A stretch of 64,000 bases of DNA from a virus. Its lineage: Duplodnaviria > Caudoviricetes. The notes under the pieces are model-generated. The model was not told the DNA's origin. It worked only from the letters and a program-made list of their open reading frames with translations, and did not search any database. Shown piece after piece: positions 1 through 64,000 of the stretch. The number at the start of each line of letters is the position of its first letter. The stretch's first letter is position 1. The position numbers and the translations under genes are program-made. The stretch spans positions 936 through 64,935 of IMG/VR virus record IMGVR_UViG_3300042465_006702; one strand, given 5' to 3'.

Positions 1-258
1 TTTTTGTACTAACATCTTATCCTTATCAGTATCACTAAACCAATAGTCAATGATTTTACCATAAGAACCAATGAAAGCTCCTAACAATAATAAAAGAAGT
101 TCTTTCCATTCTCCTTCTATTGCCGATTTAGAAAATATTGCGTAAAACATTCCTGCTACAATAAACATAAATCCTCCCAATACCAACGCAGTGATATACC
201 ATCTGCGTTTCATCATATTACTCAATAGGTCCTTAAAACCACTAGGTTGCTCTGCCAT
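1..258 (-). CDS. two-TM membrane protein, holin-like (3' partial, not in ORF track)
   Basis: Hand translation from ATG 258: MAEQPSGFKDLLSNMMKRRWYITALVLGGFMFIVAGMFYAIF...ELLLLLLGAFIGSYGKIIDYWFSDTDKDK; open to the window edge; two hydrophobic helices. Confidence 0.6.
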   Translation of the reverse strand, partial: MAEQPSGFKDLLSNMMKRRWYITALVLGGFMFIVAGMFYAIFSKSAIEGEWKELLLLLLGAFIGSYGKIIDYWFSDTDKDKMLVQK

Positions 259-284
259 TTTATATAAATTTTTATTTTTCTAAA

Positions 285-590
285 TTACCACTCAGCTGGC
301 TTCTCTTTAAACTCATCACCATCTTTTTTCTTAACCGGTGCCGCTGGTTTTTCTACTGTTTTTTCTTTAACGATTACAGTTTTTCCACCACCTGCCGCTT
401 GAGATTGTTGATTGGTGTTTTGAATGTTGATTACAGGAGCTGCTTGTTGAACTGGAGCTGCTTCTTTTTCATCTCCACCTGTTAATTTAGTTGTGAACCA
501 ACCGCCAACACCTAAAGTTATAGTCGATACCAATCCCAAAATAATGTTTTTCAATGAAGTTCCACCTGATTCTTTTTGTTCTTCTGACAT
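285..590 (-). CDS. membrane-anchored hypothetical protein
   Basis: N-terminal TM helix (IILGLVSTITLGVGGWF), then Q/A/P/K-rich low-complexity region; in operon. Confidence 0.6.
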   Translation of the reverse strand: MSEEQKESGGTSLKNIILGLVSTITLGVGGWFTTKLTGGDEKEAAPVQQAAPVINIQNTNQQSQAAGGGKTVIVKEKTVEKPAAPVKKKDGDEFKEKPAEW

Positions 591-602
591 AAATTTTTGT
601 TT

Positions 603-968
603 TTATAGTTTGTTAAAATCTGTGATTCCTAATAAATTTCCGTTTTTATCATATAATCCTATTCTATATGCCGATGCCGGTAAAGCGGTGGTATATACTT
701 TTAAGATGTTATCTCCGGAATTTAAATACATTTCTTCTTTTGATACTACTCTGTTTGCAATATCAATGATTTTTACAGTAACAGTTTGTGAGGTTTCTAC
801 TTTCACATTCATTGCAACTTCTGAAGTCACAAATGGTGATTGCAATTTGATACCTGCAACTTTTTCAATTTTTAAAGAATTGTCAACTTGTGGTGGTAAT
901 GGTGCTATTGGTGTTTTTGTACAACCAACCATTACAATTGTAAATAATACAAATAAAAGTTTTTTCAT
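603..968 (-). CDS. lipoprotein with T9SS C-terminal-domain-like Ig fold
   Basis: Lipobox MVG-C; VKIIDIANRVV...LPASAYRIGLYDKNG resembles the Por secretion tail pattern. Confidence 0.55.
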   Translation of the reverse strand: MKKLLFVLFTIVMVGCTKTPIAPLPPQVDNSLKIEKVAGIKLQSPFVTSEVAMNVKVETSQTVTVKIIDIANRVVSKEEMYLNSGDNILKVYTTALPASAYRIGLYDKNGNLLGITDFNKL

Positions 969-970
969 TG

Positions 971-1315
971 TTACTGGATTTTAATTAAAGTTCTGCCTAT
1001 TTCTTGGTTATTCTCATTAACTATGTATAAATATAAACTTTTTTGTGATAATGATTTAGTATATATTTTTTTTGTGTTATTACCTACAATTCCGTTAATT
1101 TTTTCTTTAGTTACAACCTGTTGGGTGGTTGAATCAAATAATGTAATTATATGAACTCCACCACTTTTTAAAGTAAAATTAAAATCTTGTCCGTTTGTAA
1201 GAGTTACTTCATTTACTGAAAAAATATCAATAGGTGTTGGTTCTGGTTGTGGTATAACTTCTACCTTTTTACAAGCTACCAACGATAAAAATAATATAAA
1301 TAATATCTTCTTCAT
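971..1315 (-). CDS. lipoprotein, probable paralog of 603..968
   Basis: Lipobox LVA-C; ITLFDSTTQQVVTKEKINGIVGNN parallels VKIIDIANRVVSKEEMYLNSGDN. Confidence 0.55.
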   Translation of the reverse strand: MKKILFILFLSLVACKKVEVIPQPEPTPIDIFSVNEVTLTNGQDFNFTLKSGGVHIITLFDSTTQQVVTKEKINGIVGNNTKKIYTKSLSQKSLYLYIVNENNQEIGRTLIKIQ

Positions 1316-3603
1316 TATTGCATTCTAATTTTTAATGTTGTTCCTGCTTTATTTACCGCATCCATAAATCCAATTGAAATCAATCCTAACACATTATTCA
1401 ATTTTGATTTTGTTGTGAATGATACTTTATATTCCGTAGTATTATCCAAAGTTCCACCATCCGTAATTAAAGAACCCAAATTTATATATGTTGATTTATC
1501 AGTTCCATAGTTGGTTGGTGAGCCTTTTGTTTTATAAAATACATTTCCAAATTTCAATAAAGTATTATCGTAATTTATTTGAAATTGTGTTCCTACTAAT
1601 TCTTGTTGTAATGGGTCTATTGTGATATATGCATAAACACTATCACCAACCATTTCGGTTATAATTGATGCGTTTATTTGATTTGATGTAGGAATACTCA
1701 TTGTTCTAATACTCATACCTGTAATTGAATTAGGTGTGGTATTAACTACAGGTATTGCCGAATGGGAAAGATTTACATCACCTTTCCAACTTACACTAAC
1801 ATTATATGTGTTATTAAGTGTTCCACTATTCAAATTAAATGGATACAAACTTCTTGTTGAATTGAATTGTGTATTCCAATTTGATTTTGTAATTCCATCA
1901 TATTCCGATTTACCATATAACTTCATCAAATATGTTAATGTTTGATATTCGTTTATTGATTGTATACCTGTTAAATGTTGTAATAATTTGTAAGTATCTG
2001 CTTCATTAAATACACCATTACCATCTACATCAGCATTCATAAATTGTATACCATATCCAAATTCATTACCTGTTTCGTTTCCAAATATCCCACCATTAGC
2101 CAATTCCTTAAATGCTAAATACACATCGGATACGGTCACAATACTATTGTATAAAGTGTTTAGTTCCGTTTGATTGGTATATGATAAGTCGATTCCATGT
2201 TGTTTAAACACCATATTTGGTGTAAATGTAAACTCCGCACTTAATCCCCAAAAAAATCCAGCTCGTCTTATATTAGATGAAAACGATGAACCTGCGAAAT
2301 TAAATTCCGTTGGTGTATAAATCCAATATGCAGCCCATGTTCCATCATCCCATTGATACGTCACAGGTCCATTCCACAAATCAAATAATTGTAAAGTTGT
2401 AACACCACTTGCTGAAATGCCTTGTGGAAATTCTCTTTTATCTATTAAAATTTGGTATCTTTGATTTGATGGTTCATAATCATATACTACACACCATTCT
2501 ACTTGTCCGCCCGTTGTTGTTGCTCTAACACCATTACCACTTACTTTTAGAGTATCTAAATCATTTGTTAAATCCGTTTTACCCAATCCACTTAATGCTC
2601 TGGATGTATTAGTTGTTACTCCCCATACATTATTTACATAAGTGTTTGCTTTGGCTGTAAATTTAGTTTCATCTACATTACTTCCAAAATCAATATTAAA
2701 TCTTGCACTTAATACCTCTCCGTTTGTATGTGTTACTGAATTGGTATAAAACTCTGTGAATGTTGCGTTATCAGGATTAGTCCAAGTTCCATATTCAATT
2801 ACATAAGGACAACTAAACCCATTTGGTAAATCATTCCATTGAGAACCATTCCATTTTGTTACGGCATAATCTTCGTTACCACTATTGTTTGGTTCACCGG
2901 GTGCCCAGTTATTATACTGTCCAACTATGTTTCCGGCAAATTGTCCGTTTGATGTTTTGATTAATGTTCCTGCTTCAGGTCCTGCATCAATTCTCCATTG
3001 ACCCTCAACCGCTTCATCGGTTAATGCAAACCAAATGTTTGTTTGTGGAACATTATTAAATACAAAAGCATCTTCATCTGGCGATGTTATTGTTACTAAA
3101 TATCCCTGCTGTCCTTTGAATGTTGTATTTAATGCTGCTGCTCTTGCACCCGTATAGCTTGTTCCTGTTGATATTGGTCTATAAAAGTGTCCGTTTGTTC
3201 CATTATAAAAGAACCCCGTTGGATTCACAGTTGCGGCAACCGATAACACAATATTACCCCTTACCGAACCCGTATTTACTTTTAAGGATTGTAATGCCGT
3301 ATTGATATTAGCCATTGTTCCCGTTACCACTAAACGAGTCTTATTACCCGCTAATGTAAATCCACTTGCTGCGGTTAGACCTGTTGTTGTAGTTAGGTTA
3401 AATGTTGTACCTGTTGGTGGATTAACTAAACTGATTGATGCTAATAAAGTTGATGTAGAAGTAAATCCACTTAATACAAATCCACTTGCATCTTGCCCGT
3501 TTGTGGATAGTAAAAACGATTTAGAGTCCGGAGCAGATACACTCTGTCCGAACCCTAAAAATGATGTTAATAAAAATAATAATGTAACTAATAAGTTTTT
3601 CAT
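1315..3603 (-). CDS. secreted adhesin-like protein with C-type lectin, dockerin-like and cohesin-like domains
   Basis: Bacteroidota-type signal peptide (..GFG-Q); CTL motif NWAPGEPNN..EDY..W..WNDL; ADVDGNGVFNEADTYKLL Ca loop; C-terminal GTQFQINYDNTLLKF. Confidence 0.7.
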   Translation of the reverse strand: MKNLLVTLLFLLTSFLGFGQSVSAPDSKSFLLSTNGQDASGFVLSGFTSTSTLLASISLVNPPTGTTFNLTTTTGLTAASGFTLAGNKTRLVVTGTMANINTALQSLKVNTGSVRGNIVLSVAATVNPTGFFYNGTNGHFYRPISTGTSYTGARAAALNTTFKGQQGYLVTITSPDEDAFVFNNVPQTNIWFALTDEAVEGQWRIDAGPEAGTLIKTSNGQFAGNIVGQYNNWAPGEPNNSGNEDYAVTKWNGSQWNDLPNGFSCPYVIEYGTWTNPDNATFTEFYTNSVTHTNGEVLSARFNIDFGSNVDETKFTAKANTYVNNVWGVTTNTSRALSGLGKTDLTNDLDTLKVSGNGVRATTTGGQVEWCVVYDYEPSNQRYQILIDKREFPQGISASGVTTLQLFDLWNGPVTYQWDDGTWAAYWIYTPTEFNFAGSSFSSNIRRAGFFWGLSAEFTFTPNMVFKQHGIDLSYTNQTELNTLYNSIVTVSDVYLAFKELANGGIFGNETGNEFGYGIQFMNADVDGNGVFNEADTYKLLQHLTGIQSINEYQTLTYLMKLYGKSEYDGITKSNWNTQFNSTRSLYPFNLNSGTLNNTYNVSVSWKGDVNLSHSAIPVVNTTPNSITGMSIRTMSIPTSNQINASIITEMVGDSVYAYITIDPLQQELVGTQFQINYDNTLLKFGNVFYKTKGSPTNYGTDKSTYINLGSLITDGGTLDNTTEYKVSFTTKSKLNNVLGLISIGFMDAVNKAGTTLKIRMQ

Positions 3604-3604
3604 A

Positions 3605-5272
3605 TTATTCTATCGTTAATTCAACTTTTTTACCTGCACCATCCACCGCATCTGCTAATACAAAGAAGAATAATCCTGCGGTATTTGTTAATGGTGTTTT
3701 AGGTGTGAATATCAACTTATAGGGAGTACCTGTTTTAATTCTTGCAGTTTTCAATTGGTCAATAGAACCAAATGTCAATCTACCATTATCATGTGTAGAG
3801 AAATTGGTGATTGTAGAACCTGCATCAAATATTACATTTTCTAAAGTTAATTTTGTAGAATCGTAGTTCATTACAATTTGTAAACCTGCTAATCCTTCTT
3901 TTGTTAAACTACCTGTCAATACAACTTTACCATTTTCCAATTTAGAAACAACTGATAATTTTGCACTTTCTGCGGTTTTATTTTCGTAAACATTGGTAGA
4001 ATACGAAGTCATTGCCATTGTTTTAATTGTAGCTACATCTGATGAACCAGGATTAACTGCGTTTGTGAAAATACCACTTGCTATTCTTGCAGCTACCGTA
4101 TCAGGATGTGATGAGTGTGACCAATCCAAATCGCCACCCCACGCAAATACCGCATCAACAGTCTGGGCAGGTTGAGTAACATATACTCTATACTTTGCTG
4201 TACCATCTAACCAACTCTGATTTAATAAACCACTATGCCATCTCCACGAAGTTGCGGATTGTGTTGGAATAAATGCGTTTGCTGATACATCCTGTCCCAT
4301 TACATATGCGAATGAATAATATGCATCTGCTTCTGTAAATACTGCATCATTTCTAGTAATATTACCAATTTTCTTTTCAAAAACAGGTCTTGTAAAATAT
4401 GTTGGTGTTCCACTTATATCCGTTTGAGATACACCTAAAAATGCTTTGTATGCATCAGAAACTGTAATCACATTGTTCATCCAAGACTTTGATGATGCTG
4501 GTGATACAAAAACACCCAATGAATCACCAACTCTGATACCTGTTGTAAATAATGCTTCACCACTTGCATCAATTGCTCTTTGTGCAATCGGTTGTTGTGA
4601 CCAATCAATATCACCAGTACCATCGTTTTTCAATCTCATTAATTGAACATTATGGTCACCAATGTTATATCCGGATGGGAAAAGAACTCTTACCTTAAAA
4701 TAAGAAGTATTACCCGTTACACCGGTTATAGTTGTTGGTCCTGCCGTTGTTTTTACATATGGAATATTGTTACCCGTAGCACTATCTGTTGCGTATGAAA
4801 GGTCTAATTTAAAAATACCATTATAAGCATTTTGGTCTTTAAGAATGTACTTTTGAGTTGCTATTGTACCATTAACCGATTGGTCTGCTCTTTGAATTGC
4901 CAATTGTCCAACATTCCAATCTGCATTTGCTGCATATCCCCAAGGTGTAGCCTGGTATTGTGCATATAATGATGTATCTGCTATATTTGCTGCAGGAGTA
5001 AACTTATAACTATTCCAACCTGTATAGTATGTTTGTGATTGGTTTCCTTGTGAGAAAGCAGTAGAAACATAGGTCAATGCCTTATTGTTAAATTGGTATC
5101 TTAACCAAAAATAACGAGGTTTAGTCGTTCCTTTATCAACATTATAAGTTACTGTCAAAGTATCTCCAACTCGGTATGGACCTGCAGAGATTGATTGATT
5201 AACTACGATTTGTCCAAAAGACGAAAGGGATACCATCAATAATACCCCTAAAATACTTAATAATTTTTTCAT
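3605..5272 (-). CDS. secreted protein with cohesin-like and dockerin-like domains
   Basis: Signal peptide (SFG-Q), start moved to the second Met; ITVSDAYKAF/FTEADAY/GDLDWSHS and GLQIVMNYDSTKL shared with 1315..3603. Confidence 0.65.
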   Translation of the reverse strand: MKKLLSILGVLLMVSLSSFGQIVVNQSISAGPYRVGDTLTVTYNVDKGTTKPRYFWLRYQFNNKALTYVSTAFSQGNQSQTYYTGWNSYKFTPAANIADTSLYAQYQATPWGYAANADWNVGQLAIQRADQSVNGTIATQKYILKDQNAYNGIFKLDLSYATDSATGNNIPYVKTTAGPTTITGVTGNTSYFKVRVLFPSGYNIGDHNVQLMRLKNDGTGDIDWSQQPIAQRAIDASGEALFTTGIRVGDSLGVFVSPASSKSWMNNVITVSDAYKAFLGVSQTDISGTPTYFTRPVFEKKIGNITRNDAVFTEADAYYSFAYVMGQDVSANAFIPTQSATSWRWHSGLLNQSWLDGTAKYRVYVTQPAQTVDAVFAWGGDLDWSHSSHPDTVAARIASGIFTNAVNPGSSDVATIKTMAMTSYSTNVYENKTAESAKLSVVSKLENGKVVLTGSLTKEGLAGLQIVMNYDSTKLTLENVIFDAGSTITNFSTHDNGRLTFGSIDQLKTARIKTGTPYKLIFTPKTPLTNTAGLFFFVLADAVDGAGKKVELTIE

Positions 5273-5273
5273 A

Positions 5274-5927
5274 TTATTTTTTTTCAAAAAGTTTTGTTAT
5301 TAGTTTATCTGCTGCTTTTTTAAGTGCGTTTGATAACGAAGTTTGATTGAATTTACCACCCTGGTCTACAATAAGTGTTGACATAGAAATTTCGGATGAT
5401 GATTCTTCAACCATTACCTCTTTTTCTTTTTTACCATCTTTATAAAGGATACCCTTCATTCTGATAACAACTTCTTCTTCCCCTTTATGAAATACTGAAA
5501 TATTTGTCTTTGTAGTTAAGACATCTAAATATACAATTTCTACTTTAAGTTTTTGTGTAGCATCAGGAGATAAATCGTAATTTTTATCCTGTAGGTATTC
5601 TTCTAATACATTCTTAACACCAAATTCTAAATTACGGTTTCCTGCTAATTTACCAATCTTTACTTTGTTTTCTACACTCTCAACCCAAATATGGTCTGAT
5701 TCTTCATACCAAATGTTTTCTGGGTTATTTTTAAATGTACCATCAATTCTCCAACTGATTTCATTTGCGATTTCAGTTGCAAGATTTTCGTTTCCACTAA
5801 ATTGAAGGATTACAAAAAAGACTTGGAATAGGAATGCAAGTCCAATTAATGCTAAAAACGGAGCTAATATAAAATATATAGCTCTTTCCTTAAGGCCTAA
5901 TGCCAGTGCTGTTACTTTTTGTTTCAT
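5274..5927 (-). CDS. membrane-anchored hypothetical protein (possibly CsgG/TolB-N-like alpha/beta fold)
   Basis: N-terminal TM; VENKVKIG..NLEFGVKNVLEEYL...SLSNALKKAADKLI pattern; first gene of the secreted operon. Confidence 0.45.
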   Translation of the reverse strand: MKQKVTALALGLKERAIYFILAPFLALIGLAFLFQVFFVILQFSGNENLATEIANEISWRIDGTFKNNPENIWYEESDHIWVESVENKVKIGKLAGNRNLEFGVKNVLEEYLQDKNYDLSPDATQKLKVEIVYLDVLTTKTNISVFHKGEEEVVIRMKGILYKDGKKEKEVMVEESSSEISMSTLIVDQGGKFNQTSLSNALKKAADKLITKLFEKK

Positions 5928-5944
5928 AGTCGGTTATTCTCCCT

Positions 5945-5952
5945 TATAAATA
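5945..5952 (-). promoter_or_regulatory. TATTTATA motif (candidate late promoter)
   Basis: About 18 nt upstream of 5927; same motif at 9093, 12035, 20207 and 24753. Confidence 0.35.
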
Positions 5953-5982
5953 TAAGATTATAACCAAAACGTTCTATGAAAT

Positions 5983-6159
5983 TTATCTTTCTTTATTTGA
6001 AAATGTGTGATGTATCGGTGTCCACAAACAATAAATCCCAACTGCCTCCAAAAAGTTTAATTTAAAAGGTAAATTTAAAATTTGTGTTAAGTATGATACC
6101 GCTAAACCAATGATACATGTAACCAATAAAATGTTTCCTAATATTTTTATTTTTTCCAT
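5983..6159 (-). CDS. 58-aa membrane protein (below ORF-track cutoff)
   Basis: Hand translation MEKIKILGNILLVTCIIGLAVSYLTQILNLPFKLNFLEAVGIYCLWTPIHHTFSNKER; fills the gap and follows a promoter. Confidence 0.6.
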   Translation of the reverse strand: MEKIKILGNILLVTCIIGLAVSYLTQILNLPFKLNFLEAVGIYCLWTPIHHTFSNKER

Positions 6160-6163
6160 AAAT

Positions 6164-6194
6164 GTAATATAAGAAAAATTATTTACTTTTCAAA
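6164..6194 (-). promoter_or_regulatory. Bacteroidota sigma70-type promoter
   Basis: TTTG-N19-TATATTAC. Confidence 0.55.
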
Positions 6195-6754
6195 ATTTTA
6201 ATTATTTTATCGTATATCAGTTTATTTCCTTTTTGATTTAAGTGATTTACATTTCCTTTATATTTTATAAAAACATTTTCAAACTTATAAACACATTCAT
6301 TATAAAAAGAATCAAAAAACGTTATATGTGTTGCGTTTGGAACTAAAAATTTAATTTCTTTAAATATTAATTCATTTATGAAACAAAAATATTCAGGATG
6401 AAAAATACTTTCATAAAAATCAACTGCCGTTTTCATTATTGGATTTCCAGTATGTTCGTTTGCATCCGAATATATTATATCACAATTATAATGTAATAAA
6501 TCATCTTTATGAATTGGGTGTTCAATTATTGGTATTCTATAAGCGGATGTGTGAGATACAATTATGTGTTCAAATTTTGTAATATCTATATTTTCTAATT
6601 GCTTATAAATTTTATATTCACTAACACCCGCTTGTGCTACATTTGTAACATCATAATCGGATTCTAACATATTAACCCAACCACTTCCCTCATTATATTT
6701 TTTAGTCCAATCTGCTGCAAAACTATCTCCAGCTATTAGTAGTTTCTTTTTCAT
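6179..6754 (-). CDS. SGNH/GDSL-fold esterase/acyltransferase-like protein
   Basis: IAGDSF, NVAQAGVS, C-terminal VNHLNQKGN. Confidence 0.7.
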   Translation of the reverse strand: MKKKLLIAGDSFAADWTKKYNEGSGWVNMLESDYDVTNVAQAGVSEYKIYKQLENIDITKFEHIIVSHTSAYRIPIIEHPIHKDDLLHYNCDIIYSDANEHTGNPIMKTAVDFYESIFHPEYFCFINELIFKEIKFLVPNATHITFFDSFYNECVYKFENVFIKYKGNVNHLNQKGNKLIYDKIIKILKSK

Positions 6755-7499
6755 TTATATGATTTATAACCATTTCTGCAATTAATTTATTACCTTTTAA
6801 CCCAGCATGTATGTCTTGATATATAATTTTTTTCATAGGGTGTTCATCACAAACTCTTAATTTATTTTCTACTACCCAATTATGGACTATATAATTATTT
6901 TCGTTTTCTTTAGTTGGAAACTTTACAATATATTTTTTAATCCACTCATATTTTTTATCAAAATCATATTCACCATGCCAAAAAAGAATACATATTTTTT
7001 TATCAGTTAAGGTATTTATCTTCTTTTTTAATAAAGCCAAAACTTCATTTATAAATTCTTCGGGATTATAATTTTCTAACCAATCCAATATTCTTTTTCT
7101 CAATTCTGGTCTATCATTTTTATCATTCGTTAAAAATGCTTCAATTTCATGTGGAGTTTTTGGATATTCATCATTATGAAAATATCTGTCAAAATAGTTG
7201 TATATTGCTGAAAATTCAAAAAATATATAATCAATATCCGATAAATCAGTATTTTCTAATCTATATAAAGATTCTGCAGGCGAACCACCTGCTTCTGCGA
7301 CATTTATTTCTTTTCTGTTTAAGTAATCGGATATCAATTTTGTCCATCTAACCGATTCAATAAAGTTGTCATCTTCACCCGTTTGATTATATGGCCATTT
7401 TAAAGTTTTTGCACCATCTTCCGTTAAATACTCATCTTTAAATGTGTGCAGTCCTACACCAAATGTATTAGATGAACCTAAAAACAAAACCGATTTCAT
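6723..7499 (-). CDS. SGNH/GDSL-fold protein
   Basis: FLGSSNTFG, NVAEAGGS, DIHAGLKGNKLIA. Confidence 0.7.
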   Translation of the reverse strand: MKSVLFLGSSNTFGVGLHTFKDEYLTEDGAKTLKWPYNQTGEDDNFIESVRWTKLISDYLNRKEINVAEAGGSPAESLYRLENTDLSDIDYIFFEFSAIYNYFDRYFHNDEYPKTPHEIEAFLTNDKNDRPELRKRILDWLENYNPEEFINEVLALLKKKINTLTDKKICILFWHGEYDFDKKYEWIKKYIVKFPTKENENNYIVHNWVVENKLRVCDEHPMKKIIYQDIHAGLKGNKLIAEMVINHINEKETTNSWR

Positions 7500-8221
7500 A
7501 GTAACCCGTTATCATTAATATGTTTTTGTATCATACTAGCCAAATGCTTCATTCCTTTTTCATTTAAGTGCATCGCATTATCTCTTATATTTGATGCGGT
7601 ATTTACATATGTCCAATGTTTTTGATAATCATTTCCAAAAGTTTCATAGTGTATTTGTGAAAAATAATTAATGACACTAAAACACATTTTATCTACAATA
7701 TCACCTTCGCCAAAATAATTTTTAGGGTCTATATGTTTTAACCAATTTTTTCTCATTTGAACCGTTTGTTTTAATTGGTCTCCCATTGACACGAAAAGAT
7801 GTGGTATGTTTTTTGATTTTAATAATTTATGTAAAATTATTGTGTTCATTATTTGCGTATCAGTACCTTGTGGTTCTAAAAAACATCCTCGGTTATTTAT
7901 GATTTGCTGATAATAATGCGACGTAGTTAATATATCCGATTCAGATTCTGCTATAAGATTATCTGAATATTCTTTGTTTTCCTCAAAAACATCAGCTACT
8001 GTATCGTTTCTCCAAGGTTGCGACCAACCAATTAAAACAAAATCAAAGTCGTTATTTAGTATAGAAAATAATGCTTTTCTGAAAATGTTTGGGTTTGATG
8101 AACCTCCCATACAATTGTTTATATTTGTCCAATTTTTAAAGGTATCGGACAAACAAGTATCAACGGTAACATCTGGACTTTGTAAAAATGAACATCCACC
8201 TTGATATAACCTTTTACTCAT
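7496..8221 (-). CDS. SGNH/GDSL-fold protein
   Basis: GGCSF, GGSSNPNI, IGWS, AMHLNEKG. Confidence 0.7.
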   Translation of the reverse strand: MSKRLYQGGCSFLQSPDVTVDTCLSDTFKNWTNINNCMGGSSNPNIFRKALFSILNNDFDFVLIGWSQPWRNDTVADVFEENKEYSDNLIAESESDILTTSHYYQQIINNRGCFLEPQGTDTQIMNTIILHKLLKSKNIPHLFVSMGDQLKQTVQMRKNWLKHIDPKNYFGEGDIVDKMCFSVINYFSQIHYETFGNDYQKHWTYVNTASNIRDNAMHLNEKGMKHLASMIQKHINDNGLL

Positions 8222-8224
8222 AAG

Positions 8225-9055
8225 TTATGCTAATAGGTGGTAATACTCTTTGAAATGTTTTATTCTATCAGGTAATCCGATAGTTCCACCATTTACTCTT
8301 TTAGTAATAGATGTTACAGTTGCATCCGTTGCACCACCATCTGCTAATTTATTCAATCCGTTTTTAGACCAGAACCAAGCTGCTGATAATAAAGCGTATT
8401 GAGATGATACCTTATCAGGGTTTGATGCAATATCTTCACCAATTGCTTTACCAAATTGAGTGTAGTTATCTCTACCGGTCAATTGGATATATCCTCTACC
8501 TCTAAATTTGTAGCCATCTCCACTTGCTTCCGAACCATTAGCCATACGATTTGCATATACTCTGTTTGCAATCTTTTCAGGCTTTCTTTCATATGCTGCT
8601 GCAGTTCCTGCATCTGGAAAATACTTTTTGAAAATACCCATTAAACCTTTTGCTGAATAGTTTAAGTTCTCTTGTGTTACTCTGAATCCGCCACTCTCAT
8701 GTCCACATTGTGCTAAAAAGTGTGCTAATCTCAATGGAGTATTGATTTGGAATTTAGCTGCCGTATCAGGAATCATTGCGATTACTGCATCTGGAATATG
8801 TCCTTTTAATTTATCCAATTTCAATCCACCTACTGGTGCTATTGGAGCCGGCGGTGGAGGCGCTGGGGTATTCTCTCCCATTATTTTTGCCCATGTTCCA
8901 TCACCTACGATGCCATCAGGTGTTAATCCGTTTTTAACTTGAAAACTTTTAACTGCTTCTTCCGTTTTTGGTCCGAAATTTCCGATAGGTTCTAAACCTA
9001 ATTTGATTTGTAATTGTTTAACACTCTCGTTGTTATCTCCTCTTTTGAGTAGCAT
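8225..9055 (-). CDS. endolysin: peptidoglycan-binding domain plus GH19 lysozyme
   Basis: LKRGD..VKQLQ..FGPKTEEAVKSFQ..DGIVG; AHFLAQCGHES, FRGRGYIQLTG, TKRVNGGTIGL. Confidence 0.92.
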   Translation of the reverse strand: MLLKRGDNNESVKQLQIKLGLEPIGNFGPKTEEAVKSFQVKNGLTPDGIVGDGTWAKIMGENTPAPPPPAPIAPVGGLKLDKLKGHIPDAVIAMIPDTAAKFQINTPLRLAHFLAQCGHESGGFRVTQENLNYSAKGLMGIFKKYFPDAGTAAAYERKPEKIANRVYANRMANGSEASGDGYKFRGRGYIQLTGRDNYTQFGKAIGEDIASNPDKVSSQYALLSAAWFWSKNGLNKLADGGATDATVTSITKRVNGGTIGLPDRIKHFKEYYHLLA

Positions 9056-9066
9056 AGTTATATAAT

Positions 9067-9855
9067 TTATTTGTTATCAATTATTATTTTACTATAAATA
9101 CTATTTGAAATTATTTTATGTCCATCTAACGTCATATGATTATCGTTTTTATTCAAATTTTTATCTCTAAAATAATTTTCTATAACTAAAATTGGATATT
9201 TTGCACACAGTTCATCGGTTGAATTGAATGATTCATTATTATATGTAAGTGGAATATGATATTTAAATAAATCGTGTCTTTGCAATGCATCCGATGAATC
9301 CTTTGGATAGCATATTACATATGGGGTCACCCCCTTTTTTTTTAATCTTTCAAAAAATTCTAAACATTTATCATAAAAATATTGATAAGATTGCATTACT
9401 ATATCTTTATCTTTAATTTTAAGAATATCAAAATCCGCCATTAAAGTTGCTACATCTTGCAAAGCAATATACTCACCATCTGGAAATTTATACATGATAG
9501 GGTCCCTAACAAATTGAGTTATTTGTAATATGCAAATTTTATAATTTTTAACATTTTCTTCATTTTCGTAGAAATACTTAACTTTTAAAAGAGATTGTAA
9601 ATTCGTTCCACCGTTTTTAGATTGTGTTATATATTCTACTCCAAGTTTTTTTGCTAATTGTGCTACCCAACGATTTTCTTTTATAAAATTTAATTGAGCA
9701 TTATCTAATGTTTTTTCTGCATCTGGAAAAGATGGTCTAATTTCTTTCCATACAACAGAATCTAATCCAGAAAAAAATTGTAAAGATTCTCCCCATGTAA
9801 AAGAACACCCCACCGCAAATATATTATTTCCTTCTATCTGCATATTGTTTTCCAA
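9067..9855 (-). CDS. SGNH/GDSL-fold protein
   Basis: AVGCSFTWG, NGGTN, DNHMTLDGHKII. Confidence 0.7.
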   Translation of the reverse strand: MENNMQIEGNNIFAVGCSFTWGESLQFFSGLDSVVWKEIRPSFPDAEKTLDNAQLNFIKENRWVAQLAKKLGVEYITQSKNGGTNLQSLLKVKYFYENEENVKNYKICILQITQFVRDPIMYKFPDGEYIALQDVATLMADFDILKIKDKDIVMQSYQYFYDKCLEFFERLKKKGVTPYVICYPKDSSDALQRHDLFKYHIPLTYNNESFNSTDELCAKYPILVIENYFRDKNLNKNDNHMTLDGHKIISNSIYSKIIIDNK

Positions 9856-10561
9856 ATTTTTTTAAAACTTCCATTGCCATAACTTGCTGACCTAATACAC
9901 CAATATGCCCATCCGTACTCGTCGGGTCTTCATCACACATTCTTGCTTTATAATTACTATATGAATCTTCTGCTCCTATATACTTTTCATCAAACTTAAT
10001 AAAGTATTCTTTTTTAAGAATATCAATATCATTTATATTTGGAGAATTTGGTTTTTTTAAACACCAAAATGCAATATTTTTAGTAGGTAATAAATTGATT
10101 AACTTTTCAAATCTGTTAAGTTGTCTATGTTCGTATGCTGGTAATCCTGCAAAATATATTGCAAAATCTACCAAAGTTTCATGCTTATGTTCGGTCATAT
10201 CATCATCACCTATCAGGTTTACTTTGATATGTCTACTATCACCATATCTAACAATTGTATGTAAAAAACTAAATGAAGTTTTATGAGGAACATCAAATCT
10301 ACTATAATATGCTGCTTGAATTACAACATAATCATTTTCTCCTATTTTATCTGCATTTTCTAAAATCTTATCCAATATGTAATCATTGGATGCGCCTACA
10401 TTTGCGTAATTATGTAATTCTAATTCCAATTCATCCGCTACTATTTCACACCAATATCGTTTATCAATATTATCCGATAATGTAACTTCATAAAATGGGT
10501 CAGAATCATTAAATCCATGTCCGTATGAAAAACTATCACCGAAAATCCATAACTTATTCAT
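9824..10561 (-). CDS. SGNH/GDSL-fold protein
   Basis: WIFGDSFSYG, NVGASNDYI, DGHIGVLG. Confidence 0.7.
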   Translation of the reverse strand: MNKLWIFGDSFSYGHGFNDSDPFYEVTLSDNIDKRYWCEIVADELELELHNYANVGASNDYILDKILENADKIGENDYVVIQAAYYSRFDVPHKTSFSFLHTIVRYGDSRHIKVNLIGDDDMTEHKHETLVDFAIYFAGLPAYEHRQLNRFEKLINLLPTKNIAFWCLKKPNSPNINDIDILKKEYFIKFDEKYIGAEDSYSNYKARMCDEDPTSTDGHIGVLGQQVMAMEVLKKFGKQYADRRK

Positions 10562-10567
10562 AAAAAT

Positions 10568-11572
10568 TTATTTCGTTATCGGCTGCGGGCCACCTGCTGC
10601 TCCCGTATCTGCTGCTTTTGCTCTGATGCCGATATGTTCTGCAAAATCGTTTGAACGTTTTACTAACGGAGTAATTGGTTCATCTATTACTCTAACATTC
10701 ATTGGTATTTCTTTACCAGGATTTGCCGCATTATGTGCAACAACTGCCGCCCATCTATGATGTCCATCCAATACATATCCATCATTAGAGACGTATATAG
10801 GTGCCGTTATCTTTCCGTATGCTGGATGGTTAGGGTCATCTAACACTTTACTCATTCCTGCAACCTTAACCCCTACAAGCTCACTTTGTGTTGCTTTTAG
10901 GCGGTCTGGCGGAACAGCTTGTGGTTCTGAAACTTTAATACCTTGCTTATTCAACATTTGTTTGAAGAATTCTTCGGTATCGGCTTCTCCGTTTTCATCT
11001 TTTGGAAGTTTATCTGCAGGGGATCCAGGTCTTGGTGTTCCTTTGAATTGAGGCATATCCGCTCTTTCAATTCCCTTATTACCATCACAATATAAATTTG
11101 TACCTGGAATAGTTACTTTACAAAGATTAAAGTTTGGTGCTTTTTCACCTTTAGCTTTCGCTTCGGCACCCATCTTTGCAAGGTCATCAATTACTGTTGA
11201 TATTTTTTGTCTTTCGATTGGCGGAACATCCGATAGGGTTTTTTTAGAAGTATCCATTCCCGGCATTAGTGATTTTAATTTCATATCATTACCACCACTT
11301 TTTTGTTTAGTGGGAGTTTCTGCCGATGATTTAAAATCTGTTGCGCCTAATTTTTGTGCAGCTGGTGCTTGCTTTTGTTGTTTTGCAGGTTGTGGGGTAG
11401 GTTTTTCACCTTTTGGAATTTGACCACCATTTGCTGCTTTAGTTTTTTCAACTTCCGCAGGAGTGGGTTTATCGTGTTTAGCCGGGTCCATTTGTTTTAC
11501 CACATAGACATTTCCGGTCTTTTTGTTTTTTACGATTTCATCTTCCTTTAAAAGGTCTTTTAATTTTATCAT
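10568..11572 (-). CDS. ParB/Srx-like nuclease domain protein with MIKLKDLLKE leader
   Basis: LKATQSE..PIYVSNDGYVLDGHHRWAA; start moved to ATG 11572, just after the stop of 11574..11711. Confidence 0.7.
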   Translation of the reverse strand: MIKLKDLLKEDEIVKNKKTGNVYVVKQMDPAKHDKPTPAEVEKTKAANGGQIPKGEKPTPQPAKQQKQAPAAQKLGATDFKSSAETPTKQKSGGNDMKLKSLMPGMDTSKKTLSDVPPIERQKISTVIDDLAKMGAEAKAKGEKAPNFNLCKVTIPGTNLYCDGNKGIERADMPQFKGTPRPGSPADKLPKDENGEADTEEFFKQMLNKQGIKVSEPQAVPPDRLKATQSELVGVKVAGMSKVLDDPNHPAYGKITAPIYVSNDGYVLDGHHRWAAVVAHNAANPGKEIPMNVRVIDEPITPLVKRSNDFAEHIGIRAKAADTGAAGGPQPITK

Positions 11573-11573
11573 T

Positions 11574-11711
11574 TTAATTGCCTCTACCTTGTCCTCTATA
11601 TTGTTTGGGTCTTGGAGTGTGTTTATTGTAACTTTTTTTACCGCCAGGTTGTCCTGTTTTGCGTTTACCAAATGTTACTTTTCTACTTTCTCCTCTTATA
11701 GATTTTGCCAT
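11574..11711 (-). CDS. 45-aa basic peptide ending YRGQGR (not in ORF track)
   Basis: Hand translation MAKSIRGESRKVTFGKRKTGQPGGKKSYNKHTPRPKQYRGQGRGN. Confidence 0.65.
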   Translation of the reverse strand: MAKSIRGESRKVTFGKRKTGQPGGKKSYNKHTPRPKQYRGQGRGN

Positions 11712-11740
11712 AGTTGGTTATTTCTCCGATTTTACTTTAC

Positions 11741-12001
11741 TTACTTTGCTGATTTCTTACTCGCTGTTTTTTTAGTTGCTGGCTTTTTAACTTCCTTTGC
11801 AACTTCTTCAACAACCTTTACTACTTTCTTAGCTTTGGCTGCTGTTTTCTTAACAACTTCCTTAACTTCCTCAATTGGTTTTTCAACCACATCAGGGATG
11901 TTATTGTTGTTTGCGTCTTGAATTTTTCCTTTTTTCATTAAAAGGTAAGCAATTCCACCGGCTACAGCCAATACAATTACTACAATTGCTAATGTACTCA
12001 T
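11741..12001 (-). CDS. small membrane protein with Lys-rich tail
   Basis: TM helix, DANNNNIPD Ca-loop-like motif, K/A-rich C-terminus. Confidence 0.65.
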   Translation of the reverse strand: MSTLAIVVIVLAVAGGIAYLLMKKGKIQDANNNNIPDVVEKPIEEVKEVVKKTAAKAKKVVKVVEEVAKEVKKPATKKTASKKSAK

Positions 12002-12052
12002 TGTGTTTTGTTTTAGTGAACAATTTAAGTTAAATATAAATATAAAAAATTT

Positions 12053-12361
12053 TTAGTTAAATTTAAGTCCGAAAAATTCATAGTTGTTATTTATGGATTC
12101 CTCATCTCCTAATTGAATAGCTTCTTTCTCACTTCTATAAATTGCATCCACAGGACATTCAGGTATACATGCTCCACAATTTATACAATCGTTTGGATTT
12201 ATATACAATTGCTTTCCTTGCTTTTCTTCATCCGATAATCCACGTGCCCCTTCACCGCTATCATCCGTTTTGATAGGACCATGAATACAATCAACGGGGC
12301 ATACATTTATACATCCCATATCTATACACCCAATACATTCCTTTCCAATAATATAGCTCAT
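12053..12361 (-). CDS. dicluster (7Fe/8Fe) ferredoxin
   Basis: CIGC.D.GC..VCPVDC and CINCGACIPECPVDAI. Confidence 0.9.
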   Translation of the reverse strand: MSYIIGKECIGCIDMGCINVCPVDCIHGPIKTDDSGEGARGLSDEEKQGKQLYINPNDCINCGACIPECPVDAIYRSEKEAIQLGDEESINNNYEFFGLKFN

Positions 12362-12792
12362 AATTTATTTAACAACCAAGATGATGACTGAATTTTATCT
12401 CCCAATCCAAATACCATTTCTATTCCCAATCGTTCACAAACTGCTTTTTCACCAATTGTTTCTGCTGTTTGGTCACCACCATTTGTAAAGAGAATTTTAT
12501 CGTATTTATGTGCTTCTTCTTTATATATTAATTCTAATGTTTTATCTACAAATTTATTTTCATCAATTGCAATAATAACATCATCAACTGCTTTAATATT
12601 TTTAAGAATAGTTCTTCTTTGATTTTCTGAAAGGAATGGTTTTGAACCTTTTAATTCTCTTTGCAAATCATTATTTATTATGACATAAAGTGAATCACCA
12701 AGTGCTTTAGAACGGTTGAGATATTCCAAATGCCCTTCGTGTATTGGATTAAAATATCCACTTACAATTACTAATGTTTTAGTCTTCGCCAT
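12358..12792 (-). CDS. cytidylyl/adenylyltransferase (HldE C-terminal/TagD-like)
   Basis: SGYFNPIHEGH, LYVIINND, FTNGGD, KIQSSS. Confidence 0.8.
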   Translation of the reverse strand: MAKTKTLVIVSGYFNPIHEGHLEYLNRSKALGDSLYVIINNDLQRELKGSKPFLSENQRRTILKNIKAVDDVIIAIDENKFVDKTLELIYKEEAHKYDKILFTNGGDQTAETIGEKAVCERLGIEMVFGLGDKIQSSSWLLNKL

Positions 12793-13027
12793 ATAGTGAG
12801 AATCTCTTAACAGGTACTTCTACCTCTTGCTGTTTAATTATTTCAACCGTACCGTTTCTTGCTTCAATGTAAAAGTTAGTATCGCCTGTGTTTTGATACC
12901 AAGCTTCCAATGCATCCGTAAGTGATGAATAAATTGTTCCCTTTGGAGTAGTTGCGAATACCCATCTATCTCCCGGTGGAACTCTTTTAAGTACGAGTAT
13001 TTTTTCTTCTTTAATTTCCTTTTCCAT
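12779..13027 (-). CDS. hypothetical protein
   Basis: Overlaps both neighbours in the operon. Confidence 0.6.
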   Translation of the reverse strand: MEKEIKEEKILVLKRVPPGDRWVFATTPKGTIYSSLTDALEAWYQNTGDTNFYIEARNGTVEIIKQQEVEVPVKRFSLYGED

Positions 13028-14084
13028 TTTTTATTAAATTTATTATGATATCTTTTTTTGTATAATTATTTAGTAATTCTTTAAATAACTTTGTATTTTT
13101 TTCCAATTTATAACTATATTTTTCCATCAAATATAATTTGACATCAGAATTGGTTTTATACTTTAATTTCAAATCTTTCAAATATGTAAAGGAATCAATA
13201 CATGATTGCTCAATATCATTTTTAAAAAATTCAGAATTCAAAAACCAAAATCCCAATTCGTTTAAATATCTAAATAACTTTGTAGGTCCATACCAAATAA
13301 AAAATACATTTTCTTCTGAAAATGCAATTGCTTTTAAGGTCTTTTCTGTTATGTATTGTCTGCCATGCATTTTACTATCGGGTTCTTCATCATTACCAGT
13401 AGCATGCAAAGTTTCAAAAATCAAATTACAAACACTCGTTGTATAATCCAAATAAGATGTTATGTGGTTATTACCCCATTGTCCAAAATAATTGTATGAT
13501 TGTAATAATTTTTTTAAATTATAATCATTTGATTGATATGAAACCAAATCAGTTTCTAAAATATCCTTTGCCCTTATATATAAACTATCCCTATGCTGTT
13601 TTTTGGTGTTCATACCATCTACAGGTCTATAATAAACTCCTAACAGATTTTCTTTTTTTTCAAATTTATAATAATTTAAAAAATTAAATCCATAAAAATG
13701 ATAAAAGAATATAAGATTAAAAATGGGGTCATAATAAAAATTAGGATGTTCAAAAGAAATAGATGCGGAAGATAAACATACATTTCCCGCATCTAAATAT
13801 TCTTTTATTGATTGATTATGTTCGTGATAGTTTTCTACAATTTGAGTTTGTATCAATCTATCATATCCATCAAAAGTTTTCCATTCTCTAAAAGTGTGAA
13901 ATAATCTAATTTTTATATCACAGTCTTTTATATCAGAATAACTTTTTGAAAATATAAATTCATTTTCATCGTTTTGAAAAGAAAAATTTGAACCATCATC
14001 ATTTTTTTTATATGGAAAGTTGTTAAGTGTATATAAAACTATAACACAATCTTCAAATGACCTGTATTCAAATCCTATTTTCAT
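13011..14084 (-). CDS. GT10-like glycosyltransferase-fold protein
   Basis: NLIFET...YITEKTLKAI...LGFWF resembles the FEN..DYITEK motif of GT10; very AT-rich. Confidence 0.45.
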   Translation of the reverse strand: MKIGFEYRSFEDCVIVLYTLNNFPYKKNDDGSNFSFQNDENEFIFSKSYSDIKDCDIKIRLFHTFREWKTFDGYDRLIQTQIVENYHEHNQSIKEYLDAGNVCLSSASISFEHPNFYYDPIFNLIFFYHFYGFNFLNYYKFEKKENLLGVYYRPVDGMNTKKQHRDSLYIRAKDILETDLVSYQSNDYNLKKLLQSYNYFGQWGNNHITSYLDYTTSVCNLIFETLHATGNDEEPDSKMHGRQYITEKTLKAIAFSEENVFFIWYGPTKLFRYLNELGFWFLNSEFFKNDIEQSCIDSFTYLKDLKLKYKTNSDVKLYLMEKYSYKLEKNTKLFKELLNNYTKKDIIINLIKNGKGN

Positions 14085-14290
14085 TAAAATACTTCAATGA
14101 TTTTAGTTTCAGATACTTTTACAACTTCATACTCAAGCTTCACCGCATCCTTTGTGAATTTGTTTACCAACTTTGCTTCAGCTTCTGTACAAGATAATGC
14201 ATCTACTAAATACTGCTCTTTGTTTTTCTTAATTTTTCCTTTTGCATCTTCTACTTCTACTGCAACTAATACTGAATAATACTTTGCCAT
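14084..14290 (-). CDS. DUF4494-like protein
   Basis: KKNKEQYLVDALSCTEAEA..VSETKIIEVF, a Bacteroidota family. Confidence 0.75.
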   Translation of the reverse strand: MAKYYSVLVAVEVEDAKGKIKKNKEQYLVDALSCTEAEAKLVNKFTKDAVKLEYEVVKVSETKIIEVF

Positions 14291-14320
14291 AACTTTGTTT
14301 CTTTTTATTGTTAATAATAA

Positions 14321-14352
14321 CTAATATACGAAATATATTTGAATTTTCCAAA
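14321..14352 (-). promoter_or_regulatory. Bacteroidota sigma70-type promoter
   Basis: TTTG-N20-TATATTAG. Confidence 0.65.
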
Positions 14353-14354
14353 AC

Positions 14355-14381
14355 AAAAATGGGGAATATTTCTACTCCCCA
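14355..14381 (-). terminator. rho-independent terminator after the TonB receptor gene
   Basis: UGGGGAGUA-GAAA-UAUUCCCCA followed by UUUUU. Confidence 0.85.
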
Positions 14382-14406
14382 ATTTGTGTTTGTTGTTTGT
14401 TGTTTA

Positions 14407-17400
14407 TTATTTGCCAAATGTATAACGAATACCTAGCTGAGCTGTCCACACATCAAATACTGATGAATTGAACATATAAGTGTCTTTAGCTAAATATGTT
14501 ACACCACTAGCATCTCTTTGAGTTGCCAATCTATATGTTGGAACGTTATTAGCATCTCTGCTTACAAAGTTCAACAATTGTGGCGCGCCTGCTCTTTGAG
14601 ATACACCCCATTTGTTATTCAACATATTACCAAAGTTTAAGATATCTGCTCTGATTTGGAAAGCGTTTCTCTTTCCACCAATCTTAACAAATAGGTCTTG
14701 TGCAACTGAAAGGTCAAATCTATGTAAGAAAGGAAGTGCTAATGCGTTTCTTTCTGCGTATTGACCTCTACGAGTTGATAGGTAAGGGTCTTGGTTAATG
14801 AACTTATCAAAAGCCTCTTGTTGTTGAGCTTCAGTATAAGTTACTGCCGTTGCACCACTACCAACTGTCAATGTAGAAAAACGAATATCAGAACCTTTAA
14901 GTGGAACGAATACCAATTCATTGTTAGATACTCTATCTCCATTAAGGTCACCTGCTACAATGTAGGAGAATGGATTGTTTTGTGCTCCCACATATCCCAA
15001 TGTGAATGTAGTAGCAGTACCATATTTCTTATCACCTTCAATACGGTATCCTAATAAACCAACAATACGATTTCTAACTAAATTAGAAGAAATTGAAAGG
15101 CCTAAATCGTTATTATTTGTTGTAGATAATGCTGATTGCCAGCTACCACTCGCGATAGAACCTGCATCCATAAAGTCCATAGCTCTTGCAGTTGTGTAAG
15201 CTACATAACCCCAAAGACCTTTTGATACCGGCTTCTCTAATTTGAATGTTGCTGAACGATTGTAAGCACCATTTCTATTAGTTAATACAGCTGCCATTGA
15301 AACGTTATCGTTTACTCTTACACCGGCATCAGTACCAGCGAAACGAGGTCTGTTATCAACACCACCCAATGTTCCAACCGGAGCATCTAAATTAGCGTTG
15401 TAATAATGAACTGCGTTAATAGTTTGATTGTAAAGTAATTCAACACTTGCTACCAATCCCAACCAAGGTAATTTTTGGTCAACTGCTAAATTTGATTTCC
15501 AAACTTGTGGCATTTTGTAGTTAGCATCTGTTAATGCTAAATCAAATGTTGAAGGTAAAGTTGGAGTTGAAGGAATGAAGTATTGATTTGGGTTAGCAGT
15601 GAAACCATATTGAGCTGCCGCTGTACCACTCACATCAATAAATCCTGTCAACACACCATTGTTTCCGATTTGATTAGAAAGAAACACATATGGAGGTCTA
15701 CCTGTAAAGATACCCGTTCCACCACGAATTTGTGTTTTCTTTTCACCCTTTACGTCATAGTTAAATCCGAAACGAGGTTCGAATAACAATTGCGTTTTAG
15801 GCATTACACCCGTATTCCATTTTTCACCATTTGCAAAAGTCATTGCAGTAATCACTGGATTTTCTAATGCTGTATTTTCAAATGAAATGATATTTGTTCT
15901 CAAACCAAAACTTAAATTAAGATTTTTAGAAGCTTTATAATCATCTTGCAAATAGAAATCTAAACGATTTGTTTTCAAAGTTTGCATTGGTTCAACTGCT
16001 CCTGGCAATGCCGAATAACGGAATTGGAAACGAGCTGGTGCAAATGTAGAAGGTCTACCACCATTTGCTAAAGATTGATTAGCCGCTGTGTAGAAATCGT
16101 TTAAACTATTGAAAATGTAAACACCATTAGATGCTGGGAAGAATAGATTATTGGATTGATACTTTTGAAAATTGAAACCACCAACCAATGTGTGTTTCTC
16201 CATATATTTTGTAACGTTATTTGTTACATTGAATGTCCAATAATTCAATTTGTTACCAGGAGTGAATGGGTCAAAACCTACTGATGTATAAGTTGGTGCA
16301 CCTTCTCTAATATCAATTGTTGGGAACATTGCGCTCATATAAGCTCTATCTTCAATTTGTTTATCGTAAGAAACGATTAAGTTATTATGAAGTGTGTTAG
16401 AGATTTTAGAGTTCAATTCCAATACTGCTGAACGAGTATTATCCATAATGATATAACCACTATTTTGGAAACTCATTGCGTTATATTGGGTAGTTCTGTT
16501 ACCTGCACCTGCTGATTGTGAATTTGATATATTAATTTCCGCATTAGAATTATGATGAACATAACGAGCGGTTAATTTATTCTTATCATTAATGTTCCAG
16601 TCAGTTCTAATCAAAAACTTTTTAGAAGCGTTTGTATTAGAATAACCTTCCCACGGACCTGTTACATAATTAAACTTCTCTTTCATAAAGTTTGAAAGAG
16701 CTTGCATATCAGCGTACTTCACACGAGATACTTGTGTACCTGTAAGTGGAGAACCTTCGGAAATCCAAGTTGTTCCAGGTTCAGTTCTTTCAATTTGTTC
16801 GTAGTTACCAAAGATGAACAATTTGTTCTTAATGATTGGCGCTCCTAAACGAAAACCTTGAACTTTTTCATCAAATTTAGATGCAGTTACGGTTACGCCT
16901 CTAGCATTATCACCAACATAACGAGAACTATTATCTCTTTGTGTTTGGTAAACGCTACCTTCAATTTCATTAGAACCAGAACGAGTTACAGCGTTGATAC
17001 CTGCACCGGTGAATCCACTTTGACGAATATCAAATGGTGCGATGTTAACCTGTAATTGTTCAATTGCATCCAATGAAATAGCACTTGCACCAGTTCTACC
17101 ACCTGCTTGTGCAGATGAACCCAAACCGAAGTTGTTATTAAATTGAGAACCATCAATTGTGAAATTGTTCAAACGAGAGTCTTGTGCTCCGAATGAGTTA
17201 CCACTACCAAATGGATTATACTTTGTAATACCATCAATGGTTCTAGCACCTGTAATTGGAATAGTAGTTAATTCTCTTCTTCCAAACTGCTGTGCCGCAC
17301 CTGTCTTTTCTTTTGAGAAAATGTTAGACTTTGTTCCTACAACAACGACTTCTTTAAGAGCCTTTGCTTCATCGGTCAATACAAAATCCACATTAGATGT

Positions 17401-17694
17401 AACACCTAATTGAGTATTAACATCAACTTCTTCTCCTTTTCTAAAACCTACAAATGAAGCATGGATTACATATGGACCACCAACTCTTACTGCTGGTAAT
17501 ACATAAACACCACTTTTGTTCGTTGTAGTTTTGTACTCTGTTCCTGTTGGAGTGTGCGTCGCATGGATTGTTGCACCTGCTAACACTTCCTTCTTTTCGT
17601 TCTTAACAACACCAGAAATGGTTGAGGTTGTAATTTGTCCAAAACCTACCATTGTGAATGCTGCAAAAATCAATGACAAAATTGTCTTTTTCAT
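14407..17694 (-). CDS. Oar-like TonB-dependent outer-membrane receptor with N-terminal carboxypeptidase-regulatory-like domain
   Basis: Signal peptide, ISGVVKN..G.Y.I, LKEVVVVG TonB box, NNFTIDG..N plug, GFTGAGINAVTRSG, C-terminal QLGIRYTF. Confidence 0.92.
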   Translation of the reverse strand: MKKTILSLIFAAFTMVGFGQITTSTISGVVKNEKKEVLAGATIHATHTPTGTEYKTTTNKSGVYVLPAVRVGGPYVIHASFVGFRKGEEVDVNTQLGVTSNVDFVLTDEAKALKEVVVVGTKSNIFSKEKTGAAQQFGRRELTTIPITGARTIDGITKYNPFGSGNSFGAQDSRLNNFTIDGSQFNNNFGLGSSAQAGGRTGASAISLDAIEQLQVNIAPFDIRQSGFTGAGINAVTRSGSNEIEGSVYQTQRDNSSRYVGDNARGVTVTASKFDEKVQGFRLGAPIIKNKLFIFGNYEQIERTEPGTTWISEGSPLTGTQVSRVKYADMQALSNFMKEKFNYVTGPWEGYSNTNASKKFLIRTDWNINDKNKLTARYVHHNSNAEINISNSQSAGAGNRTTQYNAMSFQNSGYIIMDNTRSAVLELNSKISNTLHNNLIVSYDKQIEDRAYMSAMFPTIDIREGAPTYTSVGFDPFTPGNKLNYWTFNVTNNVTKYMEKHTLVGGFNFQKYQSNNLFFPASNGVYIFNSLNDFYTAANQSLANGGRPSTFAPARFQFRYSALPGAVEPMQTLKTNRLDFYLQDDYKASKNLNLSFGLRTNIISFENTALENPVITAMTFANGEKWNTGVMPKTQLLFEPRFGFNYDVKGEKKTQIRGGTGIFTGRPPYVFLSNQIGNNGVLTGFIDVSGTAAAQYGFTANPNQYFIPSTPTLPSTFDLALTDANYKMPQVWKSNLAVDQKLPWLGLVASVELLYNQTINAVHYYNANLDAPVGTLGGVDNRPRFAGTDAGVRVNDNVSMAAVLTNRNGAYNRSATFKLEKPVSKGLWGYVAYTTARAMDFMDAGSIASGSWQSALSTTNNNDLGLSISSNLVRNRIVGLLGYRIEGDKKYGTATTFTLGYVGAQNNPFSYIVAGDLNGDRVSNNELVFVPLKGSDIRFSTLTVGSGATAVTYTEAQQQEAFDKFINQDPYLSTRRGQYAERNALALPFLHRFDLSVAQDLFVKIGGKRNAFQIRADILNFGNMLNNKWGVSQRAGAPQLLNFVSRDANNVPTYRLATQRDASGVTYLAKDTYMFNSSVFDVWTAQLGIRYTFGK

Positions 17695-17710
17695 GTTTGT
17701 TTTTTTTGTT

Positions 17711-17745
17711 AAAAAATAAAAGGGTGCGATTATTCATCACACCCT
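17711..17745 (-). terminator. rho-independent terminator between the Hc1-like gene and the TonB receptor
   Basis: AGGGUGUGAU-GAAUA-AUCGCACCCU (10 bp, one G-U pair) followed by UUUAUUUUUU. Confidence 0.75.
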
Positions 17746-17754
17746 ATGGGTTTA

Positions 17755-17931
17755 CTATTGTTTTGTTTCTTCTACGGATGCCTGACGATAATCTGTTACC
17801 AATTTTTTAAGGTCACCAATCAAAGTTCTTGCATTCTTTTGTGATACTTTTGTTGTTTTGTTGTGCTCTTCTTCAAACTTATTCCACAATTGTTTCATCG
17901 TTTGGAATAACTCTTCTTTTTTACTAGCCAT
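17755..17931 (-). CDS. histone H1-like (Hc1-family) small DNA-binding protein
   Basis: ELFQTMKQLW..F..E..K.SQKNART...DLKKLVTDYRQASVE; start moved to ATG 17931, downstream of the promoter. Confidence 0.6.
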   Translation of the reverse strand: MASKKEELFQTMKQLWNKFEEEHNKTTKVSQKNARTLIGDLKKLVTDYRQASVEETKQ

Positions 17932-17954
17932 AATCTGTTTTGTTTTTTGTTTTT

Positions 17955-17986
17955 TAAATATAAGGAAAAAATTTGATACAACCAAA
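17955..17986 (-). promoter_or_regulatory. Bacteroidota sigma70-type promoter
   Basis: TTTG-N20-TATATTTA. Confidence 0.6.
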
Positions 17987-18187
17987 TTATCTTCCTCGTT
18001 TTCTTTTGAGTTCTAATTCTTTAAGGTAATGTGCTTTCCAATGGTATTCAACCGAAACGGGCCCATTTGGTTGTTTTTTCAAGTCATATTTCCAAATAGA
18101 TTTAGATTCATCATCTTCAAATATGTATTCAAACTTTGTAGGTTTTTCTGTTTTACTATTATTTTCTTTAGAACTCTTTATACTCAT
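17987..18187 (-). CDS. hypothetical protein
   Basis: SIWKYDLKKQPNGPVSVE; overlaps the upstream gene. Confidence 0.6.
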   Translation of the reverse strand: MSIKSSKENNSKTEKPTKFEYIFEDDESKSIWKYDLKKQPNGPVSVEYHWKAHYLKELELKRKRGR

Positions 18188-18906
18188 GTGTTGAAAAATT
18201 TAGGAAATTTAACAATAAGATAATCTGCAAACGCCGTATGCATTTTTGGTGAAAAATGGGCATCATCTCTTTTTCCTTCTAATCCATTAGTTTTTTGCCA
18301 AAGAGTGTGAAGGGTTTCCCAAATTCCTATTTTTTCTGTAATACAATCTTTATTTTCAATGAAATCCCCCGATAACTCATTATCCCAGCTCCAAACATAA
18401 AATTCAAAAGGAACATACAATTTTATTGATTTTATTATTTCTAATAAATTTTTTTTATTTGCATTTGAACTATTTACTATTGACCATAATCGGCTATTTA
18501 AACCAGATTTATGGTCATCAAAAAAAGCATCTTCGAGTCCAAATAATGGTTCTTCCAATTCTTTCCCCTCCACATTTTGATAATTTCCATTTCCAATAAA
18601 ATAATTTAAAATTTCCTTTTTACTTTCAAATGTTGTATATTCATTTGAAAACTCTACATCAATTTTTGGAGTTTTTAATGGTAATCTAATTCTTTCTAAA
18701 ACAGGTATATTCAATATCACTAAATCATCTTTTGATATATCTTTCAAATTTTTTAAAAATATATCCATAATAGTCTGATAATCCCTACTGCCTTGGGATG
18801 AAATATAAAATTTACCTTTAAATTTTTTTGTAATTATTTCTGTCCAAAACCCACCATCATACCCCGTAAAACTATCTCCTATTATCCAAAGTTTACTCAT
18901 TTTCAA
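18184..18906 (-). CDS. SGNH/GDSL-fold protein
   Basis: WIIGDSFT, DAHFSPKMHTAFADYL. Confidence 0.7.
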   Translation of the reverse strand: MKMSKLWIIGDSFTGYDGGFWTEIITKKFKGKFYISSQGSRDYQTIMDIFLKNLKDISKDDLVILNIPVLERIRLPLKTPKIDVEFSNEYTTFESKKEILNYFIGNGNYQNVEGKELEEPLFGLEDAFFDDHKSGLNSRLWSIVNSSNANKKNLLEIIKSIKLYVPFEFYVWSWDNELSGDFIENKDCITEKIGIWETLHTLWQKTNGLEGKRDDAHFSPKMHTAFADYLIVKFPKFFNT

Positions 18907-19465
18907 ATAATTTTGATTCTACTAATTCACAAATTATATGTCCTAATAAAATATGCGATTCTTGTATTCTGGGCGTATCAGTCGATGGTACTTTTAAAAT
19001 ATAATCAGATATGTTGTTTAACTTTCCACCATCTATTCCCGTTAAGCTGATTGTTGTGATATTTTTTCCATTTGCAACCTCAAATGCTTTTACTATGTTT
19101 GTAGAATTACCTGAAGTGGATATTCCAATCAATACATCTCCGGCATTCATTACACCATCTACTAAACGAGAATATACTGAATCATAATCGTAATCATTTG
19201 CTACTGCCGTTAAATAAGATGTATTACAATGTAGTGCTTCGGCGGGTAGTGCTTTTCTATCTTTGTAAAATCTACCAGATAATTCTGCTGCAAGGTGTTG
19301 AGCGTCTGCTGCACTTCCACCATTTCCACAAAACATAACTCTATTTCCTCTTTCAAATGTGTTACAAATTACTTCAACTACTGATAAAATAGTTTTGTGA
19401 ATTTCGGTATCTTTTAGTAACAATTCTTTAACTTCAATAGAGCTTTTTATTATTTTTTCTATCAT
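18893..19465 (-). CDS. gmhA: sedoheptulose-7-phosphate isomerase
   Basis: CGNGGSAADAQHLAAEL, TAVAND, ISTSGNS, PRIQESH. Confidence 0.95.
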   Translation of the reverse strand: MIEKIIKSSIEVKELLLKDTEIHKTILSVVEVICNTFERGNRVMFCGNGGSAADAQHLAAELSGRFYKDRKALPAEALHCNTSYLTAVANDYDYDSVYSRLVDGVMNAGDVLIGISTSGNSTNIVKAFEVANGKNITTISLTGIDGGKLNNISDYILKVPSTDTPRIQESHILLGHIICELVESKLFENE

Positions 19466-19785
19466 ACTGCAAAACTCTCACCACATCCGCAAGTTCGGCT
19501 AGCGTTGGGGTTTATAAACTGAAAACCCTTACCATTTAAACCATCTGAAAATTCTAATTCAGTACCGAATAGGTATAGTAACGATTTGTTATCTACTAAT
19601 ATTTTTACTCCTTTATCTTCCGCAAGTGTATCGTTTGGTTGTTGTTCTGTATCAAATGAAAGTTCATATGATAAACCACTACAACCACCACCCTTTACGG
19701 ATACTCTTAAATACGGAGTTTTGAAACCACTTTCTTCAATTAGTGATTGAACTTTTTTAGCTGCCGATTCTGTTACAGTAATCAT
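19462..19785 (-). CDS. iscA: A-type Fe-S carrier (IscA/ErpA)
   Basis: GGGCSG...NPNASRTCGCGESF. Confidence 0.93.
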   Translation of the reverse strand: MITVTESAAKKVQSLIEESGFKTPYLRVSVKGGGCSGLSYELSFDTEQQPNDTLAEDKGVKILVDNKSLLYLFGTELEFSDGLNGKGFQFINPNASRTCGCGESFAV

Positions 19786-20189
19786 ATGTGTTCTTCAAAA
19801 ATTAATTCTTCCAATCCTTGCTTTTTTCTATAATCGTTAATTGCCGATTTGATTGCATCTTCAGCCAATACTGAACAATGTATCTTTACAGGTGGTAAAT
19901 TCAATTCCTCTACCAAATCCATATTATCAATTGTTACTGCTTCATCTAAACTTTTTCCTTTCAACCATTCGGTTGCCAAAGAACTAGCTGCGATTGCCGA
20001 ACCACACCCAAATGTTTTGAATTTTGCATCGGTTATTAACCCATCATTTACTTCAATTTGCAATCTCATTACATCACCACATTCCGGAGCACCTACTAAA
20101 CCTGTTCCTACATTTGGTTTAGATTTGTCCAAAGTTCCTACATTTTTAGGATTTGAATAGTGGTCTAAAACTTTTTCACTATATGCCAT
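19782..20189 (-). CDS. iscU: Fe-S scaffold protein
   Basis: GAPECGDVM, FGCGSAIA, LPPVKIHCSVLAEDAI. Confidence 0.96.
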   Translation of the reverse strand: MAYSEKVLDHYSNPKNVGTLDKSKPNVGTGLVGAPECGDVMRLQIEVNDGLITDAKFKTFGCGSAIAASSLATEWLKGKSLDEAVTIDNMDLVEELNLPPVKIHCSVLAEDAIKSAINDYRKKQGLEELIFEEHI

Positions 20190-20208
20190 ATTATCTTATT
20201 TACTTTTA

Positions 20209-20240
20209 TAAATATACGGAAAATTATCCAATTTGCCAAG
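20209..20240 (-). promoter_or_regulatory. Bacteroidota sigma70-type promoter, overlapping a TATTTATA motif
   Basis: CTTG-N20-TATATTTA. Confidence 0.55.
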
Positions 20241-21258
20241 TTCTCATTCCCAATTTATTCCAAGTAAATGGTTGATTATATCCCATTTCTAATTTATCTA
20301 ATGCTTTAATCACATCATATTTTGTATTATTCGGGCAGTAGAAAAACATAAATCCACCACCACCGGCACCACTTATCTTACCGCCGGTTGCACCTGCTTC
20401 TAATGCAGTTTTGTATAACAATTCTATTTCAGGTGTGCTAATTCCTTTTGCTAACATTTTCTTTTGCTGAAACCCATAATCTAATATCTCACCCAAGTCA
20501 TCAATGTTTCCTTTGATTAAACAATCTTTTATTAATTTTGCTTGCTCTACCAAAGCGTGAAGTGATAAAGTGGATGTTTTATTTTTATCTTTCATTTTTG
20601 TAACCTGTTCTTGTAATACATCGGAACTATTACGAGTAAAATTTGTAAAATAAAGAACTACATTATTTTCCAATTCATCTTGCACACTATCTCTAACACG
20701 AAGTGGATTTACAACAACATCATCTCCTTTGAATTCCATATAATTCCAACCACCAAATGCAGCTGCATATTGGTCTTGCTTACCACCATTTTCTGCTAAT
20801 TCAATTCTTTCAATTTGAATTGCCATTTCAGCTATATCATATTCACCCAATGGTAGATTAAATAATTCTGTATATACACCAATTAAAGAAACAATTAGTG
20901 TTGATGATGTTCCCAATCCACTACCCGTTGGAACATCCTGCCAAGTTACGATATCATATCCAAATGGTTCTAATTTAAAACGTTTAGATATGTGATTATG
21001 AGTTGCTTTAAACAACTTTAATCCATATGAACAATCTAACTCATTGGTGAATTCATGCTCCTCATATTCATCCTTATTTACCCATTTAAACGTAACTTTG
21101 GTATCATCTCTTAATACTAAAGAAGTGTGAGTGAATAAACGGATGGTAGTATTAATTACTGCGCCTGTGTGGTGTTTACAATAATCAGGCATATCAGTAC
21201 CACCGCCACCGAAACTAATTCTGAATGGAACTTTGCTCCTGTAAATTCTTTTCTTCAT
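20224..21258 (-). CDS. hddA: D-glycero-D-manno-heptose-7-phosphate kinase (GHMP family)
   Basis: PFRISFGGGGTD, PTGSGLGTSS, GGKQDQYAAAFGG, GGKISGAGGGG. Confidence 0.88.
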   Translation of the reverse strand: MKKRIYRSKVPFRISFGGGGTDMPDYCKHHTGAVINTTIRLFTHTSLVLRDDTKVTFKWVNKDEYEEHEFTNELDCSYGLKLFKATHNHISKRFKLEPFGYDIVTWQDVPTGSGLGTSSTLIVSLIGVYTELFNLPLGEYDIAEMAIQIERIELAENGGKQDQYAAAFGGWNYMEFKGDDVVVNPLRVRDSVQDELENNVVLYFTNFTRNSSDVLQEQVTKMKDKNKTSTLSLHALVEQAKLIKDCLIKGNIDDLGEILDYGFQQKKMLAKGISTPEIELLYKTALEAGATGGKISGAGGGGFMFFYCPNNTKYDVIKALDKLEMGYNQPFTWNKLGMRTWQIG

Positions 21259-21808
21259 CTTCGGTTATTTGTCCGCCATTCTCTGCATACCAATTTTTTA
21301 CGTTTCTATCTCCTACTAAAAGGAAAAAACAATTGTAACAAAGAGGACGGATGTTATCTAATTTTCTATTATTCAAATTACCATCAAGGAAATCTATAAG
21401 TAATGGCATTTTACCATCCGTGATTCTGGCCTCACTAAATCCACAACTACCACACACTTTTGGTACATATCCACTATCAAACAATTTATTTTTAAATTTA
21501 TGAAGTGGATAATGAACATGCTTACCATCGATTAAATCTTCGATGTGGTATTTTTTATTCTTAATACCTTTTGCTTTCTCAATACCAATGCCATACGGAT
21601 TTTTTAAATCTTCAAAAATACCATATAGTTTTGCGTACTTTTTGTAGGTGTTATAAGATACACCCAACAATCTAGCTGCCTCAAAAGCTGATCTTGATTT
21701 TTCTTGTGCTGCTTTTATTTGTGATTCAAGAAGAGGTCTTGCCCCCACTCCACGTTTTCCCTTTGGTTTATCTTCCAAATTAGGGAAAAAATTATCATTC
21801 TGTTCCAT
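21215..21808 (-). CDS. HTH plus degenerate HNH-like Zn-binding protein
   Basis: SAFEAARLLGVSYNTYKKY; CGSC..LLIDFLDGN..N..NIRPLCYNCF, with the HNH His positions replaced by Phe. Confidence 0.65.
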   Translation of the reverse strand: MEQNDNFFPNLEDKPKGKRGVGARPLLESQIKAAQEKSRSAFEAARLLGVSYNTYKKYAKLYGIFEDLKNPYGIGIEKAKGIKNKKYHIEDLIDGKHVHYPLHKFKNKLFDSGYVPKVCGSCGFSEARITDGKMPLLIDFLDGNLNNRKLDNIRPLCYNCFFLLVGDRNVKNWYAENGGQITEDEEKNLQEQSSIQN

Positions 21809-21846
21809 ACTAATAACATTTAACTATACTAATAAGTATATCAAAT

Positions 21847-22743
21847 CTATAAATTAATATGATTTATTATTTGTTCTGCTATTTTTTTTGAACCCAATAT
21901 TGAATTATGCCCATCTAAACTCAAATTATTTGTATGATTTTTAAATGTTATTTTTTCCTCTCGTATCCAATGAACCAAATCATAACAATAATAATTTTCT
22001 ACTGGATGATATTTCTCATTATTTTTACTGATATAAAATTTAACGGAGTTACTATTTACTTTTGTTTGTATTTCTACACATTTTTCATAAGAAAGATACT
22101 TTTCATTACTTTTTGTAACGGCATGTAATCTATTATCCGTTTGAATAAAAATGCATTTTGAATTATATAAATCAAATAAAGATAACAAAATAAACAAATT
22201 TTTTAAATCTTTTTTGGATTCGTTTTCTAAATCAAAATTATTTTCAAAAAACTTTCTAGTTTGTTTAAAACTTTGTTCAGTTAAAAAATCAAAGTTATCT
22301 TCTCCGGATGTAAAATTTCCATATCTATTTTGCTCACAAAAATAAAGTTCCCCCCTTCCAACAGGTGGAATTTCTATTAAGAACAAAGTTTCTTTTAATT
22401 CGTTTTTATCTGAATTTATAATGTAATTTATAGTTTTCCTGATTACCCTATCTAACGAGCTTCCGAATATTGATTCGTTTATTAAGTCTACTTTATAATT
22501 TTCTGCAATAACATTTGCATAATTATATTTTTTTCTTACCCAATCAAAATCATTAAATGGTTTGAATGCATTTGGATTTGTATATTCGTTGTTTTCATTT
22601 TGTATTGAATGTTTTTTACATTCATCTTTGAATTTTGAAATATCTATTTTATTCGTTTCATCAAAAAACTCAAAATACCAGGGATTATTATGATGATGTC
22701 CCCACATAAAACTGCAACCATTTGAATAAATTCTTTTAAACAT
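21847..22743 (-). CDS. SGNH/GDSL-fold protein
   Basis: YSNGCSFMWG, NESIFGSS, DGHNSILGSKKIAEQI. Confidence 0.7.
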   Translation of the reverse strand: MFKRIYSNGCSFMWGHHHNNPWYFEFFDETNKIDISKFKDECKKHSIQNENNEYTNPNAFKPFNDFDWVRKKYNYANVIAENYKVDLINESIFGSSLDRVIRKTINYIINSDKNELKETLFLIEIPPVGRGELYFCEQNRYGNFTSGEDNFDFLTEQSFKQTRKFFENNFDLENESKKDLKNLFILLSLFDLYNSKCIFIQTDNRLHAVTKSNEKYLSYEKCVEIQTKVNSNSVKFYISKNNEKYHPVENYYCYDLVHWIREEKITFKNHTNNLSLDGHNSILGSKKIAEQIINHINL

Positions 22744-23189
22744 TAAGAAATTAATTTTATTAACTTACTAAATGTTTCATCTACACTATTTGATGTATCT
22801 AAATCCACAAAAAACTGAATTGGTGGTTCGTAATCTAATGCAAATTTATCCTCTCTACCTCTCATTTTTTTAGTATGACAATATATTTCAGTTACTTTAC
22901 AATCGGATTTAAATTGCTCTCTTAAATCTCTATAAGGCGAAACTAAACTTATTACTACATCGGTATCACAACTATCCAAATATTTTGCAATATCAAATGC
23001 TTTATTGATGTTTTTGTATCTACCCTCTTTTGAATAATCTGTGTTTGGGAATAATTCTCTCAATTGGTCACCGTCTATATGAAATACGGATTTACGCCAG
23101 TTCTTTTTTTCTGTCTGTAACCACCATTGTAACTTCTTTGCCAACGTAGTTTTTCCACTACCTGGTTGACCTGTAAATAGGTAAATCAT
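22743..23189 (-). CDS. cysC: adenylyl-sulfate (APS) kinase, compact
   Basis: GQPGSGKTT, IDGDQLR, SLVSPYR, YEPP. Confidence 0.8.
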   Translation of the reverse strand: MIYLFTGQPGSGKTTLAKKLQWWLQTEKKNWRKSVFHIDGDQLRELFPNTDYSKEGRYKNINKAFDIAKYLDSCDTDVVISLVSPYRDLREQFKSDCKVTEIYCHTKKMRGREDKFALDYEPPIQFFVDLDTSNSVDETFSKLIKLIS

Positions 23190-23192
23190 AAC

Positions 23193-24038
23193 TTATTTTC
23201 TTTTTAATGCGAATTCTGCTGCTTTATATGCTTTTGTGTTTTTATCGTATTTTAATGCTGAACTGATTTTAATCATCTTATTTGTATCTGGATTTTTTAC
23301 TTTTTTATCCAAATCTTTTGGCAAAAGGTTTTTTAATTTCATGTCATTACCCTTTGGTTGTTCTTTTTTAGTTGGCATTTGGTTATCTTCTTTTGATTTT
23401 TTAAATGTGTTTTTTGGAAGGGCCGGGGTTTCGTGCTTTACATGTTGAACCTTCATTTTTATATTTGGATATTTTTCTTTTAATTTTCCTACTGCTGATA
23501 TGTTTTTATGTGAATCGTCAATGAAGAAAACATCATCATATCCCTTTTTAATTTTATCTTCAATCCAATCTGCTTTCTTTTGTGGGTCGGAATCACCCAA
23601 TGCTACAACATATATACCTTCCAATCCAATATCTTTTAAATAATCTTTTACAGGTTTATATGCACTTCTTGCTGTGAGGATTACTACCTTTCTTTCACCT
23701 TCTGATTTAGCAACGGTTTTCAATAATTTTGTTATACCTTTGATTTCTTGCGGTTGCTTTACTTTTTCAAAATCAGAAAAATCAAATTGGTCATCGGATT
23801 TTGGTTCATAAACTGCGTATTCTCCGGGCGTTAGTTTTGATTCCTTACCATTACCATGTTTTACATATATGTGAGATTTTGTTTTTACGATGGTATCATC
23901 AAAATCAAAGACCCTTAATTTTTTTCCTTCTGCTTCATTTATAGGTTTAAACGCACTTGCAAATGGATTGGAATAAATTTTTCCAAATTCAACTTTCATT
24001 CCGTTCCACAACCCATTTATAAATGAATTCTTAACCAT
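23193..24038 (-). CDS. HAD-family phosphatase (PNK/RNA-repair-like) with basic C-terminal module
   Basis: FDFDDT, ILTAR, K, FIDDS..N. Confidence 0.7.
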   Translation of the reverse strand: MVKNSFINGLWNGMKVEFGKIYSNPFASAFKPINEAEGKKLRVFDFDDTIVKTKSHIYVKHGNGKESKLTPGEYAVYEPKSDDQFDFSDFEKVKQPQEIKGITKLLKTVAKSEGERKVVILTARSAYKPVKDYLKDIGLEGIYVVALGDSDPQKKADWIEDKIKKGYDDVFFIDDSHKNISAVGKLKEKYPNIKMKVQHVKHETPALPKNTFKKSKEDNQMPTKKEQPKGNDMKLKNLLPKDLDKKVKNPDTNKMIKISSALKYDKNTKAYKAAEFALKRK

Positions 24039-24345
24039 TTAATACTTGCTTTTTTGTTTTGGTTTTTTTAGCAAGTTCATCATTTTCTTTTGTGAGATAC
24101 TCAACTTTAACAGTCAAAGCTGCCACTTGCTTTGTTAAATCTAAAATCATATTTCTCATCTCATCCTTTTCTTTAGATGATTGAGCCAACAATGCTTCTA
24201 ACTTTGCGATACGGTCTTTGCAATCATGTCTAATAAATTCATCATCACGTTCTTTACGATTTGCTCTCTTTTCATAAAAACGAAATGCCGTTGTTCCTCC
24301 CAATACTGTGATTGCTGTAATTAATACTGAATATATATTTTCCAT
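24031..24345 (-). CDS. TM plus coiled-coil protein
   Basis: N-terminal hydrophobic helix, then heptad-rich region. Confidence 0.6.
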   Translation of the reverse strand: MENIYSVLITAITVLGGTTAFRFYEKRANRKERDDEFIRHDCKDRIAKLEALLAQSSKEKDEMRNMILDLTKQVAALTVKVEYLTKENDELAKKTKTKKQVLNG

Positions 24346-24728
24346 TATTCTTCTCCCTTATCACCTAACTCATGATAGCCGGTGTTAGCTTGGTTAATAA
24401 ATTGCATTGCTTGTGAAATATGGTCGGTAATCCAACCTGGAAGGTTTTTCTCTTGCGTTCCGATTTTACCCTTTAATTCTGTTGCATTTTTCATTATATC
24501 TTCTAACTGACCCATTGCCATACCAACTTCATGGTCACCCCCTGAATCCGCTTCTTGTACTTTATGTTTTAACAATTCTGTCATTTTGTTAAATACTTGC
24601 TCACCACCATCTTCGCCTAATCGGTATGCACCACCCATTTTTTCATATACCTTAATCTTATTTTTCATAGGTATATTTCTTTCTGCAAGTTTTTTCCAAA
24701 TTTTTGGATGAGTTACTTCAAATTTCAT
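24345..24728 (-). CDS. hypothetical protein, possibly virion-internal
   Basis: DHEVGMAMGQL..LPGWITDHIS; preceded by TATTTATA. Confidence 0.55.
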   Translation of the reverse strand: MKFEVTHPKIWKKLAERNIPMKNKIKVYEKMGGAYRLGEDGGEQVFNKMTELLKHKVQEADSGGDHEVGMAMGQLEDIMKNATELKGKIGTQEKNLPGWITDHISQAMQFINQANTGYHELGDKGEE

Positions 24729-24730
24729 GC

Positions 24731-25375
24731 TTATAATTTTTGTATATACCTATATAAATATTCAAAAAATTCTTTATGCCCCAATTTTCCGAAATGTCTA
24801 TCATTATTTGTTTGCCACCATTTTGAATTTGAGTTACAATAATCAATCCAACAAGGTTTTGTATATGGTTTTATGTAATTATTTGTATTATTTTTTACCA
24901 AATTATCAAATAAGGATAAACCACATTTGTCCATATTCCAAAATAAAAATTTAATACCTTTACTTTTTAAAGAGTCTATTATAAATTTATATTGTAATAA
25001 TGCGGTATGTGTGTATTGTAGCATTGCATTTTCATCTACAAATTTATTTTTATAAAACAAAACTTCATAATCATCATATCCATCTGTATTTTGATTTCTC
25101 AAATCAATACCTCTATCTTTATAAAAATCATAAATTCTATCATAAAAGGTAAATCCAATAATTACTAAATCAGAATAATCAATTTTTTTTATCTCTAAAT
25201 TTTTGTAAATTGTATTTAAGATGCCGTAATTAGATATACCCGGTGATGCATAATTTTTTAATTCATATCCTAATTCTTTTGAAAGCAAATTGGGCCAACT
25301 TTCTTCAATTTGTATTTCACCAATTGTAGAAAAGTTTGTAGAAAATGAATCACCAAAAATATATAAATTTTTCAT
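24731..25375 (-). CDS. SGNH/GDSL-fold protein
   Basis: YIFGDSFS, SWP, NYASPGISN, DRHFGKLGH. Confidence 0.72.
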   Translation of the reverse strand: MKNLYIFGDSFSTNFSTIGEIQIEESWPNLLSKELGYELKNYASPGISNYGILNTIYKNLEIKKIDYSDLVIIGFTFYDRIYDFYKDRGIDLRNQNTDGYDDYEVLFYKNKFVDENAMLQYTHTALLQYKFIIDSLKSKGIKFLFWNMDKCGLSLFDNLVKNNTNNYIKPYTKPCWIDYCNSNSKWWQTNNDRHFGKLGHKEFFEYLYRYIQKL

Positions 25376-25383
25376 TAGAGTAT

Positions 25384-26106
25384 TTATCTTTTTCTTTTTT
25401 CTTTAGATGTTGCAAATGCTAATATAGTAAACCTATTATGCTCTCCAATTACCTTTTCCACTGCATGTGCTGTATCGAACTCTTCCAAATCTATTATGGC
25501 AACTGTTCCAAATTTTGGAATAACTTTGTATATTGTTTTTTTATTTTTATCGTTTGAATCTTTTGTGTTTCTCAATACTAAATTACCACCCCAATTCTCA
25601 TCCCACTTTTCATTTAGGTAAATTAATATAGCACACGTATTTTGGTATTCATCGCCTTGTCCATCGTTATGGTCTTTTAAAAAACACCCTTCATTATAAA
25701 GTGTCCATTGTATTGCCATATTTACATCTTGTGTGGATTTTCCATAAAAATATTTTAAAATTTCATAAAAAACATTTTCCAATTCTTTTCTATAATTTTC
25801 ATTTCCAAAAAATGCATCCCTTAATAACCATATTTGTGCTATACCTTCTTCATCATATTTTTGTATACACTCTATCTTTTTATCATTACATAATTCGTAT
25901 GTTTCAAATCCATCCGATATTTGGATTCTTTTAGATGGATTGTGATAATCAAATCTTAATCTTTTAAAATCTTTTATATAATCGGTATCTCCTAATTTAT
26001 ACTTTATTTTTTCTAAAATGGAAACAAAACTTTCATTAAATTCTGATAATGAAAATTCACAGTATCCATTTTTTTGCAAAAATTCTTTTTTATTTACTAA
26101 ATCCAT
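25384..26106 (-). CDS. 2OG-Fe(II) dioxygenase (prolyl-hydroxylase-like)
   Basis: HND, LIYLNEKW..WGGNL, H.VEKV, RF. Confidence 0.85.
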   Translation of the reverse strand: MDLVNKKEFLQKNGYCEFSLSEFNESFVSILEKIKYKLGDTDYIKDFKRLRFDYHNPSKRIQISDGFETYELCNDKKIECIQKYDEEGIAQIWLLRDAFFGNENYRKELENVFYEILKYFYGKSTQDVNMAIQWTLYNEGCFLKDHNDGQGDEYQNTCAILIYLNEKWDENWGGNLVLRNTKDSNDKNKKTIYKVIPKFGTVAIIDLEEFDTAHAVEKVIGEHNRFTILAFATSKEKRKR

Positions 26107-26989
26107 TTTCTATAAATTTATTAATTTCACTATCCCAATTATCCCAAGCTACTTTTTTAAATTCTTCTTTTCTATCTTTTGTAGATAAATATTTTTTAAT
26201 TGATTGATTTGGTCTATTTTTATGGTTTTCTCCAATAATAAAGTTTTCCATTACAAATTGCCTAACTGGTTTTTCATTTTTTGCTAACAAACTCGAACAT
26301 GCCATAACAAATGTATCTTCTAATCCGTAATGACCAAATGATTCCGGAATTCCAATTTTATCTAATAGTGCTTTTGTAATAAGAGTAAACCAACCGCCTG
26401 CAAATTTAAATTGTGTTATTTCTCTAATTTTAACATCTGTCAATTGTGGTAATCCATCTCTGTAAATATCCGAAGTTAAATGATAATTTATTGGGGAATT
26501 TAAAAATGCATTATTTGTAAGAACATCCCAAGTACTATCCCATTGTTTTACAAATTGCGGAGTAATAACAAACATATCCATTCCTGCATTTTTTACCATC
26601 TTATATGCAGATGCCATATAATATAATGTAGTATCTTTAAAAACCATATCAGTATCTAACCAAATAAAGAAGTCTGCATCTGAATTATTTTTTAAAGTAT
26701 ATCTTCTTTGAGAAACACATCCTAATATTTCATTTGTATTATGTATAATTTCCCATTTACACCAATCTAAATATTTTTCACACAATTCTATTGAACGGTC
26801 TTTGATATATTCTTTTGGTAATCTACTATTTTCCCAATCCGTTAATTCATCGGATAAACACATTGTTATATCTACCTTATATTCTACGGAGTTATCAATA
26901 AATGCCGAATTTCTTTTCAATCTTTCCAATGTTAATGCCAAATCTTCTAATTCTTGTGGCATTGTAAATATACTAATTATACCTTTCAT
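26090..26989 (-). CDS. glycosyltransferase (GT-A fold)
   Basis: IWLDTD, GGWFTLI, YGLEDTF. Confidence 0.7.
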   Translation of the reverse strand: MKGIISIFTMPQELEDLALTLERLKRNSAFIDNSVEYKVDITMCLSDELTDWENSRLPKEYIKDRSIELCEKYLDWCKWEIIHNTNEILGCVSQRRYTLKNNSDADFFIWLDTDMVFKDTTLYYMASAYKMVKNAGMDMFVITPQFVKQWDSTWDVLTNNAFLNSPINYHLTSDIYRDGLPQLTDVKIREITQFKFAGGWFTLITKALLDKIGIPESFGHYGLEDTFVMACSSLLAKNEKPVRQFVMENFIIGENHKNRPNQSIKKYLSTKDRKEEFKKVAWDNWDSEINKFIENGFSK

Positions 26990-27767
26990 AAATTTGTTTT
27001 TTAATTTGTGGGTCTCTATCGTATTGATGAACTATTGTAAACTCATCACCTTTTTGATTGTATAATTTTCCATCTTTATAAATGGGAGTTGGTTCGGTCA
27101 ATGGAAACTTATCTTTATTTACCCAAACTGTTCCTAATTGTGTTGCAAATCCTCTTTCTTGGTCTACAAAATCTACACTATGTTTATAATGGTCTAATCT
27201 TAATAAAACATTAAATGCAGCTTGGTCGGATAGTTGTTCTGGATTTGCAGTTGTTTTACTCCATCTATAAATGTCAATGAATAGGTCTTTCATTGCTTCT
27301 CTTTTACCAACGATTGTTCCTGCACAATAACTGATTTGGTCTTTTATTCCGTATTCCCATTCCATTGGAAATGTTGTTCCACTATTTATACATGCCCATG
27401 GGTCATCTTTTAATCTAACACATTCACTAAATGCAAGTATATCCCTTCTCATCCACATATCCAACCACTTTGTTGGGTCTTTTTGAAATATCACATCTTT
27501 TACATCAGTCCAAATTATTACATCGGTTTTTGATGATTGTAAAAGTGCATACATATCTCTAAATCTCTGAAGTATAATATGTTCTTGTAACTCGGACTGA
27601 ACTATTAACCAATTATTTTTATGTAGATAATTTACAACATCATCTGAAACATCATAAACCAACATTAACTTTTCACCATTGAATCCACTTTGTTTAATTG
27701 ATTCAACATATGGTTTAATGTCTTGTACACTATATTTGGTTATACATCCTACTATTGTATATTTCAT
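26973..27767 (-). CDS. putative glycosyltransferase
   Basis: RF, TDVKDVIFQKDP, CAGTI, DQAAFN, IVHQYDR. Confidence 0.7.
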   Translation of the reverse strand: MKYTIVGCITKYSVQDIKPYVESIKQSGFNGEKLMLVYDVSDDVVNYLHKNNWLIVQSELQEHIILQRFRDMYALLQSSKTDVIIWTDVKDVIFQKDPTKWLDMWMRRDILAFSECVRLKDDPWACINSGTTFPMEWEYGIKDQISYCAGTIVGKREAMKDLFIDIYRWSKTTANPEQLSDQAAFNVLLRLDHYKHSVDFVDQERGFATQLGTVWVNKDKFPLTEPTPIYKDGKLYNQKGDEFTIVHQYDRDPQIKKQIYERYN

Positions 27768-28558
27768 TATAACTTTTTTATTATTTCAATATCCTTTACA
27801 TAATCTGCAATCTCATAATCTTTCCAATCGGTATAGTTTGGATATAAGTCAGGTCGTTCGTGATACCAAGTTTGAACCATTTGTGGGTTTTGAAGTACCT
27901 CATAACCACCTGCCATAATCACCAATTGTGCCAAGCAATCCGACCAACCTATAAGTTTATTTTGTTTTGCAATCATATCATAATTTAGTTCTAATACAGG
28001 TCTAAATTTTTCCCAACTGATAATCCATTTTTTACAATCAATTATAAATCCACCACCAGCACCATATCCCTTATTACCGAATAAGTTTGTGGGTATGTTT
28101 GTATTTCCACCAATTTGTTTAATAACATCCAATAGAACTTCCGGTATCACATTTGTATTATATTCAAATCCTGCAATACCAAATTCACTACCTTTTATGA
28201 TACTGATTGGTTTAAGAATAAAACTATCCTCTTCCAATATTATCATAAATTTAGAATCGGATTTTTTACATGCCCAATATATGTTGTCACACCAAAGCAA
28301 TGCGTTATCCATTGGCCAACATTCTCTACCAACATTGTGTTGTTGGTGATTTCCTGGATATCCTATTTGAAATGGATTCTTTGAACATTCGGCATCATAC
28401 TTTTCAGCAACTTTTTTATAGTTTTCAAAATCACCATTATCATCTACTTTAATATAAATGTCTCCGTCAGGATAGAACTCTCTAAACTTACGAAATGAAT
28501 GCTCTGCTGCTTCCCAATTCTTATAACCCCACAAATATGCATTTAACCATTTAGTCAT
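27767..28558 (-). CDS. putative glycosyltransferase
   Basis: FRKFREFYP..DDNG, ILEED, GAGGG. Confidence 0.55.
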   Translation of the reverse strand: MTKWLNAYLWGYKNWEAAEHSFRKFREFYPDGDIYIKVDDNGDFENYKKVAEKYDAECSKNPFQIGYPGNHQQHNVGRECWPMDNALLWCDNIYWACKKSDSKFMIILEEDSFILKPISIIKGSEFGIAGFEYNTNVIPEVLLDVIKQIGGNTNIPTNLFGNKGYGAGGGFIIDCKKWIISWEKFRPVLELNYDMIAKQNKLIGWSDCLAQLVIMAGGYEVLQNPQMVQTWYHERPDLYPNYTDWKDYEIADYVKDIEIIKKL

Positions 28559-29228
28559 GTCTTGTTAATTTATATAAATCATTACTGATTGTGTTTTTGT
28601 AATCATCATCCAACCATTGAACTCCCATTTCACCAACTTGATTAACCATTGGTAAATACAAATTATGCATTGCTACTCTTACATTATGTGGAGGTTCGTG
28701 CTCCATTTCCATTATTGCTTCAATTAAAGATTCTGTCATAGAATGTGGAAATACTATAAATGTATCATTAACTATCGGTAAATTTGTAAATTCTGGTTCT
28801 CTCCAAAGAAAATTACATTTATCAAAATCATATTCATATTCTTTAAATGGATTTTTGAAAAAATTAATATCAAACCTAGTTGATATTACCAAATCTAAAT
28901 CTTCCTTTAATAATTCAACTAAACTATTACAATAGGTAGCTGACATTAATTTAACACCATTGGGTAATAAATCGCCACCACCTGATTGATTGAAATTTGT
29001 TTCAGCTGGAACAAATGTAAATTTTTTTACTGGTAAATATGTTTGTAATATTTCATTCTTTTTATCACTATCATAACTGAATAAATAAAAATATACTTCG
29101 TGCCCTTCTTCTTTTAATGGATTAACTATGTTTTTCATAAATCCATCAATAGCATCTTTGTAGTTTCTATATCTACCGATTGTTCCATCATTATATGAAA
29201 CACCTACTAAATTGATTCCTATTTTCAT
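28551..29228 (-). CDS. putative glycan-biosynthesis protein
   Basis: DLVISTRFD..NDTF motif; lies in the glycosylation island. Confidence 0.5.
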   Translation of the reverse strand: MKIGINLVGVSYNDGTIGRYRNYKDAIDGFMKNIVNPLKEEGHEVYFYLFSYDSDKKNEILQTYLPVKKFTFVPAETNFNQSGGGDLLPNGVKLMSATYCNSLVELLKEDLDLVISTRFDINFFKNPFKEYEYDFDKCNFLWREPEFTNLPIVNDTFIVFPHSMTESLIEAIMEMEHEPPHNVRVAMHNLYLPMVNQVGEMGVQWLDDDYKNTISNDLYKLTRHD

Positions 29229-30448
29229 ATTGTTTGAATTGTTGGAAATAAAATAATAAAATTACCAGTATATCCATCGTTTCTTAAAGATTCAATAATA
29301 ACATCTTTGAAATTATGTGCTAATATTAAAATATAATCAACTTTGTTATTTTTTAAGTATTCTCTACTTTTAATTTGAATACCTGTTCCTGGTATAAACT
29401 TATCTTGTTTTAAATCGGTATCATCAATTACTACATCCAATATCGTATGGTCTATCTTTGCACTATTTAAAAATATACATCCCTTTGCAGCTGCTCCAAA
29501 TCCTATAATATTATTATTTGCATTTTTACAAGCTTGCAACATAATTTTACAATCCGATATATGTTCTTCGATTACTTCACCCCAATCTTTATAATATTTT
29601 TGGTCTATTGATTGTTCTTCATTTATAATTTTTTGAACACCATTACAAACATCCCAATCTCCTTTTTTAGAAATTAATAATCTCAATGTTCCACCATGAA
29701 TTGGATACTTAACTGCTTTTATTATTTCTAAACCAAACTTATCAAATAATTGTTTAAGTGGTTCTATCAAATAGAAATAAACATGCTCATGGTATATTTG
29801 GTCAAATTGTAAAGTTTGCATATTTGTTTTCCAATAAGGAAATTCCAAACACCAAATACCCTTCTCATCCAAACTCATTGATATTGCTTCTACAAAATCT
29901 ATTATCGGTGGAGTGTGTTGAAATACATTTGTAGATGTAATTAATTTAAATTTTCTATTTAATTTTTTTGCTGTTTCCGTTCCCCAAAATGCATTATAAG
30001 TTGGAATACCTTTTGATTCACTCAATTTTGTAAGGTTTTCCGATGCATCTACATTTAATACATTTAAATACGATTTCTTTTCTAAAAATGAATGTAATAA
30101 TGTTCCATCATTTCCACCAATATCTAATAGATTATCATTTTCTTTTAAATTTAAATAAGTGTCTACAAACCAAAACATTTCTTTACAATGGTCTGCATAT
30201 GCTTTTACAACACCCGATTTATATGAGTATTGTGAGAACATTAGATTTGGGTCTACATTTTCAGTAAGACATGATAATTTACTTTTATTAAAATATTGAA
30301 CTGCCAATTTATATTTTGGTGAATTAAACGAATCTTCTCTGGTATCAGATAAATTATTTACCAATGGCATTTCACCCAAATCAATATAGGTAAATCTTTC
30401 CGAATCATTTGTGATTGGACAATTTGTAACTTCTGTAACTTCTTTCAT
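29225..30448 (-). CDS. NDP-sugar C-methyltransferase
   Basis: DLGEMPLVN, DIGGNDGTLL, FDQIYHEH, IHGGTLR, FGAAAKG. Confidence 0.88.
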   Translation of the reverse strand: MKEVTEVTNCPITNDSERFTYIDLGEMPLVNNLSDTREDSFNSPKYKLAVQYFNKSKLSCLTENVDPNLMFSQYSYKSGVVKAYADHCKEMFWFVDTYLNLKENDNLLDIGGNDGTLLHSFLEKKSYLNVLNVDASENLTKLSESKGIPTYNAFWGTETAKKLNRKFKLITSTNVFQHTPPIIDFVEAISMSLDEKGIWCLEFPYWKTNMQTLQFDQIYHEHVYFYLIEPLKQLFDKFGLEIIKAVKYPIHGGTLRLLISKKGDWDVCNGVQKIINEEQSIDQKYYKDWGEVIEEHISDCKIMLQACKNANNNIIGFGAAAKGCIFLNSAKIDHTILDVVIDDTDLKQDKFIPGTGIQIKSREYLKNNKVDYILILAHNFKDVIIESLRNDGYTGNFIILFPTIQTI

Positions 30449-31114
30449 CTATTTTAAATATTCATTTATTAAAGTTTCTACTGCGTATGGTGCTTCATGT
30501 TTACATTCAAATATAGATTGTAAATTTCCATTTGGATTTGAACCTATAAAAAATTCTACCGATAATGAATTTTGTGCACCTAACATTTCTTTGTTATAAA
30601 GGTAATCTTCATTTAATGTTCTTATATATTTTGATGTCGACCACCAATAAGTTCCACTAAAATGTGGATAATATCCAACATATGTATCTTTTCTTAAATT
30701 AGACCCAACTGCGTCTGCTCCACCATCCAATAATTCAATACATTCTTTATGTCTATACATAAGATTATAATCCATACTCCATCTCCACAATGTGTTATTG
30801 TATCCCGTATTGGATACTGCCTTTGTATGAAAATACATAACATATGCATCATCTTCTTTACAAAAGTCCATAACATTTCTCATAGTAGATTTTTCAGCTT
30901 CGTTTGAATCGTGCACTATAAATACACACTTTGGATATGAAATCAATAAATTAGTAAACCAGTTTGTGTTTTCTTCTGATGGTGATATTATACCAATGTA
31001 TATTTTATCCACTTCATTATATAATCCTGATGTTACCAATTTCATAAGTTGTTCTTGTACAACCAATTTGTATTCGTTAATCAGATATGTATGCCAAAAA
31101 ATAACCTTACGCAT
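30449..31114 (-). CDS. glycan-biosynthesis protein (HTK/SGxxWW family), paralog of 38167..38826
   Basis: YFHTKA..WR..M..HFSGTYWW. Confidence 0.6.
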   Translation of the reverse strand: MRKVIFWHTYLINEYKLVVQEQLMKLVTSGLYNEVDKIYIGIISPSEENTNWFTNLLISYPKCVFIVHDSNEAEKSTMRNVMDFCKEDDAYVMYFHTKAVSNTGYNNTLWRWSMDYNLMYRHKECIELLDGGADAVGSNLRKDTYVGYYPHFSGTYWWSTSKYIRTLNEDYLYNKEMLGAQNSLSVEFFIGSNPNGNLQSIFECKHEAPYAVETLINEYLK

Positions 31115-31691
31115 TTATAATATTCTTTATTTTATTATATTTTTCTTCCGATTTAGTTAAAATTCCTAATCCCGCAGAACCTGTATGTATTAATTTATAT
31201 CCATCACAATCTGCAAAAAATACACCAACTGTTTCAGGAAAAGATTCTACATCATGAAACAAAATGATTGCATCATCATTACAAAATCCTATCCAATTAT
31301 CAAAATCACCTTTAACTGCTTCATATGAATGAAATCCGTCAATGTGTAATATGTCAATTTTTTTATCCCAAGTTTTTGATGCTTCTGCAAAATCACTTTT
31401 AATAAATTCTATATTTGAAACACCAAAATTCTTTATGATATGTTGATACAAATCATCTACCAAATTTAATGTATCTCTATGGCCGGCGTGGTCATCACCT
31501 TGAAACCAATCAATACCATATACATTACCGATTTGTGGATATCCAAAGCAAAATGTTGAAAAACCATAATCAACTCCCAAGTCTACTACAACTTCGGGAT
31601 TAAATGTTTCTACTAATTCCATAGCCAATAATCCATGACCTTTCCATGCTGAATCATGTCTCAGCAATGTTTCAATGTATCTATTTTTCAT
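31107..31691 (-). CDS. class I SAM methyltransferase (Methyltransf_24-like)
   Basis: VDLGVDYGFS, LHIDGFHSYEAV, FHD. Confidence 0.85.
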   Translation of the reverse strand: MKNRYIETLLRHDSAWKGHGLLAMELVETFNPEVVVDLGVDYGFSTFCFGYPQIGNVYGIDWFQGDDHAGHRDTLNLVDDLYQHIIKNFGVSNIEFIKSDFAEASKTWDKKIDILHIDGFHSYEAVKGDFDNWIGFCNDDAIILFHDVESFPETVGVFFADCDGYKLIHTGSAGLGILTKSEEKYNKIKNIINA

Positions 31692-32382
31692 TTTCGTTTA
31701 ATATTATTTCTTCTAATTTATATGGTAATAAAGAAAAATTCAATGGTTCTACTTTTGTAACATTTTTAACTATGTTTAAAAATTCAAACCAATTAAAATG
31801 ATTTGTTTCACCACCAGGAATTATCTTTGTATTTTTTATATAATCAATTGTATATTTAAAAAAATCTATATAAATTGATTTCATTGCATTTGCAGTACCA
31901 ACCATAATATTATCATCAAATTTTTGATGACCTTGCCAATGATTTCCTGCTGCATATAGTAAATTGATATCTTTATTTGATTTTATAAAATCTATGAACA
32001 TATCAACATTGTGTAACTCTATATCCATTCTTGCCTTTATAATAAAATCGTAATCCGATTTCAATGCTTCCGAAAAAATGGTGATTGTTTGGAATCCACT
32101 AGTCACTGCATATGCTTGCTGCATTGCATGGTAGGATTGTGTTTCATATGTTGAATCGACTGGTATTAAATCAATAAATTTATGTGGATTTGAGACTTTA
32201 ATTTCTTTTGGTTGAAAATCTTCAATCAATCCATTTATATCAATAAAGTTTCTACCTCTATCTTCACCATACCAAGTTTGAATAAACACATCTGCGTTTA
32301 ATTCTTTAATTACTTTTTGCCATTGGTCTAATACTTTTTTGTATTTTCTAGGTTGACCATAAAAGCATATAGCTATTTTCAT
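31681..32382 (-). CDS. putative glycan-biosynthesis protein
   Basis: IAICFYGQPR, DVFIQTW, YDFIIKARMD. Confidence 0.55.
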   Translation of the reverse strand: MKIAICFYGQPRKYKKVLDQWQKVIKELNADVFIQTWYGEDRGRNFIDINGLIEDFQPKEIKVSNPHKFIDLIPVDSTYETQSYHAMQQAYAVTSGFQTITIFSEALKSDYDFIIKARMDIELHNVDMFIDFIKSNKDINLLYAAGNHWQGHQKFDDNIMVGTANAMKSIYIDFFKYTIDYIKNTKIIPGGETNHFNWFEFLNIVKNVTKVEPLNFSLLPYKLEEIILNENEK

Positions 32383-32819
32383 ATTAATTCTTTATATTTT
32401 AATATTTCATCCGTACAAATTCCGTAACAAACTGATAAATCGCCACCATACCCCCATTCAGGCATACAACATATTGAATCCTTTAATAATTCTTTTCCTG
32501 GATATACCCAAATCATACCATTTGATATTAGTGTATAATCATCATTTGCATGCCAAAAATATTTAACATTATTCCATTTATTAAAACGTTCCAATGCCGC
32601 TGCGTTTTTGCAGTGTAACCACAACTTTGGATTAAAAAAATAATCACTATTTACTTTGTATTGTGGTTCATCGTGTCCCAAATACCATCCATCTGTTGTA
32701 AACCACACATCAACTTCAACATCATATCCTTCTTTAATAGCTTCTTCTATATAATCAGGATGATTTTCTCTACTTGGAATTCTACCATCAATATTTCCTC
32801 TATGTGATATTAATACCAT
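32379..32819 (-). CDS. GDPD/PLC-like phosphodiesterase domain protein
   Basis: ISHRGN, EN, DVEVDVW, LGHD, WLHCKN, GICTD. Confidence 0.75.
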   Translation of the reverse strand: MVLISHRGNIDGRIPSRENHPDYIEEAIKEGYDVEVDVWFTTDGWYLGHDEPQYKVNSDYFFNPKLWLHCKNAAALERFNKWNNVKYFWHANDDYTLISNGMIWVYPGKELLKDSICCMPEWGYGGDLSVCYGICTDEILKYKELI

Positions 32820-34183
32820 TATTTATAATTTTCTAAATAATAATTTAAATCTTCAGGAGTTCCTAGTCCCCACATTTTATCAATATGAAATGGTTTTATT
32901 TTTTTACCATCTCCAATCGCTTCATTATAAACAGGACTAACATAAAATTCATTATTAGTTCTGATATTCTTTTCAATCATTTGCTCTGCATATTTAACAT
33001 ATTCACTTCCCTTTGCCCAATAATAGATTCCAACGATTGCTATATCAGAAATTGGATTCTTTTCTGCCAATTCGGTAGCATATCCGTTTTCATTCACTTT
33101 AGTAAATGACCATTTTGGATGTGTTGCTTTAAAAGTTAAAAACCCACCATCTACCTTTTGTTCATTCATCTTATACATAAACTCATTTGAATCCCATTCT
33201 ACAAATTGGTCAGAGTTTGCCATCAATAACGGAGAATCATTATCAATGTATTCTTTTGCCAATAGAGTTGTACACGCAGCTCCTTCGGTCAAACCATCTA
33301 CTTCAACAATTTTACATCCAGGTGTAATTAAATTTAATAACGTATCCAAATTATACTTTGCTCTATGTTCCTTTTGAACCACATAAATATAATTTGCCTC
33401 TATGTTAAGATTTTCAATAACCAACTGAATCATTGGTTTTCCTTTTACATCAATTAACGGTTTAGGAAATGTATATCCTGCTTGCTGAAATCTATTTCCT
33501 GCTCCTGCCATTGGGATAAGTATGTTTAACTTACCACCCTGCCATTTTGGTGTATTCATATTTTCTTTTGTTTTTTCTAATTTACTAATAATTTTTGATA
33601 ATACCAAATCTAATGGATTATCTACTCTTAAAACATTTGCTCTACTTCTACTTGCGGCCAATAAGCCCGGTGGAGAATCTTCAACAATAAGCGTTTCTTC
33701 TGGTAACACACTCATCATACTCATTGCCTTCCAATACATTTCAGGATGCGGTTTAGAGTTCTTTACATCCTCATTAGAAAGAATTAAATCCATATACTCA
33801 ATTAATCCTATCTTCGATAATATTACCAATACAGACCTTCTAATTGAGTTTGAGCAACATGCTAACTTATATCCTCTATTTCTTAATTCTTTAAATATTT
33901 CAATTAACCTATTATCGGATTTTAAATGTGTTATGGCTTCAATTGTTAGCTGTTGTTTTCTACTCCAAATTTGTTCGTAAAATTCAGTAGATAATCCTTT
34001 ATTCTTTGTAAGTAATTCTAATTTTTGTGTTGTTTTTAAACCATCGTATGTAGAAAGATGTTCCGCTTCTGTTATAACGTATTTAACATCTATTTCTTTT
34101 AATGCTTCATTAAAAGTTTCGTAGTGTATTTGCTTTGCCTCTACCAATACACCGTCCATATCAAAAATTATCAATTTAATCAT
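32819..34183 (-). CDS. HAD phosphatase fused to sugar-phosphate nucleotidyltransferase
   Basis: FDMDGVL..KPHP..VEDS; IPMAGAGNRF..PKPLI, EKNPIS, LGTPEDL. Confidence 0.85.
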   Translation of the reverse strand: MIKLIIFDMDGVLVEAKQIHYETFNEALKEIDVKYVITEAEHLSTYDGLKTTQKLELLTKNKGLSTEFYEQIWSRKQQLTIEAITHLKSDNRLIEIFKELRNRGYKLACCSNSIRRSVLVILSKIGLIEYMDLILSNEDVKNSKPHPEMYWKAMSMMSVLPEETLIVEDSPPGLLAASRSRANVLRVDNPLDLVLSKIISKLEKTKENMNTPKWQGGKLNILIPMAGAGNRFQQAGYTFPKPLIDVKGKPMIQLVIENLNIEANYIYVVQKEHRAKYNLDTLLNLITPGCKIVEVDGLTEGAACTTLLAKEYIDNDSPLLMANSDQFVEWDSNEFMYKMNEQKVDGGFLTFKATHPKWSFTKVNENGYATELAEKNPISDIAIVGIYYWAKGSEYVKYAEQMIEKNIRTNNEFYVSPVYNEAIGDGKKIKPFHIDKMWGLGTPEDLNYYLENYK

Positions 34184-35604
34184 AACCTATATTTTTCTGC
34201 CTCTATACTTTTTAAATATTGAATATCTTCTTTTTCTAATTGTTTTATTTTTCCTATCTTATTTCCAAAATAGTTTATGTAATTATTTGCAGCAATGGTT
34301 TCATCATCTGATAGAACAACGGAATCGGGCCAACTATAAATTTCTAATTGATTTTTATTTACCCAATCAATTGAAAATTCTTCAAAATTTTTTATATTTT
34401 CTTTTAAATAATCTTTTACTTTTTTATTAATTAATGTAATATAATAAATTGTATCATAACAATCATCCAATGATACAATCAATCCGTGATTTTCTAAAAA
34501 AATAATATTTTTTAAATTTTCTGTTGTTAAAATTTTTTTTGTTAATTCGTATCCAGGGTTATAATATTGAATAAAGTCATATTCAAAAATACCATTAAAT
34601 AATTTATCAATCAATTCCTTTGAATTTTCTAAACAAAGAACACAATTCAAATAAATTGGATGAAGATGAAATACATATTTTTTAAATATGGTGTGAAATC
34701 CTGTTTCCATTGATGGTTTTTTGTATATAGAATTTTTAGTTGAATCTACTAAATAATTATGCAATTCCGTTTCACTATCAATTTTATTAATATTAAAATT
34801 TTTATAGTTTATTATAGAATACCCATCGGAATATGAAACGTTTTTTATTTTTTCTCCACTTGCTTTTATAACTAATTTATCAAATAATTTTACTGATATA
34901 TTTCCACCTTTTGATTGTACTAATGGTAAGCTATCACCAATAGTTTTATTTATCCATTCAAATTGATATAATTCTTTGTGTAATTTTTTTATGAAATCAA
35001 ATAGTAAATAATCAACATCCTTTTTACATTGTATTTCTATATCAGAACCTCTTTTTATTTTTATAATAACATCTGCTTTTTCTAATTGAACTGATTTTAT
35101 ATTTTCCGAATCTTTTTTTCTCCTTTCAATTAAATCAATTACATCATCCTTTTTATATCCTCTTTCTCCGGTATCTCTTTTTATTTTTAAATCTATTCTA
35201 AAATCTTCTTCTATATCAATGTATATTTTAAGGTCTGATAGGGTTTCTGAACCTATTGTATAGAATGCGTGCAATCCTTCATTTATGATATATTTGTTTG
35301 GGTGAATTGTAAGTATATCACCGAACTTTCCTGTAGTGTGGTTATATTTTTTTCTTAATACCTTTACACCTTCTCTTAAACTTAATAATTGCAAATCACC
35401 AAGTTTTAAATTATTAGCATCAGGATTTAAATGTGTAAATATTTCCCAATTAGTATCCCCTCTTTCCCACTTATGTAAATCATCACCGGATATTAACGTA
35501 CAATTTTCATACCCATAGTATAATCGAATAAAATTTGATATTGTTGATTTGCCTGATCCTGAATCTCCTGCAATACTGATTATGTAGGGTTTATCTTTTA
35601 CCAT
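34180..35604 (-). CDS. phosphoribulokinase/uridine-kinase-like domain fused to class II aldolase-like domain
   Basis: IAGDSGSGKST, DDLH, EGLH; GGNISVK, KASG, PSMETGFH, HLH, LENHG; start moved to ATG 35604. Confidence 0.78.
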   Translation of the reverse strand: MVKDKPYIISIAGDSGSGKSTISNFIRLYYGYENCTLISGDDLHKWERGDTNWEIFTHLNPDANNLKLGDLQLLSLREGVKVLRKKYNHTTGKFGDILTIHPNKYIINEGLHAFYTIGSETLSDLKIYIDIEEDFRIDLKIKRDTGERGYKKDDVIDLIERRKKDSENIKSVQLEKADVIIKIKRGSDIEIQCKKDVDYLLFDFIKKLHKELYQFEWINKTIGDSLPLVQSKGGNISVKLFDKLVIKASGEKIKNVSYSDGYSIINYKNFNINKIDSETELHNYLVDSTKNSIYKKPSMETGFHTIFKKYVFHLHPIYLNCVLCLENSKELIDKLFNGIFEYDFIQYYNPGYELTKKILTTENLKNIIFLENHGLIVSLDDCYDTIYYITLINKKVKDYLKENIKNFEEFSIDWVNKNQLEIYSWPDSVVLSDDETIAANNYINYFGNKIGKIKQLEKEDIQYLKSIEAEKYRL

Positions 35605-36334
35605 ATTTTTCCCAATCGTTGTGCATGAATAAACCATAAGCTTGTCCAACATTATAATTTTGCTGTGCCCACCACTTACTGATGTTTCCTTCTAAACCAA
35701 TACCCTCGCCCGCAAATGGTCTAACAACATCCAAATAAAATTGTTTCTTATAAAGACATGGGTTGTTTGTCCAATTACCATATCTAGATGTTGTATAAAA
35801 CATTTCTTCCGTCTTTTTTATTTTATCAGGAAAATCCACAGATGGGTCACACCAATGAATTGAATCTAATAAATGTGGTGATGTGCATCCGATTTCCTCA
35901 TCATAATAAGTTAGTTCTTTTCCAATGTGTCTAAAAGAAAAATGTGGATATCCTGGATTTTCTCTATGTCTTAATCTTACCACATCTAACCCATTTTCTA
36001 TTGCCTCAATACTTCTTTTGAGTGTCCAATGAGTTACTTCCTTATTTTCTATTAAATTCCAATCATGCTCCAATACTAGAACGTATTCCGATTGTGCATT
36101 TTCTGTTAATTTAATAAATGCTTTACCTATTCCAATATTAGAATTCATTCCTATAACATCTAATCCAAAATGTTTTGCAATTTGATAATCTTGCTCATTA
36201 AATTCTTGAAATAGAATTGTAACATCATTTACCATATCAAATAATCCATTTTCGTAATATGTGGTTAAAGTATCTACTAATACTTGTCCACTATGCCAGG
36301 ATAATATTCCTATACTAATTGGTAGTTTTTCCAT
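35591..36334 (-). CDS. glycosyltransferase (GT-A fold)
   Basis: NIGIGKA, VLVLEHDW, WTNNP. Confidence 0.65.
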   Translation of the reverse strand: MEKLPISIGILSWHSGQVLVDTLTTYYENGLFDMVNDVTILFQEFNEQDYQIAKHFGLDVIGMNSNIGIGKAFIKLTENAQSEYVLVLEHDWNLIENKEVTHWTLKRSIEAIENGLDVVRLRHRENPGYPHFSFRHIGKELTYYDEEIGCTSPHLLDSIHWCDPSVDFPDKIKKTEEMFYTTSRYGNWTNNPCLYKKQFYLDVVRPFAGEGIGLEGNISKWWAQQNYNVGQAYGLFMHNDWEKYGKR

Positions 36335-36337
36335 AAT

Positions 36338-37330
36338 TTATTTTTTCCAAAATGAATAAATTCCTTTTTCTAATTCGTAGTTTTCCCAAACAAATCTTTT
36401 TCTATTTGGTTGTTTTTGTGCCCATTCCCACATTTTACTTAAGCCATCTTTTAATGATGTTTTATGTTCAAATCCTAAAATATCTACCGATTTTTGATGC
36501 GTTGGTATTGAATTTTTTACTTCATGTCTGCCTTCTTTGTAAACAACCTCACCATTAGTAATAACTTCCATCAATACTTTGTTTGCATCATTAATGCTCC
36601 ACTCTTCAACACCTCCCAAATTAATAATTTCTTTTGAAGCGTTTGGTTTTACTGCTGCGTTCCAAAGTGGTTCAAGTATATCATCAATATAACTAAATGC
36701 TCTTTTTTGCTCACCATCACCAAAAATTGTCATTGGTTCTCCGTTCATATATTGGTACATCCAAATACCTAATACATTACGATATCTATCCCAAATATTC
36801 TGTTTAATACCATAAACATTGTGTGGTCGTATAATACACCAATCAAGTCCGTGCTGTTCTCCTGCAATTTGTATATCCATTTCACATGCATATTTTGCCA
36901 CACCATATGGGTCGATTGGTTTCGGTACTTGTGTTTCATCAAAAATACCATAATCACCATGCCCATATACTGCTAAAGTTGATGTAAATACCAATCTTTT
37001 TACATTATACTTTATACAATTGTTTATGATTCTTGCAGTTGCCACTAAATTATTCTCATAATTATGTTGTCTGATAAATGGTGATAATCCTTCTGCTGCA
37101 TATGCAGCAAAGTGAAATACATAATCAAATCTATGAACATCAAATGCATTTTCAATTGGATGTTCAACTAAATTTTGTTGCCAAAATATTACTTTAGGGT
37201 TTACATTTTCTCTATATCCACCACTCAAATCATCAATACCAACTACTTCAACATCAGGTTGGTTTTCGATAATCCAATCGGCCAATCTACTACCCAATAG
37301 ACCCGCTACTCCTGTTATTAAAACTTTCAT
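36338..37330 (-). CDS. NAD-dependent NDP-sugar epimerase/dehydratase
   Basis: TGVAGLLG, YGVAK, RPHNVYG, GDGEQKRAF. Confidence 0.9.
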   Translation of the reverse strand: MKVLITGVAGLLGSRLADWIIENQPDVEVVGIDDLSGGYRENVNPKVIFWQQNLVEHPIENAFDVHRFDYVFHFAAYAAEGLSPFIRQHNYENNLVATARIINNCIKYNVKRLVFTSTLAVYGHGDYGIFDETQVPKPIDPYGVAKYACEMDIQIAGEQHGLDWCIIRPHNVYGIKQNIWDRYRNVLGIWMYQYMNGEPMTIFGDGEQKRAFSYIDDILEPLWNAAVKPNASKEIINLGGVEEWSINDANKVLMEVITNGEVVYKEGRHEVKNSIPTHQKSVDILGFEHKTSLKDGLSKMWEWAQKQPNRKRFVWENYELEKGIYSFWKK

Positions 37331-38177
37331 ATTCTTTTATTAATTTATCCACCACTTGAACCTGTGTGTAATTGTTTATAACTTTTTGCATCCCATTATA
37401 TGCAATTCTTTCTCTTTCTAATTCGTTTTCATTATAATAGTTTATTTTCTCAATACAATCGAACATATCGTTGTACAAAACTATTTCTTCACCTTCTACG
37501 AACAATTCATTTAATTTTGCTTCTTCCGGCAAACGGTCTGTTATAACCAATTTACCACATGCCATTCCTTCAAATAATCTTCTCGTTACCTCACCATATC
37601 TACTATTTTGAATTACCAGTAAACCACTATTCAAAAATTCCGTATGCTCTTTTGCATCCATTCCATTACGATTTCCAATAACTCCTTCTGCCCAATTTGT
37701 AAGATAATCTAAAAATTGTGAATTACCCGGTCCTCTACTCGTAACTCCAACATATTTTGGTTCTACATTCATTGGGAATTGAACTGCGGTATCTGCCCAA
37801 TGTGTTATCCATTCTGCATTTATTCCTCTTCTTTTGTATTCTTCACAAGCATTTGCTGCGGGTGTGATTGTGTAATGAAATCTATTTGCTTTTGGATAAT
37901 TTATTTCAAAATTTTGTGGGTCATCTCCACTCTCTTGTATCCAAAATGCCGGAACTAAATCTTTATTCAAATATTCCGAATCAAATCTACCCCAATCCAT
38001 AAACAATACAATATCAGTTTGTGGTTTAGAATCTATCCAATTTTTTAAATCAGTATCATTTGTTTTTATTATATCAACTTGCCAATCTCTTTTTTTAAAT
38101 TCATTTATCAAAGACATTGGTGTAGACCATTGTTCTCCATCTTTGTAATCGTATATGAATGTTATTTTATTTTGCAT
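37290..38177 (-). CDS. glycosyltransferase (GT-B, CgeB-like)
   Basis: DDPQ, RRLFEGMACGKLVITD, ERERIA..G. Confidence 0.8.
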   Translation of the reverse strand: MQNKITFIYDYKDGEQWSTPMSLINEFKKRDWQVDIIKTNDTDLKNWIDSKPQTDIVLFMDWGRFDSEYLNKDLVPAFWIQESGDDPQNFEINYPKANRFHYTITPAANACEEYKRRGINAEWITHWADTAVQFPMNVEPKYVGVTSRGPGNSQFLDYLTNWAEGVIGNRNGMDAKEHTEFLNSGLLVIQNSRYGEVTRRLFEGMACGKLVITDRLPEEAKLNELFVEGEEIVLYNDMFDCIEKINYYNENELERERIAYNGMQKVINNYTQVQVVDKLIKEYESFNNRSSGSIG

Positions 38178-38826
38178 ATTCTTCTCTTTTGAAATTTATT
38201 TCATAGTGATTTATATCCTTTACATCATATGGAGAAAATGGATTAAACTCTTTACCACTTTGTATATATTTAGTTTCTGCAGCAGCTCTATTTAACTTTA
38301 GACCTTCTAAATTTATACTTTTTATATAATTTCCCTTACCCCACCAAAAATTACCAGAATATAATTTACAATTTCCAACATAACTATATAAAACACCATA
38401 TGTATTAAATTCTGTTTTTTCAAATATTTTAAATACATTTTTTACTTTCTCTATATTAAAATAATTCATCAATCCTCTCCATGATTTTATGTTTTGATAT
38501 AACGAATCATGTTGTTTGGATGCACCCTTTGTGTGAAAGTAAAAAATATAATCATCATCTAAAAAATTATTTTTATCTTCTTCTATTAAATCCAAAGTTG
38601 TAAATTCATTTCCTTTGCAACGAATATCTCTAATTTTATAATTTGCTTTATTAAAAGCATAAATTTTTTCAATTACATTTTTTGAAGATATGTTTTCATT
38701 GGCTATTGAAATTCCAATATTTAACTTAAATGGAAAATCAAAATGTTTTTGTATTAAACCAATTTGTTCATCTATAATAGATTCAACACCTTCAATTGCG
38801 TATATGTGATAATAAACGTGTACCAT
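38167..38826 (-). CDS. glycan-biosynthesis protein (HTKG/SGNFWW family)
   Basis: EFTTL, YFHTKG, WR..M, YSGNFWW. Confidence 0.6.
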   Translation of the reverse strand: MVHVYYHIYAIEGVESIIDEQIGLIQKHFDFPFKLNIGISIANENISSKNVIEKIYAFNKANYKIRDIRCKGNEFTTLDLIEEDKNNFLDDDYIFYFHTKGASKQHDSLYQNIKSWRGLMNYFNIEKVKNVFKIFEKTEFNTYGVLYSYVGNCKLYSGNFWWGKGNYIKSINLEGLKLNRAAAETKYIQSGKEFNPFSPYDVKDINHYEINFKREEYAK

Positions 38827-39452
38827 TATAAAGTATCGTAATAATTGTTTTGTTTTTCTTGTCTATCTATCGTTTTGGGATGTCGTATACAATAAACTTC
38901 TTCTGCTGGAAAAGATGTGTAGTTTTGAAATCCAACAATTCTTTCGTGCACCTTTCCACTCCATCCAATTTTGTTGTGGTCATTTTTATATAAACGGGTT
39001 TGAACATCTGGAAAATTTACCCAGCCCTTTTCGTTTACATTCCATCCCCACTTTTGAATGTGAGCTTCTGTCAATCCTTCGACTGTGTTGATACGTGGGA
39101 CTACGATAAGGTCTTTATCCGTATTGTTATCTAAAATGTCTTCCAAATTTACAATAAGATTTGGGTCTAAATACTCATCTGCATCTAATTGAAATATCCA
39201 CTCACCTTTACATTGTGAGTTTAGTAGATTTTTCCATTGTGCAAAATCGTTATCAAATTCCGATTCTATTAAGGTTATTTTATCGGCGTTTGCTTGGAGT
39301 TCCAAATACTCCACCATTTCGGTAGGTGATTTTGGTGTATCTAAAAGTACAACTATTTCTGAATTTTCACCTTTGTAGTTTAATAGTTGTGTAACTAATC
39401 TTATAATTTCTTCGTGTTCATTACAAGCCGTTATTGCGTAACTTAATTTCAT
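38826..39452 (-). CDS. GT2 glycosyltransferase
   Basis: WIFQLDADE, VPRIN, FPD.Q.R, VHE. Confidence 0.85.
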   Translation of the reverse strand: MKLSYAITACNEHEEIIRLVTQLLNYKGENSEIVVLLDTPKSPTEMVEYLELQANADKITLIESEFDNDFAQWKNLLNSQCKGEWIFQLDADEYLDPNLIVNLEDILDNNTDKDLIVVPRINTVEGLTEAHIQKWGWNVNEKGWVNFPDVQTRLYKNDHNKIGWSGKVHERIVGFQNYTSFPAEEVYCIRHPKTIDRQEKQNNYYDTL

Positions 39453-39453
39453 A

Positions 39454-39756
39454 TTATTCTTTTATATCTTTATTTCCACCATTTGTATAACTCCATGCAG
39501 AACCGCTTGGGTATCCATATGTAGTTGATGTTGATGGATTGTATGTTGTAATAAATCCGGTAGTATAAGGTGATGTTGTAATTGTTCCGTTTGGAGTTCC
39601 CCACCCATCTACACCAATTGGGGTTCCTATCTTTGGTTCATCACTAACTTCTGCTAATTTTTCTTTTAAGTGGTCCCATTGTTTCGGTGTTATGTTAAAT
39701 TCATGTACACCTTCTGTAAATCCCCTTAACCAAATAACAAATTCTTTTGATGTCAT
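39454..39756 (-). CDS. hypothetical protein
   Basis: FVIWLRGF..TPKQW plus T/P-rich tail. Confidence 0.6.
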   Translation of the reverse strand: MTSKEFVIWLRGFTEGVHEFNITPKQWDHLKEKLAEVSDEPKIGTPIGVDGWGTPNGTITTSPYTTGFITTYNPSTSTTYGYPSGSAWSYTNGGNKDIKE

Positions 39757-39758
39757 AA

Positions 39759-40418
39759 CTATTTATTTAAATACTCTATAATTTCATCTGCCAACTCTCT
39801 ATGTCCAACTTCACCATAATGACCATCTTTAACAATTCCATCCGATTCAACTGACATATCGGTTCTTGTTCTGATTGGTATATCGACATTAATATTGTGT
39901 TTTCCACCGAAAGTAGAATCGCACCAAGTCCAAAACACAACTTTAACTCCTTTTAATTTTGCCCACTCTTTTATAAAAAATCCCCAATCATTGATTTCAT
40001 CACTATAAAAATCACTAAATTCATACCTGTTAAGTATTATATGTTCGGCAACTTCTTTTGTTACACAGGTACCATCAACACATGCCTCTTCAATTCCACC
40101 ATGCCACCCTGCTGCCCATATCTGTTGCCACATCCTAGTTTTATCTGGTCTTTGTTTAGCTAATCTATATCGCATGACCGGCGACCATCCAATTATAAGG
40201 ATATCTCCAGACTGTATTTCTTTTTGGTATTTTAAAAAATCTGCAAATATTTGATTACAGGAAGAACCTGCAACACCTTTATTTTCAGAAAGCATACTAT
40301 ATTCTTCTGCTACAAATTTACAATAATCTTTTGATTCTCTACCCAACCATTCCGTATATGGTCCATCACCACTAATAGGCGCAGTCATTGAATCTCCAAA
40401 TGCCCAAACAGTATTCAT
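39759..40418 (-). CDS. SGNH/GDSL-fold protein
   Basis: WAFGDSMT, GVAGSS, IGWS, DGHYGEVGHRELADEI. Confidence 0.72.
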   Translation of the reverse strand: MNTVWAFGDSMTAPISGDGPYTEWLGRESKDYCKFVAEEYSMLSENKGVAGSSCNQIFADFLKYQKEIQSGDILIIGWSPVMRYRLAKQRPDKTRMWQQIWAAGWHGGIEEACVDGTCVTKEVAEHIILNRYEFSDFYSDEINDWGFFIKEWAKLKGVKVVFWTWCDSTFGGKHNINVDIPIRTRTDMSVESDGIVKDGHYGEVGHRELADEIIEYLNK

Positions 40419-40426
40419 AATTTTTA

Positions 40427-40900
40427 TTATACATTTCTTTTTTGTGATTTCGTATCTATTCCGATTACATTTTTATTTTTTGGAGTAATTTCGTTTACAT
40501 CCATAGTTAATTCAATCACTTTTTTTAATCCGGTTATTTTATATGTTCTGTAAGAATCATTTGTAATTCCTGGCATTTTACTTATTGTTTTTTCGTAAAT
40601 TTGTTTTGCATTTCCTCTCATTTGTAATCGTTCAGTTTCCTCATTTACAAATTTACCAAAAAATCGTTTAATCAAATTTGGATTTACATTTGATACTTTT
40701 ATACAATGGATTATATCTTTAGCTCTTGATACAAAAAGTGTAAAAACAATTGGAGCGGTTGTTTCCGTAAACCTTCCTTTATCTCCATCCACATATTCAT
40801 ATTCTTTTATAAGATAGAATTTACCCCTAGTCATTTTATTAGGAGCAATGTTATTTCTATCATCTACAAATTTACGATATATTGGATTAAAATTGCTCAT
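40427..40900 (-). CDS. hypothetical protein (weak resemblance to gp2 DNA end protector)
   Basis: GKFYLI..Y...PIVF...YRTY; weak similarity only. Confidence 0.4.
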   Translation of the reverse strand: MSNFNPIYRKFVDDRNNIAPNKMTRGKFYLIKEYEYVDGDKGRFTETTAPIVFTLFVSRAKDIIHCIKVSNVNPNLIKRFFGKFVNEETERLQMRGNAKQIYEKTISKMPGITNDSYRTYKITGLKKVIELTMDVNEITPKNKNVIGIDTKSQKRNV

Positions 40901-42168
40901 TATTTATTTAACATTTTTAATTTAGGTAATTGTAATTGTTGGAACTTTGGTTGTAGTTTTGTATAAATACCATACTTGTCCAAAATACCATCAAACAATT
41001 TTGTCATTTTTTCTAAACCAAAATTTTGTTTATTCTGCTTACCCAATTGGAATGATGCCGTTTTGTATTTATCATAGTTTTTATAAACATCTTTTATACT
41101 CTGTAATGCTTTAGAAATGTTTACATTAAACCATTGTGATTCTTTTAATAAGAATTGGTCGGCTGCAGATTCATGTACATTTTTCAACTCACCCTCCAAC
41201 AATACTGCTCCTTCTTTTAAGAAATCCAAATGCCCACTCCAATTAGATACAATTACGGGTTTACCTGTCAAACTGAATTCTAAAAGCGGTCTACCAAACC
41301 CTTCACCTTTTGTGAAGTTTAACATTACTTTTACTTTTGGATGTTCATACAATCCATTTAATTCGGATGGATTCATATCACCATGTATCAAATATACAGG
41401 AACTTTACCATAATCTTTAGCTAAAGCATGTCTTATTTTTGAAACAGTTGCTTCTCTATCCAAAACGCTAAATGTTGCGGATGATGTTTTTAGTACCAAA
41501 GCTGGTTTAACTTTTTCATCTCTAAATGCCATTGCGAATGTTTTAATCATCATACCAACATTCTTTCTATCTTCACCTTCATCACCCTTCAACCAATGTC
41601 CTACAAATAGGAAAGCAAAATCTTCTTTAACTTCATCTAATACATTAATTGTTGCAACTTCATTCGTTCCGAAATCGTTCTCATTAAATCCCTCAAAAAG
41701 TATTTCTACGGGTTTTTCAATTTTATGTTGCTTTATTAATTGTCCAGTTTGTTGATTTGCTTCGTTATAAACGGTTCCAACTAAACTCTTTTTAGCATGT
41801 TCGGATGGTACTATAATTAAGTCCATTCTATTACAACCATGTATCCAATCTAATGCACATGCGGTTGTTTCAATTCCTGCGGTAATTCCAATGTTGTAAT
41901 GTCCAATCTGTTGGAATTCGTTAGGAACGGTAACTTGCATATAAATGTCTGGCTTTTGTTCAATTTTTGGATTAATATTATCTACAATCCATTTATGAAA
42001 TTCGTTATTATAATTAAGTGCATCCATCGGAGTATTACCCCAACGAGTACTGATAATTTTAATATCAAACTTATCTAACTTATAAAGAGAGTGTAATAAA
42101 TCTCTTGCGTGGTCACCATATCCACTTCTCGTTGCTACTGGTGCCTGAAATACTAATGTTGGTTTCAT
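40900..42168 (-). CDS. GT4 glycosyltransferase
   Basis: TRSGYG, IVPSEH, DRKNV, GEGFGRPLLE, WSGHLDF. Confidence 0.88.
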   Translation of the reverse strand: MKPTLVFQAPVATRSGYGDHARDLLHSLYKLDKFDIKIISTRWGNTPMDALNYNNEFHKWIVDNINPKIEQKPDIYMQVTVPNEFQQIGHYNIGITAGIETTACALDWIHGCNRMDLIIVPSEHAKKSLVGTVYNEANQQTGQLIKQHKIEKPVEILFEGFNENDFGTNEVATINVLDEVKEDFAFLFVGHWLKGDEGEDRKNVGMMIKTFAMAFRDEKVKPALVLKTSSATFSVLDREATVSKIRHALAKDYGKVPVYLIHGDMNPSELNGLYEHPKVKVMLNFTKGEGFGRPLLEFSLTGKPVIVSNWSGHLDFLKEGAVLLEGELKNVHESAADQFLLKESQWFNVNISKALQSIKDVYKNYDKYKTASFQLGKQNKQNFGLEKMTKLFDGILDKYGIYTKLQPKFQQLQLPKLKMLNK

Positions 42169-43538
42169 ATTGTAACTAATTGATATTTTTTAATAGGTTT
42201 CCAATTTTTAAATGCTCCTTCCATACCATCGGCTAAAGATTGGCACATATATTCTCTACTTAAATTTCCATCTCCTAACATCCACTTTCTACCTTTTAAT
42301 CCTGCTGCTTTTCTTTCTTCTCTACCCATATCATACCATTCTCTAATTAATGGTGTTACATCTATAAAATCAACTCTATCATCAAAGATATATGGAGTAG
42401 GTACTGAACCCGTTGTTGAACGAACTGGCCAAATTGGTTTAACCCATTCACCACATTTTGTTTTTCCATATTGTTTTTTATCATGTAAAGAACCAATTTT
42501 TATATAATCATCTGCGGTTAGGTATTTACCACCTATTTCGAATCCACATTGGTCTTGCATACCACCTGTTACATTTACAATGATTGGAGTTCCAGCCATT
42601 ACTGACTCTGCTGTTGCTAATCCAAATCCTTCATTAGATGCTAAATTGATTGTAACATCTGCTAAATTGTAAAGGTAATTTAATTCCGTTTCAGTATATC
42701 TGTTTGGTGCAAAAATAACTTTTGAATCTGGCATTAAATCCAATGCAACTTTAGGTAAATCCGTACCATTTTCATCTACCGGTGTTGTATGCATAACCAT
42801 ACAAACCTTATCCCATTTATCTTTAGGCAATCCTTTACGGAACTCATCGAATGCTAACATAGCATCAATTGGTTGTTTTCTACGAATATTACGGTTTGAC
42901 CAATAAAGAACAAATTCATATTCTTTATCGCCAAATAAAGATTTTTTAAAATCTTGTGGAACTTCCACAGGTTTGTAATCTTCGGAATTGATACCATGTG
43001 GAACATAACTAACTTGCCAATCTTTTAATGTATTCCAATGTGGTTCTTTATCCCATGCGCCAACTCTTTTAACAATACCATAAGTTTGTTTTGAGATACA
43101 TCCCAACCAATCACAACTTTCATAGTAATCTCTATTGTATTTTGGGTCTGGCAAATCATCCCAAATGTGATAAAAGAATAAAGGTACTGATTGGCGGATT
43201 TCATGTGCCATTTCATATAACCAAATCCAATAACGTGGGTCAGTAAAATGAAGAATCGCATCAGGTTTTTCAATCATAAGTAGTTGTCTGATTGCATCTG
43301 GATTTCCATATCCATCAAACGGATAAATTTTTACAGATGCATCTGCAACCCCCGTTCTTTTACGAATATCTTCATTTAAATCCATAGCCTGTCCGGCTTC
43401 CGGATGTTTAATAGCCGCACCTAATTGGACCCAATCGTATTTATCAACCGTTCCTAATACTAATTGTTTGGAAACATTTGCGATACCACTACTCATTCGT
43501 AGGTCATCGGAAAGTAACAGAATTTTCTTTTTAGCCAT
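42165..43538 (-). CDS. GT4 glycosyltransferase
   Basis: YVPHGI, NRNIRRK, NEGFGLATAES, TGGMQDQ. Confidence 0.88.
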   Translation of the reverse strand: MAKKKILLLSDDLRMSSGIANVSKQLVLGTVDKYDWVQLGAAIKHPEAGQAMDLNEDIRKRTGVADASVKIYPFDGYGNPDAIRQLLMIEKPDAILHFTDPRYWIWLYEMAHEIRQSVPLFFYHIWDDLPDPKYNRDYYESCDWLGCISKQTYGIVKRVGAWDKEPHWNTLKDWQVSYVPHGINSEDYKPVEVPQDFKKSLFGDKEYEFVLYWSNRNIRRKQPIDAMLAFDEFRKGLPKDKWDKVCMVMHTTPVDENGTDLPKVALDLMPDSKVIFAPNRYTETELNYLYNLADVTINLASNEGFGLATAESVMAGTPIIVNVTGGMQDQCGFEIGGKYLTADDYIKIGSLHDKKQYGKTKCGEWVKPIWPVRSTTGSVPTPYIFDDRVDFIDVTPLIREWYDMGREERKAAGLKGRKWMLGDGNLSREYMCQSLADGMEGAFKNWKPIKKYQLVTI

Positions 43539-43567
43539 AACTTAATTTAAAATATATATGTTTTTCT

Positions 43568-44437
43568 TTAATTTTTTCCATCACAATGTGTTCCATAAAA
43601 TTCACACCATCCACACAATTTGGATGGTTTTTTATGGTATTGTGTTTCTAATTTATAATTTCCTGTATTATCGAATACACTTTCAACAAAAGCCTTAAAA
43701 CCATTCCATGCTTTGTTTATAGATGGTTTTCCATTTGCAGGAATATGTTTACTGATTCGATGTGTTGGTATATCTTCTCTGATTGTAACTTTTCTTTTTA
43801 GGATGATAAATTCAACATCTATCATATCTTCAGAAACTCCTATCATTTCTGCATAAAACTTTTTGTAAAGAAGTATTTGTGAATTTTTAACAGGATCGGA
43901 CTTTTGATACTTACTCCAACCCGATGTTGATGTTTTGAAATCTATAATACGATACTTGCCATTAAACTTATCTCTGATAATTAAATCAATAAACCCCATA
44001 AAGTTTACACCTTCTGCAATCTTTGTATTTATTGGTTGCTCTATCGCCACCAATTCATCATGCTTTAGTGAAAAGAATTTATTGAAATTTTTTGATTTTT
44101 GAAACCAATCTAATAAAACTTGTCCATCATAAAGAAATTCAATCATTTCTTCTTTGGTACAAATTGTTTGATTACCGATTTCTCCACCTGTTTCCTTTAA
44201 AAAAGTATCTCTCATTCTTTCTTTGAGAAACTCTTTCAAATCAATCATTTTATCCGCCTGCGATTTCGATATTCTTAAACACTTATCTAAATAATGTTGT
44301 AGTGTTTCATGCATTGCTGTTCCAAAAACGGAATGTATATTAGATGTAGATTGTGATAACCCATCTATATATGCTAATTTGTATTGTTGTGGACATGTAC
44401 TCCACATACTATATTGTGAAAACGATACTCTTGCCAT
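43568..44437 (-). CDS. PD-(D/E)XK Cas4/RecB-like nuclease with Fe-S staple
   Basis: SFS..CP, GTAMH, GFID, IIDFKT, CGWC..C. Confidence 0.85.
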   Translation of the reverse strand: MARVSFSQYSMWSTCPQQYKLAYIDGLSQSTSNIHSVFGTAMHETLQHYLDKCLRISKSQADKMIDLKEFLKERMRDTFLKETGGEIGNQTICTKEEMIEFLYDGQVLLDWFQKSKNFNKFFSLKHDELVAIEQPINTKIAEGVNFMGFIDLIIRDKFNGKYRIIDFKTSTSGWSKYQKSDPVKNSQILLYKKFYAEMIGVSEDMIDVEFIILKRKVTIREDIPTHRISKHIPANGKPSINKAWNGFKAFVESVFDNTGNYKLETQYHKKPSKLCGWCEFYGTHCDGKN

Positions 44438-44441
44438 AGAA

Positions 44442-44473
44442 CTAATATAACTAAATTTTTTGGATTTATCAAA
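44442..44473 (-). promoter_or_regulatory. Bacteroidota sigma70-type promoter
   Basis: TTTG-N20-TATATTAG. Confidence 0.6.
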
Positions 44474-44921
44474 TTTTTAATTTCAATTTAGTTATTTGTT
44501 TTTTATCAGTTCCATATTTTTCGCAAATGTATTTAATATTCTCTCTTCCTTCTCTTGTTGAATATAAAACCTCAATATATTCTAATGCTTCCTTTTCGGA
44601 ACATTGAAAATCCGTCTTAATCAAATCAATTAGGAATTCTTCGTATTTATCTGCCGATTTTCCCTTTGTATATTTTAAAAAATATTTTCCTTTTGGAATA
44701 ACACTAATATACAACTTATACATTTCTTTTGGTTGTAGTGTTTGTGTAAGTGGGAGTAAGGTAGCAATAAGTTCAACCCATTCCGGCTTCATTGATAGGA
44801 ATCGATTAATCATAAAATTACTCCAAGACTTTAAATCTTCTTCTGATAATTTATCAAAATACTTTGGGTCTTGTTCGGTAGTTATTGCATTTAAATGGTC
44901 AAATAACTTTTTAGCTGCCAT
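44469..44921 (-). CDS. clamp loader small subunit (gp62-like)
   Basis: LFDHLNAI, FMINRFLS, IPKGKYFLKY; close to the gp44-like gene. Confidence 0.75.
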   Translation of the reverse strand: MAAKKLFDHLNAITTEQDPKYFDKLSEEDLKSWSNFMINRFLSMKPEWVELIATLLPLTQTLQPKEMYKLYISVIPKGKYFLKYTKGKSADKYEEFLIDLIKTDFQCSEKEALEYIEVLYSTREGRENIKYICEKYGTDKKQITKLKLKI

Positions 44922-45160
44922 TATTCTATAATTTTTGAATCTTTTAATTCATCTGGTAGTAAATCGTGTAAAGGTTTACCACATTGGGTACATAGATACA
45001 TTTCTATTGGTAATATACTATCTTTTGCTCCACCAGTAACTAATCTAGAAACTTTTCTAAATCTGTAACCTGGCATAAAAGTATTATTTCCACATTCACA
45101 TAACATTTCTCTTGCATCGGTTAATTTAAAACCCATTGGCATTTGTGGTTGTTGTTCCAT
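44921..45160 (-). CDS. Zn-ribbon protein
   Basis: CECG...CTQCG. Confidence 0.65.
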   Translation of the reverse strand: MEQQPQMPMGFKLTDAREMLCECGNNTFMPGYRFRKVSRLVTGGAKDSILPIEMYLCTQCGKPLHDLLPDELKDSKIIE

Positions 45161-46107
45161 TATTTTATAATATTTAAAATTTGTATAATTGTGCTCATAA
45201 ACACTATCTCTTTATCTACTACCAACGCATCTTTGGATAACCCATCTGCGATAGTAAGTATAACATTTGCTGTATTCCCAGCTGCATAATCATCCACTTT
45301 ATCGTATAACATTGAATACATTTCTGAATAATCATTTAAATGGTTATCAGCCACTGCTTGTCTAATTGATAGAAATAAATTTCTTTTATCATTTGATGAT
45401 TTTAATAAATCAATCAATTTTGTTTGAAAATTACTTTCAACCATAACTTTATGGTCTACTTTCAATTCACCCTTTGCGGATTGTAATTGACAAGTATTAA
45501 GTATTCTTCTAATATCTGGATAATAAGAATTTATAATATCCGCCATATTTTTTGGTTCATACTTAATCTTTTCAGCATCTAATATCTTTGCTACCTGAAC
45601 TGCTACATCCTTTTTAGTAGGAGGTGTGATTGCGAAAGATTGACATCTACTTTGGATAGGGTCAATGATTTTCTCAATGTAATTACAGGTTAAGATAAAT
45701 CTACAATGCTTACTGAATGTTTCCATTAAGTTTCTCAAAATCGCTTGTGCTCCCGGTGTCATATAATCAAACTCATCTAATATGATTACTTTGAAACCTG
45801 CAAATCCAACCGATGATGCAAAGTTCTTAACTTTTGTTCTTACGGTGTCCACATTGTTTTCATCCGATGCGTTGATAATCATATAATCACATTTGATTGT
45901 GTTTACGATTAACTTTGCAAGTGTGGTCTTACCAGTACCTGCTTTTCCGTATAACAACAAATGTGGTATATCGTTTGCATCTAAATATTGCTGTATTGTT
46001 TCTTTGATGGTTTCATTACCAACATAGTCAGCAAGAGTTTGTGGGCGGTATTTCTCCACCCACAAACTATGTTCTCTTTTGTTTATATCGTTTGCGAAAA
46101 AACTCAT
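45160..46107 (-). CDS. clamp loader AAA+ subunit (gp44/RFC small)
   Basis: WVEKYRP, GKAGTGKT, NASD, DEFD, SRC. Confidence 0.95.
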   Translation of the reverse strand: MSFFANDINKREHSLWVEKYRPQTLADYVGNETIKETIQQYLDANDIPHLLLYGKAGTGKTTLAKLIVNTIKCDYMIINASDENNVDTVRTKVKNFASSVGFAGFKVIILDEFDYMTPGAQAILRNLMETFSKHCRFILTCNYIEKIIDPIQSRCQSFAITPPTKKDVAVQVAKILDAEKIKYEPKNMADIINSYYPDIRRILNTCQLQSAKGELKVDHKVMVESNFQTKLIDLLKSSNDKRNLFLSIRQAVADNHLNDYSEMYSMLYDKVDDYAAGNTANVILTIADGLSKDALVVDKEIVFMSTIIQILNIIK

Positions 46108-46108
46108 A

Positions 46109-46525
46109 TTATTTTCCAGTTGAACCGAATCCGCCTTCGCCTCTTTCGGTGTTAGATAATTCTTCTACTTCTTCAAATTGAATTTGGGGATAAGGTAAAA
46201 TCATAATTTGCGCACCTCTATCACCGACTTCATATATATGCTGTCCTATTTTTTTAAAGGTTGCCTGCAATTCACCTCTATAACCACTATCAATTACTCC
46301 TACCGCATTTGTTAAAAACAAATCGTATTTTCGGATTGATGAACGAGGAAATACTAATCCCACATATCCTTCAGGTATTTCTAAAGAAATTCCAAATCCA
46401 TATGAAATATCCTCTTTGTTTTCGTTGATAATAGATGTAATTACCAAATCCATACCGGCATCTCCCGGCTTTGAATAATTAGGAATTACTGCTTTCGGAT
46501 GTAACTTTTTGATTTTTATTTTCAT
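46109..46525 (-). CDS. dut: dUTPase
   Basis: AGMDL, PRSS, GVIDSGYRGE, RGEGGFGSTG. Confidence 0.95.
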   Translation of the reverse strand: MKIKIKKLHPKAVIPNYSKPGDAGMDLVITSIINENKEDISYGFGISLEIPEGYVGLVFPRSSIRKYDLFLTNAVGVIDSGYRGELQATFKKIGQHIYEVGDRGAQIMILPYPQIQFEEVEELSNTERGEGGFGSTGK

Positions 46526-46823
46526 CTTGTTGCTCTTTTCTTAACTTTTTAGTTTCTTCTGTAATTGGTCTTGGGAAAATTCTAAATTCCATACCATTTT
46601 GTCTAAATGTTAAAACCTCACCTTCTACGGCTTGTAATTGTAAAGTCAATGGTGAGCTTGGTGAACCTTCCGGTTGCCATCCAAAAACCAAAGGTTCATT
46701 GTTGAAAAATTGAAAACACCATTCTGCATCCGTAATTGGTTGTGCTTCTGGAATATTTACTTCTTCTTGTGGGGATAATTCATAACCAACTTCTGTTGGG
46801 AATAATTCTAATTGTTCTGTCAT
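46479..46823 (-). CDS. hypothetical protein with N-terminal QLELF motif
   Basis: MTEQLELF; directly downstream of the clamp gene. Confidence 0.6.
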   Translation of the reverse strand: MTEQLELFPTEVGYELSPQEEVNIPEAQPITDAEWCFQFFNNEPLVFGWQPEGSPSSPLTLQLQAVEGEVLTFRQNGMEFRIFPRPITEETKKLRKEQQDENKNQKVTSESSNS

Positions 46824-46828
46824 TTTTA

Positions 46829-47542
46829 TTAATTTGAAATTTCTACTAAATAATATTTACATACAAAATCATCAATTTGGAATTCAACATTTGATAAACC
46901 ATCCGTTGAAACTTTCAATTTTGCTGATGTTGCTTCTTTGTTTGCTGTTAAGATTTCTTTTAAATACTTTGCTGAAAAAGAAATTGGTTTAATCTCTTCA
47001 CTAAATCCTTTGCTTGCCGTAAATGTAACTCTGTTTGTGGAGATAGATGAATAACCAATTGCCATTTTCAAATCACCACCTTCGGTAAAGATTGTGAAAG
47101 TGTCTACATCACTCAACGCACCTTTTGCTTTGATGAAACGGTCTACCATTTGAGATGTCATATCAATTGTAATTCCGAAATCAGGCAATGCTTTTAAATC
47201 TGGAACCGGTGGGATAACACCCAAGTCAGCCAATTGATAAGAAGTTTCCGTATCATCTGAACTTAATTTTAGTGTAACCGCTTTATCGCCGGCTTTATCA
47301 ACTTTTAATGCGATATCACTATCCAATACACCAATCATATTTTTCAATAATGATGTTGTGTAAATACCAACATTAAACGGAGTTGATGTAAATGCATTAA
47401 ATTCAACTTCACCTAATAAGGTTTTATCATCAGAAATAAATCTAACTGATAATTTTGTACCTTCTGCGTTCCATGCTACGGACTCAATAAGTCCACCTAA
47501 TGAATACTTTTGAATAAATTTTAATAAATTGTTTTTGTTCAT
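46829..47542 (-). CDS. DNA sliding clamp (gp45/PCNA-like)
   Basis: 237 aa; GIY....L, FSAKYLKEIL..N, C-terminal YYLV; lies between PolB and the clamp loader. Confidence 0.75.
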   Translation of the reverse strand: MNKNNLLKFIQKYSLGGLIESVAWNAEGTKLSVRFISDDKTLLGEVEFNAFTSTPFNVGIYTTSLLKNMIGVLDSDIALKVDKAGDKAVTLKLSSDDTETSYQLADLGVIPPVPDLKALPDFGITIDMTSQMVDRFIKAKGALSDVDTFTIFTEGGDLKMAIGYSSISTNRVTFTASKGFSEEIKPISFSAKYLKEILTANKEATSAKLKVSTDGLSNVEFQIDDFVCKYYLVEISN

Positions 47543-47563
47543 ACTTTGTGTTTTATGTTTTAA

Positions 47564-47594
47564 CTAATATACGGAAAATTTTTTAAATTTCAAA
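47564..47594 (-). promoter_or_regulatory. Bacteroidota sigma70-type promoter
   Basis: TTTG-N19-TATATTAG. Confidence 0.6.
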
Positions 47595-48329
47595 TTTTTC
47601 TTTTATGTGATTATATAAATTATTTACATATAATTCATTTTCTTTTGGACTTGCGTGTATTTGTGAATCAGGAAAATTTGGATAATCTCCATCGAATCTA
47701 TTTTCATCGGTGTAATCTGTTCCTACAAATGTACCATTCCAAATAAATGGTATTTCTTTTGATTTTAAATAATATGTTATCAATTGATGATTTTTATACC
47801 AATTTATAAAATCTTCTTTATGGTTCAGTGCTTCTACTATATTTGCCCACTTTTTTCTACCTATCATTTCTTCATCAAAATGTCCCCAAGGAATCGGATG
47901 ATATGGTTCTATTCCTCCCGATTCCGTATAGTATTCTCTTCTTTGTGGATATGTATACATTACCAAAACCAAAGATGGTTTTAAATAATCGGTCCATGTT
48001 AATACTGCTCTTGATATATAATCATTACTTCTACCACTTATTCCCAAATTAAGGTCAACTCCATTTGGTATTTTACGAGAAATTAAATGAGGCCAAGTTT
48101 CGTGATTATGAACATTTATACCTTCGGTGTGCGAACAACCTACTGACATTACTCTTATTCCTTTCTTTTTTGGTGAATCGCCTCTAAATCCTAATTCATT
48201 AAATCTATAATAACACCCATCCGAATCGGAACCATTTCCTAAATTTTCTTTATTTTTTCTTTCTTTTATTGACCATTTATAACTGGCAATATCAAATTCG
48301 TCAGGTGTCCAAAATTTTAATACTTCCAT
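47583..48329 (-). CDS. SGNH/GDSL-fold protein between PolB and clamp
   Basis: YRFNELGFRG, VGCSHTEG, TWP, NLGISGRSND, IHAS; start moved to ATG 48329. Confidence 0.72.
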   Translation of the reverse strand: MEVLKFWTPDEFDIASYKWSIKERKNKENLGNGSDSDGCYYRFNELGFRGDSPKKKGIRVMSVGCSHTEGINVHNHETWPHLISRKIPNGVDLNLGISGRSNDYISRAVLTWTDYLKPSLVLVMYTYPQRREYYTESGGIEPYHPIPWGHFDEEMIGRKKWANIVEALNHKEDFINWYKNHQLITYYLKSKEIPFIWNGTFVGTDYTDENRFDGDYPNFPDSQIHASPKENELYVNNLYNHIKEKFEI

Positions 48330-48331
48330 AA

Positions 48332-50887
48332 CTAAAATGCGAAAAACTTTTGTGCTGTTTTTGTTTCTACCGATGCTTTTTCCCACTTCAATGCGTTGTA
48401 AAAATCATCAATCTTATTTTCTAATTCTGCTTTATAAATTTCATCTCTATCAATATAAGTTTCAATGAAGTCCATAACCTCTTTCGGGTCATTGTAATCT
48501 TTGAATGCCAATCCTTCTAGTCCTAATGGGTTTGTTTTAAGATATACCCATTTCACTTTATCTCCATCTCTGATTGGTTCGTGTTTATAAGGACAGTTAA
48601 AGAATTTTAATAATCGGTTGTATGCTATTCCGGCTTTAACGTGTGCAGGTGTTCCCTTTTCGAAATCTGCAATTGCTTTACCTTTTGCCCAACTACCATC
48701 ATCATACTTACTTAATTCTTTGATTGCTCCACCCTTTGCTATTTTGTTTACAGGTAATCCAACCATACTCTTTTTGAATGTCAGTAACGAGTCATCTATG
48801 AATGCGTTATCTTTACCCATTAGAATATCTTTTAGAGTTCTTGCCATAAACTCCTGAAATGCTTTGGGGAATGAACTTCTAACAACGTCCAAACCTTTCA
48901 CATCCAACTTATCACATGGAATACCATTTTTCAAAATCATCCATTGTGCATATCGTTTTTTTGCTACCCAAAATCCTGCTTTACTGATATACTCTTTCTT
49001 AATCTCAAATCTATGCTTCTCTTTTGGAATAAAAAAGAATCGTTCTGCCAACAAATCGTAAAATGAATTTAAAAATGATTGAGTTTCTTCTGCAATTATG
49101 TTCACCTCTTGTGCCATTCTGGTTTCATCAAACTCTTTATAATTTGGATATCTGTGTTTTACCAAAGGTTCTGCCATCATATAGATTGAATCCGTATCAA
49201 TATACACATTGTAATCATCTTTAGTACCCAATTCTTTCCAATATTTGATGTTAGCCATTTCAGCAGTTTTCTTAATAACAGTTTGACCTGTTAGAGTTAC
49301 TGCTTCTGCATTATCAACATCATAAAATCGGAATGCCGGTAAACCTAAAACACCATACATTGAGTTCAGCAGGATTTTTTGTACAAGCTGTCTTTTAGCA
49401 TAAAACTCATATTTTTCAGTATCTCCTTCTTCACCATACTTCTTTTCTAATTTTCTAAACTCAACACGTTTATCAAACCAATCATTTAGAATATCTGCAA
49501 TCAAACCTGGACTATCTTGGTTATATAAGACTCCGTTTGCAGCAACACCCAAATTTCCATCTTTAATTACTTCTTCTAATTCACGCCTATTATATTCGTA
49601 TTGCTCTTCATCCTTACCAATTAAATTATATGTTTTGTCTTCACCCTTAATCCAACTTTCCGCATCCCAATTTTGAATCTTACCTACTTTTGTTTCAGGA
49701 CTGATGTTTAGAGTCATAATGATTGATGGATATAGAGATGTTAAGTCCAAGTCATAAATCCAATCATACTTACCAACGATAGGTTCTTTTACATATGCTC
49801 CGATAAACTTTTCTTCGTTGTTATCTTTAAGAGCTTGCATTCTTTCTTTTCTATCTTTTGGTTTATTGGATGCTACCAATCCTTTCTTTTTAAGATATGC
49901 TAAACATGCACCTTCTAACCACTTTGATGAAAATATGTAATCTTCATACGGAACAAACCCAGCGTGACAAACTGCTCTACATAATTCAATGAACTGAAGT
50001 TTATCATCCATTGCTACAATTAGGTCTACATCGACAATGTTATACTCAATAAATTTTTCTAAATCATTTTCAAATAGGTCATCCAAACTTCCTTCGTATT
50101 CAACCTTACCTCTACCTAATTCTTTAGTAGCGATATAATTTAGTGTATAAGATGATTCTAATGTATATGTGTAAGTTTTATAAAGATTAAGATAATCCAA
50201 AATACTTACTCCACCAAATGACCATTTATCTCTATATGGCGAATAGAAAGTTTGTCCGATTGGGGATAATCTTTTTGCGTGTCCTTCTCCGCATACGTTT
50301 TTAATACGATTGTAAAGGTATGGAATATCAAAAAAGTCTATGTTCCAACCCGTAAGAATAGTCGGGTTAATTTCTTCGTAATAATTAAGAAATGCAAATA
50401 AAAGATTTTTCTCGTTATCAAAAATGTGAACGCTAACTTCTCTGCCATCCTTATTAAATTGTGTGGCATTGTTTTTAACTTTTTTTTCTTTATCTAATAC
50501 AAAAACATCAAACAACTTTGTAGCACTATCTTGTGCTGCAATTGCTGTGATTTCATTTTGTGCTTCTTTTGTGTTTGGTAACCCCGTGTTCATTTCAACC
50601 TCAATATCAAACGTCATTACCCTATGTCCTTTTGATGGTAAATCTTCATTGTATATATCAACTAATACTCTAGTTGTTTCTGGTACATCTGCTTCGAATA
50701 GTTCTTCGGTTTCTTCTTTATCCCACTTTGATATACGAGTAAGTTTATCACCATACATTGAAAGATATTGTCCGTATGGGTCTTTTTTATAGGCATACTT
50801 ACGATATGGAAAGGTTGTATATCCCCTTTCATCATCCCATAAATGCATTAAGTTTTTTGACCTTTCGTAATAAATGTTTTGATACAT
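48332..50887 (-). CDS. family B DNA polymerase (gp43-like)
   Basis: FDIE, GWNIDFFD, YNIVD, DLTSLYPS, KILLNSMYG, YIDTDS, KKRY; tail QKFFAF. Confidence 0.97.
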   Translation of the reverse strand: MYQNIYYERSKNLMHLWDDERGYTTFPYRKYAYKKDPYGQYLSMYGDKLTRISKWDKEETEELFEADVPETTRVLVDIYNEDLPSKGHRVMTFDIEVEMNTGLPNTKEAQNEITAIAAQDSATKLFDVFVLDKEKKVKNNATQFNKDGREVSVHIFDNEKNLLFAFLNYYEEINPTILTGWNIDFFDIPYLYNRIKNVCGEGHAKRLSPIGQTFYSPYRDKWSFGGVSILDYLNLYKTYTYTLESSYTLNYIATKELGRGKVEYEGSLDDLFENDLEKFIEYNIVDVDLIVAMDDKLQFIELCRAVCHAGFVPYEDYIFSSKWLEGACLAYLKKKGLVASNKPKDRKERMQALKDNNEEKFIGAYVKEPIVGKYDWIYDLDLTSLYPSIIMTLNISPETKVGKIQNWDAESWIKGEDKTYNLIGKDEEQYEYNRRELEEVIKDGNLGVAANGVLYNQDSPGLIADILNDWFDKRVEFRKLEKKYGEEGDTEKYEFYAKRQLVQKILLNSMYGVLGLPAFRFYDVDNAEAVTLTGQTVIKKTAEMANIKYWKELGTKDDYNVYIDTDSIYMMAEPLVKHRYPNYKEFDETRMAQEVNIIAEETQSFLNSFYDLLAERFFFIPKEKHRFEIKKEYISKAGFWVAKKRYAQWMILKNGIPCDKLDVKGLDVVRSSFPKAFQEFMARTLKDILMGKDNAFIDDSLLTFKKSMVGLPVNKIAKGGAIKELSKYDDGSWAKGKAIADFEKGTPAHVKAGIAYNRLLKFFNCPYKHEPIRDGDKVKWVYLKTNPLGLEGLAFKDYNDPKEVMDFIETYIDRDEIYKAELENKIDDFYNALKWEKASVETKTAQKFFAF

Positions 50888-51999
50888 TAAGCTCTTAATT
50901 TTTCGTTTAATATTTTAATCATCTTACTATCGTTTTCAGATAGTTCCTTTGCTCTTTCAATTGCTTTTGTTGATAATTCTAATCTATGATTTTCATCATC
51001 TAATATTTTATCAAGCATATCAAACAAATCTTTTTTATATTTAAAGAATAACCCATTCGGGTCTATCTCTTTGTAACAATCTGATTCCTGAAATATCATA
51101 GGAGTTCCATTCATCATACAATCGGTAGCCGCTACACTCCAACCATAATTAGTCTGCCTCATTTGAATTCCAACGGAGCAAGATTGTAACTTTTTATAAT
51201 AATCATGCTTAGCTACTTTTGTATTATCAATCCATCCAAATTCAGGCTTACCATCTAATTGTGGCACCCACACTTTGAAATCTTGTCTACGCTCTCTATA
51301 TTCCTCCATTAATTTAATAAAAGATGGATATCCCTTATATGCGGCTGCTCTATGATTGAATACAATAACCTTTTCTTTTGGTTGTAGTGTTTCTATAATT
51401 TTAGTATCATCTATACCTAAATTCCAAACCACTAATATACTATTTAATTTTTGAATAAACAAATCATTGAACCACAATTTTGCTTCTTCTAAAACTCTAT
51501 CTTTTTGTTCTTGCGTATTTAAAAAGCAAGTATCCATTTGAGATACACCCAATAATTCTATTGGCATCCATCTCCATTTATTTTTTCTATCCTCAGCGTT
51601 ACAACTTTTCATTTCCCACCAATGACAATAACCAATTATTTTGGTATCAAATGAATTTTTATATCTACCAACTTGCGGCCAATCTGGCAAATGTGAATAT
51701 ATTACATCGTAATCCAACGTTTCTAATAACCTATTCATATCAGGTGGATATGTTCTCATTTTTATCATATCACCTGAAAATTCTAATATATGTTGTTTAA
51801 CATTTATCAGATTTAATTTCTTTACCGGTTGCGGTAATATTATATTCCAAAAAAAATCTCCATGTGGTTCTAATGCTTTTATATGATTGTATATGACATC
51901 TACAAAAGAATCCTTTTCAATATTTCCAGAATTAGTAATATTTGGTATTACTAATACTTTTCTAGCGTTTTTATAATCTATGGTTTCCCAAAATGCCAT
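50887..51999 (-). CDS. GT-B glycosyltransferase, candidate DNA-base glycosyltransferase
   Basis: DVIYSHLP, FNHR..YKG, GWSVAATDCMMNGTP; stop overlaps the PolB start codon. Confidence 0.7.
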   Translation of the reverse strand: MAFWETIDYKNARKVLVIPNITNSGNIEKDSFVDVIYNHIKALEPHGDFFWNIILPQPVKKLNLINVKQHILEFSGDMIKMRTYPPDMNRLLETLDYDVIYSHLPDWPQVGRYKNSFDTKIIGYCHWWEMKSCNAEDRKNKWRWMPIELLGVSQMDTCFLNTQEQKDRVLEEAKLWFNDLFIQKLNSILVVWNLGIDDTKIIETLQPKEKVIVFNHRAAAYKGYPSFIKLMEEYRERRQDFKVWVPQLDGKPEFGWIDNTKVAKHDYYKKLQSCSVGIQMRQTNYGWSVAATDCMMNGTPMIFQESDCYKEIDPNGLFFKYKKDLFDMLDKILDDENHRLELSTKAIERAKELSENDSKMIKILNEKLRA

Positions 52000-52000
52000 A

Positions 52001-53227
52001 CTATCTACCTACTTCTTTTAAATAATTATCTTTCATTTGTTCCCAAGTTAAACCAATTGCATTAATGTAAAATAATACCTCTGGTTTAATTTTACCTTCT
52101 TCGTAAAGCTTTTCATATCTTTTAATTGCTTTATCTTTCCACCATTTCATTGTATACGCATTACCTTGTTCAAATTTATCTTTTAAAACTAAATCCGTTT
52201 CTTCAATTTTTGAACAAAGAAACTCATTACCATTTTCATACATTTGTGCAAAATATACACCTCTTTGAAATCCGTGGTCGTATGCATCGCTTTTAATTCC
52301 CAATTCTTTATAAATTGCTTGAATAATTTTTTGTTTAATACCACTAACAGGTCCGTTTCGTTCATACCCCATATTAGCACCATTTCTCTCTCTTTCCTGT
52401 GTTATATGTGTATTATACCATTCTGCTTTATTTTCTTTTAACCATTGATGCCAAGGGTCATATACTTTATCATCCGGCTTTGTTGATATTTTACCTTTAG
52501 ATTCTCCTAATGTTTTAAAATGTGGAATACCATTGTATTGTGAGTGAATACCATAAAGGGATGTTGTACCAACTCCAACTAAAACATTATCATATTTTTG
52601 CTTCCAATAAGCCCTAATTTCGGGACACGTCGCTAATGCTGCTATTAGCTTACCACCCAAAAAGTTATAACCAAATGGCTGCGTTGATACGATTGTTGTA
52701 GCTATTGTAGTGCAATTTAATTTACCTTTTGTAAACTTATCTTCTTTTTGCCAACCAATATATGCATCTCTGACTCCCAAAGATGTAATATCGGAACCCA
52801 AACAAATTTGTCCTAATATTTTTTTACTCGTTCTATCTTTAACATAACACTTTACATTCCGACCAGGATTTGCCTGGAACTCCATAGTATGAATCAATCT
52901 ACGGATTTCAGTCCAACGTGTTGCTTCTTTTGGGTCTTCATCTACAATTTCTACATATGGGTCTAATGATTGTATTTCAGAAATAGTTAGTTCTTTATTC
53001 ATTATATCGGTAGGCTTCCATAGTGAATCATAGTGCTGCTGTAAAACTGGTAATCGTTTCATATTAGAAACTAAATCACTATTCCACTCCATCCACTTTT
53101 TATATAGAGTTTGCTCTTCTACTGACATTGTTTTAAGATAGTCCAAATTTTCAATGAACTTCTGTTTCATAACCTCATAATCAAAGGTTTCCGTATTTGT
53201 TTCTTCGCCTGTATCCCAAAATTTCAT
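52001..53227 (-). CDS. DruA/DUF4338-like protein
   Basis: NPGRN, LGSD..L..RD.YIGW, PFGYNFLGGKL.A, TTSLYG..SQYN, LGESKG; start moved to ATG 53227. Confidence 0.8.
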   Translation of the reverse strand: MKFWDTGEETNTETFDYEVMKQKFIENLDYLKTMSVEEQTLYKKWMEWNSDLVSNMKRLPVLQQHYDSLWKPTDIMNKELTISEIQSLDPYVEIVDEDPKEATRWTEIRRLIHTMEFQANPGRNVKCYVKDRTSKKILGQICLGSDITSLGVRDAYIGWQKEDKFTKGKLNCTTIATTIVSTQPFGYNFLGGKLIAALATCPEIRAYWKQKYDNVLVGVGTTSLYGIHSQYNGIPHFKTLGESKGKISTKPDDKVYDPWHQWLKENKAEWYNTHITQERERNGANMGYERNGPVSGIKQKIIQAIYKELGIKSDAYDHGFQRGVYFAQMYENGNEFLCSKIEETDLVLKDKFEQGNAYTMKWWKDKAIKRYEKLYEEGKIKPEVLFYINAIGLTWEQMKDNYLKEVGR

Positions 53228-53231
53228 ATGT

Positions 53232-53263
53232 TTAATATACGATTTTTTCCGCACATTACCAAA
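53232..53263 (-). promoter_or_regulatory. Bacteroidota sigma70-type promoter
   Basis: TTTG-N20-TATATTAA, ending 4 nt before ATG 53227. Confidence 0.6.
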
Positions 53264-54059
53264 ACTTACTTGCTAATTCAGTTTCGGGTGCTATTGTTAA
53301 ATGATGTTCTATATCTTTATTAAATTCCTTTGCATTTTTTGGATATTCTCTAACTGCATGTTTTAAGGATTTTAAGATTGCTTTCTTCTCCTTTTTATCA
53401 CCTGTAATTACTTGCACATATCTATGCTTCGGTGGTTCTTCCCTTCTCCAAAATTCTTTATATCCTTGCTTTCCAATTTCTCTACGAAGATGTTCTAAAT
53501 TACCACTACCCCACATTGAGAATACTGTCCTACTATGAATCCAATCGTATGGGTTGTTTGATAAAGATATTCCGTAGTTGGGCATTAAAGCAATTTCTGT
53601 GTTCATTCCCTGATATATCCAGTTCGTTGCTTGGTATATTCCACCCAAATGCTCTTGTCCGTTATCTGCGTAGGAAATCAATACCTTAATTGCTTTATCG
53701 TTTTCTCTAAACCATTTGAATGATTGTCCGATTGCATAACTTTCTATGTTAGAACCATATCCATCATCACAATAGAGACGGGTAAGTTCTAATACATTAT
53801 CTTTTGTAAGTAATTCGGAAATAGAATTTGCTGCTCTTGCACCTACTGGAAATCCGTAAACCAAACATCCGATTAACTTTTCGTTATCACCTAATGCGTT
53901 TACTTCATCTGTTCTATAAAATATACCCAAAGAGTATCTACAAGCAGTCCACGCGTGAGTATAGTGTTTTTTAACTATAATCTCTTTTGCAATTGATGGA
54001 CTGATTTCTCTAATCGTAACTCTGGATACATCACAATAATTTTTATTAGCTTCTTTCAT
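53256..54059 (-). CDS. Mom-family (GNAT) DNA adenine-modification enzyme
   Basis: IVKKHY, IGCLVYG.P, LELTRL, N.ES, ISYAD..Q.H.G.IYQATNWIYQG. Confidence 0.82.
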   Translation of the reverse strand: MKEANKNYCDVSRVTIREISPSIAKEIIVKKHYTHAWTACRYSLGIFYRTDEVNALGDNEKLIGCLVYGFPVGARAANSISELLTKDNVLELTRLYCDDGYGSNIESYAIGQSFKWFRENDKAIKVLISYADNGQEHLGGIYQATNWIYQGMNTEIALMPNYGISLSNNPYDWIHSRTVFSMWGSGNLEHLRREIGKQGYKEFWRREEPPKHRYVQVITGDKKEKKAILKSLKHAVREYPKNAKEFNKDIEHHLTIAPETELASKFW

Positions 54060-54243
54060 ATGGCCATTTCAACATGTGAGTCCATGTCTGATTTGTAACT
54101 ATTTTTTTAATATTTGCTGGCGAAACTTTGTGGTTTTGTGCCAATACTTTAACATTACGATGTCCAACTTTCCATAGTTCTCTAATCGTTTCAACTTGCT
54201 TTTCAGTAAGTTTGCTCATTGGATGCGCTTCACCTTTTAACAT
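54046..54243 (-). CDS. stand-alone HTH (HNH-associated DNA-binding domain)
   Basis: GEAHPMSKLTEKQV..IR...LA...VS..I..IV..TW.H; start moved to ATG 54243. Confidence 0.7.
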   Translation of the reverse strand: MLKGEAHPMSKLTEKQVETIRELWKVGHRNVKVLAQNHKVSPANIKKIVTNQTWTHMLKWPYERS

Positions 54244-54247
54244 AATC

Positions 54248-54279
54248 CTAATATACGGAATTTTTTTCACTATAACAAA
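54248..54279 (-). promoter_or_regulatory. Bacteroidota sigma70-type promoter
   Basis: TTTG-N20-TATATTAG, ending 4 nt before ATG 54243. Confidence 0.65.
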
Positions 54280-54834
54280 TCATTTTTTAAATATAAGCAA
54301 AACATCATTTTTTTGATTATGATTACTTTTTGCTCTTAAATCTATTATTTCGTATGGTATATTTAATTTATCAAATTCAACTTTATAATTGTCGATATCC
54401 CATACATCTTCTATAATAATTTTACCATTTGGTTTTAATTTTGAAAACCATTTTTTTACACAATTTATTTGTGATTGTAAAGTATGCGGGCCATCATCTA
54501 TAATATAATCAAATGTTTCATCAAAATATAAATCAACAACATCATTGGAATACGCATCTCCGTAAATGATACCAACATTTTCAATACTATTTACAATATT
54601 TACATACTCATCGGTCATTTCATCTTTATTATCAATTCCAAATATTTTAGAATTAATAAACCAATCTCTCCATAAAATTAAAGAGTCACCTTTGTTAATG
54701 CCTATTTCTAATATATTTAATTTATCATATCTAATCGGTGTAAATTCCGAATTGTACCACTCATCTATATAACAATGGACCGTTCCTTTGTCGGTTGCTT
54801 CTCCCGTACTTTTATAATATTCGGATAAATCCAT
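54280..54834 (-). CDS. class I SAM methyltransferase (sugar O-methyltransferase-like)
   Basis: TDKG..H.Y, ILEIGI..G.S..W, IIDDGPH, IIED. Confidence 0.85.
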   Translation of the reverse strand: MDLSEYYKSTGEATDKGTVHCYIDEWYNSEFTPIRYDKLNILEIGINKGDSLILWRDWFINSKIFGIDNKDEMTDEYVNIVNSIENVGIIYGDAYSNDVVDLYFDETFDYIIDDGPHTLQSQINCVKKWFSKLKPNGKIIIEDVWDIDNYKVEFDKLNIPYEIIDLRAKSNHNQKNDVLLIFKK

Positions 54835-55097
54835 TATTTAATTGCTTCGTTAATTGAATTTTGATATGCTATTTTAGATTGAAGGCCGGTAAATCTTTCA
54901 TGCAATTGACCGTTCTTTTCAATGATTACGGTCGGAACTGATGTTACTCCGTATTTTTCTACTTCAGATGTATACTCATCTATATCAATATCTTCAAACT
55001 TTACATTTGGATATTTACTTTTAATTTCATTCATTACAGGTGCTAACATTCTACATGGTCCACACCAAACTGCGCTAAACTTTTTTACCGTTACCAT
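54834..55097 (-). CDS. trxA: thioredoxin
   Basis: WCGPC, SVPT. Confidence 0.93.
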   Translation of the reverse strand: MVTVKKFSAVWCGPCRMLAPVMNEIKSKYPNVKFEDIDIDEYTSEVEKYGVTSVPTVIIEKNGQLHERFTGLQSKIAYQNSINEAIK

Positions 55098-55806
55098 TCG
55101 TTATTTGTTTTAAATATTCATATTCATCCAAAAGGGCATCTACTATTGGATGTCTATGATTTGTTAATAGGGTTTGTGATGCCATATCTTTAACCTTTGT
55201 TGCTATTGATATTAGGAATTTAAATCCACTTTCTCCTCTGGTTTTCAAATCTACTTGTTGAGTATCTCCACAAATAACCATTTTACTTCTCAATCCCAAT
55301 CTACTCACAATCATTTCCATTTGGTCCGTTGTGCAGTTTTGTGCTTCATCTACAATTACGAATGAATCCAAAAACGTTCTACCTCTCATAAATGCAACTG
55401 GTACAATTTCTATTGCTCCACTTTCAAGGATTTCATCAATCTTTTCTTTGTTGTAAAGTTGATAAAAATTTGCATATATAGGTTGCATCCACGGTTCCAT
55501 TTTCTCTCTTAAATCACCAGGAAGAAAACCTATTTCTTCTTTACTAACCGTTGGCCTAGTGATTACAATCTTTTGAATAACTTTTTTAAATAAAAGGTCC
55601 AATGCAATCTGACAAGCTAAAAGTGTTTTACCACTTCCGGCTTTGCCACTTAATATCGTAATTGCGTTATTAAGTATTTTTTCTTTTGCTAGTTTCTGTT
55701 CTTCATTTAATTGAAGTTGAAATTTAATTGGTCCCTTTGGTTTCTGTTTTTCTTCTCTAATTTTTTCTGTCAACTCTTTGTGTTTTGATGATTGATTTTC
55801 TCCCAT
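55075..55806 (-). CDS. phoH: PhoH-family ATPase
   Basis: GKAGSGKT, GFLPGD..EK, FMRGRTF, DEAQN, GD..Q.DL, HRHP. Confidence 0.93.
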   Translation of the reverse strand: MGENQSSKHKELTEKIREEKQKPKGPIKFQLQLNEEQKLAKEKILNNAITILSGKAGSGKTLLACQIALDLLFKKVIQKIVITRPTVSKEEIGFLPGDLREKMEPWMQPIYANFYQLYNKEKIDEILESGAIEIVPVAFMRGRTFLDSFVIVDEAQNCTTDQMEMIVSRLGLRSKMVICGDTQQVDLKTRGESGFKFLISIATKVKDMASQTLLTNHRHPIVDALLDEYEYLKQITNGNGKKV

Positions 55807-55985
55807 AACTCGTCTAATTTATTAGTCCCCTTTAAATGTTTCGGGTCATATGGGCAATGGCGACAACCACTGCCACAACAATACCCTCGTTCAATATGGT
55901 AGTTAGGGGTAAAAACCACCTTACCATTTTCCAAATAATATAGCGATTTGTCATCTTTATTTAATTTCACAGGCACCTCCTGCAC
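55770..55985 (-). CDS. Cys-rich small protein (DUF5522-like)
   Basis: VFT..YH..RGYCCGSGCRHCPY; true start may be GTG 55970. Confidence 0.75.
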   Translation of the reverse strand: MQEVPVKLNKDDKSLYYLENGKVVFTPNYHIERGYCCGSGCRHCPYDPKHLKGTNKLDELWEKINHQNTKS

Positions 55986-57813
55986 AAGCTAATTCACCAC
56001 TTAAATCTGTGTTATCGTTTGTTTCAATAACCTTTGATAAATCAATCTCATGTAAAGTTTTCATTAATTCTTCGTACTTTTCTTTTGTACAATCTTCGAA
56101 TGGTGCTTGAATGTAAGTTCCACCATCGTAAGGTAATACTGAAAGTCCATTGTAGAAATCTTTATTTTCCCACATCCACTCACCAACTGCTTTCCACTCA
56201 TGCTCTCTAACTGAAACGGTTGCCGATACATTATGTGTATTGTTACCACTTCTATGACCCGGCTTAATCCATTCACCATGTACTTTCTTAACTCTTTCCA
56301 ATAATTGAATTGGTGATTCGGTACGGAAAATTGAACCCTGTGGTGCTCTTTGTGGAATACCAATTACTGCGGTATCATGCGGACGGAAATATTCATCTTC
56401 CACTAATTCAGGATGGTTAAGGAAAAGATACTGATATATTGCTTCATTCTTACCCACTCTTACTCTACGAATATAGTAATCGTTATGCCAAGCGTGAATT
56501 CCAGATGATGTTCCTAATGTCAATGATGTTGTTCCTGCAGGTTTAACAGTTGTTGTTCTTGCAGATGCGTTGATACCGATTGTATCGGCAACTCTTACGT
56601 TTTCTTCTTTCACAACTTTAGCTGCTTCTTTCATATTGTATTTCAAAACTGCACCACTTCCAATACCCGTCATAGATACACCAATAAGTGCATCCTTTTC
56701 AGTTGTTCTTTGCCAGATTGGACGAAGATAATGAAAATCAGTATAACCTGCTTGTAGGGTTCCGATAAATGATGCTGCTTTAACTCTTGCATTTAAATCC
56801 TCTTGCGATTGAATATCCGATACATTAACTTCACAAAGGTTACAGAATTGAAAAGGTCTTAATGCAATCTCACAACAAGGATTAGTTCCCCAATCTTTAT
56901 CGTTTGATAAGTAGATACCAGGTTCACCTGCTCCACTTGCTTCAATACGCTTCCACAAATCCACAAAGTATTCTTTGGTGATTTTGTGTCTCATTAGGAC
57001 TGCTGAATTGTTTGCTCTACCTCTCTGTGGATTTGTTTCCCACCAAGCACCACTCTTACAACTAATCATATCTTCATCGGTTGCAGAGAACAAACAAATC
57101 AATGCTGCTCTACGGATACCACCAGCTAATACTGCATCAGCAATGTGGCAAACAATATCGTGCACTTCAATTGGTGTTAGCTTATCACCATCTTCCTTTG
57201 CATCTAATATACCTTCCAATTTAATCAAACACTCTTTAAGTGGTTGAGGACCCGGTGCTTTACCACCCGATGTGATTAATCTTGCACCCTTTGGTCTAAT
57301 ATCTCTGAAATCAAAAGTTGGTTTACTTCCACCAAAGAAATAAGCTTTTACTAAAACCGATATTGCATCGGCCCATCCTTCAATAGAATCTCCAATAAGA
57401 AATCTACGAGTTTTTTCTGCATTTGGTTTTCTGATTTCTGGTAATTGGTCTACGTGATGTTTTTGAACTGAATACCCTACACCCGTTCCACCTAAAAGTA
57501 AGAACATAATCTCTGCAAATACTCTATAATCATCAATTGGTGCAAATGCACAATTGTATATTCTGTTTGGGCTGATTTCAATTGGTTTACCTGCGAATTG
57601 CATAGAACGCATTGAAGGTAAAACCTTTTTATCGTATACGAATTTATAATTTTCTCTAATCTCCGTTTCTAAATTTGGATATTTTTTAATATGCATTTCC
57701 ATATTACGGGTTACCAATTCTTCCCATGTCTCTCTTCTTTGTAATTCCGGTTGGTATTTTGCATACTTCATATAAACCGTAATGTCTGATAAAATTCTTT
57801 GTGAAATGTCCAT
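55957..57813 (-). CDS. nrdJ: class II (adenosylcobalamin-dependent) ribonucleotide reductase
   Basis: RRETWEE, NCA, GTGVG, GGIRRAA, TNPCCE, FCNL, TVKPAGT, C-terminal LACAGGACEI; no beta subunit nearby. Confidence 0.9.
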   Translation of the reverse strand: MDISQRILSDITVYMKYAKYQPELQRRETWEELVTRNMEMHIKKYPNLETEIRENYKFVYDKKVLPSMRSMQFAGKPIEISPNRIYNCAFAPIDDYRVFAEIMFLLLGGTGVGYSVQKHHVDQLPEIRKPNAEKTRRFLIGDSIEGWADAISVLVKAYFFGGSKPTFDFRDIRPKGARLITSGGKAPGPQPLKECLIKLEGILDAKEDGDKLTPIEVHDIVCHIADAVLAGGIRRAALICLFSATDEDMISCKSGAWWETNPQRGRANNSAVLMRHKITKEYFVDLWKRIEASGAGEPGIYLSNDKDWGTNPCCEIALRPFQFCNLCEVNVSDIQSQEDLNARVKAASFIGTLQAGYTDFHYLRPIWQRTTEKDALIGVSMTGIGSGAVLKYNMKEAAKVVKEENVRVADTIGINASARTTTVKPAGTTSLTLGTSSGIHAWHNDYYIRRVRVGKNEAIYQYLFLNHPELVEDEYFRPHDTAVIGIPQRAPQGSIFRTESPIQLLERVKKVHGEWIKPGHRSGNNTHNVSATVSVREHEWKAVGEWMWENKDFYNGLSVLPYDGGTYIQAPFEDCTKEKYEELMKTLHEIDLSKVIETNDNTDLSGELACAGGACEIK

Positions 57814-57979
57814 TTTTTGTAATTTTTTAATTTTTTAAGGTGAGTAATTTTTTTCAGGAAAACCAGAAAATGTAAAGATAAGTATGGACTCAACCTATCA
57901 ATAGTACCATTTTCTAAAGAAAATTTTAGGTTTTGTTGAAAAATATTTTTCTCCGTTTTTTTAATTTTTTATATACTTA

Positions 57980-58528
57980 TTACGATATATCTCTAACCCA
58001 CACATACCAACTGCTTTTACTAACATTTACTTTATTTTTTCCAAAAAAAGTATCAACGGCCGGTATAACACTTGTTATATAATCTTCGGTATAATCGTGT
58101 CCTGCAATCAATCCAGTTTGTTTTAACTTTGGCAACCAATGTTTTATATCTTCTGTCACTGCGTTGAATGAATGGTCTCCATCTATAAAAACAAAATCTA
58201 AACTATTATCTTCATATAATTTTGAAGCTTCCGTTGAATAATTTTGTATAACCGATATATCCAATTTATCCCAGATAGGTTTCAAATTATGTAAAAAGGC
58301 TTCAGTATAATCTTGTGTTTCATCATTTGGCATATCCCAACAATCAACACAATCCAATTTTATGTTTTTTTGTGAATTTATTATTTCAACCGCAATATAC
58401 GCAGAACTTTTTCCCTGCCCCAATCCAATTTCAACAAAGTGTGAATTTGTTGGAAAGTGGTTTACTGCCATTTCAAATATTTCCTCACAATCAAAACTAA
58501 ACCCATTAGGTAAATCTAAATGTTTCAT
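57980..58528 (-). CDS. class I SAM methyltransferase (Methyltransf_24-like)
   Basis: FVEIG..GKS, VFIDGDHS, WLPKLK..G.IAGHDY. Confidence 0.85.
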   Translation of the reverse strand: MKHLDLPNGFSFDCEEIFEMAVNHFPTNSHFVEIGLGQGKSSAYIAVEIINSQKNIKLDCVDCWDMPNDETQDYTEAFLHNLKPIWDKLDISVIQNYSTEASKLYEDNSLDFVFIDGDHSFNAVTEDIKHWLPKLKQTGLIAGHDYTEDYITSVIPAVDTFFGKNKVNVSKSSWYVWVRDIS

Positions 58529-58541
58529 AATTATTTTTTTA

Positions 58542-59900
58542 TTACCCCATATTTTCTACATATTTCTTATGTAGAAGTTTCTTTTCTAAACTCTCTCCGT
58601 TCTTACTTTCTTTCGTTGCCGCCATACCATCTACCGAAGTTGCTGCGAATACATCCATAACACCGTGAAACGTATCAATCTTTGCGGGAAATGTCATACC
58701 ATCTGGTCCAAATCTATTTTTTACAATGTGGATACGGCCGGTGTTTGATAATTTATCTTTAGTTTTTCTACTCACACTCATAATGAAGTCAGCAGTTTGA
58801 ACTTTCTTATATGAATCACCTACACTATCCGCTTGAATAACTTCGTGGTCAATTGCTGCTCGATTAGTTTGAGTTGCTGTCCAAATTGGTATTTTACTTT
58901 CACCGCTCAATCCTCTCAACTCTTCGTAAATACCGCCCAATTCTGCATACAACCCGTCACTTGCTCTATTACCACTTTTTAATAAATCCGCATAATCAAT
59001 AATAATAAGTTGTGGATTGAAACCACTTGCTCTTACTTTATCAATATGTGCTGAAAGTGTTTTTGCCGATGCGAATTGTGGTGGATAGTATTTAATCTTT
59101 ACTCTACCCTGTGTTTGTTTTACTTTACGAATGATATCATCCTTTCTTAACTTTTGGTCTGCGGTTGCGATATTAGTAAGAATTGTAATGTATCTTTGTC
59201 CTACATAACTTTCGGATAATTCCAAAGTGTAATGTAATACATTCACACCTCTTTGTAATGCTGCACATGCAATTTTGGATAAGAACCAACTTTTACCGAT
59301 ACCAGATGGAGCCATTACTACACCCAATTCGCCGGGTCCTAAACCACCATCCATTAATTCATCAATAACATCCCATCCCGTTGATACTGAATTTCTCTTT
59401 ACATCATCCAATATCAACTCAAAATCTTCAACAAAATCTAAACCCAAATCGTTTTCTACACCTACTTTAGATGCAGCAGTCATTGTGTCTATAATTTTAT
59501 CATATTGACCTACTTTAAGAAGTTCAACGGATTTTAGTAAGGCTTCTTTAACTTTTTGATTTTTTGCAAATGTAAGATATTCATTCTTAACGTATGCTAA
59601 ATCATCGGCTCCTATTTGAAGATATACTGTCTTTAATTGTTCAACGACTGTTTGTTTGAGAACTTTATCCTCAATCTCTCCCACTTTGATTTTAAAAACT
59701 TCCATGGTCGGAGTTCCACGATACTTATCGAAATAAGTTTGCGTTTCCTTTACAATCCATTGATTTGCTTGAGATTCGAAAAATGTTGGTTTGGTAATTT
59801 CATTTACCTGCTCTAAAAACTTAACATCAGTAATAAACGAAGCAACAACTTTAGATTGATACGATTGGCCATATTTGACTAGTGTATCTACTGCTTCCAT
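58542..59900 (-). CDS. DnaB/gp41-like replicative helicase
   Basis: TGW..D, APSGIGKS, TLE, IIDYADL, TATQTNR, KNRFG. Confidence 0.93.
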   Translation of the reverse strand: MEAVDTLVKYGQSYQSKVVASFITDVKFLEQVNEITKPTFFESQANQWIVKETQTYFDKYRGTPTMEVFKIKVGEIEDKVLKQTVVEQLKTVYLQIGADDLAYVKNEYLTFAKNQKVKEALLKSVELLKVGQYDKIIDTMTAASKVGVENDLGLDFVEDFELILDDVKRNSVSTGWDVIDELMDGGLGPGELGVVMAPSGIGKSWFLSKIACAALQRGVNVLHYTLELSESYVGQRYITILTNIATADQKLRKDDIIRKVKQTQGRVKIKYYPPQFASAKTLSAHIDKVRASGFNPQLIIIDYADLLKSGNRASDGLYAELGGIYEELRGLSGESKIPIWTATQTNRAAIDHEVIQADSVGDSYKKVQTADFIMSVSRKTKDKLSNTGRIHIVKNRFGPDGMTFPAKIDTFHGVMDVFAATSVDGMAATKESKNGESLEKKLLHKKYVENMG

Positions 59901-60124
59901 TATGCTCTTTGTTTTTCTTTAAGTTTTTTTCTTTTTAATGCTTTTTCAGAAATAGTTACTTCTTTCTTTTCAGCTTCTTCTGTTTGTTTTTCGGATGCAA
60001 TAGGTCTAGTTGCTTTCCATTCTGATTTGGCAATGTACTTCCAAGTAATTCCTGCCATATTGTAAGCTTCCTTATCGGTTACTCTTACAATTTCATTTGT
60101 TTTTACATTTTTAAGACACTTCAT
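59900..60124 (-). CDS. hypothetical basic protein
   Basis: IVRV.D..A..WKYIAKSEWK; in operon. Confidence 0.6.
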   Translation of the reverse strand: MKCLKNVKTNEIVRVTDKEAYNMAGITWKYIAKSEWKATRPIASEKQTEEAEKKEVTISEKALKRKKLKEKQRA

Positions 60125-60146
60125 AGTTTACCTCCATGTTTTTTGT

Positions 60147-60455
60147 TTATCTAATAACCATTAAAATTTCTGATTCTCTTAAAAGTAAGTATTTTTTTCC
60201 ACCTACTTTAATTTCTTGTCCTTGATGGTATCCAGGTAAAATAACCTCATCACCCACCTTTAAGCTCATTGGAATCGGAATACCTGCTTGTGTAAATAAT
60301 CCATCCCCAACTGCTTCTACTCTTGCTCTTTTTACATCTTCTGTTCTAGCACTATCAGGTATAATAATTCCACCCGCCGATGTTGTTTGTTCTTTTGCTT
60401 CTAATTCTGTAAGGAGAACTCTATCTCCTAATGGTTTTGCTAATTTGTCTGCCAT
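60147..60455 (-). CDS. groES: co-chaperonin GroES
   Basis: KPLGDRVL, GGIIIP, AVGDG, KVGD, LLRESEIL. Confidence 0.92.
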   Translation of the reverse strand: MADKLAKPLGDRVLLTELEAKEQTTSAGGIIIPDSARTEDVKRARVEAVGDGLFTQAGIPIPMSLKVGDEVILPGYHQGQEIKVGGKKYLLLRESEILMVIR

Positions 60456-60463
60456 AACTTATT

Positions 60464-61519
60464 TTAAAATTTTGAAATATGTCCGAATGTGGATTGTAAC
60501 CAGTCATTAATATCTTTAAACGCATCAATAACACCATGTCTCAATCCTGTTTTTAAGAAACCTTGCTTATCAAATTTAGGAGTTGGTTCATCGTATCTTC
60601 CCATAATTTTCATACGAAGATTACCACTAAACTCTGGTTCTGCTAACTGCATCAATCTACGATTTCTTTCGCAAATTGCCAAATTATTTTCAAATAATTC
60701 GTGTGCTTTTACCTTTTTGTCCAATCCATTTACATATTCCAACATACTTTCGGTTGTGTGATAAGTTTCTTCTGCAAGAATTGGAAATGCTTTGATAATT
60801 GATTTAATACCCAAACCATTTACACCCTCTATACTATCCGATTTATCACCATCAATCATTCTGAAATTGATAAAATTGTGTGGATGAATTCCAAATTCTT
60901 CTAAAACTTCTTCTATGTTATAGACTTTCTTTTTAGATGGTGAATATACACTCACATCTTTATTTACTAATTGTAAGAAATCTTTATCCGATGACATTAG
61001 GACTACTTTTTCACCTTCTTGTCGAAGTTGAGTAGCAATATAACCCATAACATCATCTGCCTCAATTCCATCATATAACATAATGGTAACAGGTAAATGT
61101 GTTAGGAGTTCTGCTAATGCTACCATCTGTCTACGCATTGAGATTTGTTCATCCTCTGGATTCATATCTCCGCCGGTGATAGCACGATTAAGACGGATTT
61201 TGTTTTTAGCTCTATCTGCCTTATATCCTGCGTAAATATTTTGTCTGCTTTTTGCACCACCCTTGCCATCAAAAGTTAGAATAACTCTTGTTGGGTTAAT
61301 TAAACGGATAGCGTAGCCGATACTTTTTAAAGTACCGACTATGCCGCCAATGTGGTCACCATTATCTGAAAGATTCGGTGCTGTTGACCAGGAACGAATG
61401 AAGGTATTAAGACCATCAATAACCAGAGTTTTAGAATTTCTATGTAAATCTCCAAAACTTTTATGTTCCTCATCTATTTGTTTTAGTATCTCAAGATACT
61501 TTTTATTAATCTGACTCAT
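60464..61519 (-). CDS. 5'-3' exonuclease / T4 RNase H-like flap nuclease
   Basis: IDGLN, FDG, YKA.R, EADD, SSDKDFLQ, GDKSD..GV.G.G.K. Confidence 0.92.
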   Translation of the reverse strand: MSQINKKYLEILKQIDEEHKSFGDLHRNSKTLVIDGLNTFIRSWSTAPNLSDNGDHIGGIVGTLKSIGYAIRLINPTRVILTFDGKGGAKSRQNIYAGYKADRAKNKIRLNRAITGGDMNPEDEQISMRRQMVALAELLTHLPVTIMLYDGIEADDVMGYIATQLRQEGEKVVLMSSDKDFLQLVNKDVSVYSPSKKKVYNIEEVLEEFGIHPHNFINFRMIDGDKSDSIEGVNGLGIKSIIKAFPILAEETYHTTESMLEYVNGLDKKVKAHELFENNLAICERNRRLMQLAEPEFSGNLRMKIMGRYDEPTPKFDKQGFLKTGLRHGVIDAFKDINDWLQSTFGHISKF

Positions 61520-62612
61520 TTGCTACATCCGTTGTTTCATCAACTTCCTCTGAAGCGGAATTTTTATATTGTAAAATACAAACCTCACATATCCTACGAT
61601 AAATTTGGTCTTTTAGTTCTTCGTTGTTAAGAATATCTGCGAAATCCTTTGATTGGAATTTGATAACTTCGCCAGTATCGGTGTCGATATATTCATACCA
61701 AGCACCTGCTTGCTTTACTAACTTATTATCTTTCATAACCCCCAACCAACTTCCGAAATTATCAATACCTCTATCAAAAAAGATATTGAAATCTGCGTGT
61801 CTCAATGGTGGTCCTAAACGATTTTTGATAACCTGTGCTCTCACTTTGATACCAACAATCTTATCACCAACTTTAAGTTGTCCCATAGATTTCAAACGGA
61901 AACGAACAGAAGCATGGAATGCTAATGCTTTACCGCCTGATGTTGTCCAAGGGTCACTAAATGCCATTGCGTTCATCTTTTGACGAAGTTGATTAGTAAA
62001 TACTAAACAAATACTTTGTCTACCAATCATATTGGTGATTTTACGCATTGCTTTGGAAATGATAATTGCTTTATCCGTAGCGTAACCATCTTTATCGTAA
62101 TCAGCTTCCAACTCTTTCTTTGTAGATGCTGCTGCTACTGAATCGACTACGATAGTTACTAATCGGTTCTTATCGCCTGTTCTAACTTTCTCAATGATAG
62201 TTTCACAAGCTTCAAAAATACCTTCAACCGTATCTACTGAAACGTATAGTAATTTTGAAATATCAACACCAATTGCTTCCAAAAACTCCCTATTAACGGC
62301 AGTTTCGGTATCAATTAATACGGCTACTCCACCTTTCTTTTGTGTTTCAGCTAAGAGATGGGCGGAGAGCAGAGATTTTCCACTCTGCTCTAAACCCGTA
62401 ATCTCTGCTATACGGCCAACAGGCAAACCACCATAAGGTCTATTGGAAACTGCTACATCCAAAAGAGCGTTACCCGTAGATACCCAATCTTTTACGTTGG
62501 TTGGAGCATCGCCCCCACCATCGTTTAGAAAGTATGCAATCTTACCATCCTTATTTTGTTTGTTTAATGAATCGGCAAGAATGCTTGCCAAATCTTCCTG
62601 TACTTTAGCCAT
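61506..62612 (-). CDS. recA: RecA/UvsX recombinase
   Basis: STG..LD, GGLPVGRI.EI.G.EQSGKS, DSVAA, NQLR, TTSGG.AL.FHASVR, KNRLGPP. Confidence 0.93.
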   Translation of the reverse strand: MAKVQEDLASILADSLNKQNKDGKIAYFLNDGGGDAPTNVKDWVSTGNALLDVAVSNRPYGGLPVGRIAEITGLEQSGKSLLSAHLLAETQKKGGVAVLIDTETAVNREFLEAIGVDISKLLYVSVDTVEGIFEACETIIEKVRTGDKNRLVTIVVDSVAAASTKKELEADYDKDGYATDKAIIISKAMRKITNMIGRQSICLVFTNQLRQKMNAMAFSDPWTTSGGKALAFHASVRFRLKSMGQLKVGDKIVGIKVRAQVIKNRLGPPLRHADFNIFFDRGIDNFGSWLGVMKDNKLVKQAGAWYEYIDTDTGEVIKFQSKDFADILNNEELKDQIYRRICEVCILQYKNSASEEVDETTDVANESD

Positions 62613-62624
62613 AGTTGTAACCTA

Positions 62625-63476
62625 TTAATTGTTAAATAAATCATCAAATGCTGATGCTACATCATCTGCTTTTTTAGCAGGTGCTTCTTTTTCCCACGGA
62701 AGGTCACCATACTCCTGTGTGCCACCCATATCAGTTGAAACCGAAGATTGCTTTTGTGCAACGGGTTGTACTTTTGGTTTTGGTTGTTCCAATACTTCAA
62801 CAACTTCATCCGCTTCTTCAGATACTGCTCCTGGATTTAACCAGTTTTCCAATACAGTCTTTAATTCAGCGTATGATAATTCCTGATACAATTCTGTAAT
62901 ATTCTTTTGGTTTTCCAAAAGGTTTTTTACAACTGCAGGGTCATCTGATAATTTAGATGTTGCAGGTTTAATACGAATTGCAGTCGTTGGATAAGCTGCG
63001 TTTGATTCTTCAGCGGAAGTTACATCCAATACGATATCTCTACCGGTCATTGGGTCTGTAATATCTCCGTAATCAGGATCAGCAATGTAACCTAAAATGT
63101 CTTGATAAACCGTCTTACCAAATCCCCAAAACTTAACACCTTCGTTTTCTTTACCTCTTACGATAACAGGTACGAAAGTTCTCAATTTTGGTTCCATTTT
63201 CTTACCTGCTTTCCAATCATCGGTATCGCCTGTTCTCTTAAGTTTTTCTGCAAACTCAACGATAGGGTCAGGTCTACCAAATGACATTGGTGACAAGTAA
63301 GTTTTGTTGTTAATGTTGTAGTGAAAATAAAGTTCGATAAACGGAATGTCCTTATTGAATTTGTAAGGAACGATACGAATTTGTGATTTTCCGTTTGCTG
63401 GCTTCCAAATGGAATCAGACTTTTTTGTGTTGTTTTGAAGAGAGTTAAATCTCTTAAGTGCCAATGAAATGTCCAT
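62625..63476 (-). CDS. gp32-like single-stranded DNA-binding protein
   Basis: WKP..G...IRIVP, FHY, DP, WGFGKTVY, DITDP..GRD, acidic tail AFDDLF. Confidence 0.85.
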   Translation of the reverse strand: MDISLALKRFNSLQNNTKKSDSIWKPANGKSQIRIVPYKFNKDIPFIELYFHYNINNKTYLSPMSFGRPDPIVEFAEKLKRTGDTDDWKAGKKMEPKLRTFVPVIVRGKENEGVKFWGFGKTVYQDILGYIADPDYGDITDPMTGRDIVLDVTSAEESNAAYPTTAIRIKPATSKLSDDPAVVKNLLENQKNITELYQELSYAELKTVLENWLNPGAVSEEADEVVEVLEQPKPKVQPVAQKQSSVSTDMGGTQEYGDLPWEKEAPAKKADDVASAFDDLFNN

Positions 63477-63543
63477 TGTTTTTAGATTTTAAAGTTTAAA
63501 AAAATTGTTTAAGTTTTAAGGTTTAAGTAGCTACTTCCTACAT
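63477..63543 (-). promoter_or_regulatory. candidate translational operator of the SSB gene
   Basis: Five TTAAA units plus the palindrome AAGTAGCTACTT (63525-63536) in the leader. Confidence 0.4.
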
Positions 63544-63576
63544 AACTAAATATAACCTTTTTAGCTTTTTACATAG

Positions 63577-63608
63577 TAAATATACGGATTTTTTTCGAAT
63601 TTACCAAA
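63577..63608 (-). promoter_or_regulatory. Bacteroidota sigma70-type promoter
   Basis: TTTG-N20-TATATTTA. Confidence 0.65.
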
Positions 63609-63614
63609 TTTATT

Positions 63615-63998
63615 TTATCCCACAAAATCTACCATTTCTTGGGTTAGTTTTTGGTAAGTTTTATGCTCATTAACATTTCTAGCATTTTCAACATCTCCCA
63701 TATATTTATATAATAAATTTTTATTATATTTTAGTTTTTCTTGATTCAATTTATCATAAAAAATATCATCAGATACGTTATCAATAAATTCACTCAAATT
63801 ATCATAAAACAATTCAAATCCTAAATTTTTAAGAGTTTTTTGCAATAACCCATTGTGAGAATGAACATAAATAATATTTTCATACAACAATGGATATATT
63901 ATTTTTCTAGTAATTGTGTGATTATAATATTCAAAATTATTTATATCAAAACTCATACCACAAAAAGGTTCACAAACTATATTAAATTTTGCTCTTAA
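63615..63998 (-). CDS. GT10-like protein related to 13011..14084 (5' partial)
   Basis: Frame is open to the window edge (LRAKFNIVCEPFCGM...); ITRKIIYPL..LKNLGFELF. Confidence 0.45.
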   Translation of the reverse strand, partial: LRAKFNIVCEPFCGMSFDINNFEYYNHTITRKIIYPLLYENIIYVHSHNGLLQKTLKNLGFELFYDNLSEFIDNVSDDIFYDKLNQEKLKYNKNLLYKYMGDVENARNVNEHKTYQKLTQEMVDFVG

Positions 63999-64000
63999 AT

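Follow-up and report, generated by a model that had tools for sequence, protein, structure and literature searches.

The described systems closest to the locus studied here are Mom of phage Mu, the phage DNA glycosyltransferases, DruA of type I Druantia and the clamp ligands of T4. In Mu Mom (PF25680; PDB 8bv8), R151 is essential (Silva et al. 2026, PMC13219725). The arabinosyltransferases of HY126, DLP3 and RB69 act on 5-hydroxycytosine (Lee et al. 2026, PMC13326640), and in Table 1 of that paper the phage DNA arabinosyl- and glucosyltransferases, two of which are marked as experimentally confirmed, share the top structural matches BshA, MshA, PimA and sucrose-phosphate synthase. The DUF4338/PF14236 family is termed a GNAT domain in the relevant passage of PMC10853773, DruA-like proteins of six Synechococcus phages appear in an excerpt of the Phold preprint, and the extracts of the DruA literature covered here give no function for DruA. 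The T4 clamp ligands gp43, gp55 and gp33 have hydrophobic and acidic C-termini, according to the part of Geiduschek and Kassavetis (2010, PMC2988020) that deals with them.

The window, which is the whole stretch of 64,000 nucleotides analysed, comes from an uncultured T4-like aquatic phage, and its record is a 34%-complete fragment. With slightly more confidence than doubt, the locus is interpreted as a replisome-embedded, clamp-linked DNA-modification module of this phage. Three enzymes would probably decorate the DNA at the replication fork by a predicted chemistry, and they probably form two systems instead of one linear pathway: Mom on its own, and DruA together with a glycosyltransferase that is optional and swaps fast.

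All cassette genes and PolB were found on the minus strand in the window's ORF list. The cassette consists of a small basic ORF with a putative HTH (54046..54270, 74 aa from GTG, pI 10.3), a Mom-family GNAT (53256..54059, 267 aa), a DruA/DUF4338-family GNAT (52001..53227, 408 aa from ATG 53227) and a GT4-like GT-B glycosyltransferase (GT; 50887..51999, 370 aa, fold taken from an AF2 model). The four genes are real and packed head to tail into a T4 gp43-like family B DNA polymerase, PolB (48332..50887, 851 aa; PF00136 and PF03104 in Pfam, phrog_262 with E 2.7e-181 in PHROG). The HTH and Mom genes overlap by 14 nt, only 1 nt separates the DruA-like stop TAG from the GT ATG, and TAATG at 50887 is common to the GT stop and the PolB start, confirming the tight packing and the GT/PolB overlap described in the sequence-only reading. 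An alternative start of the DruA-like gene, GTG 53254, would give 417 aa; ATG 53227 is more likely, judging by the homologues, because most of the 120 listed are about 408 aa long and 112/120 have a start of the M-x-F-W type.

Directly after the PolB stop, at ATG 48329, a protein of 248 aa with weak GDSL/DUF6071 leads begins (47583..48329, minus strand). The gene at 46829..47542, on the same strand and conserved next to PolB in relatives, we take to be the gp45-like sliding clamp from T4 gene order and synteny; its product is untagged. The gp44-like large subunit of the clamp loader is encoded on that strand too (45160..46107), and the neighbouring gene at 44469-44921 matches Phage_clamp_A.

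The 267 aa protein is firmly placed in the Mom family by its sequence (PF25680, E 6.8e-42 and 143.9 bits where the cut-off is 27.1, covering profile positions 2-202 of 202; phrog_1384, E 3e-44; PDB 8bv8, E 3.7e-5), as had been claimed. It keeps the equivalents of H58/Y59, R111, S124, D149 and Y159 of Mu Mom, but Mu R151 aligns to Gly134, and R151 is conserved neither in the window Mom nor in the phage paralogues, all 15 of which were aligned and lack it. As in Mu, the enzyme would aminoacylate adenine N6 from charged tRNA, and since the essential R151 is replaced, the transferred group may differ from that of Mu. It also differs from Mu Mom in the place of its gene, a T4-like replisome block instead of a com-mom late operon, in having a C-terminal Phe-Trp tag and in the two or three Mom paralogues carried by relatives of the window phage.

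The DruA-like protein belongs to the same sequence family as DruA of type I Druantia (PF14236/DUF4338, E 6.3e-19; PADLOC DruA, E 4.2e-20), but its gene is without DruB-E partners, stands as a lone core gene in a phage replication module and gives a product with a terminal tag. That no other Dru gene is present was correctly noted before: Dru partners were absent from the window in Pfam scans and the DruE marker PF09369 was detected in 0/5 near-complete relatives. The protein is not part of a Druantia system. Its AF2 model (pLDDT 93.1) had Mu Mom (8bv8_B) as the best match of 48,161 PDB chains (Z 10.7, rmsd 3.4, 164 residues), a lead of only 1.3 Z units over generic GNATs, and dozens of protein and small-molecule GNATs matched the core at Z 8-9.4. 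The profile comparison of the DruA-like and Mom families gave no relation (hhalign probability 0.7%), and the protein differs from Mu Mom in its length of 408 aa and its extra helical regions. The idea of a second Mom-related enzyme thus holds for the fold and not for sequence kinship; the model points to a GNAT core with Mom as the nearest solved structure, and shared Mom catalytic residues are not demonstrable. The protein may acylate a DNA base, with the donor unspecified. Among 25 scanned DruA-like homologues, fusions to ParB_N were seen in 7 (6 above cut-off) and to UDG in 1.

By fold alone, the GT appears to be a GT4-like GT-B enzyme. Its Pfam matches were all sub-threshold (21.7-22.4 bits against cut-offs of 25-28.5), and its AF2 model (pLDDT 87.2, residues 1-6 under 50) was a clear GT-B. 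MshA was the top match in Foldseek (E 1.2e-13), and the top VIA matches were sucrose-phosphate synthase and PimB' (Z 24.9) and BshA (24.5). The HY126 phage GT reached Z 18.8 and T4 alpha-GT (1y6f) only Z 18.1 at rank 43, the GT being no nearer T4 alpha-GT than many small-molecule, lipid and protein GTs. These neighbours do not discriminate, because known phage DNA GTs give the same matches, among them the DLP3, RB69 and RL38J1 enzymes (PMC13326640). With T4 alpha-GT and the HY126/DLP3/RB69 arabinosyltransferases (PMC13326640) the GT shares the GT-B fold and a gene in the replication region. Unlike for the phage DNA GTs, no sugar-nucleotide genes travel with the window-type GT and relatives have no hydroxylating-type thymidylate-synthase homologue as partner. 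In relative G001, ThyA has retained the canonical QRSVDTFLGLPFN motif along with D169 and N177 (diagnostic residues from PMC13326640), and relative G002, in which ThyX is present and ThyA absent, still has the GT; a hydroxy-pyrimidine acceptor route is therefore unlikely, as far as these sequences indicate. The GT would take its sugar from a nucleotide-sugar of the host and transfer it, most likely, to the DruA product and not to a hydroxylated pyrimidine, and that this sugar goes onto an acylated base we infer purely. SIS_2 (sugar island) was found in 0/5 relatives, 4 of which carry a GT, in agreement with the proposed independence of the GT from that island. The GT homologues (n=659) have nearest Atlas clusters that are all viral; no match was obtained among 50,697 phage records, and no fused GT forms were found, which is weak evidence.

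For synteny, 160 related loci were compared, 80 anchored on DruA and 80 on GT. The relatives all come from a single phage group, and their co-occurrences therefore do not count as independent events. Within the PolB/clamp/clamp-loader block the Mom, DruA and GT families change order, copy number and type, with Mom and GT optional around a constant DruA gene. The GT is replaced in some relatives by a 30%-identical paralogue, GT', and in being swapped between close relatives it resembles the phage DNA GTs; the set of GTs also differs among T-even phages. Of the DruA-anchored loci, 39 had GT or GT' adjacent to DruA, 2 had it at a distance of one ORF and 6 had it elsewhere, while 18/80 with two or more genes on both sides showed no GT, some ending before the GT upstream of PolB. 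Downstream of the anchoring GT came PolB in 64 loci and gp44 in 12, and 4 loci ended there. Coupling to the polymerase, as the sequence-only reading had it, is thus upheld, with GT directly upstream of PolB in 64/76 loci having a downstream gene and end-tags in common with PolB. DruA was present in 63/80 GT-anchored loci, the other 17 all ending where DruA would lie; where an upstream gene was available (73 loci), the GT adjoined DruA in 30 and Mom in 1. Adjacency of DruA and GT was kept even between gp45 and gp44 (L030-L041, L066), and its survival after relocation counts for the DNA-modification reading.

A DruA-like gene, GT or GT' and two Mom genes were present in 5/5 near-complete relatives (two Mom matches each in G001-G004, two Mom-like ORFs in locus L059 of G005). 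In G004, G008 and G009 the record has its Mom pair away from the DruA-GT locus. A well-supported clade (L009-L015, L018) has the order Mom-DruA-PolB with GT absent, G007 (80% complete) has DruA and GT and no Mom match, and two pelagiphages have a DruA-like gene without Mom and without GT. The expected co-occurrence of the three enzymes is seen in the near-complete relatives, but GT or Mom is missing in some loci, in G007 and in the pelagiphages. An obligatory HTH-Mom-DruA-GT pathway is not supported, as Mom and GT come and go, the GT is swapped and DruA stands alone in the two pelagiphages.

The same hot spot also takes DNA methylases, DUF262/HNH-type nucleases, homing endonucleases, a GHKL ATPase and an ATP-grasp enzyme. 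In relatives, nucleases of defence type, among them GmrSD_N/DUF262-HNH and NsnA-like ones, occupy the neighbouring variable slot.

GT, DruA-like protein and Mom share a conserved terminal Phe-Trp(-acid) peptide, and a similar one is present on PolB and the clamp loader. Phe-Trp occurred in the first or last 7 residues of 5/83 window ORFs, compared to 0.83 expected. The tag is N-terminal Phe-Trp-Glu in the GT (residues 3-5, 51985..51993) and N-terminal Lys-Phe-Trp-Asp in the DruA-like protein (residues 2-5, 53213..53224), both in low-confidence chain ends of the models, and C-terminal Lys-Phe-Trp in Mom (53259..53267, chain ending SKFW), all encoded on the minus strand; PolB ends in KFFAF, the clamp loader starts with MSFFAND and the 248-aa protein with MEVLKFW. 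Tags were counted in distinct locus proteins for GT (55/62), GT' (7/11) and DruA (79/88), and 48/51 main-type Mom proteins end in an aromatic pair. A C-terminal aromatic tail was found in 80/96 distinct PolB ORFs of the loci, N-terminal FF or FW in 49/76 distinct gp44 homologues and M-x(1-5)-FW in 6/8 distinct homologues of the 248-aa protein. Among database homologues, the tag was present in 112/120 close DruA-like proteins listed, and FW within the first 6 residues in 119/120 for the GT, in which F3 and W4 are nearly invariant (A1). As controls, gp45 (0/77), gp62 (0/47), HTH (0/35), o114 (0/35), o79 (0/35), dUTPase (0/29), PhoH (0/19) and RNR (0/12) had no terminal aromatic pair; Trx had 1/36 and unnamed ORFs 9/297. 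The tag was seen in 1/37 variable-slot ORFs directly upstream of GT, and the two pelagiphage DruA-like genes have no FW tag.

By analogy with the T4 gp43/gp55/gp33 tails, the tags may tether the enzymes to the gp45 sliding clamp, which would serve as docking platform, and the DNA would therefore be modified at or behind the fork. The likeness to the T4 tails lies in a short peptide, hydrophobic and acidic, that ends the chain and is common in this phage to its own PolB and clamp loader. The difference is that the window tags are on predicted base-modifying enzymes, N-terminal in two of them. PCNA-bound DNMT1 is a eukaryotic DNA methyltransferase parallel.

Mom could be the sole DNA modifier, with the DruA-like protein and the GT acting on other substrates, for instance tRNA, a small molecule or a protein of the replisome or the host, and lying in a permissive early/middle-gene hot spot. 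The small-molecule, lipid and glycan GT4 enzymes that best match the GT (with MshA and BshA as small-molecule precedent) agree with this, as do the protein and small-molecule GNATs around the DruA-like core, the unrelated homing endonucleases, GHKL ATPase and ATP-grasp enzyme in the hot spot and the pelagiphages carrying a DruA-like gene without Mom or GT. We nevertheless consider it rather unlikely, since the tags are common to PolB and the clamp loader, rare in the inserted nuclease genes and rare or absent in controls, fusions to ParB_N and UDG occur in the DruA family, known phage DNA GTs share the structural neighbours of this GT and the DruA-GT adjacency survives relocation. Those fusions, and the DNA methylases and DUF262/HNH nucleases of the hot spot, count for the module reading; counted against it are the hhalign result for DruA-like and Mom, the small Z lead of Mom, the lost R151, a GT no nearer T4 alpha-GT, the GT-free clade, the pelagiphages with DruA only, a GT with no match in the phage records and with sub-threshold Pfam scores, and the incomplete record.

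A single linear pathway, with Mom and the DruA-like protein acylating a base and the GT glycosylating the acyl group to an acyl-plus-glycosyl base, would suit the four tightly packed genes, the near-complete relatives with all three enzymes, a Mom product that has an amide and whose aminoacyl group could bear a hydroxyl (from PMC13219725) and relatives in which no hydroxy-pyrimidine acceptor is evident. It is judged improbable, because Mom and GT vary independently around DruA, the GT adjoins DruA far more often than Mom, some genomes have their Mom pair away from the DruA-GT locus, and the GT-free clade and G007 each lack one of the enzymes. Very improbable is a role of the DruA-like protein in defence or counter-defence, as Druantia-derived superinfection exclusion or a decoy against host Druantia: it does match DruA models of a defence system and lies beside a slot with defence-type nucleases, but DruB-E and the DruE marker were not found in the window or, for the latter, in the 5 relatives, the gene is constant in the replication block while neighbouring defence-type genes turn over, and its product bears a replisome-type tag.

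The two host-type promoters proposed earlier could not be upheld: the sites at 54278-54250 and 53262-53234 exist, with 9/12 matches each, yet such sites are no commoner (46 in the scanned 11.5 kb) than in shuffles (60.4 +/- 7.8). Of the HTH call, the ORF at 54046..54270 stands and the family is putative, with no match in the Pfam search and only weak PHROG matches (E 3e-4 to 5e-3), which fall in the C-terminal part of endonuclease/HTH families. The small ORF is kept upstream of Mom genes in relatives and, in one locus with Mom absent (L056), lies directly upstream of DruA.

The source IMG/VR virus record (64,935 bases, 34% complete according to CheckV) lies almost entirely inside the window, which has a G+C content of about 31%, carries nearly all genes on the minus strand and resembles T4-like myoviruses in gene content, with a family B polymerase, clamp, clamp loader, gp32-like protein, RecA/UvsX-like protein, DnaB-like helicase, RNR and PhoH. 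The cassette consists of four minus-strand genes running into that of the family B polymerase (PolB, 48332-50887), namely a small basic ORF (54046-54270), a Mom gene (53256-54059), a gene of the DruA/DUF4338 family (52001-53227, alternative GTG start at 53254) and a glycosyltransferase gene (GT, 50887-51999). These are real ORFs, packed as the sequence-only reading had described, with one TAATG supplying both the stop codon of the GT and the start codon of PolB. The small ORF, labelled HTH, was called as an ORF with zero Pfam matches and is only weakly similar to phage endonucleases, in their DNA-binding C-terminal region. A blastn search with the cassette region against 50,697 phage records returned zero matches. 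Two host-type promoters had also been proposed; this reading was dropped because both sites are only 9-of-12 matches, which are no commoner here than in shuffled sequence. The cassette is very probably a DNA-modification module, as predicted from the analyses below, that is tied to the replisome.

Until recently Mom was a one-enzyme oddity of phage Mu. The window protein aligned to PF25680 over profile positions 2-202 of 202 (E 6.8e-42, 143.9 bits, cut-off 27.1) and to phrog_1384 (E 3e-44), and at the level of sequence its membership of the Mom family is unambiguous. Its closest phage relative was the Mom-like protein of Polaribacter phage P12002L (42.5% identity). In the alignment to the Mu Mom crystal sequence (8bv8, E 3.7e-5), R111, S124 and D149 of Mu correspond to R94, S107 and D132, all invariant across 15 paralogues from related phages, and equivalents of Mu H58/Y59 and Y159 are also kept, but the position of R151 is taken by Gly134 (ADNGQEH against ADERCGR in Mu) and varies in all 15 paralogues, where His137 is invariant. 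R111, S124, D149 and R151 are essential in Mu Mom, and the activity of an R151A variant was undetectable, according to PMC13219725. The loss of R151 makes the same chemistry as in Mu less likely and leaves family membership unaffected. That paper shows Mu Mom taking glycine from Gly-tRNA(Gly) and attaching it to the N6 position of adenine in dsDNA; the adduct then rearranges, giving N6-carbamoylmethyl-adenine. The phages studied here may be represented in its network of more than 8,000 Mom homologues. Most relatives carry two tandem Mom paralogues with about 45% mutual identity, and the window carries a single one. At one related IMG/VR locus a RimK-type ATP-grasp ligase (L132:2553-3437, E 1e-48) lies between both Mom genes and could extend an amino-acid adduct.

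The DruA-like protein matched PF14236 (E 6.3e-19, 68.7 bits, cut-off 27) and the PADLOC DruA profile PDLC00002 (E 4.2e-20). In Druantia type I, DruA shares its operon with DruB-C-D and a helicase, DruE. None of these partners was found in scans of the window, and the DruE marker PF09369 was found in 0/5 near-complete relatives; the protein is a member of the DruA family outside any Druantia system. Its model (pLDDT 93.1) has a GNAT core at approximately residues 84-358. Mom surfaced as a match only in the exhaustive VIA search of 48,161 PDB chains/representatives, where Mu Mom was at the top (8bv8_B, Z 10.7, rmsd 3.4, 164 residues) by a small margin over ordinary GNATs at Z 9.4 or lower (FemA 8.4, TacT3 8.1). 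Foldseek against the PDB gave weak acetyltransferase matches only, with Mom not listed, PDB sequence searches with the protein and its profile gave nothing meaningful, and hhalign found no relation between the DruA and Mom profiles (probability 0.7%). Judged by its model, the enzyme is Mom-shaped; the top rank supports this description, while the small margin and the null result for the profiles leave a Mom-like chemistry unsupported. The earlier suggestion of a second Mom-related enzyme is thus upheld for the GNAT fold and its nearest structure, and not for descent as seen by profiles. Between late core strands of the model (secondary-structure order from DSSP) runs a long helical stretch, residues 253-309, which we read as lying near the site of the HTH-like insertion of Mu Mom, an insertion reported as essential in PMC13219725.

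Homologues of the DruA-like protein at E ≤0.001 numbered 3,388 in 90% clusters and 1,015 in 50% representatives. A lone gene of this kind is present in the isolated Pelagibacter phages Mosig (33.5% identity) and HTVC008M (30.5%), in whose genomes a Mom and a GT of the cassette family were not found, and likewise in 25 Synechococcus phage records and one cyanophage record. Among 25 longer homologues scanned, domain fusions were seen in P0246, P0247, P0252, P0258, P0271, P0285, P0343, P0280, P0262 and P0390: an N-terminal ParB_N in 7/25 (6 above cut-off), and one case each of UDG (P0280), DUF3102 (P0262) and a C-terminal GIY-YIG/NUMOD3 nuclease (P0390). Such fusions point to DNA as the probable site of action of the family. 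At one related locus a second, short DruA-family protein (L023:4462-5190, 242 aa, PF14236 E 2.8e-26) occupies the usual position of Mom', a Mom paralogue, which suggests that the GNAT families Mom and DruA can substitute for one another there.

The GT model (pLDDT 87.2) shows a two-Rossmann GT-B fold of the GT4 kind. Its top Foldseek match was MshA (E 1.2e-13), and the top VIA matches were sucrose-phosphate synthase and PimB' (Z 24.9, 338 residues) and BshA (Z 24.5); of the solved phage DNA glycosyltransferases, the HY126 enzyme ranked 36th (Z 18.8) and T4 alpha-GT 43rd (Z 18.1). Pfam Glycos_transf_1 / Glyco_transf_4 scores were below cut-off (22.4, 21.8 and 21.7 bits against 26.4, 28.5 and 25). 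The protein belongs to a divergent, virus-only branch with 659 homologues at E ≤0.001; ESM Atlas returned GT4 and virus-only clusters, tblastn against the 50,697 phage records gave zero matches, and a PDB sequence search gave nothing meaningful. No longer, fused forms were found, which counts as weak evidence. In Lee et al. 2026 (PMC13326640), Table 1 names BshA 3mbo, MshA 3c4q/3c4v, PimA 2gej, 6kih, 7qsg and 5ze7 as structural neighbours of the DNA arabinosyl-/glucosyl-transferases of DLP3, RB69 and RL38J1, two of which are marked there as experimentally confirmed. The window GT has top structural neighbours in common with these enzymes, and its small-molecule and lipid GT neighbours are therefore no argument against a role on DNA, as confirmed DNA glycosyltransferases have them too.

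The sugars known on phage DNA sit on 5-hydroxymethyl- or 5-hydroxy-pyrimidines made by homologues of thymidylate synthase, of which the 5-hydroxy-dCMP synthases have the substitution D169N (PMC13326640). ThyA was found in 4/5 near-complete relatives, and the one read, in relative G001, keeps Cys146 and QRSVDTFLGLPFN, i.e. D169 and N177, and looks by its residues like an ordinary thymidylate synthase; relative G002 has ThyX and no ThyA, with the GT still present. On these grounds a hydroxy- or hydroxymethyl-pyrimidine acceptor was dropped for the relatives, in which the acceptor-enzyme test was made, the record of the window being a fragment. The acceptor would accordingly be of neither known pyrimidine kind, and the options are the product of the DruA-like enzyme, the product of Mom or a non-DNA target. 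Reliance of the GT on the sugar-nucleotide island of the window was also dropped: the island marker SIS_2 was found in 0/5 relatives searched, 4 of which have a GT, in keeping with the sequence-only reading, which had set the GT apart from the island.

Several proteins of the block carry a short terminal aromatic tag. The N-terminus is MAFWE in the GT, MKFWD in the DruA-like protein and MSFFAND in the clamp loader; Mom ends SKFW and PolB ends KFFAF. Among 83 window ORFs, 5 have FW at most 7 residues from an end, where composition alone predicts 0.83. Of the database homologues, 119/120 GT and 112/120 DruA-like proteins carried the tag. Counted over distinct proteins of the related loci, with many misses being truncated ORFs or miscalled starts, it was found in GT (55/62), its 30%-identical paralogue GT' (7/11), DruA (79/88), main Mom (48/51), short Mom (7/8, as QWFG), Mom' (11/48), PolB (80/96) and the clamp-loader protein gp44 (49/76). 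The controls were the sliding clamp gp45 (0/77), the clamp-loader protein gp62 (0/47), Trx (1/36), HTH, o114 and o79 (0/35 each), dUTPase (0/29), PhoH (0/19) and RNR (0/12); unnamed ORFs had it in 9/297 cases and inserted slot genes in 1/37. Residues flanking the tag are variable, the F/W columns of that comparison being 100% by construction, and in the GT and DruA-like models the tags are low-confidence chain ends. The tag is absent from the pelagiphage DruA-like proteins. Clients of T4-type sliding clamps have a hydrophobic/acidic peptide at one free end of the chain; the cassette enzymes possess a conserved counterpart, which the controls all but lack, and we infer that the tags are putative clamp-docking peptides. 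A 248-aa protein (47583-48329), encoded between PolB and the clamp with its start directly after the PolB stop, begins MEVLKFW, and M-x(1-5)-FW was seen in 6/8 of its distinct homologues; it gave weak GDSL-lipase and DUF6071 leads only, the same as in ESM Atlas, and is possibly another clamp-linked enzyme.

Synteny was sampled in 80 DruA-anchored and 80 GT-anchored IMG/VR loci with 27 contigs common to both; counts are given per anchored set and are not independent events, since the relatives form one phage lineage, and grouping by shared 40-mers over-merged related phages (21 groups). In the DruA-anchored set the DruA-like gene was always inside the PolB/gp45/gp44 block. GT or GT' was adjacent to it in 39 of these 80 loci, separated by one ORF in 2 and elsewhere in the locus in 6; neither was present in 18 loci with at least two genes visible per side, and 15 others were too short to decide. 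In the GT-anchored set, the GT was followed downstream by PolB (64), gp44 (12) or the locus end (4), and preceded upstream by a variable ORF (42), DruA (30), Mom (1) or the locus end (7). DruA was present in 63/80 of these loci, the other 17 all ending short of its expected place; 51 loci had one Mom or more, and 37 had two or more.

The recurring gene orders were HTH, Mom', Mom, DruA, GT, PolB; Mom, DruA, PolB; Mom, X, GT', DruA, PolB; Mom, X, GT, PolB, (Mom''), gp45, DruA, gp44, in which Mom'' is a further Mom paralogue; and PolB, gp45, DruA, GT, gp44. Slot X was occupied by GmrSD_N/DUF262 proteins (HNH present or absent), by HNH and Endo VII nucleases, by a GHKL ATPase, by N6/N4 DNA methylases and, in a single case, by a RimK-type ATP-grasp enzyme. 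The GmrSD_N/DUF262 proteins, found between Mom or DruA and GT and in some cases with HNH, are like modification-dependent restriction enzymes (examples at L019:7365-8858, L043:7341-8882, L119:4307-6001, L129:1846-3321, L157:4301-6001 and L103:4431-5990, among others); most matches are at or under the Pfam cut-off, and that of L019 is NsnA in PADLOC (E 4e-12). The window carries no insert of this sort.

In the genome records of relatives, two Mom genes each were found in G001, G002 and G003, and G004 (complete), G008 and G009 have two Mom genes away from the DruA-GT locus in the same record; in G005, locus L059 contains a pair of Mom-like ORFs, and the record has a single GT. From the tallies of G001-G005, Mom, DruA and a GT are present in 5/5 near-complete relatives. 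Record G007 (80% complete) has DruA and GT with zero Mom matches, and G006 (53% complete) has DruA only. A quick DruA tree was built from 78/80 rows, two rows with a DruA ORF <350 aa being omitted. GT and GT' were intermixed on it among near-identical DruA sequences, and one well-supported clade (L009-L015, L018) had no GT at the hot spot. GT required 11 changes on it, of which starred branches force at least 5, and GT' required 10, at least 7 of them forced; the label for no GT is unreliable, as four sets with identical DruA were split only through the differing reach of the loci.

The sequence-only reading had joined all four genes into one acyl-plus-glycosyl hypermodification pathway. Such a pathway agrees with the joint presence of Mom, DruA and GT in every near-complete relative and is at odds with a GT that is optional near DruA and whose types are swapped. 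The data favour modular systems instead, with Mom acting alone and DruA accompanied by an optional, fast-swapping GT; what stands of the former interpretation is, very probably, the replisome-tied module, together with the Mom-shaped DruA. Beyond these modular systems, it is conceivable, if improbable in our estimation, that the DruA-family GNAT represents a second kind of enzyme transferring acyl or aminoacyl groups to DNA bases, that it is tethered to the clamp by its Phe-Trp tag and marks new DNA, and that the tagged GT glycosylates the adduct. This would give DUF4338/DruA its first function and yield a sugar-bearing acylated base, a product so far undescribed, with consequences for Druantia type I. 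Since abundant T4-like phages of the sea and of fresh water, pelagiphages and cyanophages among them, have the DruA-like gene as part of their core, a mark of this kind would be found widely.

The replication block of very abundant uncultured aquatic T4-like phages hosts Mom-type genes, an enzyme of the DruA family with a predicted Mom shape and a virus-only GT. Should the tags be clamp-docking peptides, they would represent the phage equivalent of DNA modification coupled to a clamp and offer a handle on DruA/DUF4338 function. The DNA of these phages may withstand restriction enzymes and act oddly in sequencing chemistry. No published description of the cassette or the tags was found in the literature covered, a collection with few subscription journals.

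Two Methyltransf_24-type SAM methyltransferase genes (54280-54834 and 57980-58528) lie on either side of the Trx-PhoH-RNR genes; the former immediately precedes the HTH gene, at an end of the cassette that in most relatives lacks a gene of this type. Two tandem GT4-like genes (40900-43538 and 43568-44437) stand beside PD-(D/E)XK nuclease and clamp-loader genes, and one of them matches PF20706, 'GT4 in conflict systems' (28.9 bits, cut-off 26). Homologues of both recur downstream of the replication block in L059, L063, L078 and L081; neither protein has the FW tag, and the pair could be additional nucleic-acid-directed glycosyltransferases.

The large sugar-nucleotide/glycan island (18893-21258 and 32819-35652, also 12358-12792, 29225-31691 and 36338-39452) encodes a SIS_2 isomerase, a GHMP kinase, a HAD+nucleotidyltransferase fusion and a PRK/uridine-kinase+aldolase fusion, which resemble a GDP-heptose pathway, together with a cytidylyltransferase, an epimerase/dehydratase, a C-methyltransferase, and GT1 and GT2 genes. 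Given the absence of SIS_2 from the relatives searched, the island appears specific to the near kin of this phage. A 1,095-aa outer-membrane barrel like a TonB-dependent receptor (14407-17694; CarboxypepD_reg and OMP_b-brl_4, E 2e-50) is also phage-encoded. This domain pair is typical of Bacteroidota, and with the best phage match of Mom coming from a Polaribacter phage, the host may be a member of that group. Iron-sulphur assembly proteins and a ferredoxin are encoded at 19462-20189 and 12053-12361 (NifU_N, E 3e-50; Fe-S_biosyn, E 6e-19; 2x[4Fe-4S] ferredoxin).
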